Origin: an uncultured Chloroflexia bacterium
Lineage (GTDB): Bacteria; Chloroflexota; Chloroflexia; QHBQ01; JADMIH01
NCBI GenBank assembly: GCA_963797095.1
Contig: CAWCNY010000002.1
Location: forward strand, 576,001 to 640,000
Reading direction: 5' to 3'
DNA length: 64,000 bases
The position numbers and the translations under genes are program-made. Below the pieces are notes generated by a model. It searched no databases. It saw only the letters and a program-made list of their open reading frames with translations, and was not told the DNA's origin. Positions 1 to 64,000 of this stretch are shown here, piece by piece. The stretch's first letter is position 1. Each line of letters opens with the position of its first letter.

Positions 1-531
1 TGTGATTGGAGCTTGCCGATCTACAGGGGGTACCGGTGTAACCAGCATTTCCGGCGTCTCATTGGGCGCTGTCGTTATAGCTTCTTCAATTGCAGGTTCC
101 TCCAGTGTTGCCTGCTGCTCCTCCATCGGTGCTACAGGCATATCTTGCGGCATAGCAGGTTCTTCCACCTGCGCTACGCTCTGCACAGGTGTTCCCTGGG
201 TGTTGCCGTAGCCGAAGAGGGAGGCAAAATCGACATAGCCCCCGTCACCGCCCTGGCTATCACCCTGAGTTTCCGCTTGTGTTGGAGCCTGCCCGGATTG
301 CGGGCTTTCATCAGCTGGCGTCACATTCCATGAGAACTGTTGCTCACTTACTGCGTCCGGCTGCGACGTTTCTATTACCTGTGCTTCATTGACAACAGGC
401 TCCGGCCCGGTCGCAGTGGCTGGGGCTGTAGACGGCTGGGGCTGTGTGGGTGCGCCGCAGGTTGGGCAGAACCTGAACTGTGGCTGCAACTCGGAGCCAC
501 ATACAACGCACCGGAATGTACCATTACTCAT
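1..531 (-). CDS. Zinc-ribbon domain protein with Pro/Glu/Gln-rich low-complexity region (partial; 3' end beyond window)
   Basis: Not in the ORF track because it runs off the edge. ATG at 531 preceded by AGAGGA; translates MSNGTFRCVVCGSELQPQFRFCPTCG (two CxxC motifs) and stays open to position 1. Confidence 0.75.
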   Translation of the reverse strand, partial: MSNGTFRCVVCGSELQPQFRFCPTCGAPTQPQPSTAPATATGPEPVVNEAQVIETSQPDAVSEQQFSWNVTPADESPQSGQAPTQAETQGDSQGGDGGYVDFASLFGYGNTQGTPVQSVAQVEEPAMPQDMPVAPMEEQQATLEEPAIEEAITTAPNETPEMLVTPVPPVDRQAPIT

Positions 532-646
532 AGCGTAGTATGTCCTCTTGTAAGAGATTGTGGGGATGATACCAGCCTGATTATAGCATAAATAGCCCTC
601 GAACTTGAGGAACTTTGCATGCAGACATGGTGTATGACTCTATGCA

Positions 647-1627
647 ATGTCCACCTATGTTCTTACCGACACAACCGCGCCCGGCACTCTTGATTATCCA
701 GGTGAGTTTGCTATCCTCTGGCGGCGTTTCCGACGGCACAAGGCCGGGCTAATCGGACTGGCGATCCTATCTATCATCCTGGCTGCCAGTCTCCTCATGC
801 CTCTCCTCTCACCCTTCGACCAGAACGCGGTTAATCCGGCCGGTGCTTTCGCGCCCGCCGGTTCGGCCAACTCTCTAAATGGACATATCCACTGGCTTGG
901 CACTGATTATCTGGGCAGGGATACCTTTACCCGCCTCTTCAATGCCGGGCGTGTGTCTCTCCTCATGGCTCTGTTGGCTACATTCGCCATCCTCGTTGTA
1001 GGTCTGCTGATTGGCTCTGCGGCGGGCTATTTAGGCGGTTGGGTAGACGCCTTTCTCATGCGCCTCACCGATTTCATGCTGGCTCTTCCCCTCCTCCCTA
1101 TGTATATCTTCGCCCTCAAGTTAGTGCGGTCGCTCCCGGCCCTGGTGCGATTTTCCCAGGAGCACGAGATCCTCTGGACCCTGGGCAGCATAGCCGGTGT
1201 GTTCGTGCTGTTCGGTTGGATGGGTTTAGCACGTTTAGTGCGTGGCTCTATCCTATCGATTCGCACGCTAGATTATGTGGAAGCCGCCCGCGCGCTCGGT
1301 GCGGGTGGTCAGCGTATCGTCTTCCGCCATCTCTTGCCCAATGCTGCGGGACCTGTACTGGTGGCTGCTACTTTCGCGGCTGGCGACTTCATCATCCTGG
1401 AGGCGGTCCTATCCTACTTCGGCCTCGGTGTCTACGAATATTCGGCCCCATCCTGGGGCAACATGTTGGCGGGCGTGCAGAACTACGTCTGGTACGTGGC
1501 GAACCTCAACCCCTTCCAGGAAATACGCGGCTACCTGATCTTCCTGCCAACTCTGATGATCCTGGGCAGCGTCCTCTCCCTGAACTACATAGGCGACGCC
1601 CTGAGACACACGATTGATCGGCAATGA
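647..1627 (+). CDS. Oligopeptide/dipeptide ABC transporter permease (OppC/DppC type)
   Basis: WRRFRRHK N-terminus, HWLGTDYLGRD, EAA loop YVEAARALGA...RHLLPN, PSWGNML. Confidence 0.93.
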   Translation: MSTYVLTDTTAPGTLDYPGEFAILWRRFRRHKAGLIGLAILSIILAASLLMPLLSPFDQNAVNPAGAFAPAGSANSLNGHIHWLGTDYLGRDTFTRLFNAGRVSLLMALLATFAILVVGLLIGSAAGYLGGWVDAFLMRLTDFMLALPLLPMYIFALKLVRSLPALVRFSQEHEILWTLGSIAGVFVLFGWMGLARLVRGSILSIRTLDYVEAARALGAGGQRIVFRHLLPNAAGPVLVAATFAAGDFIILEAVLSYFGLGVYEYSAPSWGNMLAGVQNYVWYVANLNPFQEIRGYLIFLPTLMILGSVLSLNYIGDALRHTIDRQ

Positions 1628-1707
1628 GGCCGATAGACGACGATTGCAGTTGCTGGATCCAATCTCCGACTACCGACTACCGGCTTCTATCATTTCGGTG
1701 ACCAACA

Positions 1708-2874
1708 ATGACCCTTTACCTCGTCCGCCGGGTGGCACAAAGTCTAGGCTTTATACTGATCGCATGGCTGGTCGTTTACACCGGCCTGGTGTTGCTCATG
1801 CCGGGCGGGCCTGGGCAAAACTACTCCGGCATCATCAAAGGCGATGGCAGCGTCGTCCCCAGGTTCCGGGGCGAAGATACCTACCTGGCTTTCAGGTACA
1901 AAGTCGATAGACCCTGGCCGCTCAACTACCTCCTCTGGCTGTTCGACTCGAACGACACGGTTCAGTTTGTCAACGACGACTACGGCAACACCTACCAGGT
2001 CCCCAAGGGGATTGACATCCAGCTAGGGAGCCTTCGCATCAAAGGCTCCGGTTTTCTGACCGGCGATCTGGGCTACACCGACTCGCTTGGCCGCGATGGC
2101 CCTGTCAGTGAGATGCTTGGCACTCGGTGGGGCAATACCGCCTGGCTCCTGATCGGTTCGTTGTTTTTAGCAATCCCAACCGCGCTCGTGCTTGGCATCC
2201 TGGGTGCTCTCCGGCAAAGGTCGCGGCTCGACCATGCTCTTACCTTCTTCTCCTTTGTGGGCTTCTCCATCCCGCCTTATATGCTGGGCGTGTTCCTCGT
2301 GATCGGCTTCGCGGTCCTTCCTTACCTATGGCACCAACAATACAATTGGTCCTGGCTCCCCTACCTGCCAGCCGGTTATGCGACCGATGCCGACCAGGAC
2401 GGCAACCTCCCCAACAGGCTCTATCATCTGGTGCTGCCTGCCCTTACGCTTGCCCTGCCGCAGATTGCCTACCTTTCTCGCTATGTGCGTTCCTCGATGC
2501 TGGAAGTGCTGAAGCAAGACTATATAAGGACTGCCTGGGCCAAGGGTCTGAAAGCGCGGCGAGTGGTGCTCAAACACGCTCTTCGCAATGCCCTTATTCC
2601 CCTCATTACCATGATAGGTGTCCTGGTACCCGGGCTGGCCGGTGGTGCGATTCTCATCGAGACTGTCTTCAGTTACAGCGGTATGGGCCAGCTTTATTTC
2701 CGTGCCCTGGGCGGTTGCGTGGTCGAGACGCAACCCTGCCCACCCACCGGTTACGCGATTGATTACCCTCTTACCCTCACCCTCACCTTCATCCTTATTG
2801 TGGTGGTGGCTTTCTCCAACCTGATAGCCGACCTGCTCTATACGGTAGTCGATCCGCGGATCAGGTACGACTAA
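1708..2874 (+). CDS. Oligopeptide/dipeptide ABC transporter permease (OppB/DppB type)
   Basis: YLVRR start, GDLG, RSSMLEVLKQDYIRTAWAKGL...HALRNA, C-terminal NLIADLLYTVVDPRIRY. Confidence 0.93.
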   Translation: MTLYLVRRVAQSLGFILIAWLVVYTGLVLLMPGGPGQNYSGIIKGDGSVVPRFRGEDTYLAFRYKVDRPWPLNYLLWLFDSNDTVQFVNDDYGNTYQVPKGIDIQLGSLRIKGSGFLTGDLGYTDSLGRDGPVSEMLGTRWGNTAWLLIGSLFLAIPTALVLGILGALRQRSRLDHALTFFSFVGFSIPPYMLGVFLVIGFAVLPYLWHQQYNWSWLPYLPAGYATDADQDGNLPNRLYHLVLPALTLALPQIAYLSRYVRSSMLEVLKQDYIRTAWAKGLKARRVVLKHALRNALIPLITMIGVLVPGLAGGAILIETVFSYSGMGQLYFRALGGCVVETQPCPPTGYAIDYPLTLTLTFILIVVVAFSNLIADLLYTVVDPRIRYD

Positions 2875-2959
2875 CCGACCACTCCCTTCCCTCTTCACAA
2901 CTAGAAGCCGTAGCGGCACGTGCATGGGTGCGGCTTCAGCCGCAACCGGGTCAACGAGG

Positions 2960-2997
2960 AATGGAAACAGTGGGCAGCGCTGCCCACTGTTTCCATT
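2960..2997. terminator. Perfect 38-bp palindrome between convergent genes; probable bidirectional terminator
   Basis: AATGGAAACAGTGGGCAGC|GCTGCCCACTGTTTCCATT lies between the stop codons at 2874 (+) and 3021 (-). Confidence 0.65.
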
Positions 2998-3020
2998 TCA
3001 AAGAGCTTGTGAAGCGTAGA

Positions 3021-4250
3021 TCAGTTTGCCTCTTCGAGCATCGTTTTGACCAGCGCGAAGTGTCCCCGATGGTGTGCCTGGAAAGTCGTTATCCAGACGG
3101 CTACCTGGTAGAACATGTGCTTTCGCGCCACGGCGTCCGGGCGTAGTTGCTCTATGGCCGCGACCACTTCAGCCTGGGCGTTCTTTAGCTCCTGTACCAT
3201 ATCGTTGATAGTCGGGTGGGCCGCCACTATCGATTGGACGCGCACATTGTCGTTCGAGTGGAACACCTGCTGAACGTCGCTATCCTCTGCAATAGAGGCT
3301 ATCCACGTATGTACGTCGCGCTCGGAGGCCACCAGGTGCGCCAGGATCTCCTTTGAGTTCCACTCCTCGGGGGCCGGTCTGTAGTCTGCTTGCTTCTCGG
3401 TTGCTCCCATGAAGAGTTGATCCAGTTCTTCGTTGGTCTCTGCGTAGAGTTCACGGGCATGGTCAGCCAATGCCCATGCTGTTTCGGGTAGCTCAGGGTT
3501 GGCTCTCGCTGTAAGCTGCACCGGCAGGACGACCTTCTCACCGTCTCGGTACAACTCGGCTTCGATTGTGTCGCCTGCCCTGTGTTTGCCCAGCGCCTGG
3601 CCGACATCGGGGAATGTGACCAAAGGCATGCCCGCCAACCTCACCAGAACATCGCCCTCCTGTATCCCCGCTTTCTCCGCTCCCATCCCTTCTACGAGGC
3701 CGGTCAGGCGTATGCCCTCGCGGACGGGCAGGTTATGCTTGGCGGCAAGATCATCATCCACGATCTCGGCCCCGTTCATGCCGAACATCGGGCGGCGCGC
3801 TATGCGCTGGTCGATGCCTGTCGCGAGCATTCCTTCGAGATTCTCCAGGCCCTCGGTCCAGTCGCGCTTCGCTTCGTCAAGCCAATCCCGGCTCGCACCG
3901 GGTGCGCTGTGCGTCACCCGCACGGTCGATCTACCCTGCTCGTTTCCCTCTATCTCCACCGTCACCACCGAGGTGTTCTGCTCAACTTCGGCTCGCCAGG
4001 TGAAAGCGAGCAGCACATTCTTCTCCACCCTGGTGAACTTGCCCGCTGTATGGTAGCCGCTATTCCAGGCCAGGTAGATGCGCCCTCCCACTCTGGGATC
4101 TACCTGTGAGCTATTGCAGAACCAGTCTCGCAAAGCCTGGGGTGTGACAAACGCTCGATATACGTCGGCAGGTGGGGCGCTAATAGTCCTTTCAACTGTA
4201 ACACTGTTCGTTTCGGTCTGTGCTCTTTCTTCACTGGTAATCATGTCCAT
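3021..4250 (-). CDS. SRPBCC (AHSA1/START-like)-PDZ-DinB-like fusion protein
   Basis: N-terminal ERTISAPPADVYRAF...W (SRPBCC); middle GMGAEKAGIQEGDVLVRL (PDZ); C-terminal EWNSKEILAHL...HHRGH (DinB). Start set at the ATG after GGAGG. Confidence 0.8.
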   Translation of the reverse strand: MDMITSEERAQTETNSVTVERTISAPPADVYRAFVTPQALRDWFCNSSQVDPRVGGRIYLAWNSGYHTAGKFTRVEKNVLLAFTWRAEVEQNTSVVTVEIEGNEQGRSTVRVTHSAPGASRDWLDEAKRDWTEGLENLEGMLATGIDQRIARRPMFGMNGAEIVDDDLAAKHNLPVREGIRLTGLVEGMGAEKAGIQEGDVLVRLAGMPLVTFPDVGQALGKHRAGDTIEAELYRDGEKVVLPVQLTARANPELPETAWALADHARELYAETNEELDQLFMGATEKQADYRPAPEEWNSKEILAHLVASERDVHTWIASIAEDSDVQQVFHSNDNVRVQSIVAAHPTINDMVQELKNAQAEVVAAIEQLRPDAVARKHMFYQVAVWITTFQAHHRGHFALVKTMLEEAN

Positions 4251-4474
4251 CCTCCACACAATGATCGCCCCGCGCACGGATACGCCAGCCTGGGTGCATT
4301 GTTGGCAGGCCACAGGGTTCTATAAATAAGAACAATATCTAATCAACTCAGGTTCACAGTGCTATCTCCTTTTAGCACTATCTTTCTTTCATCAGCAGGC
4401 TTGCAAAGGTCATTACCTTGTTGTATGTATAGACTGTCCAGGCAGAGCGTAGCCTGGGCAAAGGAGCAACGGAC

Positions 4475-5077
4475 ATGAGGATAGGCATACTTGGCGCTGG
4501 CAACATAGGCGGTACGCTTGGCCGGAAGTGGGCGCAGGCAGGGCACCGGGTTATGTTTGGAGTGCGCGCCCCCGACAGCGAGGAAATCCAACAACTGATC
4601 CAGGCGGTTGGAGGCCAGGCACACGCAGGCAGCGTGTCGGAGGCCGTGGCGTTCGGCGAGGTGGTGCTGATTGCTGTGCCTGCCGCCGCCGTGCGCGAGG
4701 TGATACGGGAGGGGCGCGATTGGGCGGGCAAACTCGTGATCGACGCTACGAACCGCTTCAACCCTCCTACGCTATCGCTGACCGAGGAGATAAGCAATTG
4801 GGCGGAGGGTGCCCGCCTGGTGAAGGCGTTCAACACGGCAGGGTTCGAGATACTTGAAGACCCTGAGTTTGGCGATATGCGCGCCGATACCTTCATTTGC
4901 GGCGACGATGCCGAGGCCAAAGAAGTAGTTACAAAGCTCGCCCAGGAGATCGGGATGGATGTGGTCGATGGGGGGCCTCTCTCCTCCGCGTTCATGCTCG
5001 ATTCGCTCTCCAGGCTCTGGATACAACTTTCCAGGAGCATCGGGCGCGATCATGCCTTCAAATTGCTCACCCGCTGA
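4475..5077 (+). CDS. NADPH-dependent F420 reductase-family / NAD(P)-binding oxidoreductase
   Basis: Rossmann motif GILGAGNIG, VIDATN, LVKAFNT, FICGDD. Confidence 0.88.
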   Translation: MRIGILGAGNIGGTLGRKWAQAGHRVMFGVRAPDSEEIQQLIQAVGGQAHAGSVSEAVAFGEVVLIAVPAAAVREVIREGRDWAGKLVIDATNRFNPPTLSLTEEISNWAEGARLVKAFNTAGFEILEDPEFGDMRADTFICGDDAEAKEVVTKLAQEIGMDVVDGGPLSSAFMLDSLSRLWIQLSRSIGRDHAFKLLTR

Positions 5078-5091
5078 CCGTTCGTCGTTCG

Positions 5092-5270
5092 TAAATGTGG
5101 ATCTTTGGCTATTTTCCTCTCCTATTTTGAGTCTGCTTTTGTGAGGCGTTTAGATTTGCCCTCATTAACTTAAAGGCATTGGTGGGACAAAACGGGACAG
5201 TTTTTGGGGTGTACTTAAGCACAGTTTTTGGGTCCTTGTTAGCTCTTTTCTGGTATAGTAGGGGTTAAAG
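5092..5270 (-). repeat. Dispersed ~180-bp repeat family B, copy 1
   Basis: Reverse complement aligns to 51775-51950; core AAAACTGTnnnnAAGTACACCnCAAAAnCTGTCCCGTTTTnTCCCAC. Confidence 0.7.
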
Positions 5271-5350
5271 CGTGGGTTTTCTGCCTGTGCTCAAGAACCG
5301 GCCAGTACGCGATATGTTCGTGTAAGAACTCAACGAGGAGTCAGTCTCGA

Positions 5351-7459
5351 ATGCTCACAAGCAAATCAGTTGCCGCCGGGTGGCGGCCTCTCTCTGCCCC
5401 TGCCGACAAAGCCCAACCCACCACCGAATGGTGGCTCTCGATCCTGGAGCGCGCCCTCATTTCACGCGCTATGGACGACCTGGAAGTCACCAAAGAGTTC
5501 CGCCCCAACCCTGACAAGCCGCTCGAAGGCCGCCTGAAGTTCCAGTTCGGCGCGAAGGGTCACGAAATACCGCAGCTTATAGCTGCCTCACTTCTGGATC
5601 ACCGACACGATGGCGCGACCGTCTATTACCGCTCGCGTCCCCTGATGCTGGGCGTGGGGCTGTCGCCTTTCGAGGCGTTCGCCAGCAATATGCACAAGCT
5701 GGAGGGCGTGTCGGGCGGGCGCGATATCGGGGTGGTGTTCAACCACAAGCAGCCGGACGGAGTGACGGTGCTGCCCGCTTCGGGCGATGTTGGCGCGCAG
5801 TTCACTCCGGCCATTGGGTGGGCGCAGGGCGTGCAATATCGCGCCGAGAGCATGGGCGAGGATGAGTACCGGGGTGCGGTGGCTCTTGTCCACGCGGGCG
5901 ACGGCGCGACGGCCACCAACGGGTTCTGGAGCGCCCTCAATATAGCCGCCCAGCACGGCCTCCCCTATATTATGCTGATCGAGGACAACCAGTACGCGCT
6001 ATCGGTGCCGTGGCGCTACCAGACCGCCGCGCCCTCGGTGGTGGAAAACCTGGCTAACTTCAAGGGAGTGCACATTCAATCTATTGAAGGCGGCGATATA
6101 CCTGCCCTGTATGAAGCGATCCGAAGCGCGGTAGCAGGAGCGCGAGGTGGCGAAGGTCCGCAGATGGTACATGTGAAGGTGCCCCGGCTTACGGGCCACA
6201 ACTGGCAGGACCCGGCGGCCTACAAGAGCGCCGAGGAAAAAGCAGAAGATGCACGCCGCGATCCGCTGGCCCGGTTGATCGCCTGGCTGCAAGAGGAACG
6301 GGGCATATCTGCCGCTCAGATCGAGGAGATGCAGGAGCGCGCCACCACCTTCGCACGCGAGCAGGCCGACGCAGCCTGGACGGAGGGGCACGACCCGGAG
6401 GGATCGGACGCTCTAAATTACGTGTTTGCTCCGGCCCGTGCTATTCCGGAGATAGAGCCTGTGAAGGAGGGGCCACGCCTTACCATGCAGCAGGCGATCC
6501 TCAAGACCCTCGATGATGAGATGGCGCACGATCCCAAAATGCTGGTGTTCGGGGAGGATGTGGGCGCGTTCGGCGGTGTGCATCGCGTGACCGATGGTTT
6601 GCAGGCCAAGTACGGCGAGGACCGCTGCTTCGATACCAGTCTGAACGAAGAAGGGATCGTCGGCAGGTCGGTCGGGATGTCGGCGTGTGGGCTGCGGCCT
6701 GTGCCTGAAATCCAGTTCCGTAAATATGCCGACCCCGCGCACGAGCAGATCACCGACGCAGGGAGCATCAGGTGGCGCACGCATGGGCGCTTTGGAGGGC
6801 CAATTGTGCTGCGCATCCCGGTTGGCTACCAGCTTATGGGAGGCGACCCGTGGCATGCGGTGTGCGGCGAGGCGGTGTTCGCGCACCTTCCCGGCTGGCA
6901 GATCGCTTATCCATCGTCTGTGACAGATACGGTTGGTTTGCTCAGGACTGCTTTGCGCGGCGACAACCCGGTGATGTTCCTGGAGCACAGGTTGCTCTAT
7001 AGATACAGGGAGGCGAACGCGCCCTACCCTGGCCCCGACTATATGCTGCCATTCGGCAAGGCCGCCAAAGTGCGCGATGGCGATGATGCTTTGATAGTCA
7101 CCTGGGGCGACACGGTTTACCGCTCGATAGAGGCGGCGAACGCGGTTGCGCAGAGCACGGGAGCCGAGACTCGCATCCTCGATCTACGCACAGTGGTGCC
7201 GTGGGACAGAGAGGCGGTAATGAGTGCCGTGAAAGAGATAGGCAGAGTGATGGTAGTGCACGAAGACATGATGACATGTGGCTTTGGGGCCGAGATCGCC
7301 GCCCAGGTAGCCGATGAAGCCTTCGCTTATCTCGATGCGCCCGTCAAGCGCGTGGCCTGCGCGGATGTGCCCTCACCCACACATCACCACCTGTTCGATG
7401 CTGTGATGCCCACCGTCGAGAGGATTCAGAAAGCGTTGGAGGAATTGGTGAGGTTCTGA
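5351..7459 (+). CDS. 2-oxoacid (probably branched-chain) dehydrogenase E1, fused alpha-beta subunit
   Basis: TPP motif GDGA...EDN; beta part VFGEDVG..GGV.RVT, DTSLNEEGIVG, PEIQF, DLRTVVPWD. Confidence 0.9.
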   Translation: MLTSKSVAAGWRPLSAPADKAQPTTEWWLSILERALISRAMDDLEVTKEFRPNPDKPLEGRLKFQFGAKGHEIPQLIAASLLDHRHDGATVYYRSRPLMLGVGLSPFEAFASNMHKLEGVSGGRDIGVVFNHKQPDGVTVLPASGDVGAQFTPAIGWAQGVQYRAESMGEDEYRGAVALVHAGDGATATNGFWSALNIAAQHGLPYIMLIEDNQYALSVPWRYQTAAPSVVENLANFKGVHIQSIEGGDIPALYEAIRSAVAGARGGEGPQMVHVKVPRLTGHNWQDPAAYKSAEEKAEDARRDPLARLIAWLQEERGISAAQIEEMQERATTFAREQADAAWTEGHDPEGSDALNYVFAPARAIPEIEPVKEGPRLTMQQAILKTLDDEMAHDPKMLVFGEDVGAFGGVHRVTDGLQAKYGEDRCFDTSLNEEGIVGRSVGMSACGLRPVPEIQFRKYADPAHEQITDAGSIRWRTHGRFGGPIVLRIPVGYQLMGGDPWHAVCGEAVFAHLPGWQIAYPSSVTDTVGLLRTALRGDNPVMFLEHRLLYRYREANAPYPGPDYMLPFGKAAKVRDGDDALIVTWGDTVYRSIEAANAVAQSTGAETRILDLRTVVPWDREAVMSAVKEIGRVMVVHEDMMTCGFGAEIAAQVADEAFAYLDAPVKRVACADVPSPTHHHLFDAVMPTVERIQKALEELVRF

Positions 7460-7466
7460 GTCTAGT

Positions 7467-7877
7467 CTAGAGTGCTTGTAGATTGGCCCCTATCCAGCCC
7501 GCGAAGGCTTCCACTACATCGCTTTCGCGGTCATTTTGTGAGAGCACAGCAACAAGGCGTTTACCGAACTCTCCGGCTTGGCTCTTGACGAGATAGCCAT
7601 TCAGTTGCAGAAAGACAATACCGGCGGCGAAAGCGATCCTTTTATTGCCATCGACAAATGGGTGGGCCTGGGCGATGCCCAAAATCAGGAGCGCTGCCTG
7701 TTTGGAGAGGCTTGCCTGATCATAGTGCGCCGCCATCTGTGGGCGTATCATGGCACTCTCCAGCAGTTCTTCGCCTCTGTCTCTTAGTAGAGATTCCTGC
7801 CCGAAACGCTCCATTATCTCTTCGTACATGGCTAGCACGTCCAGTTTGCTCAAGTAACGTATCGTTGGCTCAGGCAT
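7467..7877 (-). CDS. Doc (death-on-curing) family Fic toxin
   Basis: LLESAMIRP and Doc-type Fic motif HPFVDGNKR; directly downstream of an AbrB-type gene. Confidence 0.9.
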   Translation of the reverse strand: MPEPTIRYLSKLDVLAMYEEIMERFGQESLLRDRGEELLESAMIRPQMAAHYDQASLSKQAALLILGIAQAHPFVDGNKRIAFAAGIVFLQLNGYLVKSQAGEFGKRLVAVLSQNDRESDVVEAFAGWIGANLQAL

Positions 7878-7891
7878 AATTCTGGTCGCCC

Positions 7892-8107
7892 CTAGTTCTT
7901 CGCCAGGTAATCATAGTCTTCGGGGTAGAGCTCCATCGAACGCTCGAATGCCGCGCGTACCTCGGGATCCATTTGTACTTTGTAGGTGACCTTACGCACC
8001 TCCAGGGCCACAGCATCGCCCTCCTGAATGGATTGGCTTTCTATCACTTCGCGTGGGATCGTGACCACGTAGCTGTTGCCGACCTTACGCACTTTTTGTA
8101 TCTGCAT
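7892..8107 (-). CDS. AbrB/MazE-family antitoxin
   Basis: KVRKVGNSYVVTIP swapped-hairpin signature, 71 aa, GGAGGA RBS. Confidence 0.9.
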   Translation of the reverse strand: MQIQKVRKVGNSYVVTIPREVIESQSIQEGDAVALEVRKVTYKVQMDPEVRAAFERSMELYPEDYDYLAKN

Positions 8108-8125
8108 TGTTCCTCCGGAATGGTT

Positions 8126-8151
8126 GTATATACTTCACATACAGTATATAC
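8126..8151 (-). promoter_or_regulatory. Inverted-repeat operator overlapping the TA promoter -10 box
   Basis: GTATATACT-N8-AGTATATAC, containing TATACT on the minus strand just upstream of the antitoxin RBS. Confidence 0.6.
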
Positions 8152-8334
8152 GATACGCATCCTGTTTCGCAACGGACCCTGTCGTATGTTGTATAACTCA
8201 AAACCCATGTTCACGACAGTATGGTAGGAAGCCCCCATGCGGTTTGTCATCCTGAACAAAGTGAAGGATGACAACGCTCAACCTGGAAGGTCGTTCTTTC
8301 TCATCTATATGAACGATGCATCTATGGAACGCGA

Positions 8335-8362
8335 AGAGGGAGGCCCGCGACGGGCCTCCCTC
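8335..8362 (-). terminator. GC-rich hairpin downstream of SIMPL gene
   Basis: GAGGGAGGCCC-GCGAC-GGGCCTCCCTC. Confidence 0.6.
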
Positions 8363-8383
8363 ATGTTGTTTGCGTTTATCTGG

Positions 8384-9160
8384 TTACTTGCTTGCTGCTT
8401 CGTAGGTCACTACCAGGCTGGTGGTGATGGTCTGCTGGCCGGGGGCTATGGTGCTTCCACCGCCGCCCATGCCTTCCTTGGTGGCTACAGGGTAGTAGGG
8501 GGTGCTGGAGACCTCGCTTACGCTTACGATCTTGCCGAGTGTGAGGTTGGAGAGAGCGGCGATCTTATCGGCGCGGTCCTGGGCGTCCTTTATCGCGCCA
8601 TCATATGCCTGCTTGCTCGCGTCGTTGAAGCTGGATACTGTGTAATAGGTGCTGTAGATGGTATTCGCGCCCGCGCTCGTCAGCGCGTCGATCACAGCCG
8701 GGGCCTGCGAGGGGTCGCGGAAGGTGATGTCATAGAGGTAGGTGACGCGGAACCCAACGAGCGTGCCGGTCGAGACCTTGGAGTTGTTGTAATCCATCAC
8801 AGGCTCGACATTATACTGGGAGGTGGCGTAGTCCTTCTCGTCGATGCCCATCTCCTGCAGCTTCTGGATCATGGCGGTAGTCACGCTGTCGACCGACGCC
8901 TGGGCAGCCGCTACGGTGTCTTCCTGTGCCGACACGCCTATGGTTATCTTCAACACGTCGGGCTTGACGCTGATGCTGCCTGTGCCCACCACCGTAATCT
9001 GTTGCGGAGTGCCTGTGCTTCCCGATTGGTTCTCGCTCTGGGCAGATGCGGGTTGAGCACCGCGAGCCAGCATCCAGGCTCCGAAAAGGGAACCCAGAAC
9101 GAGCAGCACCGAAAGGGCCGCGCTTGCGATAATGATTGTCTTACTGTTACCCGCTTTCAC
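8384..9160 (-). CDS. SIMPL (DUF541) domain exported protein
   Basis: N-terminal TM/signal; ITVVGTGSISVKPD, AIKDAQDRADKIA...LGKIVSVSE, IAPGQQTI...V.VTY. Confidence 0.88.
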   Translation of the reverse strand: MKAGNSKTIIIASAALSVLLVLGSLFGAWMLARGAQPASAQSENQSGSTGTPQQITVVGTGSISVKPDVLKITIGVSAQEDTVAAAQASVDSVTTAMIQKLQEMGIDEKDYATSQYNVEPVMDYNNSKVSTGTLVGFRVTYLYDITFRDPSQAPAVIDALTSAGANTIYSTYYTVSSFNDASKQAYDGAIKDAQDRADKIAALSNLTLGKIVSVSEVSSTPYYPVATKEGMGGGGSTIAPGQQTITTSLVVTYEAASK

Positions 9161-9228
9161 TTGATCTTCCTCCGTTCCTATGGTTGAATGTGATACGTCT
9201 TTGGGAATTGTTGCCGCCTCTATTTCTC

Positions 9229-9255
9229 AAACGCCGGGATATCCGGATAAGTTCC
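9229..9255 (-). promoter_or_regulatory. Putative ECF-sigma promoter for the SIMPL gene
   Basis: Minus strand GGAACT-N16-CGTTT, matching the generic ECF AAC/CGT consensus. Confidence 0.45.
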
Positions 9256-9303
9256 ACAAGACGGTAATCGAAAATTAAGATAGCATGGACCTAAGGAGGG
9301 GGC

Positions 9304-10056
9304 ATGTCACAACAACCACAAGGCACGGCCAGATATGGGGTAGATGCGCCGGCTGTGATTCGCAACCTGGCGTTGGGTGGTGTGGCATGTATGGTGCTGG
9401 GAGGGGTTCTATTCCGTCTCTTATCAGATGGCCTGACCTGGCTCGGCACTATTCTTCTCATTTTTGGGCTGGCTACAGGCGTCAGCTATCTACTGACAGC
9501 GGGCCTTATGCTTCGGAGCAGCCTGTCAGGTAAGTCACATACCCTGGACCGGTTGGTCAACTCGCTCAACTTGCGCGGCGATGAAAACGTGCTCGATATG
9601 GGCTGTGGGCGGGGCATTCTCATGAACAAGGTCGCGAAGCACCTCCCCAGCGGCAAAGTGGTCGGCCTTGACCTGTGGCAGAAGGCGGACCAATCGGGTA
9701 ACAGCCCGGAAGCCACGCTTGCCAACGCACGAGCCGAGGGCGTGGCCGACCGCGTTGAGATAAGGACCGGCGACATGCGCCGGATGCCGTTTCCCGGCAA
9801 CACCTTCGATGTGGTCGTTTCCAGTCTTGCTATCCACAATATCGCCGACAAAGAGGGCAGGGAGCAGGCGGTGGGCGAGGTCGCCCTGGTGCTGAAACCG
9901 GGTGGGCGGGCGGCCTTGCTCGATTTCCAGAAGACGGAAGAATACGCTGCCACCCTTGAGGGGTTAGGCTGGCAGGATGTGACCCGTTCAGGGACCATAT
10001 ACAGCATGTTCCCGCCGGTACGTGTGGTTACGGGCACCAAGCCCCTGGACCGATAG
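9304..10056 (+). CDS. Class I SAM-dependent methyltransferase with N-terminal TM segments
   Basis: YGVDAP start, motif I VLDMGCGRG, GDMRRMPF..FDVVVS, VLKPGG. Confidence 0.9.
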   Translation: MSQQPQGTARYGVDAPAVIRNLALGGVACMVLGGVLFRLLSDGLTWLGTILLIFGLATGVSYLLTAGLMLRSSLSGKSHTLDRLVNSLNLRGDENVLDMGCGRGILMNKVAKHLPSGKVVGLDLWQKADQSGNSPEATLANARAEGVADRVEIRTGDMRRMPFPGNTFDVVVSSLAIHNIADKEGREQAVGEVALVLKPGGRAALLDFQKTEEYAATLEGLGWQDVTRSGTIYSMFPPVRVVTGTKPLDR

Positions 10057-10066
10057 CCCGGCACGC

Positions 10067-10096
10067 TTGACAATCCGTTTGACTGTCGCTTACAAT
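10067..10096 (+). promoter_or_regulatory. Sigma70-type promoter
   Basis: TTGACA-N18-TACAAT upstream of the glycoside hydrolase gene. Confidence 0.5.
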
Positions 10097-10212
10097 CCCA
10101 TCAACAAACAGACTTAAGCGCCTCTGCTCAAGTGCCTATATTTCGTGCCACGTATTACGCCTTGAGCTATACGTTCTATACTTACGCTCCAATCTCGCAA
10201 TGGCGGGGGATC

Positions 10213-11853
10213 ATGCAGGGCAAGAGCCGCGCGGGCAACGCGCTCACCACTCGCACGCCAAAGCTGAAGCTGCTCATCGCAGCCCTGGTTCTCTTAGGAA
10301 ACCTGGGCCTCTGGTCGTCCCTTCAGGGAGCGGTCCCGGCGCACGCACAAACCCCCATTGATTTCCCTGAGACAGGCTTCACGGTCAGCGACCCCTTTCT
10401 GACCTACTGGCAGGAGCGTGGCGGCCTCTTTTCCTATGGCTACCCGATCAGCACGACCCTGAATGAAGATGGGTTGCTGGTGCAGTATTTCGAGCGCGCC
10501 CGCTTCGAGCTACACCCGGAGAACGAAGGCACTCCATACGAGGTACTCCTATCACCACTCGGTATCGAGCTTACGCAGGGGCGTGAATTCTCGTTCGGGC
10601 AACCTGCGGACGCGGGCGACGGTACCTATTTCCCTGAGACGAGCCACACGCTGCAAGGCAAGTTTCTCGATTACTGGGAGAGTTATGGGGGGCTTGCCCG
10701 CTTTGGCTACCCCATAAGCGAGGAGTTGGACGAGGTCAATAAGCAGGATGGCCGCACATACACGGTTCAGTACTTCGAGCGTGCCCGTATGGAATTGCAC
10801 CCAGAGAATGACTCTCCCTATGATGTGCTGCTGGGGCAGATCGGCAAGCAGATGCTTACCCTGCGCGATAAGGCTTCGGCGTTTGTTACCACGCAAGGCA
10901 GCAATCTTGTGTACGGGCGCGACCTGGCGACCCTCAAGCTCAAGGGGTTCAACTACTTCCCGCGCGACTTTGCCTGGAGAGATTTCGGGAGCTGGCCTGC
11001 GGAGCGCGTGGCGGCTGAGCTTGATGTAGCGAAGAGCCTGAGAGCAAATGCGCTGCGGGTGTTTATAAGGATGGACGCGTTTGGGGGGCCGGACGCCGGG
11101 TGGAGCGAGCAGGAGGGGTTCGAGCGCTTCGTGGAGATGGCAAAGGCGCGCGGCCTGTTCCTGGTAGTTAGCCTGTTTGATAGCTACAGGAAGTGGCCGG
11201 ATGATGGTTGGGACGATTGGCCCGCTTTCGGCACGCCGGAGGATGCGCAGGACAAAGCGTATTTGTCGGCGGTGGTGGGGAAGTGGAAGGATGAGCCGGA
11301 TATAGCGGCGTGGGACCTGTACAACGAGCCTGATTATGTGGGCGACAAGGAGTTCAGGTGGGACGAGCACAGGCTTAATCGCATGGGGTGGCTGGCGCGT
11401 ATGGCGAGCGAGGTACGCCGCCTGGACCACAACCACCTGCTCACCATCGGGGTGGCTCTGTCAGAGTCCAATTTCCTACCTGGGTTGGGCGGGACGACGG
11501 TGAACGACCTGGTCGATTTCGTGTCGGTGCATTATTACACGCGCAACTACCCCGGCACCAGCCTGTATAATGTGCTTCAGGCTACAAAGCAACTCACGAA
11601 CAAGCCGATTGTGGTGGAAGAGATAGGTCAGGCCACCCTTCCCGGCGGCGAGGATATGAGCGGGGATGAAGATGTCCAGGCGCGCTTCCTCGATGAGGCG
11701 TTGCAGGGCGCACGCGCGGCCAATGCTAGCGGCGTGCTTGTGTGGACGCTATACGATTTTCCCTCGCACGCCAACGGCTCGGAAGGGCATTATGGACTGG
11801 TGAGGGAAGATGATACGCTTAAGCCTGCTGCCGAGGTTTTTCGTCAGTTCTAA
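10213..11853 (+). CDS. Secreted clan GH-A (GH5-like) glycoside hydrolase with two Chloroflexi-type FPETG/YFERAR repeats
   Basis: Signal peptide; two FPET...GYPIS...QYFERAR(F/M)ELHPEN repeats; acid/base WDLYNEP, SVHYY, nucleophile VVEEIG. Confidence 0.85.
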   Translation: MQGKSRAGNALTTRTPKLKLLIAALVLLGNLGLWSSLQGAVPAHAQTPIDFPETGFTVSDPFLTYWQERGGLFSYGYPISTTLNEDGLLVQYFERARFELHPENEGTPYEVLLSPLGIELTQGREFSFGQPADAGDGTYFPETSHTLQGKFLDYWESYGGLARFGYPISEELDEVNKQDGRTYTVQYFERARMELHPENDSPYDVLLGQIGKQMLTLRDKASAFVTTQGSNLVYGRDLATLKLKGFNYFPRDFAWRDFGSWPAERVAAELDVAKSLRANALRVFIRMDAFGGPDAGWSEQEGFERFVEMAKARGLFLVVSLFDSYRKWPDDGWDDWPAFGTPEDAQDKAYLSAVVGKWKDEPDIAAWDLYNEPDYVGDKEFRWDEHRLNRMGWLARMASEVRRLDHNHLLTIGVALSESNFLPGLGGTTVNDLVDFVSVHYYTRNYPGTSLYNVLQATKQLTNKPIVVEEIGQATLPGGEDMSGDEDVQARFLDEALQGARAANASGVLVWTLYDFPSHANGSEGHYGLVREDDTLKPAAEVFRQF

Positions 11854-11902
11854 GGTACGCTTTCGACGCAAGCTTTAGCTTAGTCGTGAGAGTTGGGGTT
11901 GC

Positions 11903-12439
11903 TCAGGTGGTTGCTCGTGTTTGAGTGTCCTTCCGGTTATCATGGTGATTGAGCCATTCCTGTAGCTGCTCAAGGTGCTCGCGATGGTGGTCACATGAGC
12001 CTTCCAGGACGCCGGATAGCGGGTAATCGGGTCGCCAAGAGTATGCGCCTTCGGTCAACAGGTCGGACTCGGGCGTGGCTTCTGCAAGCTCGATGAATTT
12101 CTGGAAGCCCGACTGCCAGCTACTGTAAACGTCGTCCCAGGTGCGGTCGCGGTTGGCGTTGTATATTTCGGCGTTATTCTTGTCGAGGGTGCCCTCGGTG
12201 TCGGGGTCGATGCCACCCGACCAGTCGGGGTATTGCGGGTCGGTGTCGTTGCGCGCCGCCTCTAAGCGGGCAATCGACACCTGCTGCCACGCCCACAGGT
12301 GACTCACCTCGTCCTTGATCGACATGCCATCGTGGAAGTCGGGTTTGGTGACCAGGCTTTCAGGCAGACTTGAAAGCAACGCATCCCAGGCGTTGTATAC
12401 CTCGGTGAGAGCAGCGATAAGCTCGGTTTTGCTGTTCAT
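11903..12439 (-). CDS. ClbS/DfsB (DinB-like) four-helix bundle protein
   Basis: SIKDEVSHLWAW ... DHHREH; start MNSKTEL after GGAG. Confidence 0.78.
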   Translation of the reverse strand: MNSKTELIAALTEVYNAWDALLSSLPESLVTKPDFHDGMSIKDEVSHLWAWQQVSIARLEAARNDTDPQYPDWSGGIDPDTEGTLDKNNAEIYNANRDRTWDDVYSSWQSGFQKFIELAEATPESDLLTEGAYSWRPDYPLSGVLEGSCDHHREHLEQLQEWLNHHDNRKDTQTRATT

Positions 12440-12547
12440 GGTGCTTCTCCTCAAATACGCAGCGAGTTATGTGGGGTATACACGGTAGTTCGCGGAAATA
12501 GAAAGGGCGAGCTTCAAACCCGTCCCTGCATCCAGATATGTTGGTCC

Positions 12548-15500
12548 TTAGACCTCTACCTCCATCATTCGCCGTAGCTCAACGATCTTATCGCGTATGG
12601 CTGCTGCCTTCTCGAACTCAAGGAGGCGAGCGGCGGCCTTCATCTGGCTTTCGAGGTCTTTGACCATCCTGCCGATCTCGTCTCTGTTGAGCACGATTTC
12701 GCCTGTAAACTCGACCGTGTATTCGGCCTTGGCCTCAGCTATCTGGCGCACTCGCTCGGTGATGTCGCGCACCTCTTTCTGGATAGAGGCGGGTTCGATG
12801 CCGTGCTCTTTGTTGTATGCGACCTGGATCTCGCGGCGGCGGTAGGTCTCCTCGATAGCGGCCTGCATCGAGCGGGTTACCACGTCGGCGTACATGATCA
12901 CGTGGCCTTCGACGTGGCGTGCTGCGCGCCCTATCTGCTGGATAAGAGAGTCGCGGGAGCGCAGGAAGCCCTCTTTGTCGGCGTCGAGGATGGCGACCAT
13001 AGACACTTCGGGGAGATCGAGGCCCTCGCGCAGGAGGTTGATGCCCACCACTACATCATAGATGCCGAGGCGCAGGTCACGCAGGATCTCGACGCGCTCT
13101 ATTACCTCGACCTCATGGTGGATGTAATGGGCTTTGATGCCCACCTCTCTGAGGTAGTCGGCGATCTGCTCGGCGAACTTGGTGCGCAGGGTAGTGACCA
13201 GGACGCGTTGGCCTTTGGCTATTCGCTCTTTGATCTGCTCCACAAGGTCGTCCACCTGGTTGACGGTCGGCTTCACCTCTATCGAGGGATCGACAAGCCC
13301 TGTGGGGCGGATGATAAGCTCCACTAACTGCTCTGAGTGTTCGTGCTCGTATGGGCCGGGGGTGGCGCTCACAAAGACGGCCTGATTGATGTGGCCCTCG
13401 AACTCGTTGAAGGTGAGGGGGCGGTTGTCGGCGGCAGACGGGAGGCGGAAGCCGTACTCGATGAGGGTTACTTTGCGCGAGCGGTCGCCGCCCGACATGC
13501 CGCGCACCTGTGGCAGGGTGATGTGGGACTCATCTACCATGAGGAGAGAGTCATTGGGGAAGTAGTCGAGGAGGGTCCAGGGTTGCTCACCGGGCTGGCG
13601 TCGGCCCAGGTGGCGTGAGTAGTTCTCCACGCCTGAGCAGTAACCTGTCTCCTGAAGCATTTCGAGGTCGTACTTGGTGCGCTGCTGAAGGCGTTGGGCC
13701 TCCACGATCTTACCCTCTGACTGTAGTTCGCCCACGCGCACGACCAACTCTTCTTCTATGTCCTGGATGGCGGCTGCCAACTTCTCTTCATTGGTGATGA
13801 AGTGCTTGGCCGGGTAGATATTGGCCTCGGTGCGCTCGATCAGCACCTCGCCGGTGAGGGGATCGAACTCAAGGATGCGCTCGATCTCATCGCCCCAGAA
13901 CTCGAAGCGCAGGCCCATCTCCTCGTAGGCGGGCACGACCTCAAGGGTATCGCCACGCACGCGGAAGGAGCCGCGGACGAGAGATTGATCGTTGCGGGAG
14001 TAGTGGATGTCGATCAGGTGGCGCAGGATGCGCTGCCTGCGGGTGCTTTCGCCCTTCTTGAGGGAGAGCACGGTCTTGCCGTACTCCTCAGGCGAGCCGA
14101 GGCCGAAGATGCAGGACACGGAGGCCACAATGATCACGTCGCGCCGCTCGAACAGCGAGCGGGTGGCTGCGTGGCGCAACTTATCGATCTCCTCGTTTAT
14201 GTCGGCGTCTTTTTCTATGTAGAGGTCGTGCTTGGGAACGTAGGCCTCGGGCTGATAGTAGTCATAATACGAAACGAAGTACTCAACAGCGTTGTTGGGG
14301 AAGAAGTCTTTGAACTCCTGGTAAAGCTGGGCGGCCAGTGTCTTGTTGTGGGCGAGGACCAGAGTGGGGCGCTGGGTCTGCTCTATGACAGACGCCATCA
14401 CGTAGGTATTGTGTACAAAGAATCCGCCTTGCCCTGCCAGAAATGTTTCAGCTCCAGGTACGCTAAAATCGTAAACATGGGGATGATGATATTCAATTTG
14501 CTCGACTGATGCTATTGGTGTCCAGCGCATCTCGCACAAAGTACGAAGAGATGACCAGATCTCCCACCACTGTTCGCCTATCTGGTCAGAACGTGCTTCT
14601 AGTTGTAATGTATTGAGAATAGCTAGTAGTGTAGAGCGTTGCGGCCTTCTTTTGTTGGTTTCAATTAGCTGCACAGTAGTTCGTACCACGCCTGAACGTT
14701 CACCCACCACCTTCGCGGGCAGGCAAAGTTGCAGGCGCAACCAGCGCAGGCGTGAGCCATCAATGGGTACAAGGTCCACATTTGAGTTTTGGTGGCTATG
14801 AAGGTGACCTTCCAACTTCGCCTGCTTATAATCAATTGAGAAGCCGATGCTTTCGTTGAAGCGTCGCAGATTAATTTGACCGGAGATAGTGACTTTGTAG
14901 TACCAATTCCCTGGATGGCTAGAGTTGGATGCTCGTTTCCAAGTCTTTGCGATGCGCGCCCAGATGCCGAAGCGTAACAGAGCATAAGCCAGGTCGGAAG
15001 CCAGTTGTCTGCTGGCAGTAATGGCTGTTAGAGAGTCTGCCCTGTCAACGGTTCCGTCACCGTCGAAATAAGCCTGAAGTAAATGACCAAGTGATTGGTT
15101 GCTCAATTGAGGCCAGAAGTCCGGCAGCTTCTTACTGCATGCATCTTTGCCGCAGAGATCGCCAAGTATTGTTGAAAGAGGCAATGATGAGACTTGATAA
15201 TCCGAGGAGGGCTGGACAGAGAAGGCTACGCCGAGTTGAACCAAGGCTTGTTCGACCCTGTCTCGCACTCCTTCATTTTGGTTGGCTATTATGAAGAAGC
15301 CAGATTTCGCCTGACAGTTGCCTTCGGCGATATAGTAGCCCACAAGGCGTAGTAACTCCGTAGAGAGCGTCAGTCTGCCGGGGAGAGCCTGGCGTGTTCG
15401 TTTGCCACCAACCTGGGCTGCTTCCGGCTTCCAGTATCCACCAAGGTTACCAGTGGCTTTGAGAACATCCTCAAATACCGAGACTTCTATGCCGCGGCCA

Positions 15501-16222
15501 TGTCCGCCATGCTGGATAGAATATAGCTTGTTGTAGCCAGAAATACCGTGTTTACTGATTGCCTGGATGAAAGTTTCGGCTCCATGCTCTCTGGTATATG
15601 ACGTTATAGCATCTTGAGCTTCCACGAAAAGTCGTCTACCAGAGAGGGCTGCTAAAGTATCAAAGGATGCTAAGTTACCTTCTGCCAAGAGCATCTCCGG
15701 TACGGGTATATAGTCGGTTTGCCGGGCGTCCCCGGTTTCAATGAGTTGCAGGCGACCCTCTCGAAGCACCCACAAGTTGTGATCCGCGGTAAGAGTAACG
15801 CTACGGCCACAAGCTGTGGTCAGGTTATACATCTTCTTGGTGGGTGTGTGGCGGGTAAAGGCTGAAATTTTGTAAAGCTCGACCACGCAAGTGGATGGGT
15901 TGAATGATTGTGTGTAATACTCAGCCGATAAGCTTTTAGTATCGAGTATGGTAGTGTGATTTTCGTGTCGTAGATGCGGCGCATGGCTCTCCATCAGCGT
16001 GTCGATGAGGGAACCTATCTCGGTGATACGAGGTGTTTCTTTGCCATCGCGCTTTTCGACCACAAACACGGGGTCGCTGTAGCCTAGGCTCTTGCCTGTG
16101 CCTGTAGCTCCCAGGAGGGTCTGCTTTCTCATTCCATCGTTGAGCCCATCGAGCAACCTGGCGATGGCCTGGGGCTGGTCGCCCATCGGTCTAAAATCGG
16201 ATACTATCTTGAAATCGGGCAT
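12548..16222 (-). CDS. uvrB: Excinuclease ABC subunit B, interrupted by an intein
   Basis: GDQPQAI, Walker A GATGTGK|[45 protein letters not shown]-terminal UVR domain; exteins sum to 663 aa. Confidence 0.97.
14408..16090 (-). mobile_element. Intein (561 aa) with LAGLIDADG homing endonuclease and Xre-type HTH, inserted in the UvrB P-loop
   Basis: Begins S-L-G after GK; block B TLTADH; LAGLIDADG motifs LVGYYIAEG and [10 protein letters not shown]; block F/G VYDFSV...FFVHN followed by Thr +1. Confidence 0.95.
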
Positions 16223-16351
16223 GCTCTACTATCTCTCTTCTAAGTGTGGGAACTTAATTATCTATCCTTATATTATACCACCCCAACTGACATCTCGTGT
16301 CAGGATTGGGGTGGCGGTTCTATATTCGTATGAGCTTGAGGCTCCTAACTT

Positions 16352-17168
16352 TTAGTCAGATCTCTTCAATTCCTGCATTATGCTCTCCCGTTGCTTCTTG
16401 AACTGGTCTACTAAGGAGTAATCGCTCCTCTTGGTTGCTGCCCGTTCCAGTTTTCCAAGGACCTTAATCATTTCTCGTTTAGCTTCCAATTCCGTCAAAA
16501 TAGCCAAGCTCTGTTGATAAAGAGAACTCGCTTTATCGTGCTCATTCTCGATGTACGCTATGTCACCTAGACTACTCAAGGTACGGCTTATATCCAATTT
16601 GATCCCTAACTCCCTCGACAGTGCTAGGCTCTGCTCATACAAGGAACCTGCCTTTTGATAATCGCCTCGGGCGTAAGCTATGTCCCCTAGATTGCTCAAA
16701 GTGTAAGCAATACCCCAACTATCGCCCAGTTTTCTCCAATTGGCAAGACTTTCTTCAAAGTACGAGTTTGCCTTATCGTAGTCACCTTGAAGATAGGCGA
16801 TTTCTCCTAGATTATTTAGTGAATGAGCAACTCCTGACTTATCACCCAGCTCCCTTTTCAGTACAATACTTTCAGAATAATAAGATTGTGCTTGCTCGTA
16901 TTCATTCTGGGCCTGCGCCAGTTCGCCCAGATTAGTCAGAATTTGAGCGATCCCCAGCTCATTACCAATTTGCCTCCTTATGAGGAGACTCTGCTGAAGT
17001 AGAAGGTCGGCCTCCCGAAAGTCACCCTGGGCGGAAGCTATCAGACCTAAGTTTTGTAGTCCATACGCAATACCTGATTTCACTCCTAATTCGGTCGCTA
17101 TGGAAAGACTCTCTTGATAAAGCGAACGTGCTTCATTGTACTTCCCTTCTGTGGAGGCAAATAAGCCC
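16352..17168 (-). pseudogene. Tetratricopeptide-repeat protein, 5'-truncated by IS256
   Basis: Tandem TPRs (GIA..L.NLG.IA..QGDY..A..YYEESL...RELG). The frame continues upstream of the track start up to the IS end at 17169 with no native start. Confidence 0.8.
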
Positions 17169-18494
17169 GGTTGGTGTATTATCTTTTCTGTAAATTGGGA
17201 AATGTGGACCGGCTGAGATAGACAGCAGGTCAGGGTGTATCCTTTGAGTTGCGAAACACCAAAAGGAGGGCACCCATGACCTACCAGCCAGATTATACGT
17301 TATCGCAGGAACTGTTGGAACGTCTCAACGAAGAAGGATTAGACGCTTTACCAGAGATGATTCGAATCGTCATTAACTCAGCTATGCAAGCTGAGCGGCT
17401 CAAATAGTTGGGTGTTGGTGCTCCTTACGAGCGCTCTGCGGAGCGGCAGGACCAGTCCAACGGTTACAAGCCAAAGACGCTCAAGACCAGAGTGGGTGAG
17501 ATTACCTTCTCTGTGCCCCAGGTGCGACAGGGCGACTTCTACCCTGGAGCCCTGGAGAAGGGACTGCGCTCGGAGCGTGCTCTCACACTGGCGTTGGCAG
17601 AGATGTACGTGCAAGGGGTCTCGACGCGCAGAGTGGCAGCCATCACCGAGAAGCTATGCGGTACCCAGGTATCCAGTGCTGCAGTGAGCCGAGCTGCCTC
17701 CCAGTTGGACGAGGTGCTGGAAGGGTGGCGCAACCGACCGCTGGGGGAGTGTCCCTACCTTATCCTGGATGCCCGTTATGAGAAGGTGAGGCAGGACGGG
17801 CAGGTGAGAGACGCTGCAGTGCTGATTGGTATTGGCATCACCCGTGCAGGGCGACGGCAACTGCTGGGAGTATCGGTATCTTTGAGCGAGTATGAGGTGC
17901 ATTGGCGCACCTTCCTGCAGAGCCTGGTATCGAGGGGGCTATCAGGAGTGAGGATGACAACATCCGACGCTCATGAGGGGCTGGGGGCAGCACGCAAGGC
18001 GGTATTCGGAGGAGTGCCCTGGCAGCGGTGCCAGTTTCATCTGCAGCAGAATGCCCAGGCTTATGTTCCCCGGCAGGAGATGAAAGCTGAGGTAGCCCAG
18101 GACATTAGAGCCATCTTCTCGGCATCATCATTGGAGCAGGCCAAACAGATGCTGGACAAAGCGGTTGCGAAGTATGAGAAGAGCGCTGCTCGCCTATCGC
18201 ACTGGCTGCAAAACAACATCTTGGAAGGGTTGACCGTCTTTGCCCTCCCACAATCACAGTGGCGATCCCTTCGCACCACCAACGGGCTGGAACGCATCAA
18301 CCAGGAGGTACGCCGGCGGACCAGAGTGGTGGGGATCTTCCCCAACGAGGCGAGTTGCCTGCGCTTGGTGACGGCAGTGCTGATGGAGATCAGCGACGAA
18401 TGGGAGACAGGCCGAGCTTACATGACTTTTGACTACTGATTGACCAATTTAGAGGAACACCCTGACCAATTTACAGAAAAAGGCTTGCATAATC
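17169..18494 (+). mobile_element. IS256-family insertion sequence
   Basis: Imperfect terminal inverted repeats share TTTTCTGTAAATTGG / CCAATTTACAGAAAA; Mutator-type transposase inside; flanks (ATAAGCCC vs TAGTGCGC) are not duplicated. Confidence 0.85.
17276..18439 (+). pseudogene. IS256-family transposase with in-frame nonsense codon
   Basis: ATG 17276 after AGGAGG; TAG at 17405-17407 (codon 44) in ...AERLK*LGVGAPYERS; downstream YLILDARYEKVR, SDAHEGL, WQRCQFH, RTTNGLERINQE. Confidence 0.88.
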
Positions 18495-19885
18495 TAGTGC
18501 GCTACTTCGCCCAGACCTTCCGCCACTGCTTCAGCAAGCCTCAATTCCAGTACTTTGTTACCGTACTGCTGGCTCTGCTGTTGTGCTTGGAAGCTCGCAC
18601 CCTGTGTGGGCTGCACCGTACTGTGTGCGGAGTACGCACTCGCGCTTACTGTGGTCTGAGCCGCTTCTTGAGCCGTGCTCCATGGGACCACTCGGCGCTG
18701 GTAGAGGCCTGGTGTGCTCGTTTCCGAGGACAACTGGCTCCCCAAGTAGCCGCCGAGCGTGCCCGCTTGCGTGCGCAGCGCCCACTCTATGGTGGTCGAG
18801 GGCGTCCTCCTGCTTGTGTAACCCGAGTGACCGGTTACTTGATTGGGGACGACTCCACCATGCATAAGCCCAAAGGCCGCAAGATGGCGGCAATAGGCCG
18901 CCACTTCTCCTCGACAGTGGGACACCCAGTGCAAGGGCACAGCATGTTGACCACCCTGTATGTGTTGTTGGGTCGGCGCTGTCCCCAGACGCCTGGTCTT
19001 TACCGCCAGCGAGAGGTCTGCATTCGAGAGGGTGTGCCCTTCAAGAGCAAGATCGACCTGATGGTGGAGCAGATCCAAAGCTTTGAGCCAGTGGGAGGGA
19101 CCAACACCCATGTGCTGGTGGACAGTTGGTTTGGGTGCAAGGAGGTGTGGAAGGCGGCAAGGAGGCGAGCCTTCCATATTACCAGTGGACTGAAGGCTAA
19201 CCGCTCGATCCGGGTAGCAGACCCTGCACAAGCTGCACAAGCTGCACATGGGTGGCGCTGGCAGACGTTGCCGGAGTACGCAGCGGGCTTGACTGAAGCG
19301 GATTACAAGGTGGTACGCTGGCCCAGGGACGAACTCGGCTCCGGCTCCGAAGGAGAGAAAGAATGCAAGAAGGGCACTGTGTACGCACATGCGATCACCA
19401 CCAGAGTGCGCAAGCTGTACAAGTGCCAGGTGCTGGTGGTGCGGCAGAGCCTTTGTGCCCCTCTCTCTCAGGCGAGGTATTGGCTCAGGCGAGGTATTGG
19501 GCGTCGAGTGACTTGGAGGCAAGCGTGGAGCAGTTGGTGGGGCACGTAGCAGCACGCTGGGACATCGAGGTGCTGTTCGCCGACTGCAGGGAGTTGCTGG
19601 GGCTGGACCAGTACCAACTGATGAGCGCCACAGCAATCGAGCGGTTCTGGACGTTGGTGTTGGCGGCGTACACCCTTCTGGATGAGCAGCGTGCCAGTTT
19701 GCAGGCCAGCACGAGCGAGCACGTTCGTGTGACCATAGGGGATGCGCGCAGAGAAATGCAGCGAGTGCATCGGCGGCACTTGCTGGATTGGCTGCATAAG
19801 CAGTTTGTGGCGGGTGTTCCTCAGGAGCATTTGTATGACCTATTCGCCGCTTAAGTGGCCGAATCTAAAATCTGCAAAGATAGAG
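18495..19885 (+). mobile_element. IS701-like element remnant; DDE transposase 5'-truncated and frameshifted
   Basis: GYLIGDDST, VLVDSWFG, RWDIEVLF...LLGLDQYQ; a 17-bp tandem duplication at 19467-19500 shifts the frame; stop at 19854; probable right end ...CTGCAAAGATAGAG. Confidence 0.8.
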
Positions 19886-20171
19886 AAGTATATCGTAAGA
19901 TTGGGCCAACTAAAATGGGCTGGCACAAGATCCGTCCTTCCGAGGTTAATGCGACAGCATTGAGCCTCATTCCCATCACACAAATACGAGTATCTTATCA
20001 GGTATAGTAGGCCGCATAGGACAATTATCCGTCTGTCATAAGACTTCTTGACTATAGGATTTGGGTTCGCGGTAGCATACTATACTAATAAGCTACGGCG
20101 GGCGTAGTTGCATATGCGCGTTCTCGCTTGCCGAGGCTTGCTTGAGGAAGGCTTCAGCACAGGAGGATGAC

Positions 20172-21545
20172 ATGCGCCGCAATCCCTTTATCCCTCTCGT
20201 AATTATAGGACTCATAATCACCGTTGCTTTTGCCATTAGCCAGCGGAATGTTACGTCCAGCCCGGAAGATGCCTCAAGCACGAAGGCGGCTGTTCAGTCG
20301 CTATCGACAGATGTGCCCGCAGACGTAGCAGATATGCCCGTAGAGGCGCAGCCTACGCCTACCGAAGGCCCAACCGCAGAGCCGACGGCCACGCGCCAGC
20401 CCATCCCCCCGGAGCTACAGGCTCAGATCGACCGGATCGAGGCCGAAGCCTCGAATTTGCGGGGCTTGCGCCCGTTGGAAGATGTACCGGAAATCTTCAT
20501 GACTCGCCAGCAGTTCCGCGACTATTTCAAGCAGGAGATGATGGGCGATGTGTCGGAGGAGGAATCCCGCGAGTATTTGCAGGAGCTTTGGCTTCTGCGC
20601 CTGGTTGATAGCCCTTCGATCGATTTTTACGATGTTAGCACCGATATCTACAGTGACAATATCCTGGGCTTCTACGACCATCGCTCAAAGGAGCTTTTCG
20701 TAATCACGGATAAGCTGACCCTCGCCCCGGAGGCGCAGGTCACGTTGGCTCACGAGTTTGTGCACAGCCTTCAGGACCAGCATTACAAGCTCAAGAAGAT
20801 TTGGCCAACCGAATCGACCGACTGGGACCGCAGTATGGCCGCGCGCTCGCTGGTAGAGGGAGACGCCACTCTCTCAGGATATGCCTGGGCGGCATCGTAT
20901 ATGAGCGGGAGGGATTTCAGGAGTTTGTTCGATACCAGGGAGTTGTCGCCCGCAGTGGAGAACAAGACTCCGCCTTACCTGGGACTTAGCACAATATTCC
21001 CCTATGCGGCGGGCACGGCATTCGTGTCGCAGATTATGCAGGTCGGGTATTTTTCGACGGTGAACCTGTCGCTGCAAGACCCACCTCGTTCGACGGAGCA
21101 GATCATGCACCCGGAGAAGTTCCTCCAGACGCCCATCGACCAGCCGAAGGCGGTTACTCTGCCCGACCTGATGCCTGCGCTCGGCACGCCGTGGGAGCTT
21201 AAGGAGAGCAACACGCTGGGCGAATTCGAGTTCAATACGATGCTGCGCTTGAACGGAGCCAGCGACCCCGACCGGGGTGCGGATGGCTGGGGAGGCGCGA
21301 AGTTTGAGTATTACAAGCTTGAGCAGGAGGGGTTGGTGTACGCGGGCACGGTGTGGGACACCGAAACCGACGCGCAGGAGTTTGAGGGAGCGATGCAGGA
21401 GTTGTTCGCCAGGATGACGAAGGACGGCGAGTTCTGGACCGACCCGGCGCGCACCTTCTGGATGAAGCGTGATGGGAAGAAGGTTATTTTTGTGGCGTCC
21501 ACTAACAGACCCGCGCTTGAGCGGGTGGTGGCGGGCTTGAAGTAG
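20172..21545 (+). CDS. Membrane-anchored HExxH (zincin-like) surface protein
   Basis: N-terminal TM, Pro/Thr linker, ILGFYD, LAHEFVHSLQDQH, LVEGDAT, PPRSTEQIMHPEK, ADGWGG; AGGAGG RBS at 20161. Confidence 0.7.
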   Translation: MRRNPFIPLVIIGLIITVAFAISQRNVTSSPEDASSTKAAVQSLSTDVPADVADMPVEAQPTPTEGPTAEPTATRQPIPPELQAQIDRIEAEASNLRGLRPLEDVPEIFMTRQQFRDYFKQEMMGDVSEEESREYLQELWLLRLVDSPSIDFYDVSTDIYSDNILGFYDHRSKELFVITDKLTLAPEAQVTLAHEFVHSLQDQHYKLKKIWPTESTDWDRSMAARSLVEGDATLSGYAWAASYMSGRDFRSLFDTRELSPAVENKTPPYLGLSTIFPYAAGTAFVSQIMQVGYFSTVNLSLQDPPRSTEQIMHPEKFLQTPIDQPKAVTLPDLMPALGTPWELKESNTLGEFEFNTMLRLNGASDPDRGADGWGGAKFEYYKLEQEGLVYAGTVWDTETDAQEFEGAMQELFARMTKDGEFWTDPARTFWMKRDGKKVIFVASTNRPALERVVAGLK

Positions 21546-21688
21546 CCCCAACTACTTCTGTGGAGAGCCAGGGAACATGCCTGGAACCAGTGCAGGCGGA
21601 ACTGCCTGCCCCCCGTTTTCGCGAGTCGTGATATAATGGCTGTGACCTAACTGTACGCCCATGCGTAGATCCAGATAGGAGGATTGTT

Positions 21689-23125
21689 ATGGGCAAAGTG
21701 TCACGATTCGTTGCGTTGCTGCGGGCCACTTATTTAGGCTCGTTCGTGTTGGGGCTTGTGATGCTCCTGATTGGCGGCTTGCTAGCGCCATCTGTAAAGG
21801 CTGCACGAACAGCGCAAAGCCCAGGCTTCGTGTATGTAGCGCGTTTCGACCTTGCCATTACCCCGGTAAGCGCCGAATACTACGACCGCGCCATTTCGAC
21901 CGCCGAGCGCGATGGGGCCACTGCTCTTGTCGTAGAGCTTGATACGCCGGGCGGCCTTGTCGACTCGATGCAGACGATGGTGCAGCGCACCCTCGCAAGC
22001 AGTGTGCCTGTGATTGTGTACGTATCGCCTCAGGGAGCTATGTCGGCGTCGGCGGGGATATTTATCGTGTATGCTTCGCACGTGGCGGCGATGGCTCCCA
22101 ATACCACCATTGGCTCGGCTGAGGTGATCCTGAACGCAGGCGACGACACCGGTAGCGCCACGCCCGAAAGCGGCGATGCGGCTGCCGAGCGGCGCAAGGT
22201 GACCAACCTCCTCATATCGCAGATCACCAACCTGGCGGAGCAACGGGGCCGGGACGTCGATTTTGGCGTGAAAGCGGTCACCGAGAGCGAGAACATAGGC
22301 GCGACAGCGGCCTTGCAGCAGAAGGTGGTCGATATAGTGGCTACCAACGTGGATGACGTGCTGGCTCAGGCCGACGGTCGTGTGGTGAAGGTGGGGAACG
22401 ATAACGAGGACGTGACGCTCCATACAAAGGGGGCCGCGCTCCGAAGCCTTGAGCCTACATTGGGCGAAAACCTCCTGCTGCTGATCACCGATCCGAACGT
22501 GGCGTTCCTCCTTATCAGTATAGGCACGCTTGGCGTTACCTGGGAATTTATCAACCCAGGCTCAGTGTTCCCCGGCGTGGTCGGCGCTATCTGCCTCCTG
22601 ATCGGCTTCCTGGGGCTTGGCACGCTGCCGATCAACTGGTCGGGGGCGGTGTTCTTGGTGCTGGCGTTCGTGCTGTTCATCGCTGATGTGTTCATGACCT
22701 CGCACGGCATATTGACGGCGGGGGGTATCGCCTCGCTGATCCTCGGTGGCCTGCTCCTGATCAATACATCTGATTCGCCTGGGCTGCCTTCGGTTTCGCC
22801 CTCTGTCGTGCTCGGCACGGCTGCCGGCTTGGGTGGATTCTTCTTCTTCGCCGTGTACAAAGTGTTGCAGGCGCGTCGATACCGCCCCACTACGGGTAGG
22901 GAGGGTTTGGTGGGACGCACAGCCATCACCCGCAGCGACCTTTCGCCCGATGGTATGGTGTTTGTAGAGGGAGAATTGTGGCACGCCACCAGCGACAACG
23001 GCGCGATCCCCTCCGGCCAGCGGGTGCGGGTGGTAGCGACGAATGGCCTGCGGCTTCGGGTGCGGCCCGAAACCGCCCCTCAACCTGAGGCCGAACCTGC
23101 CGGGCTTGATACTCATAAACTGTAG
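21689..23125 (+). CDS. nfeD: Long-form NfeD (ClpP-class membrane protease + TM + OB domain)
   Basis: LDTPGG, SASAG, AAMAPNTTIGSA, C-terminal TGREGLVG...GMVFVEGELW. Confidence 0.9.
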   Translation: MGKVSRFVALLRATYLGSFVLGLVMLLIGGLLAPSVKAARTAQSPGFVYVARFDLAITPVSAEYYDRAISTAERDGATALVVELDTPGGLVDSMQTMVQRTLASSVPVIVYVSPQGAMSASAGIFIVYASHVAAMAPNTTIGSAEVILNAGDDTGSATPESGDAAAERRKVTNLLISQITNLAEQRGRDVDFGVKAVTESENIGATAALQQKVVDIVATNVDDVLAQADGRVVKVGNDNEDVTLHTKGAALRSLEPTLGENLLLLITDPNVAFLLISIGTLGVTWEFINPGSVFPGVVGAICLLIGFLGLGTLPINWSGAVFLVLAFVLFIADVFMTSHGILTAGGIASLILGGLLLINTSDSPGLPSVSPSVVLGTAAGLGGFFFFAVYKVLQARRYRPTTGREGLVGRTAITRSDLSPDGMVFVEGELWHATSDNGAIPSGQRVRVVATNGLRLRVRPETAPQPEAEPAGLDTHKL

Positions 23126-23221
23126 GGTGGCTTCGGGCCTACTCCTACATTCACTTTCGTTCTGCTTTCTTTCTCTGTGACCTGTGTTTTGTGGTTCAAT
23201 TCCAAAGGAGGAAACCGATAA

Positions 23222-24241
23222 ATGGATGCCTTTTTAGGTCTATTAGCGTTCCTGGTGCCGTTCCTGGTGGTGCTGTTCAGTATTGCAGGCTCAGCCGTCA
23301 AGGTGGTGCAGGAGTACGAGCGCGGCGTTATCTTCCGGCTCGGGCGGTTGGTGGGGGCGCGCGGTCCCGGCCTCTTCCTCATAATCCCGTTCGTGGACCG
23401 CATGGTGAAGGTTGACCTGCGTGTGGTCACGCTCGATGTGCCCGCCCAGGAAGTGATTACCCGCGACAACGTAACGGTAAGGGTGAACGCGGTGCTCTAT
23501 TTCCGGGTGTTCGACCCGGAGAAGGCGGTGGTGGCCGTCACCGATTATGTGCGTGCCACGCACCAGATCGCGCAAACCACCCTGCGGAGCGTGCTTGGTC
23601 AATCGGACCTGGACGAACTCCTCTCTCAGCGGGAGGAGATCAACCTGCGCCTGCAACAGATCATCGACGAGCAGACCGAGCCGTGGGGCATCAAGGTCGG
23701 CATCGTGGAAGTGAAGGACGTGGAACTGCCCCAGAGTATGCAGAGGGCTATGGCCCGGCAGGCAGAGGCCGAACGCGAGAAGCGCGCCAAGATCATCCAC
23801 GCCTCAGGCGAGTTTGAGGCTTCCAAGATGCTTACCGCGGCCGCGAAGGTGATCGGCTCGGAGCCTGCAACTATCCAACTGCGCTATCTGCAAACCCTCA
23901 CCGAGATCGCTTCAGAGCGCAACTCTACGATTATCTTCCCTGTGCCAATCGAACTGTTGAGCATGATCCCGCATATCATGGGCGGATCGCACAACGGATC
24001 GGGCGACGGGATCGAAGACCTTACACCCCCCGCCGGTGCGGATACACTTCCCACGGCGGCTGCTCCCGGTAGCCTGCCTGAGCCGGTGGCTGGCTCGGAG
24101 GCGGAAGCTGAGATGGCGCGCCCTCGCGCCAGCACGCTCCACGAACTGAATGAAGAAGGGGTGGCTAAGCAACAGAGGGAGGCGCATGCTCGCTTTATAG
24201 AGGGCGATAACGCCGCTCCGCCCGCGAAGGACAAGAGTTAA
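23222..24241 (+). CDS. Stomatin-like SPFH (slipin) protein
   Basis: [38 protein letters not shown]; canonical partner of nfeD. Confidence 0.93.
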
Positions 24242-24267
24242 CGAATCATAATCGTGTTGGCAGTCAA

Positions 24268-24294
24268 AGGGGGCGGGCACCTGTGCCCGCCCCC
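24268..24294 (+). terminator. Hairpin after SPFH gene (terminator or REP-like)
   Basis: GGGGCGGGCA-CCTG-TGCCCGCCCC. Confidence 0.55.
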
Positions 24295-24633
24295 ACGTTA
24301 CGCTCCCATTTTGGAGGGATGCGATGGCCGTGGCCGCTGCGGTGGGTGAGATCGTCTATATTTGCCCATTGAAGGACTCTGTGCGTCTGGGATTCTCTTA
24401 CGGCGGCATCTTGCCCGACCGGGATAGTATACCGGTGGGTGAGGGGAAGCGATTGAGAATCTGGTTAAGACTGCGTGGGTGGAGGCGATAGAGCGGGCGA
24501 AAAAGCCTTGATGCTTGACTATGACCTCAATAGGACTGATTACCCATTGACCCTGTAATGATTGTCCGCCTAGAATCGTTCTAAGATACGTCTCCCTATG
24601 TTTCCCCCTGCCCGTTCTTCAAGGGGTATTGCT

Positions 24634-26406
24634 ATGTCCAGAATGGTCCGTTTCCGCTACCTCCTGGGTGCGATCTTCGTCCTCTTTGCAGCCGTTATTT
24701 GCGCCACCACTATTGCCGCACCCAATCAAGGCTCGTCCGGCGATAAGCAACCTACATCGGCGACACCTGCCGGTTGCGACGATGTCTTTATAGATGTTTG
24801 CCCCGGCGCGTGGTTCTACGATCCTGTAATGAGCCTGAACGACATGGGCGCGGTGAATGGCTACTCGGATGGCACGTTCCGACCTGGGAACCTCATTACT
24901 CGCGGGCAGGTCATGAAGGTGATCGTGCTCGCTCTGGGTCTCGATTCTTATTTGCCCGATGGATATACATTTGCAGATGTGCGTCCCAATAGCACCTTCT
25001 ATTCCTTTGTAGAGGTGGGTTACGCCAACAATCTGGCTTCGGGTTATCCGTGCGGCGGCTCCGAACCGTGCGATTCGCACAATCGCCCGTATTTCCGGCC
25101 CGGTAGCAACGTGAGCCGGGCGCAACTGGCTAAGATGATCACGATAGCCGCCGGGTGGCAACCCCTCAACTCGACGTCTCCCACGTTTAGAGATGTGCCT
25201 GCCGGCAGCACCTTTTATGGCTACGTTGAGAGGGCAGCCGCCGAGGGCGCTATTGACGGCTATGATTGCGGAGGGATAGGAGAGCCTTGCCCCGGCCGCT
25301 ACTTCCGACCCAACGGCACTGCTACCCGCGCCCAGGCTTCCAAGATGGTAGATACTGCCCGCCGCAGGCACGCTACGCCAACACCCACCCGCACGGCACT
25401 GCCAACGCAGACCCCAGGCGGCCCAACCGCCACGCCCATGCCGAGCAACACCCGAACGCGCACGCCCACAAGGACGCCTACGCGCACGCCCACCCGAACC
25501 AATACGCCCACGGCGGCACCTACATCGCCGGGTGGTGGGCCTTGCCAGGTGTTCCCGGCGAACAACATCTGGAACCGCAATATATCGGCATTACCCACGC
25601 TCACTATGTCGAACGCCTATATGAACAGCATCGGGCTTGATGACAATGTGCACGCAGACTTCGGCTCAGGGCTGTGGGATGGCGGTCCTATAGGCATACC
25701 CTATGTATTTGTGCCAGGCTCGCAGCCTTTCGTGCCGATCCACTTCACCGAGTACGGCAACCAGAGCGATGCCGGACCTTACCCTGTGCCCACAAACGCC
25801 CCGGTAGAGGGCGGGCCGGACAGCGATGGCGACCGCCATGTGCTTGTGATCGACCAGGGAAATTGCACCCTGTACGAGATGTTCAGCTCGTACCCGAACA
25901 GCGATGGGTCGTGGGATGCCGGTAGCGGCGCTGTGTTCGATTTGAACTCGAACGCGCTCAGGCACGCGGGGTGGACATCCGCCGATGCGGCTGGGATGCC
26001 GATCTATCCGGGGCTTGTGACGTATGACGAGGTTGCAAGCGGGGTGATCAGGCACGCCATACGCTTCACCGTGCCTGATACGCAGATGGCCTATATATGG
26101 CCCGCCCGCCACTTCGCGAGTGACGACGACAATCCCAACTTGCCGCCGATGGGCCTCCGCGTGCGCCTTAAGGCCAGCTACGATATCAGCCACTTCGCCC
26201 CGCAGATCCGCGTGATACTTCAAGCGATGAAGGATTACGGGATGTTTGTCACCGACAACGGATCGCCCTGGTACATCAGCGGCGCGCCTGACGAACGCTG
26301 GGACAACGACCTGTTGCACACGATGGATGTCATTACAGGGCGGGACTTCGAGGCGGTGGACGAATTGAGCCTGATGATAGACCCCAATTCGGGCGAGAGC
26401 AGATAG
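24634..26406 (+). CDS. S-layer homology (SLH) domain protein with Thr/Pro linker and conserved uncharacterised C-terminal domain
   Basis: Three F.DV....FY...GY....FRP....TR(G/A)Q SLH repeats with GYPCGG inserts; TPTRT linker; C-terminal DRHVLVID, GWTSADAAG. Confidence 0.82.
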   Translation: MSRMVRFRYLLGAIFVLFAAVICATTIAAPNQGSSGDKQPTSATPAGCDDVFIDVCPGAWFYDPVMSLNDMGAVNGYSDGTFRPGNLITRGQVMKVIVLALGLDSYLPDGYTFADVRPNSTFYSFVEVGYANNLASGYPCGGSEPCDSHNRPYFRPGSNVSRAQLAKMITIAAGWQPLNSTSPTFRDVPAGSTFYGYVERAAAEGAIDGYDCGGIGEPCPGRYFRPNGTATRAQASKMVDTARRRHATPTPTRTALPTQTPGGPTATPMPSNTRTRTPTRTPTRTPTRTNTPTAAPTSPGGGPCQVFPANNIWNRNISALPTLTMSNAYMNSIGLDDNVHADFGSGLWDGGPIGIPYVFVPGSQPFVPIHFTEYGNQSDAGPYPVPTNAPVEGGPDSDGDRHVLVIDQGNCTLYEMFSSYPNSDGSWDAGSGAVFDLNSNALRHAGWTSADAAGMPIYPGLVTYDEVASGVIRHAIRFTVPDTQMAYIWPARHFASDDDNPNLPPMGLRVRLKASYDISHFAPQIRVILQAMKDYGMFVTDNGSPWYISGAPDERWDNDLLHTMDVITGRDFEAVDELSLMIDPNSGESR

Positions 26407-26499
26407 GGCCAGAGTCCGAAGTTCACACCCTCAATATCGTACACGCCTCTTCCCGGATTTCTGATGCAAATTCTCAGGCGCACAATCTGGTTCTAAATA

Positions 26500-26710
26500 T
26501 GAGTCATCCCCAAATTCAGATTCAGCTTCGCGGGCGTGCAATCTGGTTCTAAAAAGAGCAAAATTGGCGGCTTTGCCGCCAATTTTGCTCTTTTTAGAAG
26601 GCCCCTCCCCGAGATCTTGGGGAGGGGGTGGGGTGGGGTCTTTGGTCGTTCCCAATCTGTTTTACGCACGAATTTAAAATTCGGGATGGCCCATGTTTTC
26701 GTTTGTCCAA
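26500..26710 (+). repeat. Dispersed ~200-bp palindromic repeat family A, copy 1
   Basis: Perfect 25-bp stem at 26547-26599, then CCCCTCCCC..GGGG and GAATTTnnAATTCGGGATG; homologous to 63690-63890. Confidence 0.85.
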
Positions 26711-26822
26711 TTCAAAGATTGTCCTCGGAGGGAGGTCACGAGCGGCATCTTGATCTATAATTGGCGCAGGATAGCAAAGACGGATAGCCCACCACTCAGC
26801 GGATGAAAGGACGGTATGCGCT

Positions 26823-28142
26823 ATGAGCAAAGTGCTGGCGGTTATTTTGGCGGGCGGCCAGGGTGAGCGCCTGAGCCTTTTGTCCGAGAAGCGTGCCAAG
26901 CCTGCGGTGCCGTTCGCTGGTAAGTACCGCATCATCGACTTCGCCCTGAGCAATTGCGTCAACTCCGATATTTACGACGTGGCTATCCTCACCCAGTACC
27001 GGCCCCATTCCCTCAACGATCACATCGGCATAGGCAAGCCATGGGACCTCGATAGGCGGCGGGGAGGGGTGCATCTACTTCAGCCATACGTTGGCCTCCA
27101 GGAGGCGGACTGGTACCAGGGTACGGCGGATGCGGTATACCAGAACCTCGACTTCATCATGGAGAGCAAGGCCGACTATGTGCTGATACTGGCGGGCGAC
27201 CATATCTATCGCATGGACTACAGGCCCATGATCTCTTTCCACCAGGTGCACTCGGCTGATGTGACCATGGGGGCTGCGGTGATACCTATAGAGGAGGGCT
27301 ATCGCTTTGGGATCTTGGAGACAGACTCTCAGGGGCAGGTAGTGTCGTTCGAGGAGAAACCGCCGGAACCTAAAGGCACGCTTGGCTCGATGGGCATATA
27401 CGTGTTCAACCGGGATGTACTGGCGAGGGTGCTGATGGAGGACGCCAGGACCCAGAGCAAGCACGACTTCGGGCGCAACATCATCCCTGGTATGCTGGAG
27501 CGCCGCGAGCGGGTGTTTGCCTTCCCGTTCAGCGGCTACTGGCAGGACGTGGGCACGGTCCAATCTTACTGGGAGACCCACATGGATCTGCTGGAGGAGA
27601 AGCCCGCGTTCGACCTGTACGACCGTTCGTGGGTGGTTCATACCCGCTCCGAAGAGCGGCCTGCCGCCCATGTGGAGCGTGGGTCGCGGGTGAGCAGAAG
27701 TCTGATCTCTCATGGGTGCATCATCAAGGGACAGGTAGAGCAGAGTGTGTTGTCTCCCGGTGTGGTGGTCGAGGAGGGGGCGGTGGTGCGCGGCTCTATC
27801 GTCTTCTCAGGGACGGTTATAGGCGCGGGCAGCGTGGTTGACCGCTCGATCCTCGATAAGGAAGTGGTGATCGGGCGCAACTGCCGGGTTGGGTATGGCG
27901 ACGACATGGCCCCCAACAAGCAGGAGCCGGACAGGCTGAACACCGGTATTACGCTGGTGGGCAAGCGTTCGCGCCTGCCCAACGATTTGACTGTGGGACG
28001 CAACTGCAAGATAGGCACCGACCTTACGCCGGAGGACTTCCCCGGCGGCGCGCTGGCGAGTGGCGAAACGGTAGAAGATAGAAGGTTTGCGCATGGTTGG
28101 GAGCGGGAAATGGCCCGCCGGGTTTTGCGTACTCGACCGTAG
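26823..28142 (+). CDS. glgC: Glucose-1-phosphate adenylyltransferase (ADP-glucose pyrophosphorylase)
   Basis: GGQGERL...RAKPAVPFAG, WYQGTADAV, LAGDHIY, FEEKP, left-handed beta-helix tail. Confidence 0.95.
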   Translation: MSKVLAVILAGGQGERLSLLSEKRAKPAVPFAGKYRIIDFALSNCVNSDIYDVAILTQYRPHSLNDHIGIGKPWDLDRRRGGVHLLQPYVGLQEADWYQGTADAVYQNLDFIMESKADYVLILAGDHIYRMDYRPMISFHQVHSADVTMGAAVIPIEEGYRFGILETDSQGQVVSFEEKPPEPKGTLGSMGIYVFNRDVLARVLMEDARTQSKHDFGRNIIPGMLERRERVFAFPFSGYWQDVGTVQSYWETHMDLLEEKPAFDLYDRSWVVHTRSEERPAAHVERGSRVSRSLISHGCIIKGQVEQSVLSPGVVVEEGAVVRGSIVFSGTVIGAGSVVDRSILDKEVVIGRNCRVGYGDDMAPNKQEPDRLNTGITLVGKRSRLPNDLTVGRNCKIGTDLTPEDFPGGALASGETVEDRRFAHGWEREMARRVLRTRP

Positions 28143-28211
28143 AGCAGCCAGGTAGAGGAGCATAAGGTAGGTAGATAGCAGCAAGAGCAGGCAGAAAGGA
28201 CGGGTCGCGCC

Positions 28212-29522
28212 ATGAGTAAAGTACTGGCGGTAATTCTGGCCGGTGGCCGGGGTGAGGGGCTGTCTGCCCTCACGGAAAGGCGCTCGGAGGCGGCGGTGCC
28301 GTTCGCTGGCAAGTACCGCATCATCGACTTCGCCCTGAGCAACTGTGTCAACTCCGATATTTACGATGTGGCTGTGCTCACGCAGTACCAGCCGCAATCG
28401 TTGCGAGACCACATCGGCATCGGCAAGCCGTGGGACCTCGACAGGCGGCAGGGGGGTGTACATCTACTCCAGCCCTACATCGGTCGCCAGGAGTTGGGGT
28501 GGCAGAAGGGCACAGCGGACGCGGTGTACCAGAACCTCGACTTCATCATGGAGAGCAGGGCCGACTACGTGTTGATACTGGCGGGCGACCATATCTATCG
28601 TATGGACTACAGGCCCATGATCTCTTTCCACCAGCAGCGGGGAGCGGATGTTACGGTTGGTGCGGTGGTGGTGCGCCCTGAGGAAGGGTACCGCTTTGGC
28701 ATACTTGAGACCGATGCCGGGGGGCGGGTGGTGTCGTTCGAGGAGAAGCCGGGACAACCAAGAGGGTCGCTTGGCTCGATGGGTATATACGTGTTCAACC
28801 GGGAACTGCTTGCCCGGGTGGTGGTGGAGGATGCGGACGACGAGTCAAGCAGGCACGACTTCGGGCGGAATATCATCCCCGGCATGCTAGCGAGGGGCGA
28901 TAAGGCGTATGCATACCCGTTCACGGGCTACTGGCAGGACGTAGGCACTATAAAGGCCTACTGGGAGGCGCACATGGGCTTGCTTGAGGAACAGCCCGCA
29001 TTCGACCTGTACGACCCCGGCTGGGTGATCCACACCCTGTCAGAGGAACAGCCCCCCGCCTACATACACGATGGCGACCTGGTAACTGAGAGCCTGATCT
29101 CGCACGGGTGCATTATTAAAGGACGTGTGGAGCAGAGCGTGTTGTCTCCAGGTGTGGTTGTTGAGGAGGGGGCGGTGGTGCGCAATTCCATTGTCATGTT
29201 CGATACGGTGATTGGTGCGGGGAGCGTCGTGGACCGGGCGATCCTCGACAAGGAAGTGATCGTTGGCCGAAATTGCAGGGTTGGGTACGGCGACGACATG
29301 GCCCCCAACAAGCAGGAGCCGGATAAACTGGATACGGGCGTGACTGTGATCGGCAAGCGCTCGCACCTGCCTGATGGATTGACGGTGGGGCGCAACTGCA
29401 AGATAGGGGCGGGGGTGCACCCTGAGGATTTCCCCGGCGGCACCCTGGCGAGCGGCGATACGGTAGAGAACCGCTCGTTTGCCCACAACTGGGAGCGCGA
29501 GTTGGCTGCGAGTAGCGAGTAA
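28212..29522 (+). CDS. GlgC paralog with degenerate catalytic loop (GlgD-like)
   Basis: Very similar to the upstream glgC, but GGRGEGL...RSEAAVPF replaces GGQGERL...RAKPAVPF. Confidence 0.85.
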   Translation: MSKVLAVILAGGRGEGLSALTERRSEAAVPFAGKYRIIDFALSNCVNSDIYDVAVLTQYQPQSLRDHIGIGKPWDLDRRQGGVHLLQPYIGRQELGWQKGTADAVYQNLDFIMESRADYVLILAGDHIYRMDYRPMISFHQQRGADVTVGAVVVRPEEGYRFGILETDAGGRVVSFEEKPGQPRGSLGSMGIYVFNRELLARVVVEDADDESSRHDFGRNIIPGMLARGDKAYAYPFTGYWQDVGTIKAYWEAHMGLLEEQPAFDLYDPGWVIHTLSEEQPPAYIHDGDLVTESLISHGCIIKGRVEQSVLSPGVVVEEGAVVRNSIVMFDTVIGAGSVVDRAILDKEVIVGRNCRVGYGDDMAPNKQEPDKLDTGVTVIGKRSHLPDGLTVGRNCKIGAGVHPEDFPGGTLASGDTVENRSFAHNWERELAASSE

Positions 29523-29590
29523 ATAAGCAGTAAGCAATACGAAGCACGCAGTACGAGATGATCTCGTATCACAGGCAAAGGGGTGCACAA

Positions 29591-30820
29591 TTGGCAGAGT
29601 TGAACAAAGTTGCGATCTTTACCAAAGAGTATCCGCCCTATGTATATGGCGGCGCTGGGGTGCATGTGGAGTACCTTTGCCGCGAGCTATCGCGCCTGGT
29701 GCCCGTTGAAGTACGCTGCTTTGGCGACCAGGATATTCACGAAGGCAACCTCACGGTTAGGGGCTACAGGGAGTGGGGTGAGGCCAAACAAAACACCGAT
29801 CCGCGCTTCGCTGGCGCGGTGGACGCCTTCGCGCGCGACCTTGCCATGGCTAAGGACAACCTCGATGCCGGAATCGTGCACTGCCACACATGGTACGCCG
29901 ATATGGGCGGCCTATTGGCGGGCACGCTGTGGGGCGTACCCTACGTGCTGACCATACACTCTCTGGAGCCGTTGCGCCCCTGGAAGGTGGAGCAGCTCGG
30001 CAACGCCTACCACCTCAGCGCCTGGATGGAACGGACGGCCATCGAGCAGGCAGACGGTGTGATCGCGGTTTCCAGCGAAACGCGCGAGGATGTGCTGCGG
30101 CTCTTCAACGTCAAGCAGGAGAAAGTGCACGTCATCTACAACGGCATCGACCCCGACGAGTACCGCAAGACCGACAAGACGGACGCGCTGGTCCGCTACG
30201 GCGTCGATCCAGACAAACCTTTCGTGCTCTTCGTGGGGCGCATCACTCGCCAGAAGGGAATCATCCATCTGGTCAATGCGGTGCCTTACCTGGACCCCTC
30301 TTTGCAGGTGGTGTTGTGCGCGGGTGCCCCCGACACGCCGGAGATAGGGCGGGAGATGGCCGAACGGGTGCAGGCTGTAAGCGCGGATCGCCGGGGCGTG
30401 ATCTGGATACAGGAGATGCTAGCCCGTCCCGACGTGATCCAGATGTATTCGCGCTCGGCTGTTTTCTGCTGCCCATCGGTGTACGAGCCTTTCGGCATTA
30501 TCAATCTCGAAGCGATGGCCTGCGAAACGGCGGTAGTGGCCTCGGCGGTCGGCGGCATTAAAGAGGTGGTTGTGCCCGGCGAGACAGGTGTGCTGGTTGA
30601 CCCGCACTTGCGAGAGGGTACATTCGACCCTGAAGACCCAACACAATTCGCCCGCGACCTGGCCGAAGCGATCAACCGCGTGGCGCTGGATGACAAACTC
30701 CGAGCCGAATACGGTCATAACGGCAGACAGAGGGTGGAGGAGCACTTTAGCTGGGCGGCAATCGCCGAGCAGACACTTGCGCTCTATCGCACCCTGGTTG
30801 AGCAGGGTAAGAAGGTGTAG
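29591..30820 (+). CDS. glgA: GT4 glycogen synthase of the actinobacterial GlgA/GlgM type
   Basis: TKEYPPYVYGGAGVHV, HCHTWY, HSLEPLRPWK, GRITRQKG, SVYEPFGIINLEAMAC; TTG start after AAAGGGG. Confidence 0.9.
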   Translation: MAELNKVAIFTKEYPPYVYGGAGVHVEYLCRELSRLVPVEVRCFGDQDIHEGNLTVRGYREWGEAKQNTDPRFAGAVDAFARDLAMAKDNLDAGIVHCHTWYADMGGLLAGTLWGVPYVLTIHSLEPLRPWKVEQLGNAYHLSAWMERTAIEQADGVIAVSSETREDVLRLFNVKQEKVHVIYNGIDPDEYRKTDKTDALVRYGVDPDKPFVLFVGRITRQKGIIHLVNAVPYLDPSLQVVLCAGAPDTPEIGREMAERVQAVSADRRGVIWIQEMLARPDVIQMYSRSAVFCCPSVYEPFGIINLEAMACETAVVASAVGGIKEVVVPGETGVLVDPHLREGTFDPEDPTQFARDLAEAINRVALDDKLRAEYGHNGRQRVEEHFSWAAIAEQTLALYRTLVEQGKKV

Positions 30821-31058
30821 GAACCGAAGCTTACAGACAGAGTCTAGCGGCGATAAGATAAAAACATCTTCAAGCCGTTTGAGGAGGTGATCTATCTAAT
30901 AGATGTGCAAGGCTCGGTCTCCGCCGCCTGTAAAGTCTCCAGGCATTATGAGGGCATAAGTCTTGCTGCCCTCTAATGGTCGATTAGGCTGGATTGCTGT
31001 TGCCGGCAAAGCCGCTAACCGGCAGCCTCAACCCTCCTGTATAGGTCAAAGAGGAGGT

Positions 31059-31841
31059 ATGTCGATGAACGGAAACAGAATGAGCACCGCGACCATTATT
31101 CTTATAGTGGTAGCGGCCCTTGTTGGCTTCTTCTTCGGCACCGCTATAGATGCCGAAATAGGCAGCGTGGTGATTACCGGTAACGTGCTTTGGGGGCTTG
31201 TCTTCGCGGTGGTGTCGGCAGCCCTGGCCTACCTGGTCAGCACGCGCACCGACCGCACCGAGGTGACAGTTGAGGAGAATGGCTTGAGCCATTTCCTGTT
31301 CAAGGACCCGCGCTCAGGCGTTCTATGGCTGCCCGTGCGTGTCTTTGTGGGCCTCGATTGGGTGACTGCCGGCCTGCACAAATTAGGATCGTCCAGTTGG
31401 ATGAACGGTGGTGACGCCCTCAAGGGATTCTGGCAGAATGCCGTAGCGGTCCCCGATCCCCCCGCACACGCAGCTATCACCTATGACTGGTGGCGCAATT
31501 TCCTGCAGAGCCTGCTCGATAGCCAGGCTTATACCTGGTTCGGACCAGTGATCGCAGTAGGCGAAACATTGGTGGGACTGGGCCTGATCTTCGGGGCGCT
31601 GGTTGGAATAGCTTCATTCTTCGGTATCATGCTGAACACCAGCTTCCTGCTGTCAGGCTCGACCAGCAGCAACCCTATTCTACTGTTGCTCGGTATCTTG
31701 CTGATCCTGGCATGGAAGGTCGCAGGATGGATCGGGTTAGATAGGTGGCTGCTGCCTGCCCTCGGCACACCCTGGCACAAAGGCGCGTTGCTGGGCGGCA
31801 GGGTCGCAACACCCGCCCCGTCTGACTCCGGATCAGGGTGA
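31059..31841 (+). CDS. DoxX/TQO-family membrane protein
   Basis: LWLPVRVFVG..W..AG..K, GETLVGLGLIFG, AGWIGLDRWL; AGGAGG RBS. Confidence 0.8.
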   Translation: MSMNGNRMSTATIILIVVAALVGFFFGTAIDAEIGSVVITGNVLWGLVFAVVSAALAYLVSTRTDRTEVTVEENGLSHFLFKDPRSGVLWLPVRVFVGLDWVTAGLHKLGSSSWMNGGDALKGFWQNAVAVPDPPAHAAITYDWWRNFLQSLLDSQAYTWFGPVIAVGETLVGLGLIFGALVGIASFFGIMLNTSFLLSGSTSSNPILLLLGILLILAWKVAGWIGLDRWLLPALGTPWHKGALLGGRVATPAPSDSGSG

Positions 31842-33311
31842 TGAGTAGTTTCTAACCAGGGCGCGCAGAACCGCGCCTCTGCCCACTGCCCCAAGCAGCC
31901 TGCCGGATGCATCAACTACTGGTAATAGCTTAATCTCGCGCTGCACCAGCAAGCGCACAGCTTCGCCTATCGGGGTGCTGTCGAGGGCTGTCACCACGTT
32001 TTGGCTCATGATGTCAGCGGCTGTGCGTATCTGCATACGGTAACTATCTTGCTGCGCAGGAAGCACTTCGCGCTGCTGTTGTGGGGTGAGCCGCCCGAAC
32101 GGAATACTCTCCCTCAGCATACGCAGCAGACCGGGCCTGGTCTGTGCGTGCTCCCTCATGACCAGGTCCCGGTCGGCCACTATGCCGACCACATGCATGT
32201 GCTCCCTGCTGTCTACCACAACCAGGCGTCGCGGGCAGGGTGGGGTGATCAGCATCTCCACCACTTCGTGGTGGATTGTACCGGCTGTCACCACAGGAAC
32301 GTTCCTGTCGAGTATGTCGCCGAGGCGAATGAGGCGCTGGGGTTGCTCGTTGGTCAGATCTTCGCCATCTATACCTGCCTGTGGGAAGATGCTACTTGCT
32401 GCTTTCAGTATATCCAATCTCCCGATTATGCCGACCATCCGGTCAAAAGAGTCTACCACCGGGACACGTTTTATTCCCTTTTCCGCCATCAATTGAGCGG
32501 CCTCCAGGGCTGTCGTTTGTGGCGAGATAGTGACCAGAGGGCCCGTGCTCATGAGGTCGCGGGCCAGCAGATGAGAGGAACGCAGGTCACCCAGGATCTC
32601 CTGGAAACCGCTCTCCCCGCTCGCCTCAAGGGCCTCAAGTATGCTCAATCTGTACGGCAACCGGCCCTTTTCCATGAGGTCCCCATCGGTTATCATCCCG
32701 ACCACTCGATTATCTCGGTCCACCACCGGCAGGGTCTTGTAGTACTTGCCGAGCAGCATCCGGACTACATCTGCCGCCGAAGTAGCTGGGTGTACGTATA
32801 CAACATGCCTCTCCATGAGATCCGCCACTGACGGTGGCGGGGTGCTCGGTGCACCGGGCGAGCCAAGCAAGCTGCCTGTCTGGCGCTTACCTCCGGGCAA
32901 GCTGGGGTGCAGGTAGCGATGGGCCTCAAGGTCCTGGACGGTGATCAGCCCGCCATTTACGCGCACCATAGCCTCCAGTAGCGGGAGCATCGGTTCCACC
33001 CGCCAGGCGGCATCCACGATGATAATTACCAGGGGCAATTTCTGCTGTAGATCGGCGAAACCGGAGGTCTGTATCGTGTGGCTGGAAGCGCTGTACCCGG
33101 CCAGCCCTTTGAGAACTGTAGCTCCCGCCGAGTTATGCTCTCTGGCTAATTCGAGGATCTTCAGGTAGAGGGGCTTGCGCTCGTAGTGGTCGGTCTCGCT
33201 GATAAAGATCGTCAATTGCTGCATCCGCTCGTAGCCATATCCAGGCTTTTGTTGTGAGCTCGTTTGACCGGAGCCTTCTTCTTGATCCGGCTTTTTAAAA
33301 TCATCGATCAT
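31833..33311 (-). CDS. DUF190 (PII-like) domain fused to four CBS domains
   Basis: LTIFISETD...GATVLKGLAGY...LPLVIIIVD, then LPVVD..VGMIT.GDL, RVPVVD, LVVVD, LLPVVD CBS motifs. Confidence 0.85.
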   Translation of the reverse strand: MIDDFKKPDQEEGSGQTSSQQKPGYGYERMQQLTIFISETDHYERKPLYLKILELAREHNSAGATVLKGLAGYSASSHTIQTSGFADLQQKLPLVIIIVDAAWRVEPMLPLLEAMVRVNGGLITVQDLEAHRYLHPSLPGGKRQTGSLLGSPGAPSTPPPSVADLMERHVVYVHPATSAADVVRMLLGKYYKTLPVVDRDNRVVGMITDGDLMEKGRLPYRLSILEALEASGESGFQEILGDLRSSHLLARDLMSTGPLVTISPQTTALEAAQLMAEKGIKRVPVVDSFDRMVGIIGRLDILKAASSIFPQAGIDGEDLTNEQPQRLIRLGDILDRNVPVVTAGTIHHEVVEMLITPPCPRRLVVVDSREHMHVVGIVADRDLVMREHAQTRPGLLRMLRESIPFGRLTPQQQREVLPAQQDSYRMQIRTAADIMSQNVVTALDSTPIGEAVRLLVQREIKLLPVVDASGRLLGAVGRGAVLRALVRNYSSP

Positions 33312-33324
33312 CGTTCTATGTGCC

Positions 33325-33417
33325 TCATAACTTCCTGCGGACCATGCCTGAAGAACGCCGTGCGCCCAGGATCATAGCACCTACGATCCTACCTGATGCC
33401 GTCCACAAAGCATTCGT
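33325..33417 (-). pseudogene. Possible internally deleted crcB/fluc remnant
   Basis: ACG-NALWTASGRIVGAMILG...GMVRRKL* directly upstream of DUF190; loosely resembles the Fluc N- and C-termini. Speculative. Confidence 0.3.
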
Positions 33418-33533
33418 TATTAGCAGTGTAAATATAACACCGCAACGATGCAAAGCGAAACCCTTAATTGTGGGGTTGTGTAACCTTTGTTTTGCAGGCA
33501 ACTCACTGAAGTAACGAGTTGTGCCACACGGCT

Positions 33534-34397
33534 TTACCGCAAATTGAGCAGCGTCGGCAGGCTTCCCGCCGCTTGCTCTACGCTGCGTGCAGGCGCTTTA
33601 AATTCATCCCCGCGCGGCTCGTCCGAGTACCTGTAGTCATATTTACGCACTACTTCGGCCAGTTCTGCTACGGTCCTTTCCATCCTGGCTCGCTGGGCTT
33701 GCACAAGCACCCTCACGAGTGCATCAGAGGCAAGCAGACGCAGCACCCTACGAAAGTGCGGCAGGCAGAGTCCCACCTCGTGCTTCCGGTACGCTTCCCT
33801 GAATTCGCCATGTGTAAGCCCCCTGGCAAACGCATCGGCCAGGTCCTTCTCTCGCTTGACGGTGTATTCGCACGCCGGGCAAGGCGCTTGAGGCTCCAAT
33901 GCTGCCGCCAGTGTGGGGCCAACATCCAAATCTCTGCGGCCATTGCCGCTATTGCTGAGAAACTTCTGCAACTTGTCCATAAAGCTCTCGTCGCCCGTAC
34001 CCGCAATCACCTCATCATCATTCTTCCGGCTGCCTGCTTTACCCGATGGAGCAACATACACTTGCAAGACATCCAGCACATGGCTCAGCACATCGCGCCA
34101 GATTATGGCCGTGCCGAGCGTATCTTGCAGACGCAGCCATTCCTGCCCATGTACCGCGCAGTAGCCTAATGCCTTGCGTAACCCGGCCCTGATATCCAGG
34201 TCATTTACGCTCTCGTATGAGATGCTATCCAGGTAGTTGACCACTCCTTTGTGCACAAGGTGGCAGATGGGGCAGTGCGCGCCCCGTTGTTGCAAAGCCC
34301 GCAAGAGGTTGGATTCGGTTTGGTTCATAGAGCCATCCGCACCGGTAGATAATTCCCCATCTCTATTCCGGCTTGCGTTATCACGGCTTGCTGTCAT
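33534..34397 (-). CDS. DUF6062-like protein with duplicated CxxC...CxxH motifs
   Basis: CPIC...YESVND..R...GYCAVH; CPAC...GLCLPH; KYDYR. Confidence 0.72.
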   Translation of the reverse strand: MTASRDNASRNRDGELSTGADGSMNQTESNLLRALQQRGAHCPICHLVHKGVVNYLDSISYESVNDLDIRAGLRKALGYCAVHGQEWLRLQDTLGTAIIWRDVLSHVLDVLQVYVAPSGKAGSRKNDDEVIAGTGDESFMDKLQKFLSNSGNGRRDLDVGPTLAAALEPQAPCPACEYTVKREKDLADAFARGLTHGEFREAYRKHEVGLCLPHFRRVLRLLASDALVRVLVQAQRARMERTVAELAEVVRKYDYRYSDEPRGDEFKAPARSVEQAAGSLPTLLNLR

Positions 34398-34887
34398 AGT
34401 TACCACCTACCTGCTTCCCATCTGCCTGTGCTACAGGGCGATGTTGCCCGTGATGGAACAGCACCTTATCCATCACGAGTACAAGGTATATAAGCTCCTC
34501 AATCTCAGGGTCAAGCGCCGGTGAAAGAGCAGGATTTACGCTGCCGTACCGCCGTAGCTTATGCGATCTGGTATCTTCCAGGTTAGCCCACATCTCAACC
34601 AACCTGCCGTGCGCCTCTTTCGCCAGGTCAGCCGTTTCAGGTTCGAAGCCGAACCTGCCGGCAAGTCGCTCTATAGCTGCGCGTGCCCTCAGCACCAGGC
34701 CCGCCAGGTGGGCACGTTCTTCCGGGGTCAGGGGATTGACGACCGAAACCATGATCCCTTCCCTTGTCCCCTCTGGTTCTGTGCAAAGCTGCTCCACGCT
34801 GAATAATATCCGCTCAAGCATACGAAGCGTGACGCTTACCCCTTGAGCCTGATATGGAGATAAGATGGCGGAGCCGGACTCTTCCAT
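34381..34887 (-). CDS. Hypothetical alpha-helical protein (first gene of riboswitch operon)
   Basis: ATG 34887 after AGGAAG; overlaps the start of the next gene; WANLED...KLRRYG motif. Confidence 0.65.
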   Translation of the reverse strand: MEESGSAILSPYQAQGVSVTLRMLERILFSVEQLCTEPEGTREGIMVSVVNPLTPEERAHLAGLVLRARAAIERLAGRFGFEPETADLAKEAHGRLVEMWANLEDTRSHKLRRYGSVNPALSPALDPEIEELIYLVLVMDKVLFHHGQHRPVAQADGKQVGGNYDSKP

Positions 34888-34914
34888 ACTGCACTTCCTG
34901 CATTCGCAACAAAC

Positions 34915-34952
34915 AAAAAAGCCTCTACCACTGCCGCAGGCAGTATAGAAGC
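34915..34952 (-). terminator. Intrinsic terminator of the riboswitch expression platform
   Basis: Minus strand GCTTCTATACTGCC-TGC-GGCAGTGGTAGAGGC-TTTTTT overlaps the aptamer 3' pseudoknot strand. Confidence 0.8.
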
Positions 34953-35009
34953 CATCAGGACCTTGTCCGAGCAGTTGCCACAGGAGCAACTACGGCGGGC
35001 CTCATCACC
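34946..35009 (-). ncRNA. Fluoride (crcB motif) riboswitch
   Basis: Minus strand GGTGATGAGGCCCGCC...AACTGC...CTGATGGCTTCTA; P1 and the GAGGC/GCTTC pseudoknot match the crcB consensus; followed by a terminator. Confidence 0.85.
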
Positions 35010-35055
35010 CGGTCAAGTTGTGTGCGCTTACCGCATACAAATCTCCCCTGGCAAT

Positions 35056-35085
35056 AGTCTACGGCAAGAAACGTGCCCCCGTCAA
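35056..35085 (-). promoter_or_regulatory. Sigma70 promoter driving the riboswitch transcript
   Basis: TTGACG-N18-TAGACT on the minus strand, about 45 nt upstream of the aptamer. Confidence 0.6.
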
Positions 35086-35103
35086 GGCGATTGCTGCGCG
35101 TTG

Positions 35104-35146
35104 TTCACCTGATTACACCCGATTTGTCACCCGCTGCCTGTAAGAT
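35104..35146 (+). promoter_or_regulatory. Direct-repeat regulon promoter (eno)
   Basis: TTCACC 35104, TACACC 35114, GTCACC 35126, 9-nt gap, TAAGAT 35141. Confidence 0.65.
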
Positions 35147-35178
35147 ATTTTCGGTTGCACACTGCACCTCTGCCCTGA

Positions 35179-36552
<1,374 letters not shown>

Positions 36553-36628
36553 ATTAGAGCTGATAAACCGAGTTGCGAGTTGCGAGTTTTTGGTACAACC
36601 TCCCGCTTCCCTAAGCGGTCCTATTATT

Positions 36629-36682
36629 GCCACCGGGCGTTCACCTCCGTTTACCACCCGTTCCACCTTCATCCTTTAGATT
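36629..36682 (+). promoter_or_regulatory. Direct-repeat regulon promoter (SQR-like gene)
   Basis: GCCACC 36629, TTCACC 36640, TTTACC 36650, TCCACC 36662, 9-nt gap, TAGATT 36677. Confidence 0.7.
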
Positions 36683-36704
36683 TGATACTGGAGGCCCACA
36701 CGTG

Positions 36705-36781
36705 GTAGTTGGCAGTCGGTAGTCGGTAGTCGGATCTTCGGGCTAAATACTCGTCACCCGTCACCCGTCACCCGTCACTCG
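36705..36781. repeat. Heptamer tandem repeats (TAGTCGG)n and (CCGTCAC)n
   Basis: Direct reading of the sequence; a (GAGTTGC)n tract also lies at 36570-36588. Confidence 0.8.
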
Positions 36782-36808
36782 CTTCCTTCTCGCAATCAGA
36801 TATATGTC

Positions 36809-38096
36809 ATGAAGAATCTGACTTAAAGGAAAGCCCAGGATCATAATATTAGGCGGAGGCTTTGGTGGTCTAGAGGCCGCTCTCTATCTGCGAGCACGCA
36901 TGCCCGATCAGGCCGACATCACCATTGTTTCCGACAAAGACTACTTCCTCTTCAAGCCCAACACCATCTACATACCTTTCGGCCTCGACCCTCGCAAGCT
37001 CCTCGTTCATCTATCGAAGCCTGTCCAGCGCAGAAACATAAATCTCATCAACGCCAGCGCCCGCGAAATAGACCCCATCTCCAGGCGCGTCTATTTCGAT
37101 AGCCACACCGACCTCCCCGACCTCTCGTACGACTATCTCGTAGTCGCCACAGGCGCGGAGATGCGTCCTGGTGCCATCCCCGGCATGAGCCAATACTCCC
37201 ACACTATCAGCACCACCGCCGACATGCTCCAACTGCGCGAGGCCTTCCACCACCTCCTCGACGACCCAGGCAGAGCGCGCACACGAAAAGTGCTATTCCT
37301 CGTCCCGCCCAACAACAAGTGCTCCGGCCCCCTCTACGAAATGGCGATCATGCTCGATACCTGGCTCAAGCGCAAGAGAGCGCGCCATCAAATAGACATA
37401 ACCTGGTCCACATACGAGGAGAGCTACCTCCAGGCTTTTGGCCCCCGCCTGCACGAAGTAGTAACCCGCGAGTTCCAACAGCGCAACATCACCGGGTACA
37501 ACAGCTATGTGGTCGACAGAGTAGAAAAAGGCCAGGTCGTATACAAAAACGACCAGAGCCTCCCCTTCGACCTGCTGGTCTCCTTCCCACCTTACGAAGC
37601 CTCATCGCGCTTCCTCCATCTCCCCATTGACGAGCGCGGTTTCATAGCCACCAACCTCGAATCAAGGCAGGTGGTCGGCTATCCCGGCGTCTATGCCGTG
37701 GGCGATGCCTCCGACTTCCCCGTAAAACAGGCGTTCCTCGCCTTCCTGCAAGCCGATGCCGCCGCCGACCACCTGAGCGCCGAGATACTTGGCACCGCGC
37801 CCGCTGTGGCGTTCGAGCCTTCCAATCTCTGCATCTCAGATGAGTCCGACGACTACCGGCTACCGGCTACAGGCAACTCGGAACCTGGAACTCGGAACAA
37901 TGAACTCGGAACAATGCGCCCTGATGTCAACCATCTGTACAAGGTAGGCTCGTCGCCGATCTGGCGGCTTGGCAAGATGGCCCTGGGCCTCTATCTACCC
38001 TGGCGTTTCAAGGCAGACAACCCCTTCTACGCCAATGTCCCCTGGAAAGGGATCGAGGCGGGCGTCAAGCTCATGTCGGGTCCGGCGTCTCGCTAA
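36809..38096 (+). pseudogene. Sulfide:quinone oxidoreductase-like FAD-dependent oxidoreductase, frameshifted near the start
   Basis: The dinucleotide motif KPRIIILGGGFGG (36831-36869) lies upstream of the track start. ATG 36809 joins it only if one T at 36823-36824 is removed. KCSGPLYE and YAVGD are SQR-like. Confidence 0.7.
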
Positions 38097-38121
38097 TTCT
38101 CAACGAAATATATCGCCTCCA

Positions 38122-38175
38122 TTAACGCAATTTCTACCTATTTTCACCAATTCTTCTACCTTAAATCTTCATACT
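38122..38175 (+). promoter_or_regulatory. Direct-repeat regulon promoter (cyd operon)
   Basis: TTAACG 38122, TCTACC 38133, TTCACC 38143, TCTACC 38155, 9-nt gap, CATACT 38170. Confidence 0.65.
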
Positions 38176-38374
38176 GAATGTGGCCTGCTCGCCTGGCTTG
38201 AGCAGGCTGCTTAATTGAGGCATGGTCATAAATACCAATTACGCACAATTTGACGCTCACGATGTGGTCTGAATAGAGCCAAAATACGCGGTTCGGCTCA
38301 CTATCTGATCCGTCGCCACGCGTGAAAAATGAATTATGACCATGCCTCGCTTAATTCTTCTAAGGAGGCGCAAC

Positions 38375-39769
38375 GTGAGTGCGTTGGATTTGTCCCGGTG
38401 GCAGTTTGCCATTACCACCATTTACCACTTCTTCTTCGTGCCGCTTACCCTGGGCCTGTCTCTGCTCGTTGCAATCATTCAGACCCTCTACTTCCGCACC
38501 GGCAACGATACCTATAAGCGTATGGCTCGCTTCTGGGGACGGCTCTTCATAATCAACTTCATCCTGGGTGTTGCCACGGGCATCGTGCAGGAGTTCCAGT
38601 TTGGCATGAACTGGTCTGAGTACTCCCGCTTCGTTGGCGACATCTTCGGCGCTCCCCTGGCGATCGAAGCTCTACTCGCTTTCTTCCTCGAGTCCACCTT
38701 CATCGGCATCTGGGTGTTCGGTTGGGACAAACTCGGCAAGCGCCTGCACCTCGCCTCTATCTGGTTGGTGTGGCTCGGCAGCAACATCTCCGCGTTCTGG
38801 ATCCTCGCGGCCAACTCCTTCATGCAGGAGCCTGTGGGCTACACGATCCGCAATAGCCGCGCTGAAATGACCGATTTCTTCGCCCTCCTGGGCAACCCCA
38901 ACCTGTGGGTGCAGTTCCCCCATGTCGTGATGGGCGGCATCGCCACCGCTGCCTTCTTCGTCCTCGGCATCAGCGCCTATCACCTCCTGCGCAACCGCCC
39001 CGGCACCGACACCGATTTCTTCCGCCGCTCAGCCGTTGTCGGCATCGTCGCCGCCGTCACTGGTAGCATCCTGGTGGCTATGGTAGGCCACACCCAGGGC
39101 CAGCACATGGTTGAAACGCAGCCGATGAAAATGGCCGCTGCTGAGGCTCTCTTCACCGACGAGTCGCCCGCAAGCATGTCTATCTTCACCATCGGCAACG
39201 AGCAAGACCGTACCGATGTCTTCTCGATCCGCATACCCAACCTCCTCTCGATCCTGGCCTACAACCGCCCTGAGGGACTGGTCCAGGGCATCGACACTCT
39301 ACAGGCCGAATACCAGCAAAAGTATGGCCCCGGCGACTACGTGCCCCAGCCGATCTGGCTCATCTATTGGAGCTTCCGTGCGATGGTCGGTGCTGGCGTG
39401 CTGATGATCCTGCTAGCCATTCTCGCCCTCATATTCTTGCTGCGAGGCACGCTGGAGAAGCGGCGCTGGCTCCTGTGGCTCCTCCCCTTCGCCATCGCCC
39501 TCCCCTACATCGCCAACACCGGCGGCTGGATCATGACCGAGGTTGGCCGCCAGCCCTGGATAGTAAACGGCCTGCTGAGAACCGCCGATGGCGTGTCGCC
39601 CATCGGGGCAGGCTCCGTGCTCCTGTCGCTGATCCTCTTCACGGTCATCTACGGGGCGCTCGCGGTGGTCGATGTTTACCTGCTGGTGAAGAATGCCGGG
39701 GCCGGAGGTGCCCAGAGCGCGCCAACAACCGAAGCAGGCGCCGAGCCTGAGCTGGTTGGAGCTTATTGA
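38375..39769 (+). CDS. cydA: Cytochrome bd oxidase subunit I
   Basis: LSRWQFA...HFFFVP, QEFQFGMNWS, QPMKMAAAE, EVGRQPW; GTG start after AGGAGG. Confidence 0.97.
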   Translation: MSALDLSRWQFAITTIYHFFFVPLTLGLSLLVAIIQTLYFRTGNDTYKRMARFWGRLFIINFILGVATGIVQEFQFGMNWSEYSRFVGDIFGAPLAIEALLAFFLESTFIGIWVFGWDKLGKRLHLASIWLVWLGSNISAFWILAANSFMQEPVGYTIRNSRAEMTDFFALLGNPNLWVQFPHVVMGGIATAAFFVLGISAYHLLRNRPGTDTDFFRRSAVVGIVAAVTGSILVAMVGHTQGQHMVETQPMKMAAAEALFTDESPASMSIFTIGNEQDRTDVFSIRIPNLLSILAYNRPEGLVQGIDTLQAEYQQKYGPGDYVPQPIWLIYWSFRAMVGAGVLMILLAILALIFLLRGTLEKRRWLLWLLPFAIALPYIANTGGWIMTEVGRQPWIVNGLLRTADGVSPIGAGSVLLSLILFTVIYGALAVVDVYLLVKNAGAGGAQSAPTTEAGAEPELVGAY

Positions 39770-39874
39770 TATCAACAAAGGGCTGCTAAGGGGTGCGGAG
39801 TGTCGCCCGACTTTCCTCCTCCTGATTACAGCCCTTTCGGAAGGGATTGGTAATAGACCAAAGGAGTTAACGCA

Positions 39875-40888
39875 ATGGATCTGAACACTTTCTGGTTCAT
39901 CCTGGTCACAGTGTTATTCATAGGCTTCTTCTTCCTCGAAGGCTTCGACTACGGGGTGGGTATCCTCCTCCCCTTCCTGGGGAAGAACGACGCCGAGCAA
40001 AGGCAGGTCATCTCAACCATCGGCCCTTTCTGGGACGGCAACGAAGTGTGGCTCCTGACCGCGGGCGGCGCAATCTTCGCGGCCTTCCCCAACTGGTATG
40101 CCACCCTCTTCAGCGGCTTCTACCTGCCGCTCTTGCTGGTGCTCATTGCCCTTATCCTGCGCGCTGTCGGCTTCGAGTTCCGCAATCGCGAGGAGCGCGC
40201 AAGCTGGCGCTCCTTCTGGACCTGGATGATCTTCGGCGGGAGCATATTGCCCGCCCTCCTGTGGGGCGTCGCCATCACCAACATCATGGAAGGCGTGCCA
40301 ATCGACGCCAAGATGCAGTACGTTGGCGGTTTCTTCAACCTGCTCAACCCCTATGCCCTCCTTGGCGGCCTCACCTTCGTAGTTCTCTTCGCCTTCCACG
40401 GCGCGGTCTTCATGACCCTTCGCACCGAAGGCCCCATGCTTGAGCGCGCCAAGAACACGGCCAATCGCCTCTGGCTCCCCACTGTGGTCCTGGTGCTCCT
40501 CTTCGTGGCTGGTGGCTACTTCTTCACCGATATCTTCACCCGCCTCGGCGTGAACCCCGGTGTCGCCCCCGTTGGCGCGGCTGCCGCCCTCCTCGCCGCC
40601 CGGTGGTTCCTCAGGAACCATCGAAGCGGCTGGGCCTTCGGCATGACCGGCCTCACAATCGCACTCGCCACTCTCACAATCTTCCAGGGCCTCTACCCGC
40701 GTGTGATGATCTCCAGCCTCGACCACGCCTTCGACCTCACCGTCTACAACGCCTCCTCCAGCCCCTACACCCTCGGCGTGATGAGTTGGATCGCCATAGG
40801 CTTCGTGCCCGTTGTCCTCGCCTACCAGGCCTGGAACTACTGGGTCTTCCGCAAGCGTATAGGCGCTTCCCCTGAGGGCCACATCTGA
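39875..40888 (+). CDS. cydB: Cytochrome bd oxidase subunit II
   Basis: LEGFDYGVG, PFWDGNEVWL, LTVYNASSSPYTL. Confidence 0.97.
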   Translation: MDLNTFWFILVTVLFIGFFFLEGFDYGVGILLPFLGKNDAEQRQVISTIGPFWDGNEVWLLTAGGAIFAAFPNWYATLFSGFYLPLLLVLIALILRAVGFEFRNREERASWRSFWTWMIFGGSILPALLWGVAITNIMEGVPIDAKMQYVGGFFNLLNPYALLGGLTFVVLFAFHGAVFMTLRTEGPMLERAKNTANRLWLPTVVLVLLFVAGGYFFTDIFTRLGVNPGVAPVGAAAALLAARWFLRNHRSGWAFGMTGLTIALATLTIFQGLYPRVMISSLDHAFDLTVYNASSSPYTLGVMSWIAIGFVPVVLAYQAWNYWVFRKRIGASPEGHI

Positions 40889-40897
40889 GAGGTGCTA

Positions 40898-40928
40898 TTG
40901 CCGGTCACAATGTCCCCGTGACCGGCAA
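40898..40928 (+). promoter_or_regulatory. Intercistronic hairpin between cydB and cydD
   Basis: TTGCCGGTCAC-N9-GTGACCGGCAA. Confidence 0.5.
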
Positions 40929-40954
40929 CCTGCCCTCGGCAAGCGGTGATTGCC

Positions 40955-42769
40955 ATGAAACCCGACAAAAGACTTCTCCACCTTACTGGTAATTTACGCG
41001 CCTACCTCCTCGCTACCTCCACGTTGGGCGCGCTGGTTGGCTTAGCGGCAGTGGCGCAGGCTCTCTGTGTCAGCCAGGTCGTTGGCGGCGTTTTCCTCGG
41101 CGGTGCCGCATTTCCCCATGTAAGCCCATGGTTGTGGCTCCTCCTTGGCGTGATCGTGGCCCGCTCCCTCTTACTCCTCGTGGGTGAGGTCGCCGCCAAC
41201 AGGTCCGCCCGCCAGGCCAAGCTGCGTCTGCGCGCCCCCTTCTTCAGCCGTCTGCTGGCCTTCGGTCCCGACTACTCACGCAGTGAGCGCACAGGCGAGC
41301 TTGTCAGCGTCGCCACCGATGGCGTCGAATCTCTCGATGCCTATTTCAGCCAGTATCTACCACAGCTATTCAACACCATTCTGGTGCCCGCAATCGTTGC
41401 CGTGGCCGTCTTCAGCACCGACCTGCTTTCAGGCGTGGTGCTCCTCCTCACCGCCCCCGTCCTCCCCATCTTCATGATCCTGGTGGGCAAGCTGGCCGAC
41501 TCCCTCGCCCGCAAGCAGTGGCGCACCCTCAGCCTGATGAGCGCCCACTTCCTCGATGTCCTCTCCGGCCTCACCACCCTCAAGCTCTTCGGACGCAGTA
41601 CCATCCAGAAGGAGAAGATCGCTCAGATCAGCGAGCAGCACCGCAACGCCACCATGAGCGTGTTGCGCGTCGCCTTCCTCTCTGCCCTCGTGCTCGAATT
41701 GGCCGCCACCCTCAGCACCGCCATCATCGCCGTGGAGATCGGACTGCGCCTCCTCTACGGCGGCATACCCTTCGTTCAGGCATTCTTCGTCCTCCTTCTC
41801 GCCCCTGAGTTCTACATGCCTTTCCGCGCCCTGGGTGCCCGCTTCCACTCGGCCATGTCGGGTGGCGAAGCAGCCAACCGCATCCTCCAGATCATGTCCG
41901 ATGCCGATCAGCGCCTCCCTGCCCCCGGCACTACACATGTGGCCTCCCCGCCGCCCATGCCCGACCCGGCCAGGCAACCAATCCGCTTCGAAAACGTCTT
42001 TTACTCCTACGATCTCCCCGCAAGCGACACGCTTGACGACACCTCAAACGCCCAACCCACCTCAGCCGTCGATAATCGCCCCGCAGCCCTGCGCGGCATA
42101 TCATTCACCATCGAGTCTGGTAGCAAAACTGCTTTCATAGGTCCCAGCGGTGGCGGCAAATCCACCATTGCCCATCTTCTCTTGCGCTTCTCCGAGCCAT
42201 CCGCCGGTGCAATCTACCTGGGCGACACTCCCTTCGATGCCTACCCTCCCGACGAGTGGCGCAAGTTGGTTGCCTGGGTCCCCCAGCGACCCTATCTCTT
42301 CCACGCCACCGTGGCCGACAATATCCTCATGGGTAGGCCCAACGCGACCCCATCCGATCTCGAAGCAGCAGCCCGCGCCGCCCACGCCCACGACTTCATC
42401 ATATCCTTACCTCAGGGCTACCAAACCGTGATAGGAGAGCAAGGTGCCAGGCTAAGCGGCGGCCAGGCCCAGCGCATCGGCATAGCCCGCGCCTTCCTCA
42501 AAGACGCCCCAATCCTCATCCTCGACGAAGCCACCTCCAACCTCGACTCTGAGCACGAGCGCCTGGTAGTGCAATCGATAGATCGCCTCATGCAGGGCCG
42601 CACCACCCTAATAATCGCCCACCGCCTCGCCACCGTTGAGCAAGCCTGCAAAGTAGTCGTGCTGGACGGTGGCCGCATAATCGAATCGGGAAGCCCCCGC
42701 TCCCTGGCGGCCCAAAACGGAGCATACAGTCGTCTCCTCAGTACCCGGATCGGAACCGCCCACCCATGA
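40955..42769 (+). CDS. cydD: Thiol-reductant ABC exporter subunit CydD
   Basis: YFSQYLPQ, GLTTLKLFG, LAPEFYMP; Walker A GPSGGGKST, LSGGQ, ILDEATS. Confidence 0.93.
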   Translation: MKPDKRLLHLTGNLRAYLLATSTLGALVGLAAVAQALCVSQVVGGVFLGGAAFPHVSPWLWLLLGVIVARSLLLLVGEVAANRSARQAKLRLRAPFFSRLLAFGPDYSRSERTGELVSVATDGVESLDAYFSQYLPQLFNTILVPAIVAVAVFSTDLLSGVVLLLTAPVLPIFMILVGKLADSLARKQWRTLSLMSAHFLDVLSGLTTLKLFGRSTIQKEKIAQISEQHRNATMSVLRVAFLSALVLELAATLSTAIIAVEIGLRLLYGGIPFVQAFFVLLLAPEFYMPFRALGARFHSAMSGGEAANRILQIMSDADQRLPAPGTTHVASPPPMPDPARQPIRFENVFYSYDLPASDTLDDTSNAQPTSAVDNRPAALRGISFTIESGSKTAFIGPSGGGKSTIAHLLLRFSEPSAGAIYLGDTPFDAYPPDEWRKLVAWVPQRPYLFHATVADNILMGRPNATPSDLEAAARAAHAHDFIISLPQGYQTVIGEQGARLSGGQAQRIGIARAFLKDAPILILDEATSNLDSEHERLVVQSIDRLMQGRTTLIIAHRLATVEQACKVVVLDGGRIIESGSPRSLAAQNGAYSRLLSTRIGTAHP

Positions 42770-44497
42770 CAGCCGCCACCTCCCAACCAGCCACTCGTCA
42801 CTCGCCACTCGTCGCTAGCCACCCTCTCCTCCGCCTCCTCTCCCTGGCGGCCCCCCTGAAGTGGTGGCTAGCCCTCTCCGCGCTCCTCGGCCTCCTTACC
42901 GTCCTGAGCGGTGTCGGCCTCATGTCCACCTCGGCCTACCTTATCTCCGAGGCAGCCCTCCACCCGTCCGTGGCGGCCCTCGGCGTAGCGATCGTGGGCG
43001 TCCGCTTCTTCGGCATAGCGCGCGGCCTCTTTCGCTACCTTGAGCGCTACGCTTCCCACTATGTCGCTCTCGGCATAACCTCTCGCCTGCGCGTCTGGTT
43101 CTATTCCGCCGTCGAGCCGTTGGCCCCCGCCCGCCTGATTACCTATCGCGGCGGCGACCTCCTCAGCCGCGCCATCGCCGATATCGAAACCCTCCAGGAC
43201 TTCTATGTGCGTGCCGTCTATCCACCTCTTGTGGCGGCCCTGGTGGCTCTTGCTCTCTGGCTATTTCTCGGCGCATTCGACCCTCTCTTTGCCCTCACCT
43301 TCCTGGCCTTCTACCTGCTGGCGGGCATCGCCGCACCCCTCCTGGCCCACCTGCTCGGTCGCAGTACGGGCAGCGAGATCGTTACCGTTCGCGCCGACCT
43401 CAACGCTCATCTCGCCGACGGCATCAAAGGGATGGCCGACATCATAGCCTTCGGCCAGCAGCAACCCCACGTCGAGCGCATCGAATCGCTCAACCGCCGC
43501 CTCGCATCCCTCCAGACTCGCATGGCCTGGGTAAGCGGCCTCGAAACCTCCCTCGGCAGCCTCCTCACCAATCTAGCCATGTGGACCATGCTCGTAGTCG
43601 CCATCCCCCTGGTGCGTGATGGCCGCCTCGACCCCGTCTATCTGGCTACCCTGGCGCTTGCCGCTCTCGCCGGCTTCGAGGCAATCCTCCCCCTCCCCGG
43701 CGCGGCCCGCAACCTTGGCGCGAGCCTGCAAGCTGCTCGCAGGCTCTTCGAGATGACCGCCATCCCCTCCCGCTTCCCACGACCCCGAAGGCGCGTCCCC
43801 CGGGCCCCTACACTACGGCATCACAATCCGCGCCCTCACCTTCACCTACGCCGAAGGCGAACAGCCAGCCCTCGATAGCGTAAGCCTCACCATCCCGCAG
43901 GGCACCTGCCTCGCACTCATCGGCCCCAGCGGCGCGGGCAAATCGACCGTCGCCAACCTCCTCCTGCGCTTCTGGGACTATACCCACGGCGAGATAACCC
44001 TTGGCGACCGCGAACTGCGCCTCTATCAAGGCGAGGACATCCGCAAGATGATAGGCGTGGTGGCCCAAACCACCCACCTCTTCAACACCACCATCCTGGG
44101 CAACCTGCTGATCGCAAGACCAGACGCCTCCGACGATCAGATCGCCCAGGCCATCCAAAAGGCCCAGCTATATGATTTCGTGCAATCTCTCCCCCTCGGC
44201 CTCGACACTCCGGTAGGAGAGAACGGCGTCAAGCTATCGGGCGGCGAGCGTCAGCGTCTCTCGATAGCCCGCGCCTTCCTCAAAGACGCCCCCATCCTCA
44301 TCCTGGACGAGCCAACCGCCAACCTCGACCCCACCACCGAACAAGCGATCTTTTCCACTCTAAAAGACCTGGCGCAGCACCGCACAACTCTCCTGATAAC
44401 CCACCGCCTGATAGGCCTGGAAATAGCAGATCAAGTAGCAGTACTGCGCCAGGGAAAAGTGATGAAGGACGAAAGACGAAGAACGAAAGACGAATAA
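42766..44497 (+). pseudogene. cydC: CydC, split by a +1 frameshift (or sequencing error)
   Basis: TMD (VRFFGIARGLFRYLERY.SH) in one frame; NBD (GPSGAGKST, LSGGERQR, LDEPT) in the next; removing one C from CCCC at 43764-43767 restores the frame. Confidence 0.85.
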
Positions 44498-44567
44498 TCA
44501 GTAAGTAGCAACGTCGTGTCACTCGCCACTCGCCACTCGCCACTCGTCACGCGCCCTTCGTCCTTAC
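44461..44567. repeat. Heptamer repeats (GACGAAA)n and (CACTCGC)n between convergent genes
   Basis: GACGAAAGACGAAGAACGAAAGACGAA ... GTCACTCGCCACTCGCCACTCGCCACTCGTCAC. Confidence 0.8.
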
Positions 44568-44839
44568 GCTTCCCGTCTCTCCACAATAATAGTCAAATCC
44601 GCCGCCAGCGCCGCGATTGCGCCCAGCGCTGCCCACACCGGCAGCAAGATCGCGCCGACCACCCCCGCCGTCAGCGGGAACTCCGCGATGATGTGGCCTG
44701 CGTCGTTCTTCACAACGATCTTGCGCACATTCCCCTGGTGGATTAGCTCCTTGATCTTCGCCAGCAGCATATCACCCTTTACCTTGAACTCCTCTTGCTG
44801 CGTGCTCTCCTCTTTCGTAGTTGTCATCTCATCAATCAT
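44564..44839 (-). CDS. DUF4342-like small protein
   Basis: EEFKVKG..L..KIKELIHQGNVRKIVVK...PLTAGVVG...WAALGAIAAL. Confidence 0.82.
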   Translation of the reverse strand: MIDEMTTTKEESTQQEEFKVKGDMLLAKIKELIHQGNVRKIVVKNDAGHIIAEFPLTAGVVGAILLPVWAALGAIAALAADLTIIVERREA

Positions 44840-44909
44840 TTTAGATCTCCTTTAGAGGGTATGCGTCTACAACGCCGTCACCAATGGCGCTTGCGTTCCG
44901 CCACCCCTC

Positions 44910-44963
44910 ACTGTACCAGTCCCCGGTTACAAACCCGGTAACAGTCGGTATCTATCAGGTAAT
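44910..44963 (-). promoter_or_regulatory. Direct-repeat regulon promoter (DUF4342 gene)
   Basis: Minus strand ATTACC, GATACC, GTTACC, GTAACC spaced 11-10-12, 9-nt gap, TACAGT. Confidence 0.65.
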
Positions 44964-44995
44964 AATTGCCCCCGTGGGCCAACATCCCCGGCACT

Positions 44996-45049
44996 TTCAC
45001 TATTTCTTCACCTGCATTCACCGTCCCTTTCATCTCCCGGCGCTACACT
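44996..45049 (+). promoter_or_regulatory. Direct-repeat regulon promoter (hydrogenase operon)
   Basis: TTCACT 44996, TTCACC 45007, TTCACC 45017, TTCATC 45029, 9-nt gap, TACACT 45044. Confidence 0.75.
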
Positions 45050-45109
45050 GATATAGGAGTGATCCCGGCACTCCCAATCTACATGTCGAATCCATCACGG
45101 GAGGTTCCT

Positions 45110-46267
45110 ATGGTCTCATCCACATCAAAACGCCCCAGGCGAAAAAACCAAACCACTCGCTACACCATGCAAGCCGCCCACCTCGACCGGCTGTTCCAGG
45201 CGCTAAAGGATCGGGGCTACCGATTACTGGGCCCCTGTGTGCGCGATGGTGCCATCATCTATGACGAAATCCACGCGCCATCCGACCTGCCCATCGGCTG
45301 GACCGACGAGCAAGCAGGCGGCACCTACCGCCTCAAACCGCGCGACGACCGCTCCTACTTCGGCTACAACCTCGGCCCCCACTCCTGGAAGAAATATCTG
45401 CACCCTCCCATCCTGCGCCTCTGGCACGCCACCCGCACCGGCGAAGGCATAGACCTCCACGACGACACCCCCCAACCTACCAGGCGCGCCTTCATCGGCG
45501 TTCGCGCCTGCGAATTGAGCGCCATCGCCATCCAGGATCGCGTCTTTCTTGGCGATGCCTACGTAGACCCCCAGTACGCCGCCCGGCGCGAGAGCCTCTT
45601 CATCGTCGCCGTCAATTGCGGGCAGGCGGGCGCTACCTGCTTCTGCGCCTCGATGGGCACCGGCCCCAGGGCCGACAAAGGCTTCGACCTCAGCCTCACC
45701 GAAATCCTCGAAGCCGGCAGGCACTACTTCATATTGGAAACAGGCAGCCCCACAGGCACCGAGCTCCTCGCCGACATCCCCCACCACGTCGCCTCAGCCG
45801 ACGAGATCGATAGTGCCGAGCGCGTCATAACCGCCGCAGAGATGCAAATGGGGCGCACCCTCGAAACCAACGGCCTCAAAGAACTTCTATACTCCAACGT
45901 GGATAGCTCTCAATGGGATGAAATAGCCCAGCGCTGCCTTAGCTGCGGCAACTGCACCATGGTCTGCCCGACCTGCTTCTGCACCACCGTAGAAGACGTG
46001 ACCGACCTCTCAGGCCAGCAAGCCGAGCGCGTACGCAAGTGGGACTCCTGCTTCACAGTAGATTTCTCCTACATACACGGTGGCAGCATAAGAGTATCGC
46101 CCAAGTCCCGCTACCGCCAGTGGATGACCCACAAGCTAGCCTCCTGGCAAGACCAGTTCGGCACATCAGGCTGTGTAGGCTGCGGTCGCTGCATAACCTG
46201 GTGCCCGGTAGGCATCGACATAACAGAAGAAGCAGCAAAAATGCGCCAAAATGAAAGTGAAACGTGA
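45110..46267 (+). CDS. hyhB: Group 3b [NiFe]-hydrogenase beta (Fe-S) subunit
   Basis: [50 protein letters not shown]; ATG after GGAGG. Confidence 0.9.
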
Positions 46268-46357
46268 AGACGAACGACGAATGACGAAGGAAGTAAGCAA
46301 CACACAATACACAACACACAATACGCAGTACGCAGTACGCGATAGCTCACTCGTCAC
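46255..46357. repeat. Composite heptamer array
   Basis: (GACGAAY)n, then (CACAAYA)n grading into (CGCAGTA)n, then CTCACTCGTCACG; ends just before the GGAGG of the next gene. Confidence 0.8.
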
Positions 46358-46373
46358 GAACGGAGGTAACAAA

Positions 46374-46856
46374 ATGGACGGATATGAATCACTTCTAGCC
46401 GAGCAGCACTTCCTCAAAGGTATGGAGGAAGAGCATCTGGAAGCCATAGCGGATTGTGCCTCCTATGTGCGCTTCCAGAAGGGCCAGTTCCTCTGTCGAG
46501 AGGGAGAATACGCCCGCCGCTTCTACATCATCAGCAGCGGCAAAGTGGGCCTCGAAATATTCGCGCCAGGTCGCGGCCCCGTCATCGTCGAAACAATTGA
46601 AGACGGTGGCGTGCTCGGCTGGTCCTGGCTCTTCGAGCCTTACAGGTGGCACCTCGATGCCATCGCTCAGACCGATGTTACCGCCGTGGCCTTCGACGCC
46701 CTTTGCCTGCGTGGCAAATGCGACACCAACCACGACCTCGGGTATGAGTTGGTAAAACGCTTCTCGCAAGTGATCATGGGACGCTTGCAAGCCACCAGGA
46801 TGGCCCTGCTGGATGTCTACAGCGCCTCGCAAACCGCCCCCGCCATCAAGAGGTAA
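46374..46856 (+). CDS. Stand-alone cyclic-nucleotide-binding (Crp-like) domain protein
   Basis: F..GQFLCREGE.A..FYII.SGKV.L, GVLGWSWLFEPYRW; no HTH. Confidence 0.85.
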   Translation: MDGYESLLAEQHFLKGMEEEHLEAIADCASYVRFQKGQFLCREGEYARRFYIISSGKVGLEIFAPGRGPVIVETIEDGGVLGWSWLFEPYRWHLDAIAQTDVTAVAFDALCLRGKCDTNHDLGYELVKRFSQVIMGRLQATRMALLDVYSASQTAPAIKR

Positions 46857-46860
46857 TTCT

Positions 46861-47730
46861 ATGGCTGCTCCAACCACCATATCGTCGCCTGAGACCGACC
46901 TCTACGAAAACCCCATGTTGCCCAGGCTCTATACGATCCACAGCATACTCCCTGAAACCGCCGATACATGGACCCTTGAGATCGAGCCTGCCGGTGGCGA
47001 GCGTTGCCCTCGCTTCCTCCCCGGCCAGTTCAACATGCTCTACGTCTTTGGCGTGGGCGAGATGGCGATCTCCATCTGCGGCGACCCCTCCTGGCGCGGT
47101 ACCTTCACCCACACTGTACGCGCCGTTGGCACAGGCACTAAAGCCCTGTGCAACCTCCAATCGGGCGACCTCATTGGCGTGCGTGGCCCTTTCGGCACCT
47201 CCTGGCCCGACAAAGAGCTTGAGAGCAAAGACGTAGTGATCGTGGCGGGCGGCATCGGCCTCCCCCCACTCCGCCCCAGCATCTACACCATCCTGGCTAA
47301 CAGAAGCAAATACGGTAGGGTATCCCTCCTCTATGGAGCGCGCACCCCCCGCGACCTCCTTTACGTTGACGAGCTTTCCCGCTGGCGCGAGAGGCCCGAT
47401 TTCTCCCTCGCCGTCACTGTAGATACCGCCGAGCGTGGCTGGTTCGGGAATGTGGGTGTGGTTACCACCCTATTCTCCAAAATCCAGTTCGATCCAGCCA
47501 ACACCATCGCCCTCATCGTTGGTCCTGAGATCATGATGCGCTTCACCATTATGGAGTTGCAAAAGCGCGACGTCCCTTCCGAAAGCATCTACATCTCAAT
47601 GGAGCGCAACATGAAATGCGCGGTCGGCCTCTGCGGCCACTGCCAGCTTGGCCCCGACTTCATCTGCAAAGACGGCCCGGTATTCAGATTTGATCAACTC
47701 GAAGGTATTTTCGGAAAGCGAGAACTATAG
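46861..47730 (+). CDS. hyhG: Group 3b hydrogenase gamma (FAD/NAD(P)-binding) subunit
   Basis: [42 protein letters not shown]...CKDGPV. Confidence 0.92.
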
Positions 47731-47777
47731 CCGTAGATGGCTTCACTATCTATCTATCTGCATCAAGAGGCGTTGAC

Positions 47778-48569
47778 ATGAACACACAACTACAACGGAA
47801 GCCCAAACTGGCTGTATGGAAGTTTTCGTCCTGCGACGGATGCCAGTTGAGCCTGCTTGATTGCGAGGATGAACTCCTTGCCGTCGCGGGGGCTGTCGAG
47901 ATAGCCTATTTCCCTGAGGCCACGCGGACCGTACTCAAAGGCCCCTACGATCTATCCCTGGTAGAGGGCTCAGTCGCCACCCCCCACGACCTTGAGCGCA
48001 TCAAGGAGGTGCGTGAGCAATCCAAGTTCCTCATAACAATAGGCGCGTGTGCCACCGCGGGCGGCATCCAGGCTCTCCGCAACTTCAAGGATGTGCGCGA
48101 GTTCACTTCCATAGTCTACGCCACTCCCCAGTATATAGACACCCTCGAAAAGTCTACTGCTATATCCGACCACGTACAGGTGGATTTCGAATTGCGGGGC
48201 TGCCCCATCAACAAATTCCAGCTGCTTGAGGTGATCAGCGCTTTCCTCAACGGGCGCAAACCCAACACCCCTCCTCACAGCGTCTGTATCGAGTGCAAAC
48301 AATCGGGCATCCCCTGCGTGATGGTTTCCCGCGCTATCCCCTGCCTCGGCCCTGTCACCCACGCCGGGTGTGGCGCTCTCTGCCCTTCCTACAACCGCGG
48401 TTGCTTTGGTTGCTACGGCCCCAAAGAGACCCCCAACACCGCCTCGCTCGCCCACTGGTGGAGCCTCCCCCTGGCCGTCCCCCGCGACGGCGTCCTCCGA
48501 GCCTTCCGAGGCATCAATGCATACGCCCAGCCCTTCAAAGAGGAGAGTGAGAAATATGAGCAACCCTGA
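47778..48569 (+). CDS. hyhS: Group 3b hydrogenase small (delta) subunit
   Basis: [34 protein letters not shown]...RGCFGCYG. Confidence 0.92.
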
Positions 48570-49956
48570 AACCCACGCTGCCCCCACTACCAAAACCATT
48601 CATGTCGATTACCTGGCTCGTGTAGAGGGCGAGGGTGGCCTTCATATCAAAATCAAAGGTGATCAGGTCACCGACGTTCGCCTCGCTATTTTCGAGCCGC
48701 CCCGCTTCTTCGAGGCGCTCCTGCGCGGTCGCCACTTCACCGAGGTGCCCGACATCACCGCTCGTATCTGCGGTATCTGCCCCGTTGCCTACCAGATGAG
48801 CTCCGTTCACGCCATGGAAGACGCCTACAACGTCACAGTGGGCGGCCAACTGCGCGCCTTGCGACGCCTTCTCTACTGCGGTGAGTGGATCGAAAGCCAT
48901 GCCCTCCACGTCTACATGCTCCACGCCCCCGACTTCCTCGGCTATCCCGACGCCATCCGTATGGCCGCCGACTACCCCGATATCGTCAATCGCGGCCTTA
49001 AGCTCAAGAAGATCGGCAACGAGATAATGCGCTTGCTCGGCGGTCGCGAGATCCACCCCATCAACGTGCGGGTAGGTGGCTTCTATCGTGTCCCCCACAT
49101 CAACGAGCTTCTTCAGTTCGAGGAAAAGCTTGTGTGGGCGCGCCAGGCCTCCCTCGATACCGTCCGCTGGGTAGCAACCCTCGACTTCCCGAAGATGGAG
49201 CGCGACTACGAGTTTGTGGCTTTGCGCCACGAAAACGAATACGCCATGAACGAAGGCCGTCTCGTATCGAACAAAGGTTTCAACATCCCTATCTCCGAAT
49301 ACGAGCAGCATTTTCATGAGATACATGTCCCCTACTCCAACGCCCTCCAATCCACCCTTCACGGCCATTCCTACTTCGTAGGCCCTATGGCCCGCTACAA
49401 CCTCAACTACGACAAGCTCCCTGCCATAGCCCGTGAAGCCGCCCGCGAAGCCGGTCTCGGCCCCACCTGCAATAACCCCTTCAAGAGCATCATCATCCGC
49501 AGCGTCGAGCTACTCTACGCCTGCGAAGAGGCTCTCCGCATCATCGAAAACTACACCGTGCCTGAGCAATCCTATCTCACCGTAGGCTCCTCCGACTCCC
49601 CCCATCCCTCCCCTGCCGACTGGAAACCCGTCGTGCGCGATGGCACCGACTTCGCTCTACAAAACACCGTCAACGCCGTTCGCACCGGCTACGGTTGCAG
49701 CGAAGCCCCACGCGGCATTCTCTACCACAGGTACGACCTCGACGACGGCGACCTGATCCTCGACGCCAAGATCGTCCCTCCCACCTCTCAGAATCAGAAG
49801 GCCATTGAAGAAGACCTCCGAGCCTTCGTCTCTGAGCGCATCGATATGCCCAAAGATGAGTTGACCTGGCAGTGCGAGCAGGCCATCCGCAACTACGACC
49901 CTTGTATCTCATGTGCCACCCACTTCTTGACACTCTCTATTGAGAGAGGAGACTGA
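48556..49956 (+). CDS. hyhL: Group 3b [NiFe]-hydrogenase large (alpha) subunit
   Basis: ARVEGEG, L1 motif RICGICP, EAPRG, L2 motif DPCISCATH plus cleavable C-terminal tail. Confidence 0.95.
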
Positions 49957-49957
49957 A

Positions 49958-51178
49958 ATGAACCTCCTTGAAGATCAAGTCCAGCACCAGGCCAGGCATA
50001 GGCCCTACTTTGATGACAAGAACATGGATTTCTATCTAACCTGGTTCCTCGGCTACGCCAACTTCGGCGGTGCAGAGTACGGCGAGTGTATGCAGGTCGT
50101 GTCCAGGATCGAAGACGGCAATCCACAAAGTTGGGCAACAGAATGGCGGCGCATGGCGCAGCACGTCGAAGCCGTCGCTATGTCCACCCTGGACAATGGG
50201 CATCTGGTAACTGCCCGTGAGGAATACCTGCGCGCGTTTATCTACTATCGCGCTGCCCTGGCCCTCATGCACCCAAATAGTCGCCGTTTCCTCGACGCCT
50301 GGGAGGATATGCGCTCCTGCTTCAGGATGGCGGCAGCGCTCTTCCAGCCGCCCATCACCCATGTAAAGGTACCCTTCAAAGACAAAGTGTTGCCAGGTTA
50401 CTTTATGCGTGCGGATGCCCTCCCCATCCCCCATCCCACTCTCATCATGATCGGTAGCGGAGATACTTTCGCTGAGGAACTGTACTTCTGGGCTGCTGCT
50501 CCCGGTGCGGCCAGGGGCTACAACACCCTCTTTGTCGAGCTTCCAGGCCAGGGCAGCACTCCCTTCAGCGGTCTCTTCTACCGCGCTGATGCTGAAAAGC
50601 CCCTCGAAGCTGTCGTGAACTACGCACTCACCCTGCCTGGGGTTGATCCCGATCGCCTCTACATATGCGGTGTTAGCGGTGGTGGCTACATGGCAGCGAG
50701 GGCCGCAGCCCACGACAAACGCATCAAGGCTTGCATTCTCAATGCTCCTATCACCGATATGTATCGCCTGCTTAATGCCTCGTTATCCGGTATCATGCAG
50801 AGCTTGCGGGTGCCTGGGCGCTCGGATACCGCTCCTGGGTGGGCCATAAGCAGCAACCCGGCGATCATCGATGTGCTTCTCGATAGAATCTGTTGGCAAT
50901 TTGGTGTCACCTCAATTCCCCAGGCCCTGGAACTCGCTAAACTATTTCAACTGGGCGATCTGGTGGACGATATAGAATGCCCTACACTCTGCCTGGTCAG
51001 CGAGGGCGAATCTGCCGAGCAGAGTACGCAGGCCCGCGAGTTCTACAACAAGCTCAGCGCTCCCAAGCAGATGCGCGTCTTCACAGCCGACGAGGGTGCG
51101 CAAGCCCACTGCCAGGTTAACAACCTCAGTCTCATGCATACCACCCTGTTCGACTGGCTGGACGACCTGCCCATCTAA
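49958..51178 (+). CDS. Alpha/beta-hydrolase (FrsA/DHPON-hydrolase-like)
   Basis: Nucleophile elbow GVSGGG, ELPGQG, catalytic His in GAQAHCQVNN. Confidence 0.82.
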   Translation: MNLLEDQVQHQARHRPYFDDKNMDFYLTWFLGYANFGGAEYGECMQVVSRIEDGNPQSWATEWRRMAQHVEAVAMSTLDNGHLVTAREEYLRAFIYYRAALALMHPNSRRFLDAWEDMRSCFRMAAALFQPPITHVKVPFKDKVLPGYFMRADALPIPHPTLIMIGSGDTFAEELYFWAAAPGAARGYNTLFVELPGQGSTPFSGLFYRADAEKPLEAVVNYALTLPGVDPDRLYICGVSGGGYMAARAAAHDKRIKACILNAPITDMYRLLNASLSGIMQSLRVPGRSDTAPGWAISSNPAIIDVLLDRICWQFGVTSIPQALELAKLFQLGDLVDDIECPTLCLVSEGESAEQSTQAREFYNKLSAPKQMRVFTADEGAQAHCQVNNLSLMHTTLFDWLDDLPI

Positions 51179-51190
51179 CTACCCACCACT

Positions 51191-51215
51191 GTAGGGGCGA
51201 GGCACGCCTCGCCCT
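51191..51215 (+). repeat. GTAG-type REP-like hairpin
   Basis: GTAG-GGGCGAGGC-AC-GCCTCGCCC-T. Confidence 0.6.
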
Positions 51216-51256
51216 TCTCCGGTCACACACCGAAAAGCGCCTGGCGAGAAACCGCA

Positions 51257-51769
51257 ATGGTAGCAGAATACACAGAACACGAATCACAGCATCCGGCGAA
51301 AGCCTCCACAGCCGTAATCATCGGCATCGGTAATGACTACCGGCGTGACGATGCAGCCGGTCTGCTGGTGGCGCGGGCGCTGAGAAAACTCGTCCCTGGC
51401 GAGGTACATGTCTATGAATGTACAGGTAGCGGTCTCGAACTTATCGACCTGTGGTCCGACGCTGACCTCGTCCTCCTTATCGACGCTGTTTCTTCAGGCG
51501 CGGACCCCGGCACGATCTACTGCATCGAAGTCCACAAGCAACCTATACCGTCATACCTGTTTCACTACTCGACCCACGACTTCAGCGTCGCTGACACCAT
51601 AGAGCTTTCGCGTATGCTCGGAAAGCTGCCACCTCATCTCGTAGTATTCGGCATAGAGGGTCTTAACTTCGCCCAGGGCCAGGGCCTAACCGACGAAGTA
51701 GCCGCCTCCATCGAAACCCTCCCCCGTAAGGTACTCGACTACCTTAATCACAGTCTGGAAGGAGATTAA
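51257..51769 (+). CDS. Hydrogenase maturation endopeptidase (HybD/HycI family)
   Basis: IGIGNDYRRDDAAG, LIDAV, STH, VFGIE. Confidence 0.92.
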   Translation: MVAEYTEHESQHPAKASTAVIIGIGNDYRRDDAAGLLVARALRKLVPGEVHVYECTGSGLELIDLWSDADLVLLIDAVSSGADPGTIYCIEVHKQPIPSYLFHYSTHDFSVADTIELSRMLGKLPPHLVVFGIEGLNFAQGQGLTDEVAASIETLPRKVLDYLNHSLEGD

Positions 51770-51774
51770 AGAAA

Positions 51775-51950
51775 CCCCTGCTCACTCTCTCCAGGACAAC
51801 TGCTCACCTCCACAAAACTGTACCAAAGTACACCTCAAAACCTGTCCCGTTTTATCCCACAATTGTCATTTAGTATATGAGGGGAGATCCAACCCTCTAA
51901 ACATACAACCACCACAATAACGACCAGCCGCCACCCAAAAGTCCACATCC
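51775..51950 (+). repeat. Dispersed ~180-bp repeat family B, copy 2
   Basis: Aligns with the reverse complement of 5092-5270. Confidence 0.7.
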
Positions 51951-52022
51951 AACAGCCAGGATCGGCAGATGTATATGAAAAGCAGGGCACAGGCGCTTGC
52001 CCCCAACTCAAGGAGGACTACA

Positions 52023-53030
52023 ATGACAGACCTATCGACAACATATCTTGGCATAAATCTGCGCTCGCCCCTTGTGCCTTCGGCTTCCCCCCTCTCCGAA
52101 GACCTTGGCAAGATCAAGCGCATGGAAGACGCAGGCGCTGCCGCTATTGTCCTCTACTCCCTCTTCGAGGAGCAGTTGACCCACATCCGAAGAGAGCGCA
52201 CCCGCAACAAACAGACCGGCGCTCCCGGCATCGAAGACCCGTTCCCCAGGCAGTCTCGCTACCCCTTGACTCCCGAAGGCTATCTCAACCACATCCGCAA
52301 GGCCAAAGAAGCCGTCAAAATACCGGTCATCGCCAGCCTGAATTGCACCTCACTCGGCAGTTGGGTCGAATACGCCAAGCAGCTGCAGCAGGCCGGGGCC
52401 GATGCCCTTGAGCTAAACATCTACCATGTGCCCACCGACCTGTACGAGTCCGGTGCGCAGATCGAGCGCAGCACCATCCAGATCGTAGAGGATGTCCGCT
52501 CAGAGATACAGATCCCTCTGGCGGTCAAGATCGGCCCGTACTACAGCAATCCCGCCAATATGGCCTGGCGGCTTGAGAAGGCCGGGGCCGATGCACTGGT
52601 GCTCTTCAACCGCTTCTACCAGCCCGATATCAACCTGGAAAGCATGGCGATCACTCCCCGTATTCTCCTCAGTACGCCCCAGTCCATGCGCCTCCCGTTG
52701 CGCTGGATCGCCATCCTCTACGGTCGGGTGCATACCGACATCGCCGCCACCGGGGGCATCCACGAGTCGTACGATGTAGCCAAGATGCTGCTGGCCGGGG
52801 CCAACGTCACCATGCTCTGCTCTGCCCTCCTGCGTCGTGGCATAGACTACTTGCAAATGCTAGAGAGAGACCTTATCCGCTGGATGGAAGGCCACAACTT
52901 CGAATCGGTTCAGGATATGCGCGGCAAAATGAGCCAGCTAAGCTGCCCCGATCCTGAAAGCTTCGAGCGCGCCCACTACATACGCACCCTGCAAAACTAC
53001 TCACGCCTCACGCCCGGAAACGCCGGTTAG
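52023..53030 (+). CDS. Dihydroorotate dehydrogenase-like flavoprotein, copy 1
   Basis: DLSTTYLG..L.SP.VPSASPL, SLFEEQ, PVIASLN, ALELNIY, LFNRFYQPD, FERAHY. Confidence 0.88.
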   Translation: MTDLSTTYLGINLRSPLVPSASPLSEDLGKIKRMEDAGAAAIVLYSLFEEQLTHIRRERTRNKQTGAPGIEDPFPRQSRYPLTPEGYLNHIRKAKEAVKIPVIASLNCTSLGSWVEYAKQLQQAGADALELNIYHVPTDLYESGAQIERSTIQIVEDVRSEIQIPLAVKIGPYYSNPANMAWRLEKAGADALVLFNRFYQPDINLESMAITPRILLSTPQSMRLPLRWIAILYGRVHTDIAATGGIHESYDVAKMLLAGANVTMLCSALLRRGIDYLQMLERDLIRWMEGHNFESVQDMRGKMSQLSCPDPESFERAHYIRTLQNYSRLTPGNAG

Positions 53031-53057
53031 CTTTCATAGAAAATTGACACCCACACT

Positions 53058-53085
53058 GTAGGAGCGCAGGTCTGCCTGCGCTCCT
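53058..53085 (+). repeat. GTAG-type REP-like hairpin
   Basis: GT-AGGAGCGCAGG-TCTG-CCTGCGCTCCT; same ACCCAC(C)ACTGTAGG lead-in as 51191. Confidence 0.6.
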
Positions 53086-53174
53086 ATCTACCGTAGGCAG
53101 AGGAGGGACGGCATGGAACAGAACTACGCTGTCCCGTTCTACACCGCCCCTCCCCTGCCTGTGATTGGCACCAA

Positions 53175-54155
53175 TTATCTTCCTTGAACCAGTTGGATAT
53201 TCCCAACACCCGTTGACACATCGATATTAATAGTAGCCGCCGAAACGCCATAGGCTGCGTTTGTATACGTCTTGCCATTGACCGTCAGGCCGCTTGAGGT
53301 CACATGCCCCAGGCCGCCCTCCGCCGTTACACGCACGCCTGTATCCTGAGGCAGAATTATGGTTACCTGGCCGACACCACCCTTAACCAGTACATCCAGG
53401 TCCTGCGTCCACTGCCCGGTAAGATCGATCGTGGTATTTCCAACGCCGCTGTTCACCTCCAGCCTGCTCAGGTCCAATCCGCCGAACTTCAAATCTCCAT
53501 CCCCTACGCCCACATTCACTCTCATGGTCATAGGCACGTCATTCTTGAAGTACAGGTTCCACTCATATCGGGTACCTGGGCTGGTGCTGATCGTGCCCTG
53601 GTTGGGCTGCCGCACAAGTAGCGTACCCTCGGTGCCCTTCACATCGTATGACAGCACCGGCTTCCACGACTCGATATTGTAAGTGAAGGTGGCGTCCATA
53701 AGTTCGTTCGCGTTGCCCGCCACGTTCAACTTACCTACACCCATATCGATATCGACTACAACCGACTGTGCTTCGCCCAGCGCAATCGACTGTGTCTCGG
53801 TCCTCAAGTCGCCAACTGTCGGGTTGGTCACCTGCCCGACTATGTTCGAGACTACGAGCATCACGGCGATCACGAAGATCAAGCCGAGCACAACTACTGC
53901 TCCCAGTATGGATAGGACCGCGGTCACCGGGCTGATACCCTGTTGTGCGGCGATGGGCTGGCTTGGTAGTTGTTGCTGTGTGTATGGGGTATGCGTGGTC
54001 TCCGGCGGCGGATACAGCGGGTAAGTAGGTGTGCTTAATGGTAGCTGACCGCTAGGTGCGGGCTGCGGTTCCGGCTTTACCCTTGCGGCTTCTTCAGGTG
54101 GTTCGGGCACCTCAACACCCGTGCCGCCAACAGGTCTATTGTTGTTATTCTCCAT
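53175..54155 (-). CDS. Membrane-anchored 'toast rack' / LiaF-DUF2154-like beta-repeat protein
   Basis: Pro-rich N-terminus, single TM, repeated GVG..I.L beta-strand units. Confidence 0.75.
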   Translation of the reverse strand: MENNNNRPVGGTGVEVPEPPEEAARVKPEPQPAPSGQLPLSTPTYPLYPPPETTHTPYTQQQLPSQPIAAQQGISPVTAVLSILGAVVVLGLIFVIAVMLVVSNIVGQVTNPTVGDLRTETQSIALGEAQSVVVDIDMGVGKLNVAGNANELMDATFTYNIESWKPVLSYDVKGTEGTLLVRQPNQGTISTSPGTRYEWNLYFKNDVPMTMRVNVGVGDGDLKFGGLDLSRLEVNSGVGNTTIDLTGQWTQDLDVLVKGGVGQVTIILPQDTGVRVTAEGGLGHVTSSGLTVNGKTYTNAAYGVSAATINIDVSTGVGNIQLVQGR

Positions 54156-54218
54156 CCTGTCCCTCCTATTTCGAGTTGCAAACCATCCTCCGCCGCTAAG
54201 GCAGAGTCTCACGACTCT

Positions 54219-54272
54219 ACTCTATCTTATGAAGGTGAATACCCTGGTGTATGCCTGGTGACAACGGGTTGC
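54219..54272 (-). promoter_or_regulatory. Direct-repeat regulon promoter (toast-rack gene)
   Basis: Minus strand GCAACC, GTCACC, TACACC, TTCACC (10-11-12), 9-nt gap, TAGAGT. Confidence 0.65.
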
Positions 54273-54302
54273 AGTCTTTCGTGATAAACATCGCAACCCT
54301 TT

Positions 54303-54356
54303 GTCACTGTTCTTTGACCTATCTATACCGTTACCTCTACCTTAGCTTGCTACAGT
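54303..54356 (+). promoter_or_regulatory. Direct-repeat regulon promoter (2-oxoacid oxidoreductase operon)
   Basis: GTCACT 54303, TTGACC 54314, TATACC 54324, TCTACC 54336, 9-nt gap, TACAGT 54351. Confidence 0.7.
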
Positions 54357-54432
54357 TACTACAGAGATCATCCCCTATTGAGCCTGATCCCAGTCAGAAT
54401 CGACCGTGGGAGGCGCTACAAGGAGGTAGCTT

Positions 54433-54666
54433 ATGCGAGGAACGATCACCATTGACGAGAACAGGTGTAAAGGGTGCGAGCTTTGTACCACCGTCTGCCC
54501 TAAAGGCATTATCCACATAGCAGACCGGTTTACCCCGCGAGGCTACAAGCCTGCCATTTTAGTAGACCCCAATTTCGTCTGCACAGGCTGCCTGCTCTGC
54601 TCAACCATTTGCCCCGACGCGGCCATTACCGTCTATCGTGAAGGGGGAATTAAACGTAAGGTGTAA
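54433..54666 (+). CDS. 2x[4Fe-4S] ferredoxin (delta subunit)
   Basis: CKGCELCTTVCP and CTGCLLCSTICPD. Confidence 0.92.
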   Translation: MRGTITIDENRCKGCELCTTVCPKGIIHIADRFTPRGYKPAILVDPNFVCTGCLLCSTICPDAAITVYREGGIKRKV

Positions 54667-54742
54667 CACGTAGAATCCACCGGGCAATACCGGCGTCTAC
54701 GTCTCACCCCTTACGTTTTGTGTTTTTACGAGGAGTGTCACT

Positions 54743-55807
54743 ATGACTAAAGAACTCTGGAAAGGCAACGAAGCAATCGCAGAGGCCGCCGTGCGCGCAG
54801 GAGTGGAAGCCTACTTTGGCTATCCCATCACCCCCCAGACCGAATTGCTCGAATATCTGGCGCGTCGCATGGTAGAGCTTGGGCGCGTCTTCTTGCAGGC
54901 TGAAAGCGAATTGGCCGCCATCAATATGGTGTACGGCGCGGGCTGCACCGGGGCGCGGGTAATGACCTCGTCCTCAAGCCCCGGCATCTCCCTCATGCAG
55001 GAGGGCCTCTCCTACATCACCGCCTCAGGCGTTCCCTGCGTGCTGGTCGATATGATGCGCGGCGGCCCTGGCCTCGGCAACATCGCCCCGGCCCAGGCTG
55101 ACTATTTCCAGCTTGTCAAGGGCGGCGGCCACGGCGACTACCACCTCATCGTATTCGCTCCCGCCTCGGTTCAGGAAGCCGCCGATCTCACCTATGAGGC
55201 GTTTGATCTTGCCATGAAATACCGCCTTGTAGTGGTCATCGCCGCCGATGGAGCTATCGGCCAGATGATGGAGCCTGTAGAGATGCCCCCCACTCGCGAT
55301 ATCACTAAGCAGGATCAGGGTTGGGAACTGACAGGCGCGATAGGCCGCGAGCGCCGCCTGATCACCTCCATCGGCCTCCAACCCGCCGAGCTGGAGCAAC
55401 TCAACTTCCAGGTGCAGGCCCGCCAGCAGCAGGCGGAGGCCCATGAAGTGCGCTACGAAGAGCGCTGGACCGACGACGCCGACCTGGTGGTAGTGGCGTT
55501 CGGCACCGCCGCGCGGGTGGCGCAATCCGCCGTGCGCGAGGCGCGAGAGCGCGGCCTCCATGTCGGCCTCTTCAGGCCGATCAGCCTGTGGCCCTTCCCA
55601 ACTGAGCCGCTGGCGCGCCTCGCCAGGACCGCCCGGCGCTTCCTCGTAGTCGAAATGAACGCGGGCCAGATGGTCGAAGACGTGCGGCTTGCAGTAGGCT
55701 CCGGCTCTGATGTTTCCTTCCTGGGCAAACTGGGCGGTTTCGTGCCCATGCCGGAGGAGATTTTCCATAAGATCGAACAACTGGAGCTTACGCCCGCCCT
55801 GAGCTAG
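54743..55807 (+). CDS. vorB: 2-oxoacid:ferredoxin oxidoreductase alpha subunit (VorB-like)
   Basis: [45 protein letters not shown]. Confidence 0.88.
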
Positions 55808-55831
55808 AGGGAGATCAAAGGAGATATAACT

Positions 55832-56605
55832 ATGCTTAAAGACACTTTACCCATCGTCTATGCCAGGCCATCTACCTTCACGCCCGCCATCACCCACTAT
55901 TGCCCGGGCTGCTCCCACGGCGTGATCCATCGCCTCGTTGCCGAGGTGATCGAAGAGCTCGGCATACGCGAGAAGACCATTGGCGTGGCCTCCGTCGGTT
56001 GCTCGGTCTTCGCCTACAACTATTTTGATTGCGATTTCGCCGAGGCCGCCCACGGTCGCGCCCCCGCGATGGCGACCGGCGTAAAGCGCACCCACCCCGA
56101 CCGTGTAGTCTTCACCTACCAGGGCGACGGCGACCTCGCCTCCATCGGCACTACCGAGATCGTTCACGCCGCAGCGCGTGGTGAAAACATCACCGTAATC
56201 TTCGTCAACAATGCCGTCTACGGCATGACCGGCGGCCAGATGGCTCCTACCTCTCTGCCCGATATGAAGACTACATCCTCCCCCTTCGGGCGTGACGTGC
56301 ACACGATGGGCTTTCCCATCAGGATGTCCGAGATGCTCGCCCTCCTCGATGGTGCCGCCTACGTGGTGCGTCGCTCTGCCCACGACCCCGGCAATATCAA
56401 CAAAGCCCGAAAGGCCATCAAGACTGCCTTTCAGGCCCAGCTCAACGGCCTCGGCTTCTCGATGGTAGAGATCCTCTCGGCCTGCCCGGTAAACTGGAAC
56501 CTCACCCCGATCGAGGCCGTGCGCTACGTTGAGGAAAAGATGGTCCCCTACTATCCTCTGGGCGACTACAAAGTAGCGGATACAGTCAAGAACATGGGAC
56601 TTTGA
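55832..56605 (+). CDS. 2-oxoacid:ferredoxin oxidoreductase beta (TPP-binding) subunit
   Basis: YCPGC.HG, VGCS, HGRA, QGDGD...[16 protein letters not shown]. Confidence 0.92.
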
Positions 56606-56619
56606 AGAAGGAGAGAACC

Positions 56620-57174
56620 ATGCACGAAGAGATCATCATCTCCGGCTTTGGCGGCCAGGGCGTGCTATTTGCCGGACAATTACTTGCCTACTCAGGGGTG
56701 GCCGATGGCTTGCACGTCACCTGGATACCCTCCTACGGCCCTGAGATGCGCGGTGGTACCGCCCACTGCGAGGTAGTGATCTCCTCCGAGGAGATAGGCT
56801 CACCTCTCACCGACCACCCAACTGCTGCAATTGTGCTCAATACACCCTCGATGGAAAAATACGAGCCGATGATCAAGCCAGGCGGCGTGCTCCTCCTCGA
56901 TTCATCCCTTATCTCACGTCGCACAACCCGCCACGACATCCGCGAGATCGCCATCCCTGCCAAAGAGATCGCGGCCAGCCTCGGCCTGCCCCAGGCCGCC
57001 AACATGATCATGGTGGGCGCCCTCGCCGCCGTCACAGGCATAATCCACATAGAGACAATCGAAGGTGTTCTCCAGCAAAAACTGGGCAAGCGCCACGCCG
57101 ACACCCTCGAAGCTAACAAGCACGCCCTACGCTGCGGCGTGGTAAGCGCCCACGAAGCCCCGGTACCGGCGTAA
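56620..57174 (+). CDS. 2-oxoacid:ferredoxin oxidoreductase gamma subunit
   Basis: SGFGGQG, SYGPEMRGG, NMIMVGA. Confidence 0.92.
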   Translation: MHEEIIISGFGGQGVLFAGQLLAYSGVADGLHVTWIPSYGPEMRGGTAHCEVVISSEEIGSPLTDHPTAAIVLNTPSMEKYEPMIKPGGVLLLDSSLISRRTTRHDIREIAIPAKEIAASLGLPQAANMIMVGALAAVTGIIHIETIEGVLQQKLGKRHADTLEANKHALRCGVVSAHEAPVPA

Positions 57175-57177
57175 AAA

Positions 57178-57300
57178 GTGACGAGTGACGAGTGACGAGT
57201 AACAACGCAATACGCAATACGCAATACGCAATACGCAATACGCAATACGCAATAGCCACTCTCCACTCTCCACTCTCCACTCTCCACTCTCCACTCTCCA
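57178..57300. repeat. Composite heptamer array (GTGACGA)3-GTAACAA-(CGCAATA)7-G-(CCACTCT)6
   Basis: Direct reading; fills almost the whole space between a stop codon and the next RBS. Confidence 0.95.
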
Positions 57301-57315
57301 GAAGGGACAACCATC

Positions 57316-58569
57316 ATGCATACACTATGGAATCAGCGCTTCGCGCAGCGCACTCAAAGGATGTCCGGCTCGATCATACGTGAGCTTCTCAAATTGACCG
57401 AACAGGATGGCATAATCTCGTTCGCGGGTGGACTTCCTGCCCCCGAAGTATTTCCGGTAGACGAGGTGGAAGCTGCCGTCACAAGGGTCTTGACAGACCA
57501 CGGACCCCAGGCTCTGCAATACAGCACTACCGAAGGCTACCATCCCCTGCGCGACCTGCTTGCTAGCCACACCGCCCGCTATGGCATCCACATCACCGCC
57601 GAAAACGTCCTCATTACATCAGGCTCGCAGCAGGCACTCGACCTCCTCGGCAAAGTCTTCATCAACCGAGGAGATCGAATATTGGTGGAGGCCCCCACCT
57701 ATCTAGGAGCCTTGCAGGCCTGGAACTCCTACGGAGCCGAGTATGTGCCTGTGCCTGCAGATGAGGATGGCATGAACACCGGCGGGCTTGAAGCGGCCTT
57801 GCGCGTCGGACCTAAGTTCATCTATGTCTTGCCCAACTTCCAGAACCCCACTGGTGTCACTCTAAGCCTGGAGCGCCGCCGCAAACTCGTTGCGCTGGCC
57901 GACCACTACGGCGTCCCCATCATCGAAGACGACCCCTATGGGCAGCTACGCTATGAAGGCAAGCACCTCCCTCCCGTCGCGGTTCTTGATGAACAGAGCT
58001 GGCATCGTGGCGAATACTCTTATTCCGGCAACGTGATCTATCTGAGTACCTTCTCAAAGACATTGGCCCCTGGCCTCCGGTTAGGTTGGGTGGTGGCCGC
58101 TCCTGAGGTGATCGCCAAAATGGCCCAGGCCAAGCAAGGTGCTGACCTTCACACATCCACCTTCACCCAGATGGTGGCCTATGAGGTCGCCAAGAACGGC
58201 TTCATCGACCATCATGTGCAACTGATCCGCAAGGTCTACAGCGAGCGCCGTGATATCATGCTTGAGGCCATGCAGGCCCACTTCCCCGAAGGCGTGCGTT
58301 GGACGCACCCGGATGGCGGCCTCTTCCTCTGGGTCACCCTTCCTGAATCGCTCGATGCCGCCGAATTACTCAAGAAAGCCATAAAGCAGAGGGTGGCTTT
58401 CGTGCCTGGCGCTCCTTTCTTCCCCTGTGGAGGTGGGCATAACACCATGCGCCTCAACTTCTCCAACGCCTCCCCCGACGCCATCCGGGCCGGGATCGCC
58501 AGGCTGGGAGATGTGCTGAAGGCAGAATTGGCAGCTCCCACAATGGAATATAGCCTGGCGATACCCTGA
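57316..58569 (+). CDS. PLP-dependent aminotransferase class I (LysN/ARO8-like)
   Basis: ISFAGGLP, LQYSTTEG, NFQNPTG, EDDPY, TFSKTLAPGLRLGW, MRLNFS. Confidence 0.92.
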   Translation: MHTLWNQRFAQRTQRMSGSIIRELLKLTEQDGIISFAGGLPAPEVFPVDEVEAAVTRVLTDHGPQALQYSTTEGYHPLRDLLASHTARYGIHITAENVLITSGSQQALDLLGKVFINRGDRILVEAPTYLGALQAWNSYGAEYVPVPADEDGMNTGGLEAALRVGPKFIYVLPNFQNPTGVTLSLERRRKLVALADHYGVPIIEDDPYGQLRYEGKHLPPVAVLDEQSWHRGEYSYSGNVIYLSTFSKTLAPGLRLGWVVAAPEVIAKMAQAKQGADLHTSTFTQMVAYEVAKNGFIDHHVQLIRKVYSERRDIMLEAMQAHFPEGVRWTHPDGGLFLWVTLPESLDAAELLKKAIKQRVAFVPGAPFFPCGGGHNTMRLNFSNASPDAIRAGIARLGDVLKAELAAPTMEYSLAIP

Positions 58570-58588
58570 TTATCCTCTGCACAGGCTT

Positions 58589-58635
58589 CAAAAGCGGGCT
58601 AGGCCTCGATTTGTTCACCTCTAAGCCCGCTTTTG
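58589..58635 (+). terminator. Intrinsic terminator after aminotransferase
   Basis: CAAAAGCGGGCT...AGCCCGCTTTTG. Confidence 0.6.
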
Positions 58636-58654
58636 GATTTGATGTGGTCTGATT

Positions 58655-58708
58655 TTCACCAGCTATTTACCGGATTTCACGGTCTCCTCCACCCTACGGT
58701 GCTAAAGT
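58655..58708 (+). promoter_or_regulatory. Direct-repeat regulon promoter (nifJ operon)
   Basis: TTCACC 58655, TTTACC 58666, TTCACG 58676, TCCACC 58688, 9-nt gap, TAAAGT 58703. Confidence 0.75.
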
Positions 58709-58783
58709 TAGCATTGTAGGGCAATTTAGCCATGTCTATGCCATGAGAAGAAGAGAGTCAGTCGCCAGAAGTCAGCCATTATC

Positions 58784-58857
58784 AACCAGGAACCAGGAAC
58801 CAAGAACATTCCGACTACCGACTACCGACTACCGACTACCGACTACCGACTACCGAC
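58784..58857. repeat. Composite heptamer array (AACCAGG)~3-(CCGACTA)6 in nifJ leader
   Basis: Direct reading. Confidence 0.92.
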
Positions 58858-58879
58858 CCAAGAAACGACAGGAACCACT

Positions 58880-62553
<3,674 letters not shown>

Positions 62554-62572
<19 letters not shown>

Positions 62573-62655
62573 CGAGTAACGAGTAACGAGTGACGAGTAA
62601 GCAGTACGCAATACGCAGTACGCAATACGCAGTACGCAATACGCAGTACGTCACG
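62554..62655. repeat. Composite heptamer array (GT[G/A]ACGA)6 grading into alternating GTACGCA/ATACGCA
   Basis: 14 units in a single 7-nt register; contains the nifJ stop; bounded by inverted CGTGACG/CGTCACG. Confidence 0.95.
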
Positions 62656-62671
62656 CTCCAGGAGACAACAT

Positions 62672-63676
62672 ATGGAACTCACCACCGAATATATGGGCAT
62701 GAAATTGCGCACACCCCTTGTGCCCTCCGCCTCCCCCCTTTCCGAGGACGTGGACAACATCAAAAGTATGGAGGACGCGGGCGCTGCCGCAGTAGTGTTG
62801 CATTCGCTATTCGAGGAGCAAATCGAGCAGGAGCGCCACGATCTGAACTTCCACATGACCGCCAACACCTACAGCTTCCCCGAAGCCCTCACCTTCTTCC
62901 CTGAGCCTTCCCACTTCCATGTAGGGCCTGAGGAGTACCTTGACCACATCCGCAAGGCAAAAGAGTCCGTTGACATCCCCGTAATCGCCAGCCTGAACGG
63001 ATCTTCTCTCGGCGGGTGGATCGACTATGCCATAGACATCGAGCAGGCAGGCGCCGATGCGCTTGAGTTGAACATTTTCTACGTTCCTACCGACATCGAC
63101 ATGATCTCGGCACAAGTAGAGCAGACCTACATCGACATACTCGAGGTCGTCAAAGAGCGAGTGCGCATCCCTGTTGCCGTAAAGCTGGGACCGTACTTCA
63201 GTAATCTGGCTCACATGGCTCGGCGACTGGACACCGCCGGAGCCGATGCGCTGGTGCTTTTCAATCGCTTCTACCAGCCTGATATAGACCTCAAGCACCT
63301 TGAGGTGCGCCCTCACATCCTCCTGAGCACTCCCCAGGCTTTGCGCCTCCCCCTGCGATGGGTCGCTATGCTGTACGGGCGCGTGCGGGCAGACCTGGCA
63401 GCTTCGGGTGGTATCCACACCGGCCTCGACGCCATCAAGATGATCATGGCCGGGGCCAATATCACCATGCTATGCTCGGTCCTCTTGAAGCGTGGCATCG
63501 AACAGATCGGAGTGATCGAGCGCGAAATGCTCGATTGGATGGAGCAGTACGAATACGAGTCGCTACGAGAGATGCACGCCAGCATGAGCCAGCGCAACAG
63601 CCCCGACCCCGCAGCCTTCGAGCGCGCCCAGTACGTGCGCGCCCTCCAGGACTTCAGGCGTCCTGTACACAGATAA
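62672..63676 (+). CDS. Dihydroorotate dehydrogenase-like flavoprotein, copy 2
   Basis: Paralog of 52023-53030; directly follows nifJ. Confidence 0.9.
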   Translation: MELTTEYMGMKLRTPLVPSASPLSEDVDNIKSMEDAGAAAVVLHSLFEEQIEQERHDLNFHMTANTYSFPEALTFFPEPSHFHVGPEEYLDHIRKAKESVDIPVIASLNGSSLGGWIDYAIDIEQAGADALELNIFYVPTDIDMISAQVEQTYIDILEVVKERVRIPVAVKLGPYFSNLAHMARRLDTAGADALVLFNRFYQPDIDLKHLEVRPHILLSTPQALRLPLRWVAMLYGRVRADLAASGGIHTGLDAIKMIMAGANITMLCSVLLKRGIEQIGVIEREMLDWMEQYEYESLREMHASMSQRNSPDPAAFERAQYVRALQDFRRPVHR

Positions 63677-63689
63677 CTCAGGAACAAAC

Positions 63690-63890
63690 GTGAGACACCC
63701 CGAGCTTTAGATGCAGGTTCGCAAACATGCATTCTGGTTCTAAAAAGAGCGGAAATGGCGGCGAAGCCGCCATTTCCGCTCTTTTTAGAACGCCCCTCCC
63801 CAAAAATTGGGGGTTGGGGTGGGGCCTTGGAGTACCCCGCTGCTTTAGTACACCCGAATTTGGAATTCGGGATGCTTCATGTTTGTTCAA
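63690..63890 (+). repeat. Dispersed ~200-bp palindromic repeat family A, copy 2
   Basis: Perfect stem at 63738-63790 homologous to 26547-26599. Confidence 0.85.
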
Positions 63891-63904
63891 TAGGTGCCTC
63901 TACC

Positions 63905-64000
63905 TTACCTGGCGCGTAGCGCATTCAATATCACCACCACATCAAGTGCCTCCTGGCACAGCGCGCCAACAGGCGCGGGTATCAAGCCGAAGCTTGCGAT
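63905..64000 (-). CDS. C-terminal end of a heavy-metal (P1B) P-type ATPase (partial)
   Basis: Translates IASFGLIPAPVGALCQEALDVVVILNALRAR*, typical of the last P1B-ATPase TM (..V.LNALR). Confidence 0.7.
   Translation of the reverse strand: MASFGLIPAPVGALCQEALDVVVILNALRAR

Follow-up and report, generated by a model that had tools for sequence, protein, structure and literature searches.

What would a fluoride riboswitch control where no fluoride exporter follows it? This question is raised by a 64,000-nt stretch of DNA, here called the window, from an uncultured Chloroflexia bacterium (CAWCNY010000002.1, positions 576,001 to 640,000; assembly GCA_963797095.1). The original prediction placed a promoter, a crcB-type aptamer and a terminator ahead of three genes lying back to back with enolase, and every one of these parts was found, with the switch on the minus strand. 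In 5′ to 3′ order on that strand, the locus consists of a promoter-like site, the aptamer, the terminator, ORF1, a DUF6062 gene, a 222-nt gap and a DUF190-4xCBS gene:

35245..36552, plus: enolase, divergent, with no switch of its own; regulon-associated in relatives
35056..35085, minus: predicted sigma70-like promoter (-35/-10, 18-nt spacer), 9/12 consensus matches
34947..35009, minus: putative fluoride riboswitch aptamer, variant with an extra hairpin (sub-threshold RF01734 match and pair inspection)
35009-35006/34997-34994, minus: aptamer P1, 4/4 pairs form
35003-34998/34953-34948, minus: aptamer pseudoknot, 6/6 pairs form
34993-34971, minus: extra hairpin of the aptamer, 9 pairs
34968-34958, minus: aptamer P2, helix present
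34955 (A) and 34947 (U), minus: aptamer linchpin of the A40-U48 type
34915..34952, minus: intrinsic terminator, 5′ arm sharing five bases with the six-base 3′ strand of the pseudoknot
34381..34887, minus: ORF1, predicted 168-aa soluble helical protein (ORF call and homologues)
33534..34397, minus: DUF6062 protein, 287 aa, two CxxC...CxxH motifs (PF19538, E 6.5e-19), overlapping the ORF1 stop
33312..33533, minus: gap of 222 nt, 49% GC, with hairpins and no clear U-tract terminator
33439-33431, minus: candidate extended -10 within the gap
31833..33311, minus: DUF190 (PII-like) fused to four CBS stretches, 492 aa (PF02641, E 2.1e-26)

The predicted switch

The promoter-like site (-35 at 35085, -10 ending at 35056) is weak evidence on its own, since 11 sites of such a score occurred in 7 kb compared with 3.0 in shuffled sequence; a site with at least 9/12 matches lies within 80 nt in 14 of the 19 homologous leaders. 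No Rfam family matched the window at its gathering score. RF01734 matched best, at 34939-35018, but its 20.9 bits fall short of the 34-bit cut-off (E 0.0079 for a 2.1-kb search and 0.24 for the whole window). The score is low because the extra 9-pair hairpin costs bits, and as it lies below the cut-off, the RNA is classed as a structural variant and not as an Rfam member. All ten core pairs are kept, one with a double change, as are the A-U linchpin and the conserved core bases. The terminator stem (34952-34921) with its U-tract has a predicted energy of -20.3 kcal/mol (z -2.87); a simple scan for terminators passed it over. Its arm begins at 34952, within the pseudoknot strand, which makes this expression platform exclusive with the pseudoknot.

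Comparison of leaders strengthened the assignment. Among 12 aligned leaders, 99.2% of 120 cells were paired, with double changes at seven of ten pairs and at four of the six pseudoknot positions; none of 500 shuffles scored as high, slid controls gave 38-51%, and the terminator base reached 100% of 96 cells. These figures include P1 bases whose pairing was favoured by the regular expression that first located the switches, and 11 of the 19 locus switches are part of the model's training set. Nine leaders outside that set kept 36/36 P1 pairs, 53/54 pseudoknot pairs and 9/9 linchpins. The leader is therefore predicted, with strong comparative support, to be a transcriptional ON switch for fluoride. 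Without fluoride the terminator would form; with Mg2+ and fluoride the pseudoknot would lock and mask the 5′ arm of the terminator, and ORF1 and DUF6062 would be transcribed.

The crcB motif (RF01734; PMC2864571 and PMC8752731) and the window switch share P1, P2, a six-pair pseudoknot, an A40-U48-type linchpin, an overlapping terminator and, by prediction here, ON logic; the role of the linchpin is described in the latter. The window switch differs in its extra P1-P2 hairpin, which most Chloroflexota homologues also have, in its sub-cut-off score, and in that its first genes belong to unstudied families. Sub-threshold fluoride switches beside crcB are reported in a preprint (bioRxiv 10.64898/2026.10.21.760802), and are compared here by description only.

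The three genes and the missing exporter

ORF1 and the DUF6062 gene overlap by 17 nt, so that the three-gene operon of the original prediction is firm for this pair but not for the DUF190-CBS gene beyond the 222-nt gap. ORF1 has an alternative TTG start at 34989 that overlaps the aptamer; its homologues begin at the ATG. No clear membrane segment is present in ORF1, DUF6062 or DUF190-4xCBS (best 19-residue hydropathy 1.09, 1.16 and 1.64), PADLOC returned zero matches for the three proteins, and composition gave no signal of a foreign island (locus 56-58% GC versus 58%). The ORF1 family comprises 1,287 clusters at 50% identity and has no Pfam or NCBIfam model; two acidic positions are conserved among 150 homologues (E25 in 144, D/E105 in 139). 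The DUF6062 protein scored 68.7 against a 27-bit cut-off for PF19538, and its two CxxC...CxxH motifs are probable zinc sites. An internal repeat in it rests on motif spacing and was not detected by BLAST (E 0.49).

Neither fold nor sequence matches yielded a function for ORF1 or DUF6062. Fold searches gave generic helical matches only (best Z 7.8, for a helical hairpin only, and 5.2), Foldseek found no match at E 0.001, profile searches of solved structures returned nothing credible, Atlas searches returned hypothetical clusters or no match, and plasmid searches with ORF1 and with the window's DUF6062 found no match. A predicted complex of two ORF1 chains, DUF6062 and zinc scored 0.00 in two runs, which counts neither for nor against an interaction. 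A possible correspondence of ORF1 to the N-terminal domain of dynamin-like proteins was not supported: the 211 neighbour ORFs scanned include no dynamin, and the best 150 of the 1,287 representatives do not exceed 355 aa.

The DUF190 domain scored 92.4 against a 23.4-bit cut-off for PF02641 and matched the solved structures 2dcl (PH1503, E 1.6e-12) and 1o51 (TM0021, E 1.1e-7). By profile match the CBS part forms two Bateman modules, three of whose four repeats retain the Asp of the nucleotide-binding motif, which contacts ribose. No output domain was found in the module, and a plasmid search with it gave CBS-only matches. It shares the DUF190 domain with the crcB-DUF190 pair (COG1993/UPF0166), but is fused to four CBS repeats and has no adjacent crcB. 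Stand-alone 4xCBS proteins (PH1780, 2yzq; MJ1225, 3kh5; AMPK gamma) likewise have two Bateman modules; this is generic CBS similarity, from which partner and ligand are not transferable.

No CrcB or CLC family member was found among the 52 ORFs scanned of the 53 non-nested window ORFs of at least 100 aa. With a frameshift-tolerant CrcB profile, no part of the window scored above 20.9; two true genes that belong to the profile gave 175-182, and a 57-aa fragment left out of it gave 79. In the 222-nt gap, both CrcB queries matched the same C-terminal register (E about 0.4). This candidate remnant was rejected: a 14-sequence profile scored 13.0, a value that 315 of 1000 shuffles equalled (75 of 1000 with the end constrained), and a Pfam scan of the gap returned nothing for CrcB. 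The lack of an intact exporter in the window therefore held as predicted, but is not special, since across 18 related loci with 19 switches no switch had an intact crcB downstream within the locus sequence examined, and a review (PMC11139923) puts riboswitch-regulated Flucs at only about 15%. The missing exporter is not surprising here.

Gene context in related loci

The 18 loci, 15 of them from Chloroflexota, were drawn via one peptide motif present in only 18 of 150 ORF1 family members, so they are not independent of one another and do not cover the family as a whole. A fluoride switch lay near the ORF1 homologue in 13 of them, a point that is new here, compared with 6 by the Rfam cut-off alone; this cut-off misses 12 of the 19 switch copies. 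The first gene behind the switch was ORF1 in six loci and DUF6062 in four, and DUF6062 occurred in nine. In addition, a DUF6062-like gene of Thermomicrobium roseum, found independently as the only plasmid match of a DUF6062 query, has a switch 11 nt upstream. Gene context thus shows ORF1 and DUF6062 to be recurrent members of predicted fluoride-switch units in many genomes, and the prediction of an uncharacterised soluble fluoride-response module stands for these two proteins. Part of the switch-gene association may already be tabulated in the gene lists of a 2012 Science paper. In the literature searched, which left most subscription papers outside its scope, no paper named 'DUF6062' and none paired 'fluoride riboswitch' with 'DUF190'.

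Other members of these units were gpmA-like genes (9/18), HEAT proteins (8/18), MutS_V pairs (7/18), P-type ATPases (7/18) and pyrophosphatase (4/18), as well as MoxR-DUF58, coiled-coil proteins, a Na+/H+ antiporter and cation and pH transporters. Enolase was present in 7 of 18 loci, directly after the ORF1 homologue in six, and absent from 11. On the ORF1 tree this adjacency required four changes, at least two of them forced by well-supported branches, and its clustering is weak (37 of 500 shuffles were as low). One of the 150 representatives, P0173, has an in-frame ORF1-enolase read-through that may reflect a lost stop codon. The divergent enolase of the window is not under this switch.

DUF190 was found in three loci, in two of them directly behind crcB (DUF190 alone in L004, the DUF190-4xCBS fusion in L014), whereas L018 has DUF190 without crcB across 13.8 kb. 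Of 12 plasmid crcB genes, four lie within 60-80 nt of an annotated DUF190 gene. The usual neighbour of DUF190 is crcB. In the closest relative of the window, L001, ORF1-DUF6062 is followed by a luciferase-like gene in place of DUF190-CBS, which, with the rarity of DUF190, argues against a conserved three-gene unit passing anion stress to adenylate signalling. Co-transcription of DUF190-CBS with the other two genes, and adenylate signalling, are unproven.

Explanations for the locus

The explanation that we favour, and hold to be somewhat better than evenly supported as a whole, is that an extensive fluoride-stress regulon, seen mostly in Chloroflexota, is present here in trimmed form, without the MutS-like, MoxR, HEAT and gpmA partners that occur in relatives. 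Gene context places three further groups behind the switch with ORF1 and DUF6062: spare copies of Mg/phosphoryl enzymes sensitive to fluoride, namely enolase, pyrophosphatase and phosphoglycerate mutase; ATPases, as MutS-like pairs or MoxR-DUF58; and transporters linked to cations or pH. Fluoride export would fall to a crcB or CLC gene that is not necessarily under switch control. We tentatively suggest that ORF1 and DUF6062 are non-transporting accessories of cytoplasmic damage control that help to assemble, protect or reactivate poisoned enzymes; ORF1 would then have enolase as its foremost candidate client, and DUF6062 would act as a scaffold or adaptor stabilised by zinc. DUF190-4xCBS could equally well be, or not be, an adenylate-binding regulator from the same gene pool as the usual crcB companion, possibly in part with its own promoter. 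A bolder version appears unlikely: in it, ORF1, DUF6062, HEAT, coiled-coil and MoxR-DUF58/MutS-like proteins would form a repair machine, independent of export, by which enzymes poisoned with Mg-fluoride (for example, enolase and pyrophosphatase) are freed or rebuilt, and DUF190-4xCBS would tune this machine to adenylate charge.

Several other readings were weighed. PII proteins are paired with transporters in GlnK-AmtB and SbtB-SbtA, and DUF190-4xCBS may be an orphaned regulator that gates by adenylate charge a Fluc encoded elsewhere, transcribed apart from the switch. The crcB genes directly before DUF190 in L004 and L014, the plasmid neighbours, the candidate extended -10 in the gap and the retained Asp are consistent with this, but L018 and the lack of an exporter in the window leave it a rather doubtful possibility. 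This reading can stand beside the favoured account of ORF1 and DUF6062. A single co-transcribed signalling module made up of all three genes, as originally proposed, is improbable: the genes share a strand, the gap lacks a clear terminator, the PII-like and CBS domains were confirmed, and L014 (whose sequence lacks its 5′ end) carries the full set, including all three families, in a single same-strand run, but the trio was adjacent in 0 of 18 loci, DUF190-4xCBS occurred in one, L001 has the luciferase-like gene, and there is no output domain.

The run in L014, the decayed-looking aptamer of L001 (only P1 and terminator retained) and a 57-aa crcB fragment in L007 might instead suggest a larger island in decay, which has shed crcB and most of its partners, has had its enolase inverted and now retains little function. 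The three intact genes, full length relative to homologues, the ten conserved core pairs and the lack of a detectable crcB remnant make this quite improbable. We give equally little credence to ion handling, with ORF1 binding or sequestering Mg/Ca-fluoride through its conserved acidic residues and DUF6062 buffering zinc; the P-type cation ATPases, and the divalent-cation transporters that a review (PMC11139923) notes in fluoride operons, would fit, but no ferritin-like or metal-storage fold was matched and the conserved ligands are too few for a storage protein. Least probable is an RNA with another ligand, or a terminator alone. Its sub-cut-off score, long insertion and the altered base after P2 in some homologues allow for this, but the RNA preserves the core bases together with the pseudoknot and linchpin, and the neighbours (crcB, enolase, pyrophosphatase, MutS-like, Na+/H+ antiporter) are classic fluoride-switch genes.

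A precedent for the trimmed regulon that we favour is the Enterobacter cloacae FRM GI3 operon, ppaC-uspA-eno-gpmA-crcB-orf5249 (PMC5533749). It too is a riboswitch-led multi-gene fluoride response, and pyrophosphatase, enolase, gpmA and crcB are likewise present among relatives of the window; the window unit differs in having no exporter or spare enzyme, with enolase on the opposite strand. None of the six FRM genes is ORF1, DUF6062, HEAT, MutS-like or MoxR by name, orf5249 being compared by name only.

Fluoride resistance beyond export is, according to PMC11139923, poorly mapped, and limits organofluorine degradation and synthesis. The locus links two large uncharacterised families, ORF1 and DUF6062, to a defined signal, and reveals a switch subtype of which the Rfam cut-off overlooks the majority of copies in these loci. 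T. roseum offers a cultured host for studying induction. The recurrence of ORF1 and DUF6062 behind the predicted switch suggests that the response to fluoride stress has a part, so far unstudied, that does not depend on export.

The leader RNA and its genes

The anatomy claimed in the original prediction was confirmed: a promoter-like site, an aptamer, a terminator and three genes, with enolase divergent from them.

35085-35056, minus strand: promoter-like site
Between the promoter-like site and ORF1, minus strand: structured leader
34887-34381, minus strand: ORF1, a 168-aa helical protein
34397-33534, minus strand: DUF6062 gene, with a 17-nt overlap with the ORF1 stop
222-nt gap, minus strand: between the DUF6062 and DUF190-4xCBS genes
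33311-31833, minus strand: DUF190-4xCBS gene
Start at 35245, divergent from the minus-strand genes: enolase

The window covers about 5% of its 1.37 Mb contig, and the nearest named homologues come from Chloroflexota. A hydrophobic protein with no Pfam match, perhaps DoxX-like (31060-31841, plus strand), converges on and overlaps the end of the DUF190-CBS gene. Elsewhere lie a uvrB containing an intein with a LAGLIDADG domain (12551-16222, minus strand); two GlgC-like nucleotidyltransferase paralogues in tandem, with a GT4 glycosyltransferase after them (26823-30820, plus strand); and, after enolase, a sulfide:quinone reductase-like gene, a cytochrome bd cluster and a sulfhydrogenase-type NiFe hydrogenase cluster (36900-53027, plus strand). 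Within the cytochrome bd cluster, the second ABC gene (42766-44497, plus strand) shifts frame near 43800, by frameshift or assembly error.

An Rfam scan at the gathering cut-off gave no match in the window. In E-value mode the fluoride model was the best match of the leader, at 20.9 bits compared with a cut-off of 34 (E = 0.24 when the whole window was searched), so that by score alone the covariance-model test went halfway toward refuting the predicted fluoride switch. The score falls below the cut-off because a 9-pair extra hairpin is inserted between helices P1 and P2; the leader keeps both helices, a six-pair pseudoknot and the A-U linchpin, whose role in the fluoride riboswitch is described in PMC8752731. 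In an alignment of the leader and 11 homologues, pairing held in 99.2% of 120 cells, with double changes at 7 of 10 pairs, and no shuffled or slid control came near; the terminator base was paired in 96 of 96 cells. Since the homologues were picked by Rfam or by a pattern favouring P1, this pairing support is partly circular. Nine further leaders, found with a custom model in which no pseudoknot pairs were encoded, formed all 36 P1 pairs and 53 of the 54 pairs of the pseudoknot. The terminator (-20.3 kcal/mol, z -2.87) begins within the 3' strand of the pseudoknot, which points to ON-switch logic. We take the RNA to be a variant of the fluoride riboswitch, with predicted fluoride binding.

Related loci and their gene content

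Eighteen related loci (15 Chloroflexota, 3 titled Deltaproteobacteria) came from a single genome scan with an ORF1 motif carried by 18 of 150 family members (the best 150 of 1,287). The Rfam cut-off gave seven fluoride switches in 6 loci, and the custom model 19 switches in 13 loci, 11 of the 19 being its own training sequences. In four of the five loci with no switch, the contig start cuts the same-strand gene run; the fifth is the closest relative, L001, whose switch region retains P1 and the terminator only. This aptamer (L001:9800-9970) looks decayed, its P1 showing double changes and its middle gone, and is closely preceded by two inverted arrays of a 7-nt repeat. Among the loci with a switch, the gene that comes first after it is ORF1 in 6 and DUF6062 in 4. 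Two Deltaproteobacteria-titled loci (L005:2471-6858 and L008:6349-10408) hold a switch, a small protein, HEAT, a prenyltransferase-like toroid, a double DUF6062 and ORF1, to which L005 adds a distant ORF1 paralogue.

Neighbours were tallied by hand (211 ORFs chosen from about 295 candidates, plus profile and BLAST searches). DUF6062, gpmA-like and MFS proteins each occur in 9 of 18 loci, HEAT in 8, enolase, a MutS_V pair and a P-type ATPase in 7 each, a coiled-coil family in 5, pyrophosphatase in 4, DUF190 in 3, and a Na+/H+ antiporter and MoxR-DUF58 in 2 each, the last behind switches in both L012 and L018. An independent check with a DUF6062 query matched one plasmid record, from T. roseum (NC_011961.1), in which a switch that carries the extra hairpin (52 bits; 29 bits with Rfam, sub-threshold) precedes a unit of DUF6062-like, HEAT, MoxR, DUF58 and DUF4129 proteins (L031:8785-13952). 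Three Cys/His motifs are present in the DUF6062-like member of this unit.

Tandem pairs of ~500-aa proteins whose sole domain is MutS domain V occur in L002, L004, L007, L013, L014, L016 (two pairs) and L017; the coiled-coil family is unannotated (L003:8504-9073, L006:9465-10004, L012:6800-7330, L004:2840-3244, L014:10865-11692); and proteins of ~490 aa join an N-terminal pyrophosphatase-like domain to an unannotated remainder (L002:4247-5698, L014:1907-3397, L018:3943-5385).

The missing exporter and the three proteins

The original prediction pointed out that an intact exporter is missing. Indeed, a Pfam scan of 52 of the window's 53 non-nested ORFs of at least 100 aa (one antisense ORF left out) gave no match to CrcB or CLC, and the best CrcB-profile score across the whole window was 20.9, compared with 175-182 for true genes. 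A CrcB-like register in the 222-nt gap, considered as a crcB remnant, failed the profile test. However, intact crcB lay downstream of none of the 19 related switches in the loci's sequenced DNA, several runs stopping at contig ends, and the absence beside the window switch is ordinary. An intact crcB is present in 2 of the 18 loci, each time directly before DUF190; the loci also yielded one crcB fragment and one CLC piece. The fragment (57 aa; L007:7114-7284) immediately follows an ORF1 homologue and is truncated by a convergent gene. The MFS proteins of related loci could be exporters. A review puts riboswitch-regulated Flucs at about 15% (PMC11139923), and a 2026 preprint describes sub-threshold fluoride switches next to crcB (bioRxiv 10.64898/2026.10.21.760802).

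Neither Pfam nor NCBIfam has a family for ORF1, which nonetheless has 1,287 representatives at E 0.001. Its predicted structure is helical and confident (pLDDT 88.9), with no clear match in fold searches; Q13, E25, W100, D105 and a basic-Tyr-Gly stretch are conserved, and no Cys or His is. The DUF6062 model is also confident (83.7) and had no match in fold searches; its two CxxC...CxxH motifs, at near-constant spacing, we infer to be zinc sites. In DUF190-4xCBS, the DUF190 domain matches solved structures 2dcl and 1o51, the fusion as a whole forms a conserved family, of which 45 full-length members were aligned, and the CBS Asp that we take to be the nucleotide-binding residue is kept in three of four repeats. 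Most simply, this protein is the usual crcB companion, here parted from crcB and perhaps under its own promoter. One same-strand run in L014 holds the ORF1, DUF6062 and DUF190-4xCBS families, enolase and crcB. Across the related loci, the three genes are not conserved as a signalling unit. The original interpretation was partly supported: the tie of uncharacterised families to a fluoride switch stood, and the unit proposed for them found no support.

Proposed function of ORF1 and DUF6062

The predicted working, which is strongly supported, is that fluoride would lock the aptamer, the terminator would fail and ORF1 and DUF6062 would be made. Gene context shows both to be members of a regulon whose other genes encode ion transporters, ATPases and spare copies of fluoride-sensitive enzymes. 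We tentatively take them, at fairly low confidence, to be accessory proteins for cytoplasmic damage control. Enolase is the best candidate client of ORF1, because it lies directly behind ORF1 in 6 of the 18 loci, which fall on separate tree branches with weak clustering, and because in one listed family member, P0173, an ORF1 homologue reads in frame into the N-terminal part of enolase, by true fusion or a lost stop. Against enolase as client, it is absent from 11 of 18 loci, and the neighbours of ORF1 are many and varied.

Earlier papers already include a riboswitch-led multi-gene fluoride operon, the E. cloacae FRM (PMC5533749), mutS and formate hydrogen lyase, recorded when the motif was discovered (PMC2864571), and enolase, pyrophosphatase and antiporters, named in the review (PMC11139923). 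Our literature search found no paper naming DUF6062 and none tying DUF190, MoxR or HEAT proteins to the fluoride switch. The link of the ORF1 and DUF6062 families to the switch appears to be new, and it connects two large unstudied families with fluoride in a way that is directly testable.
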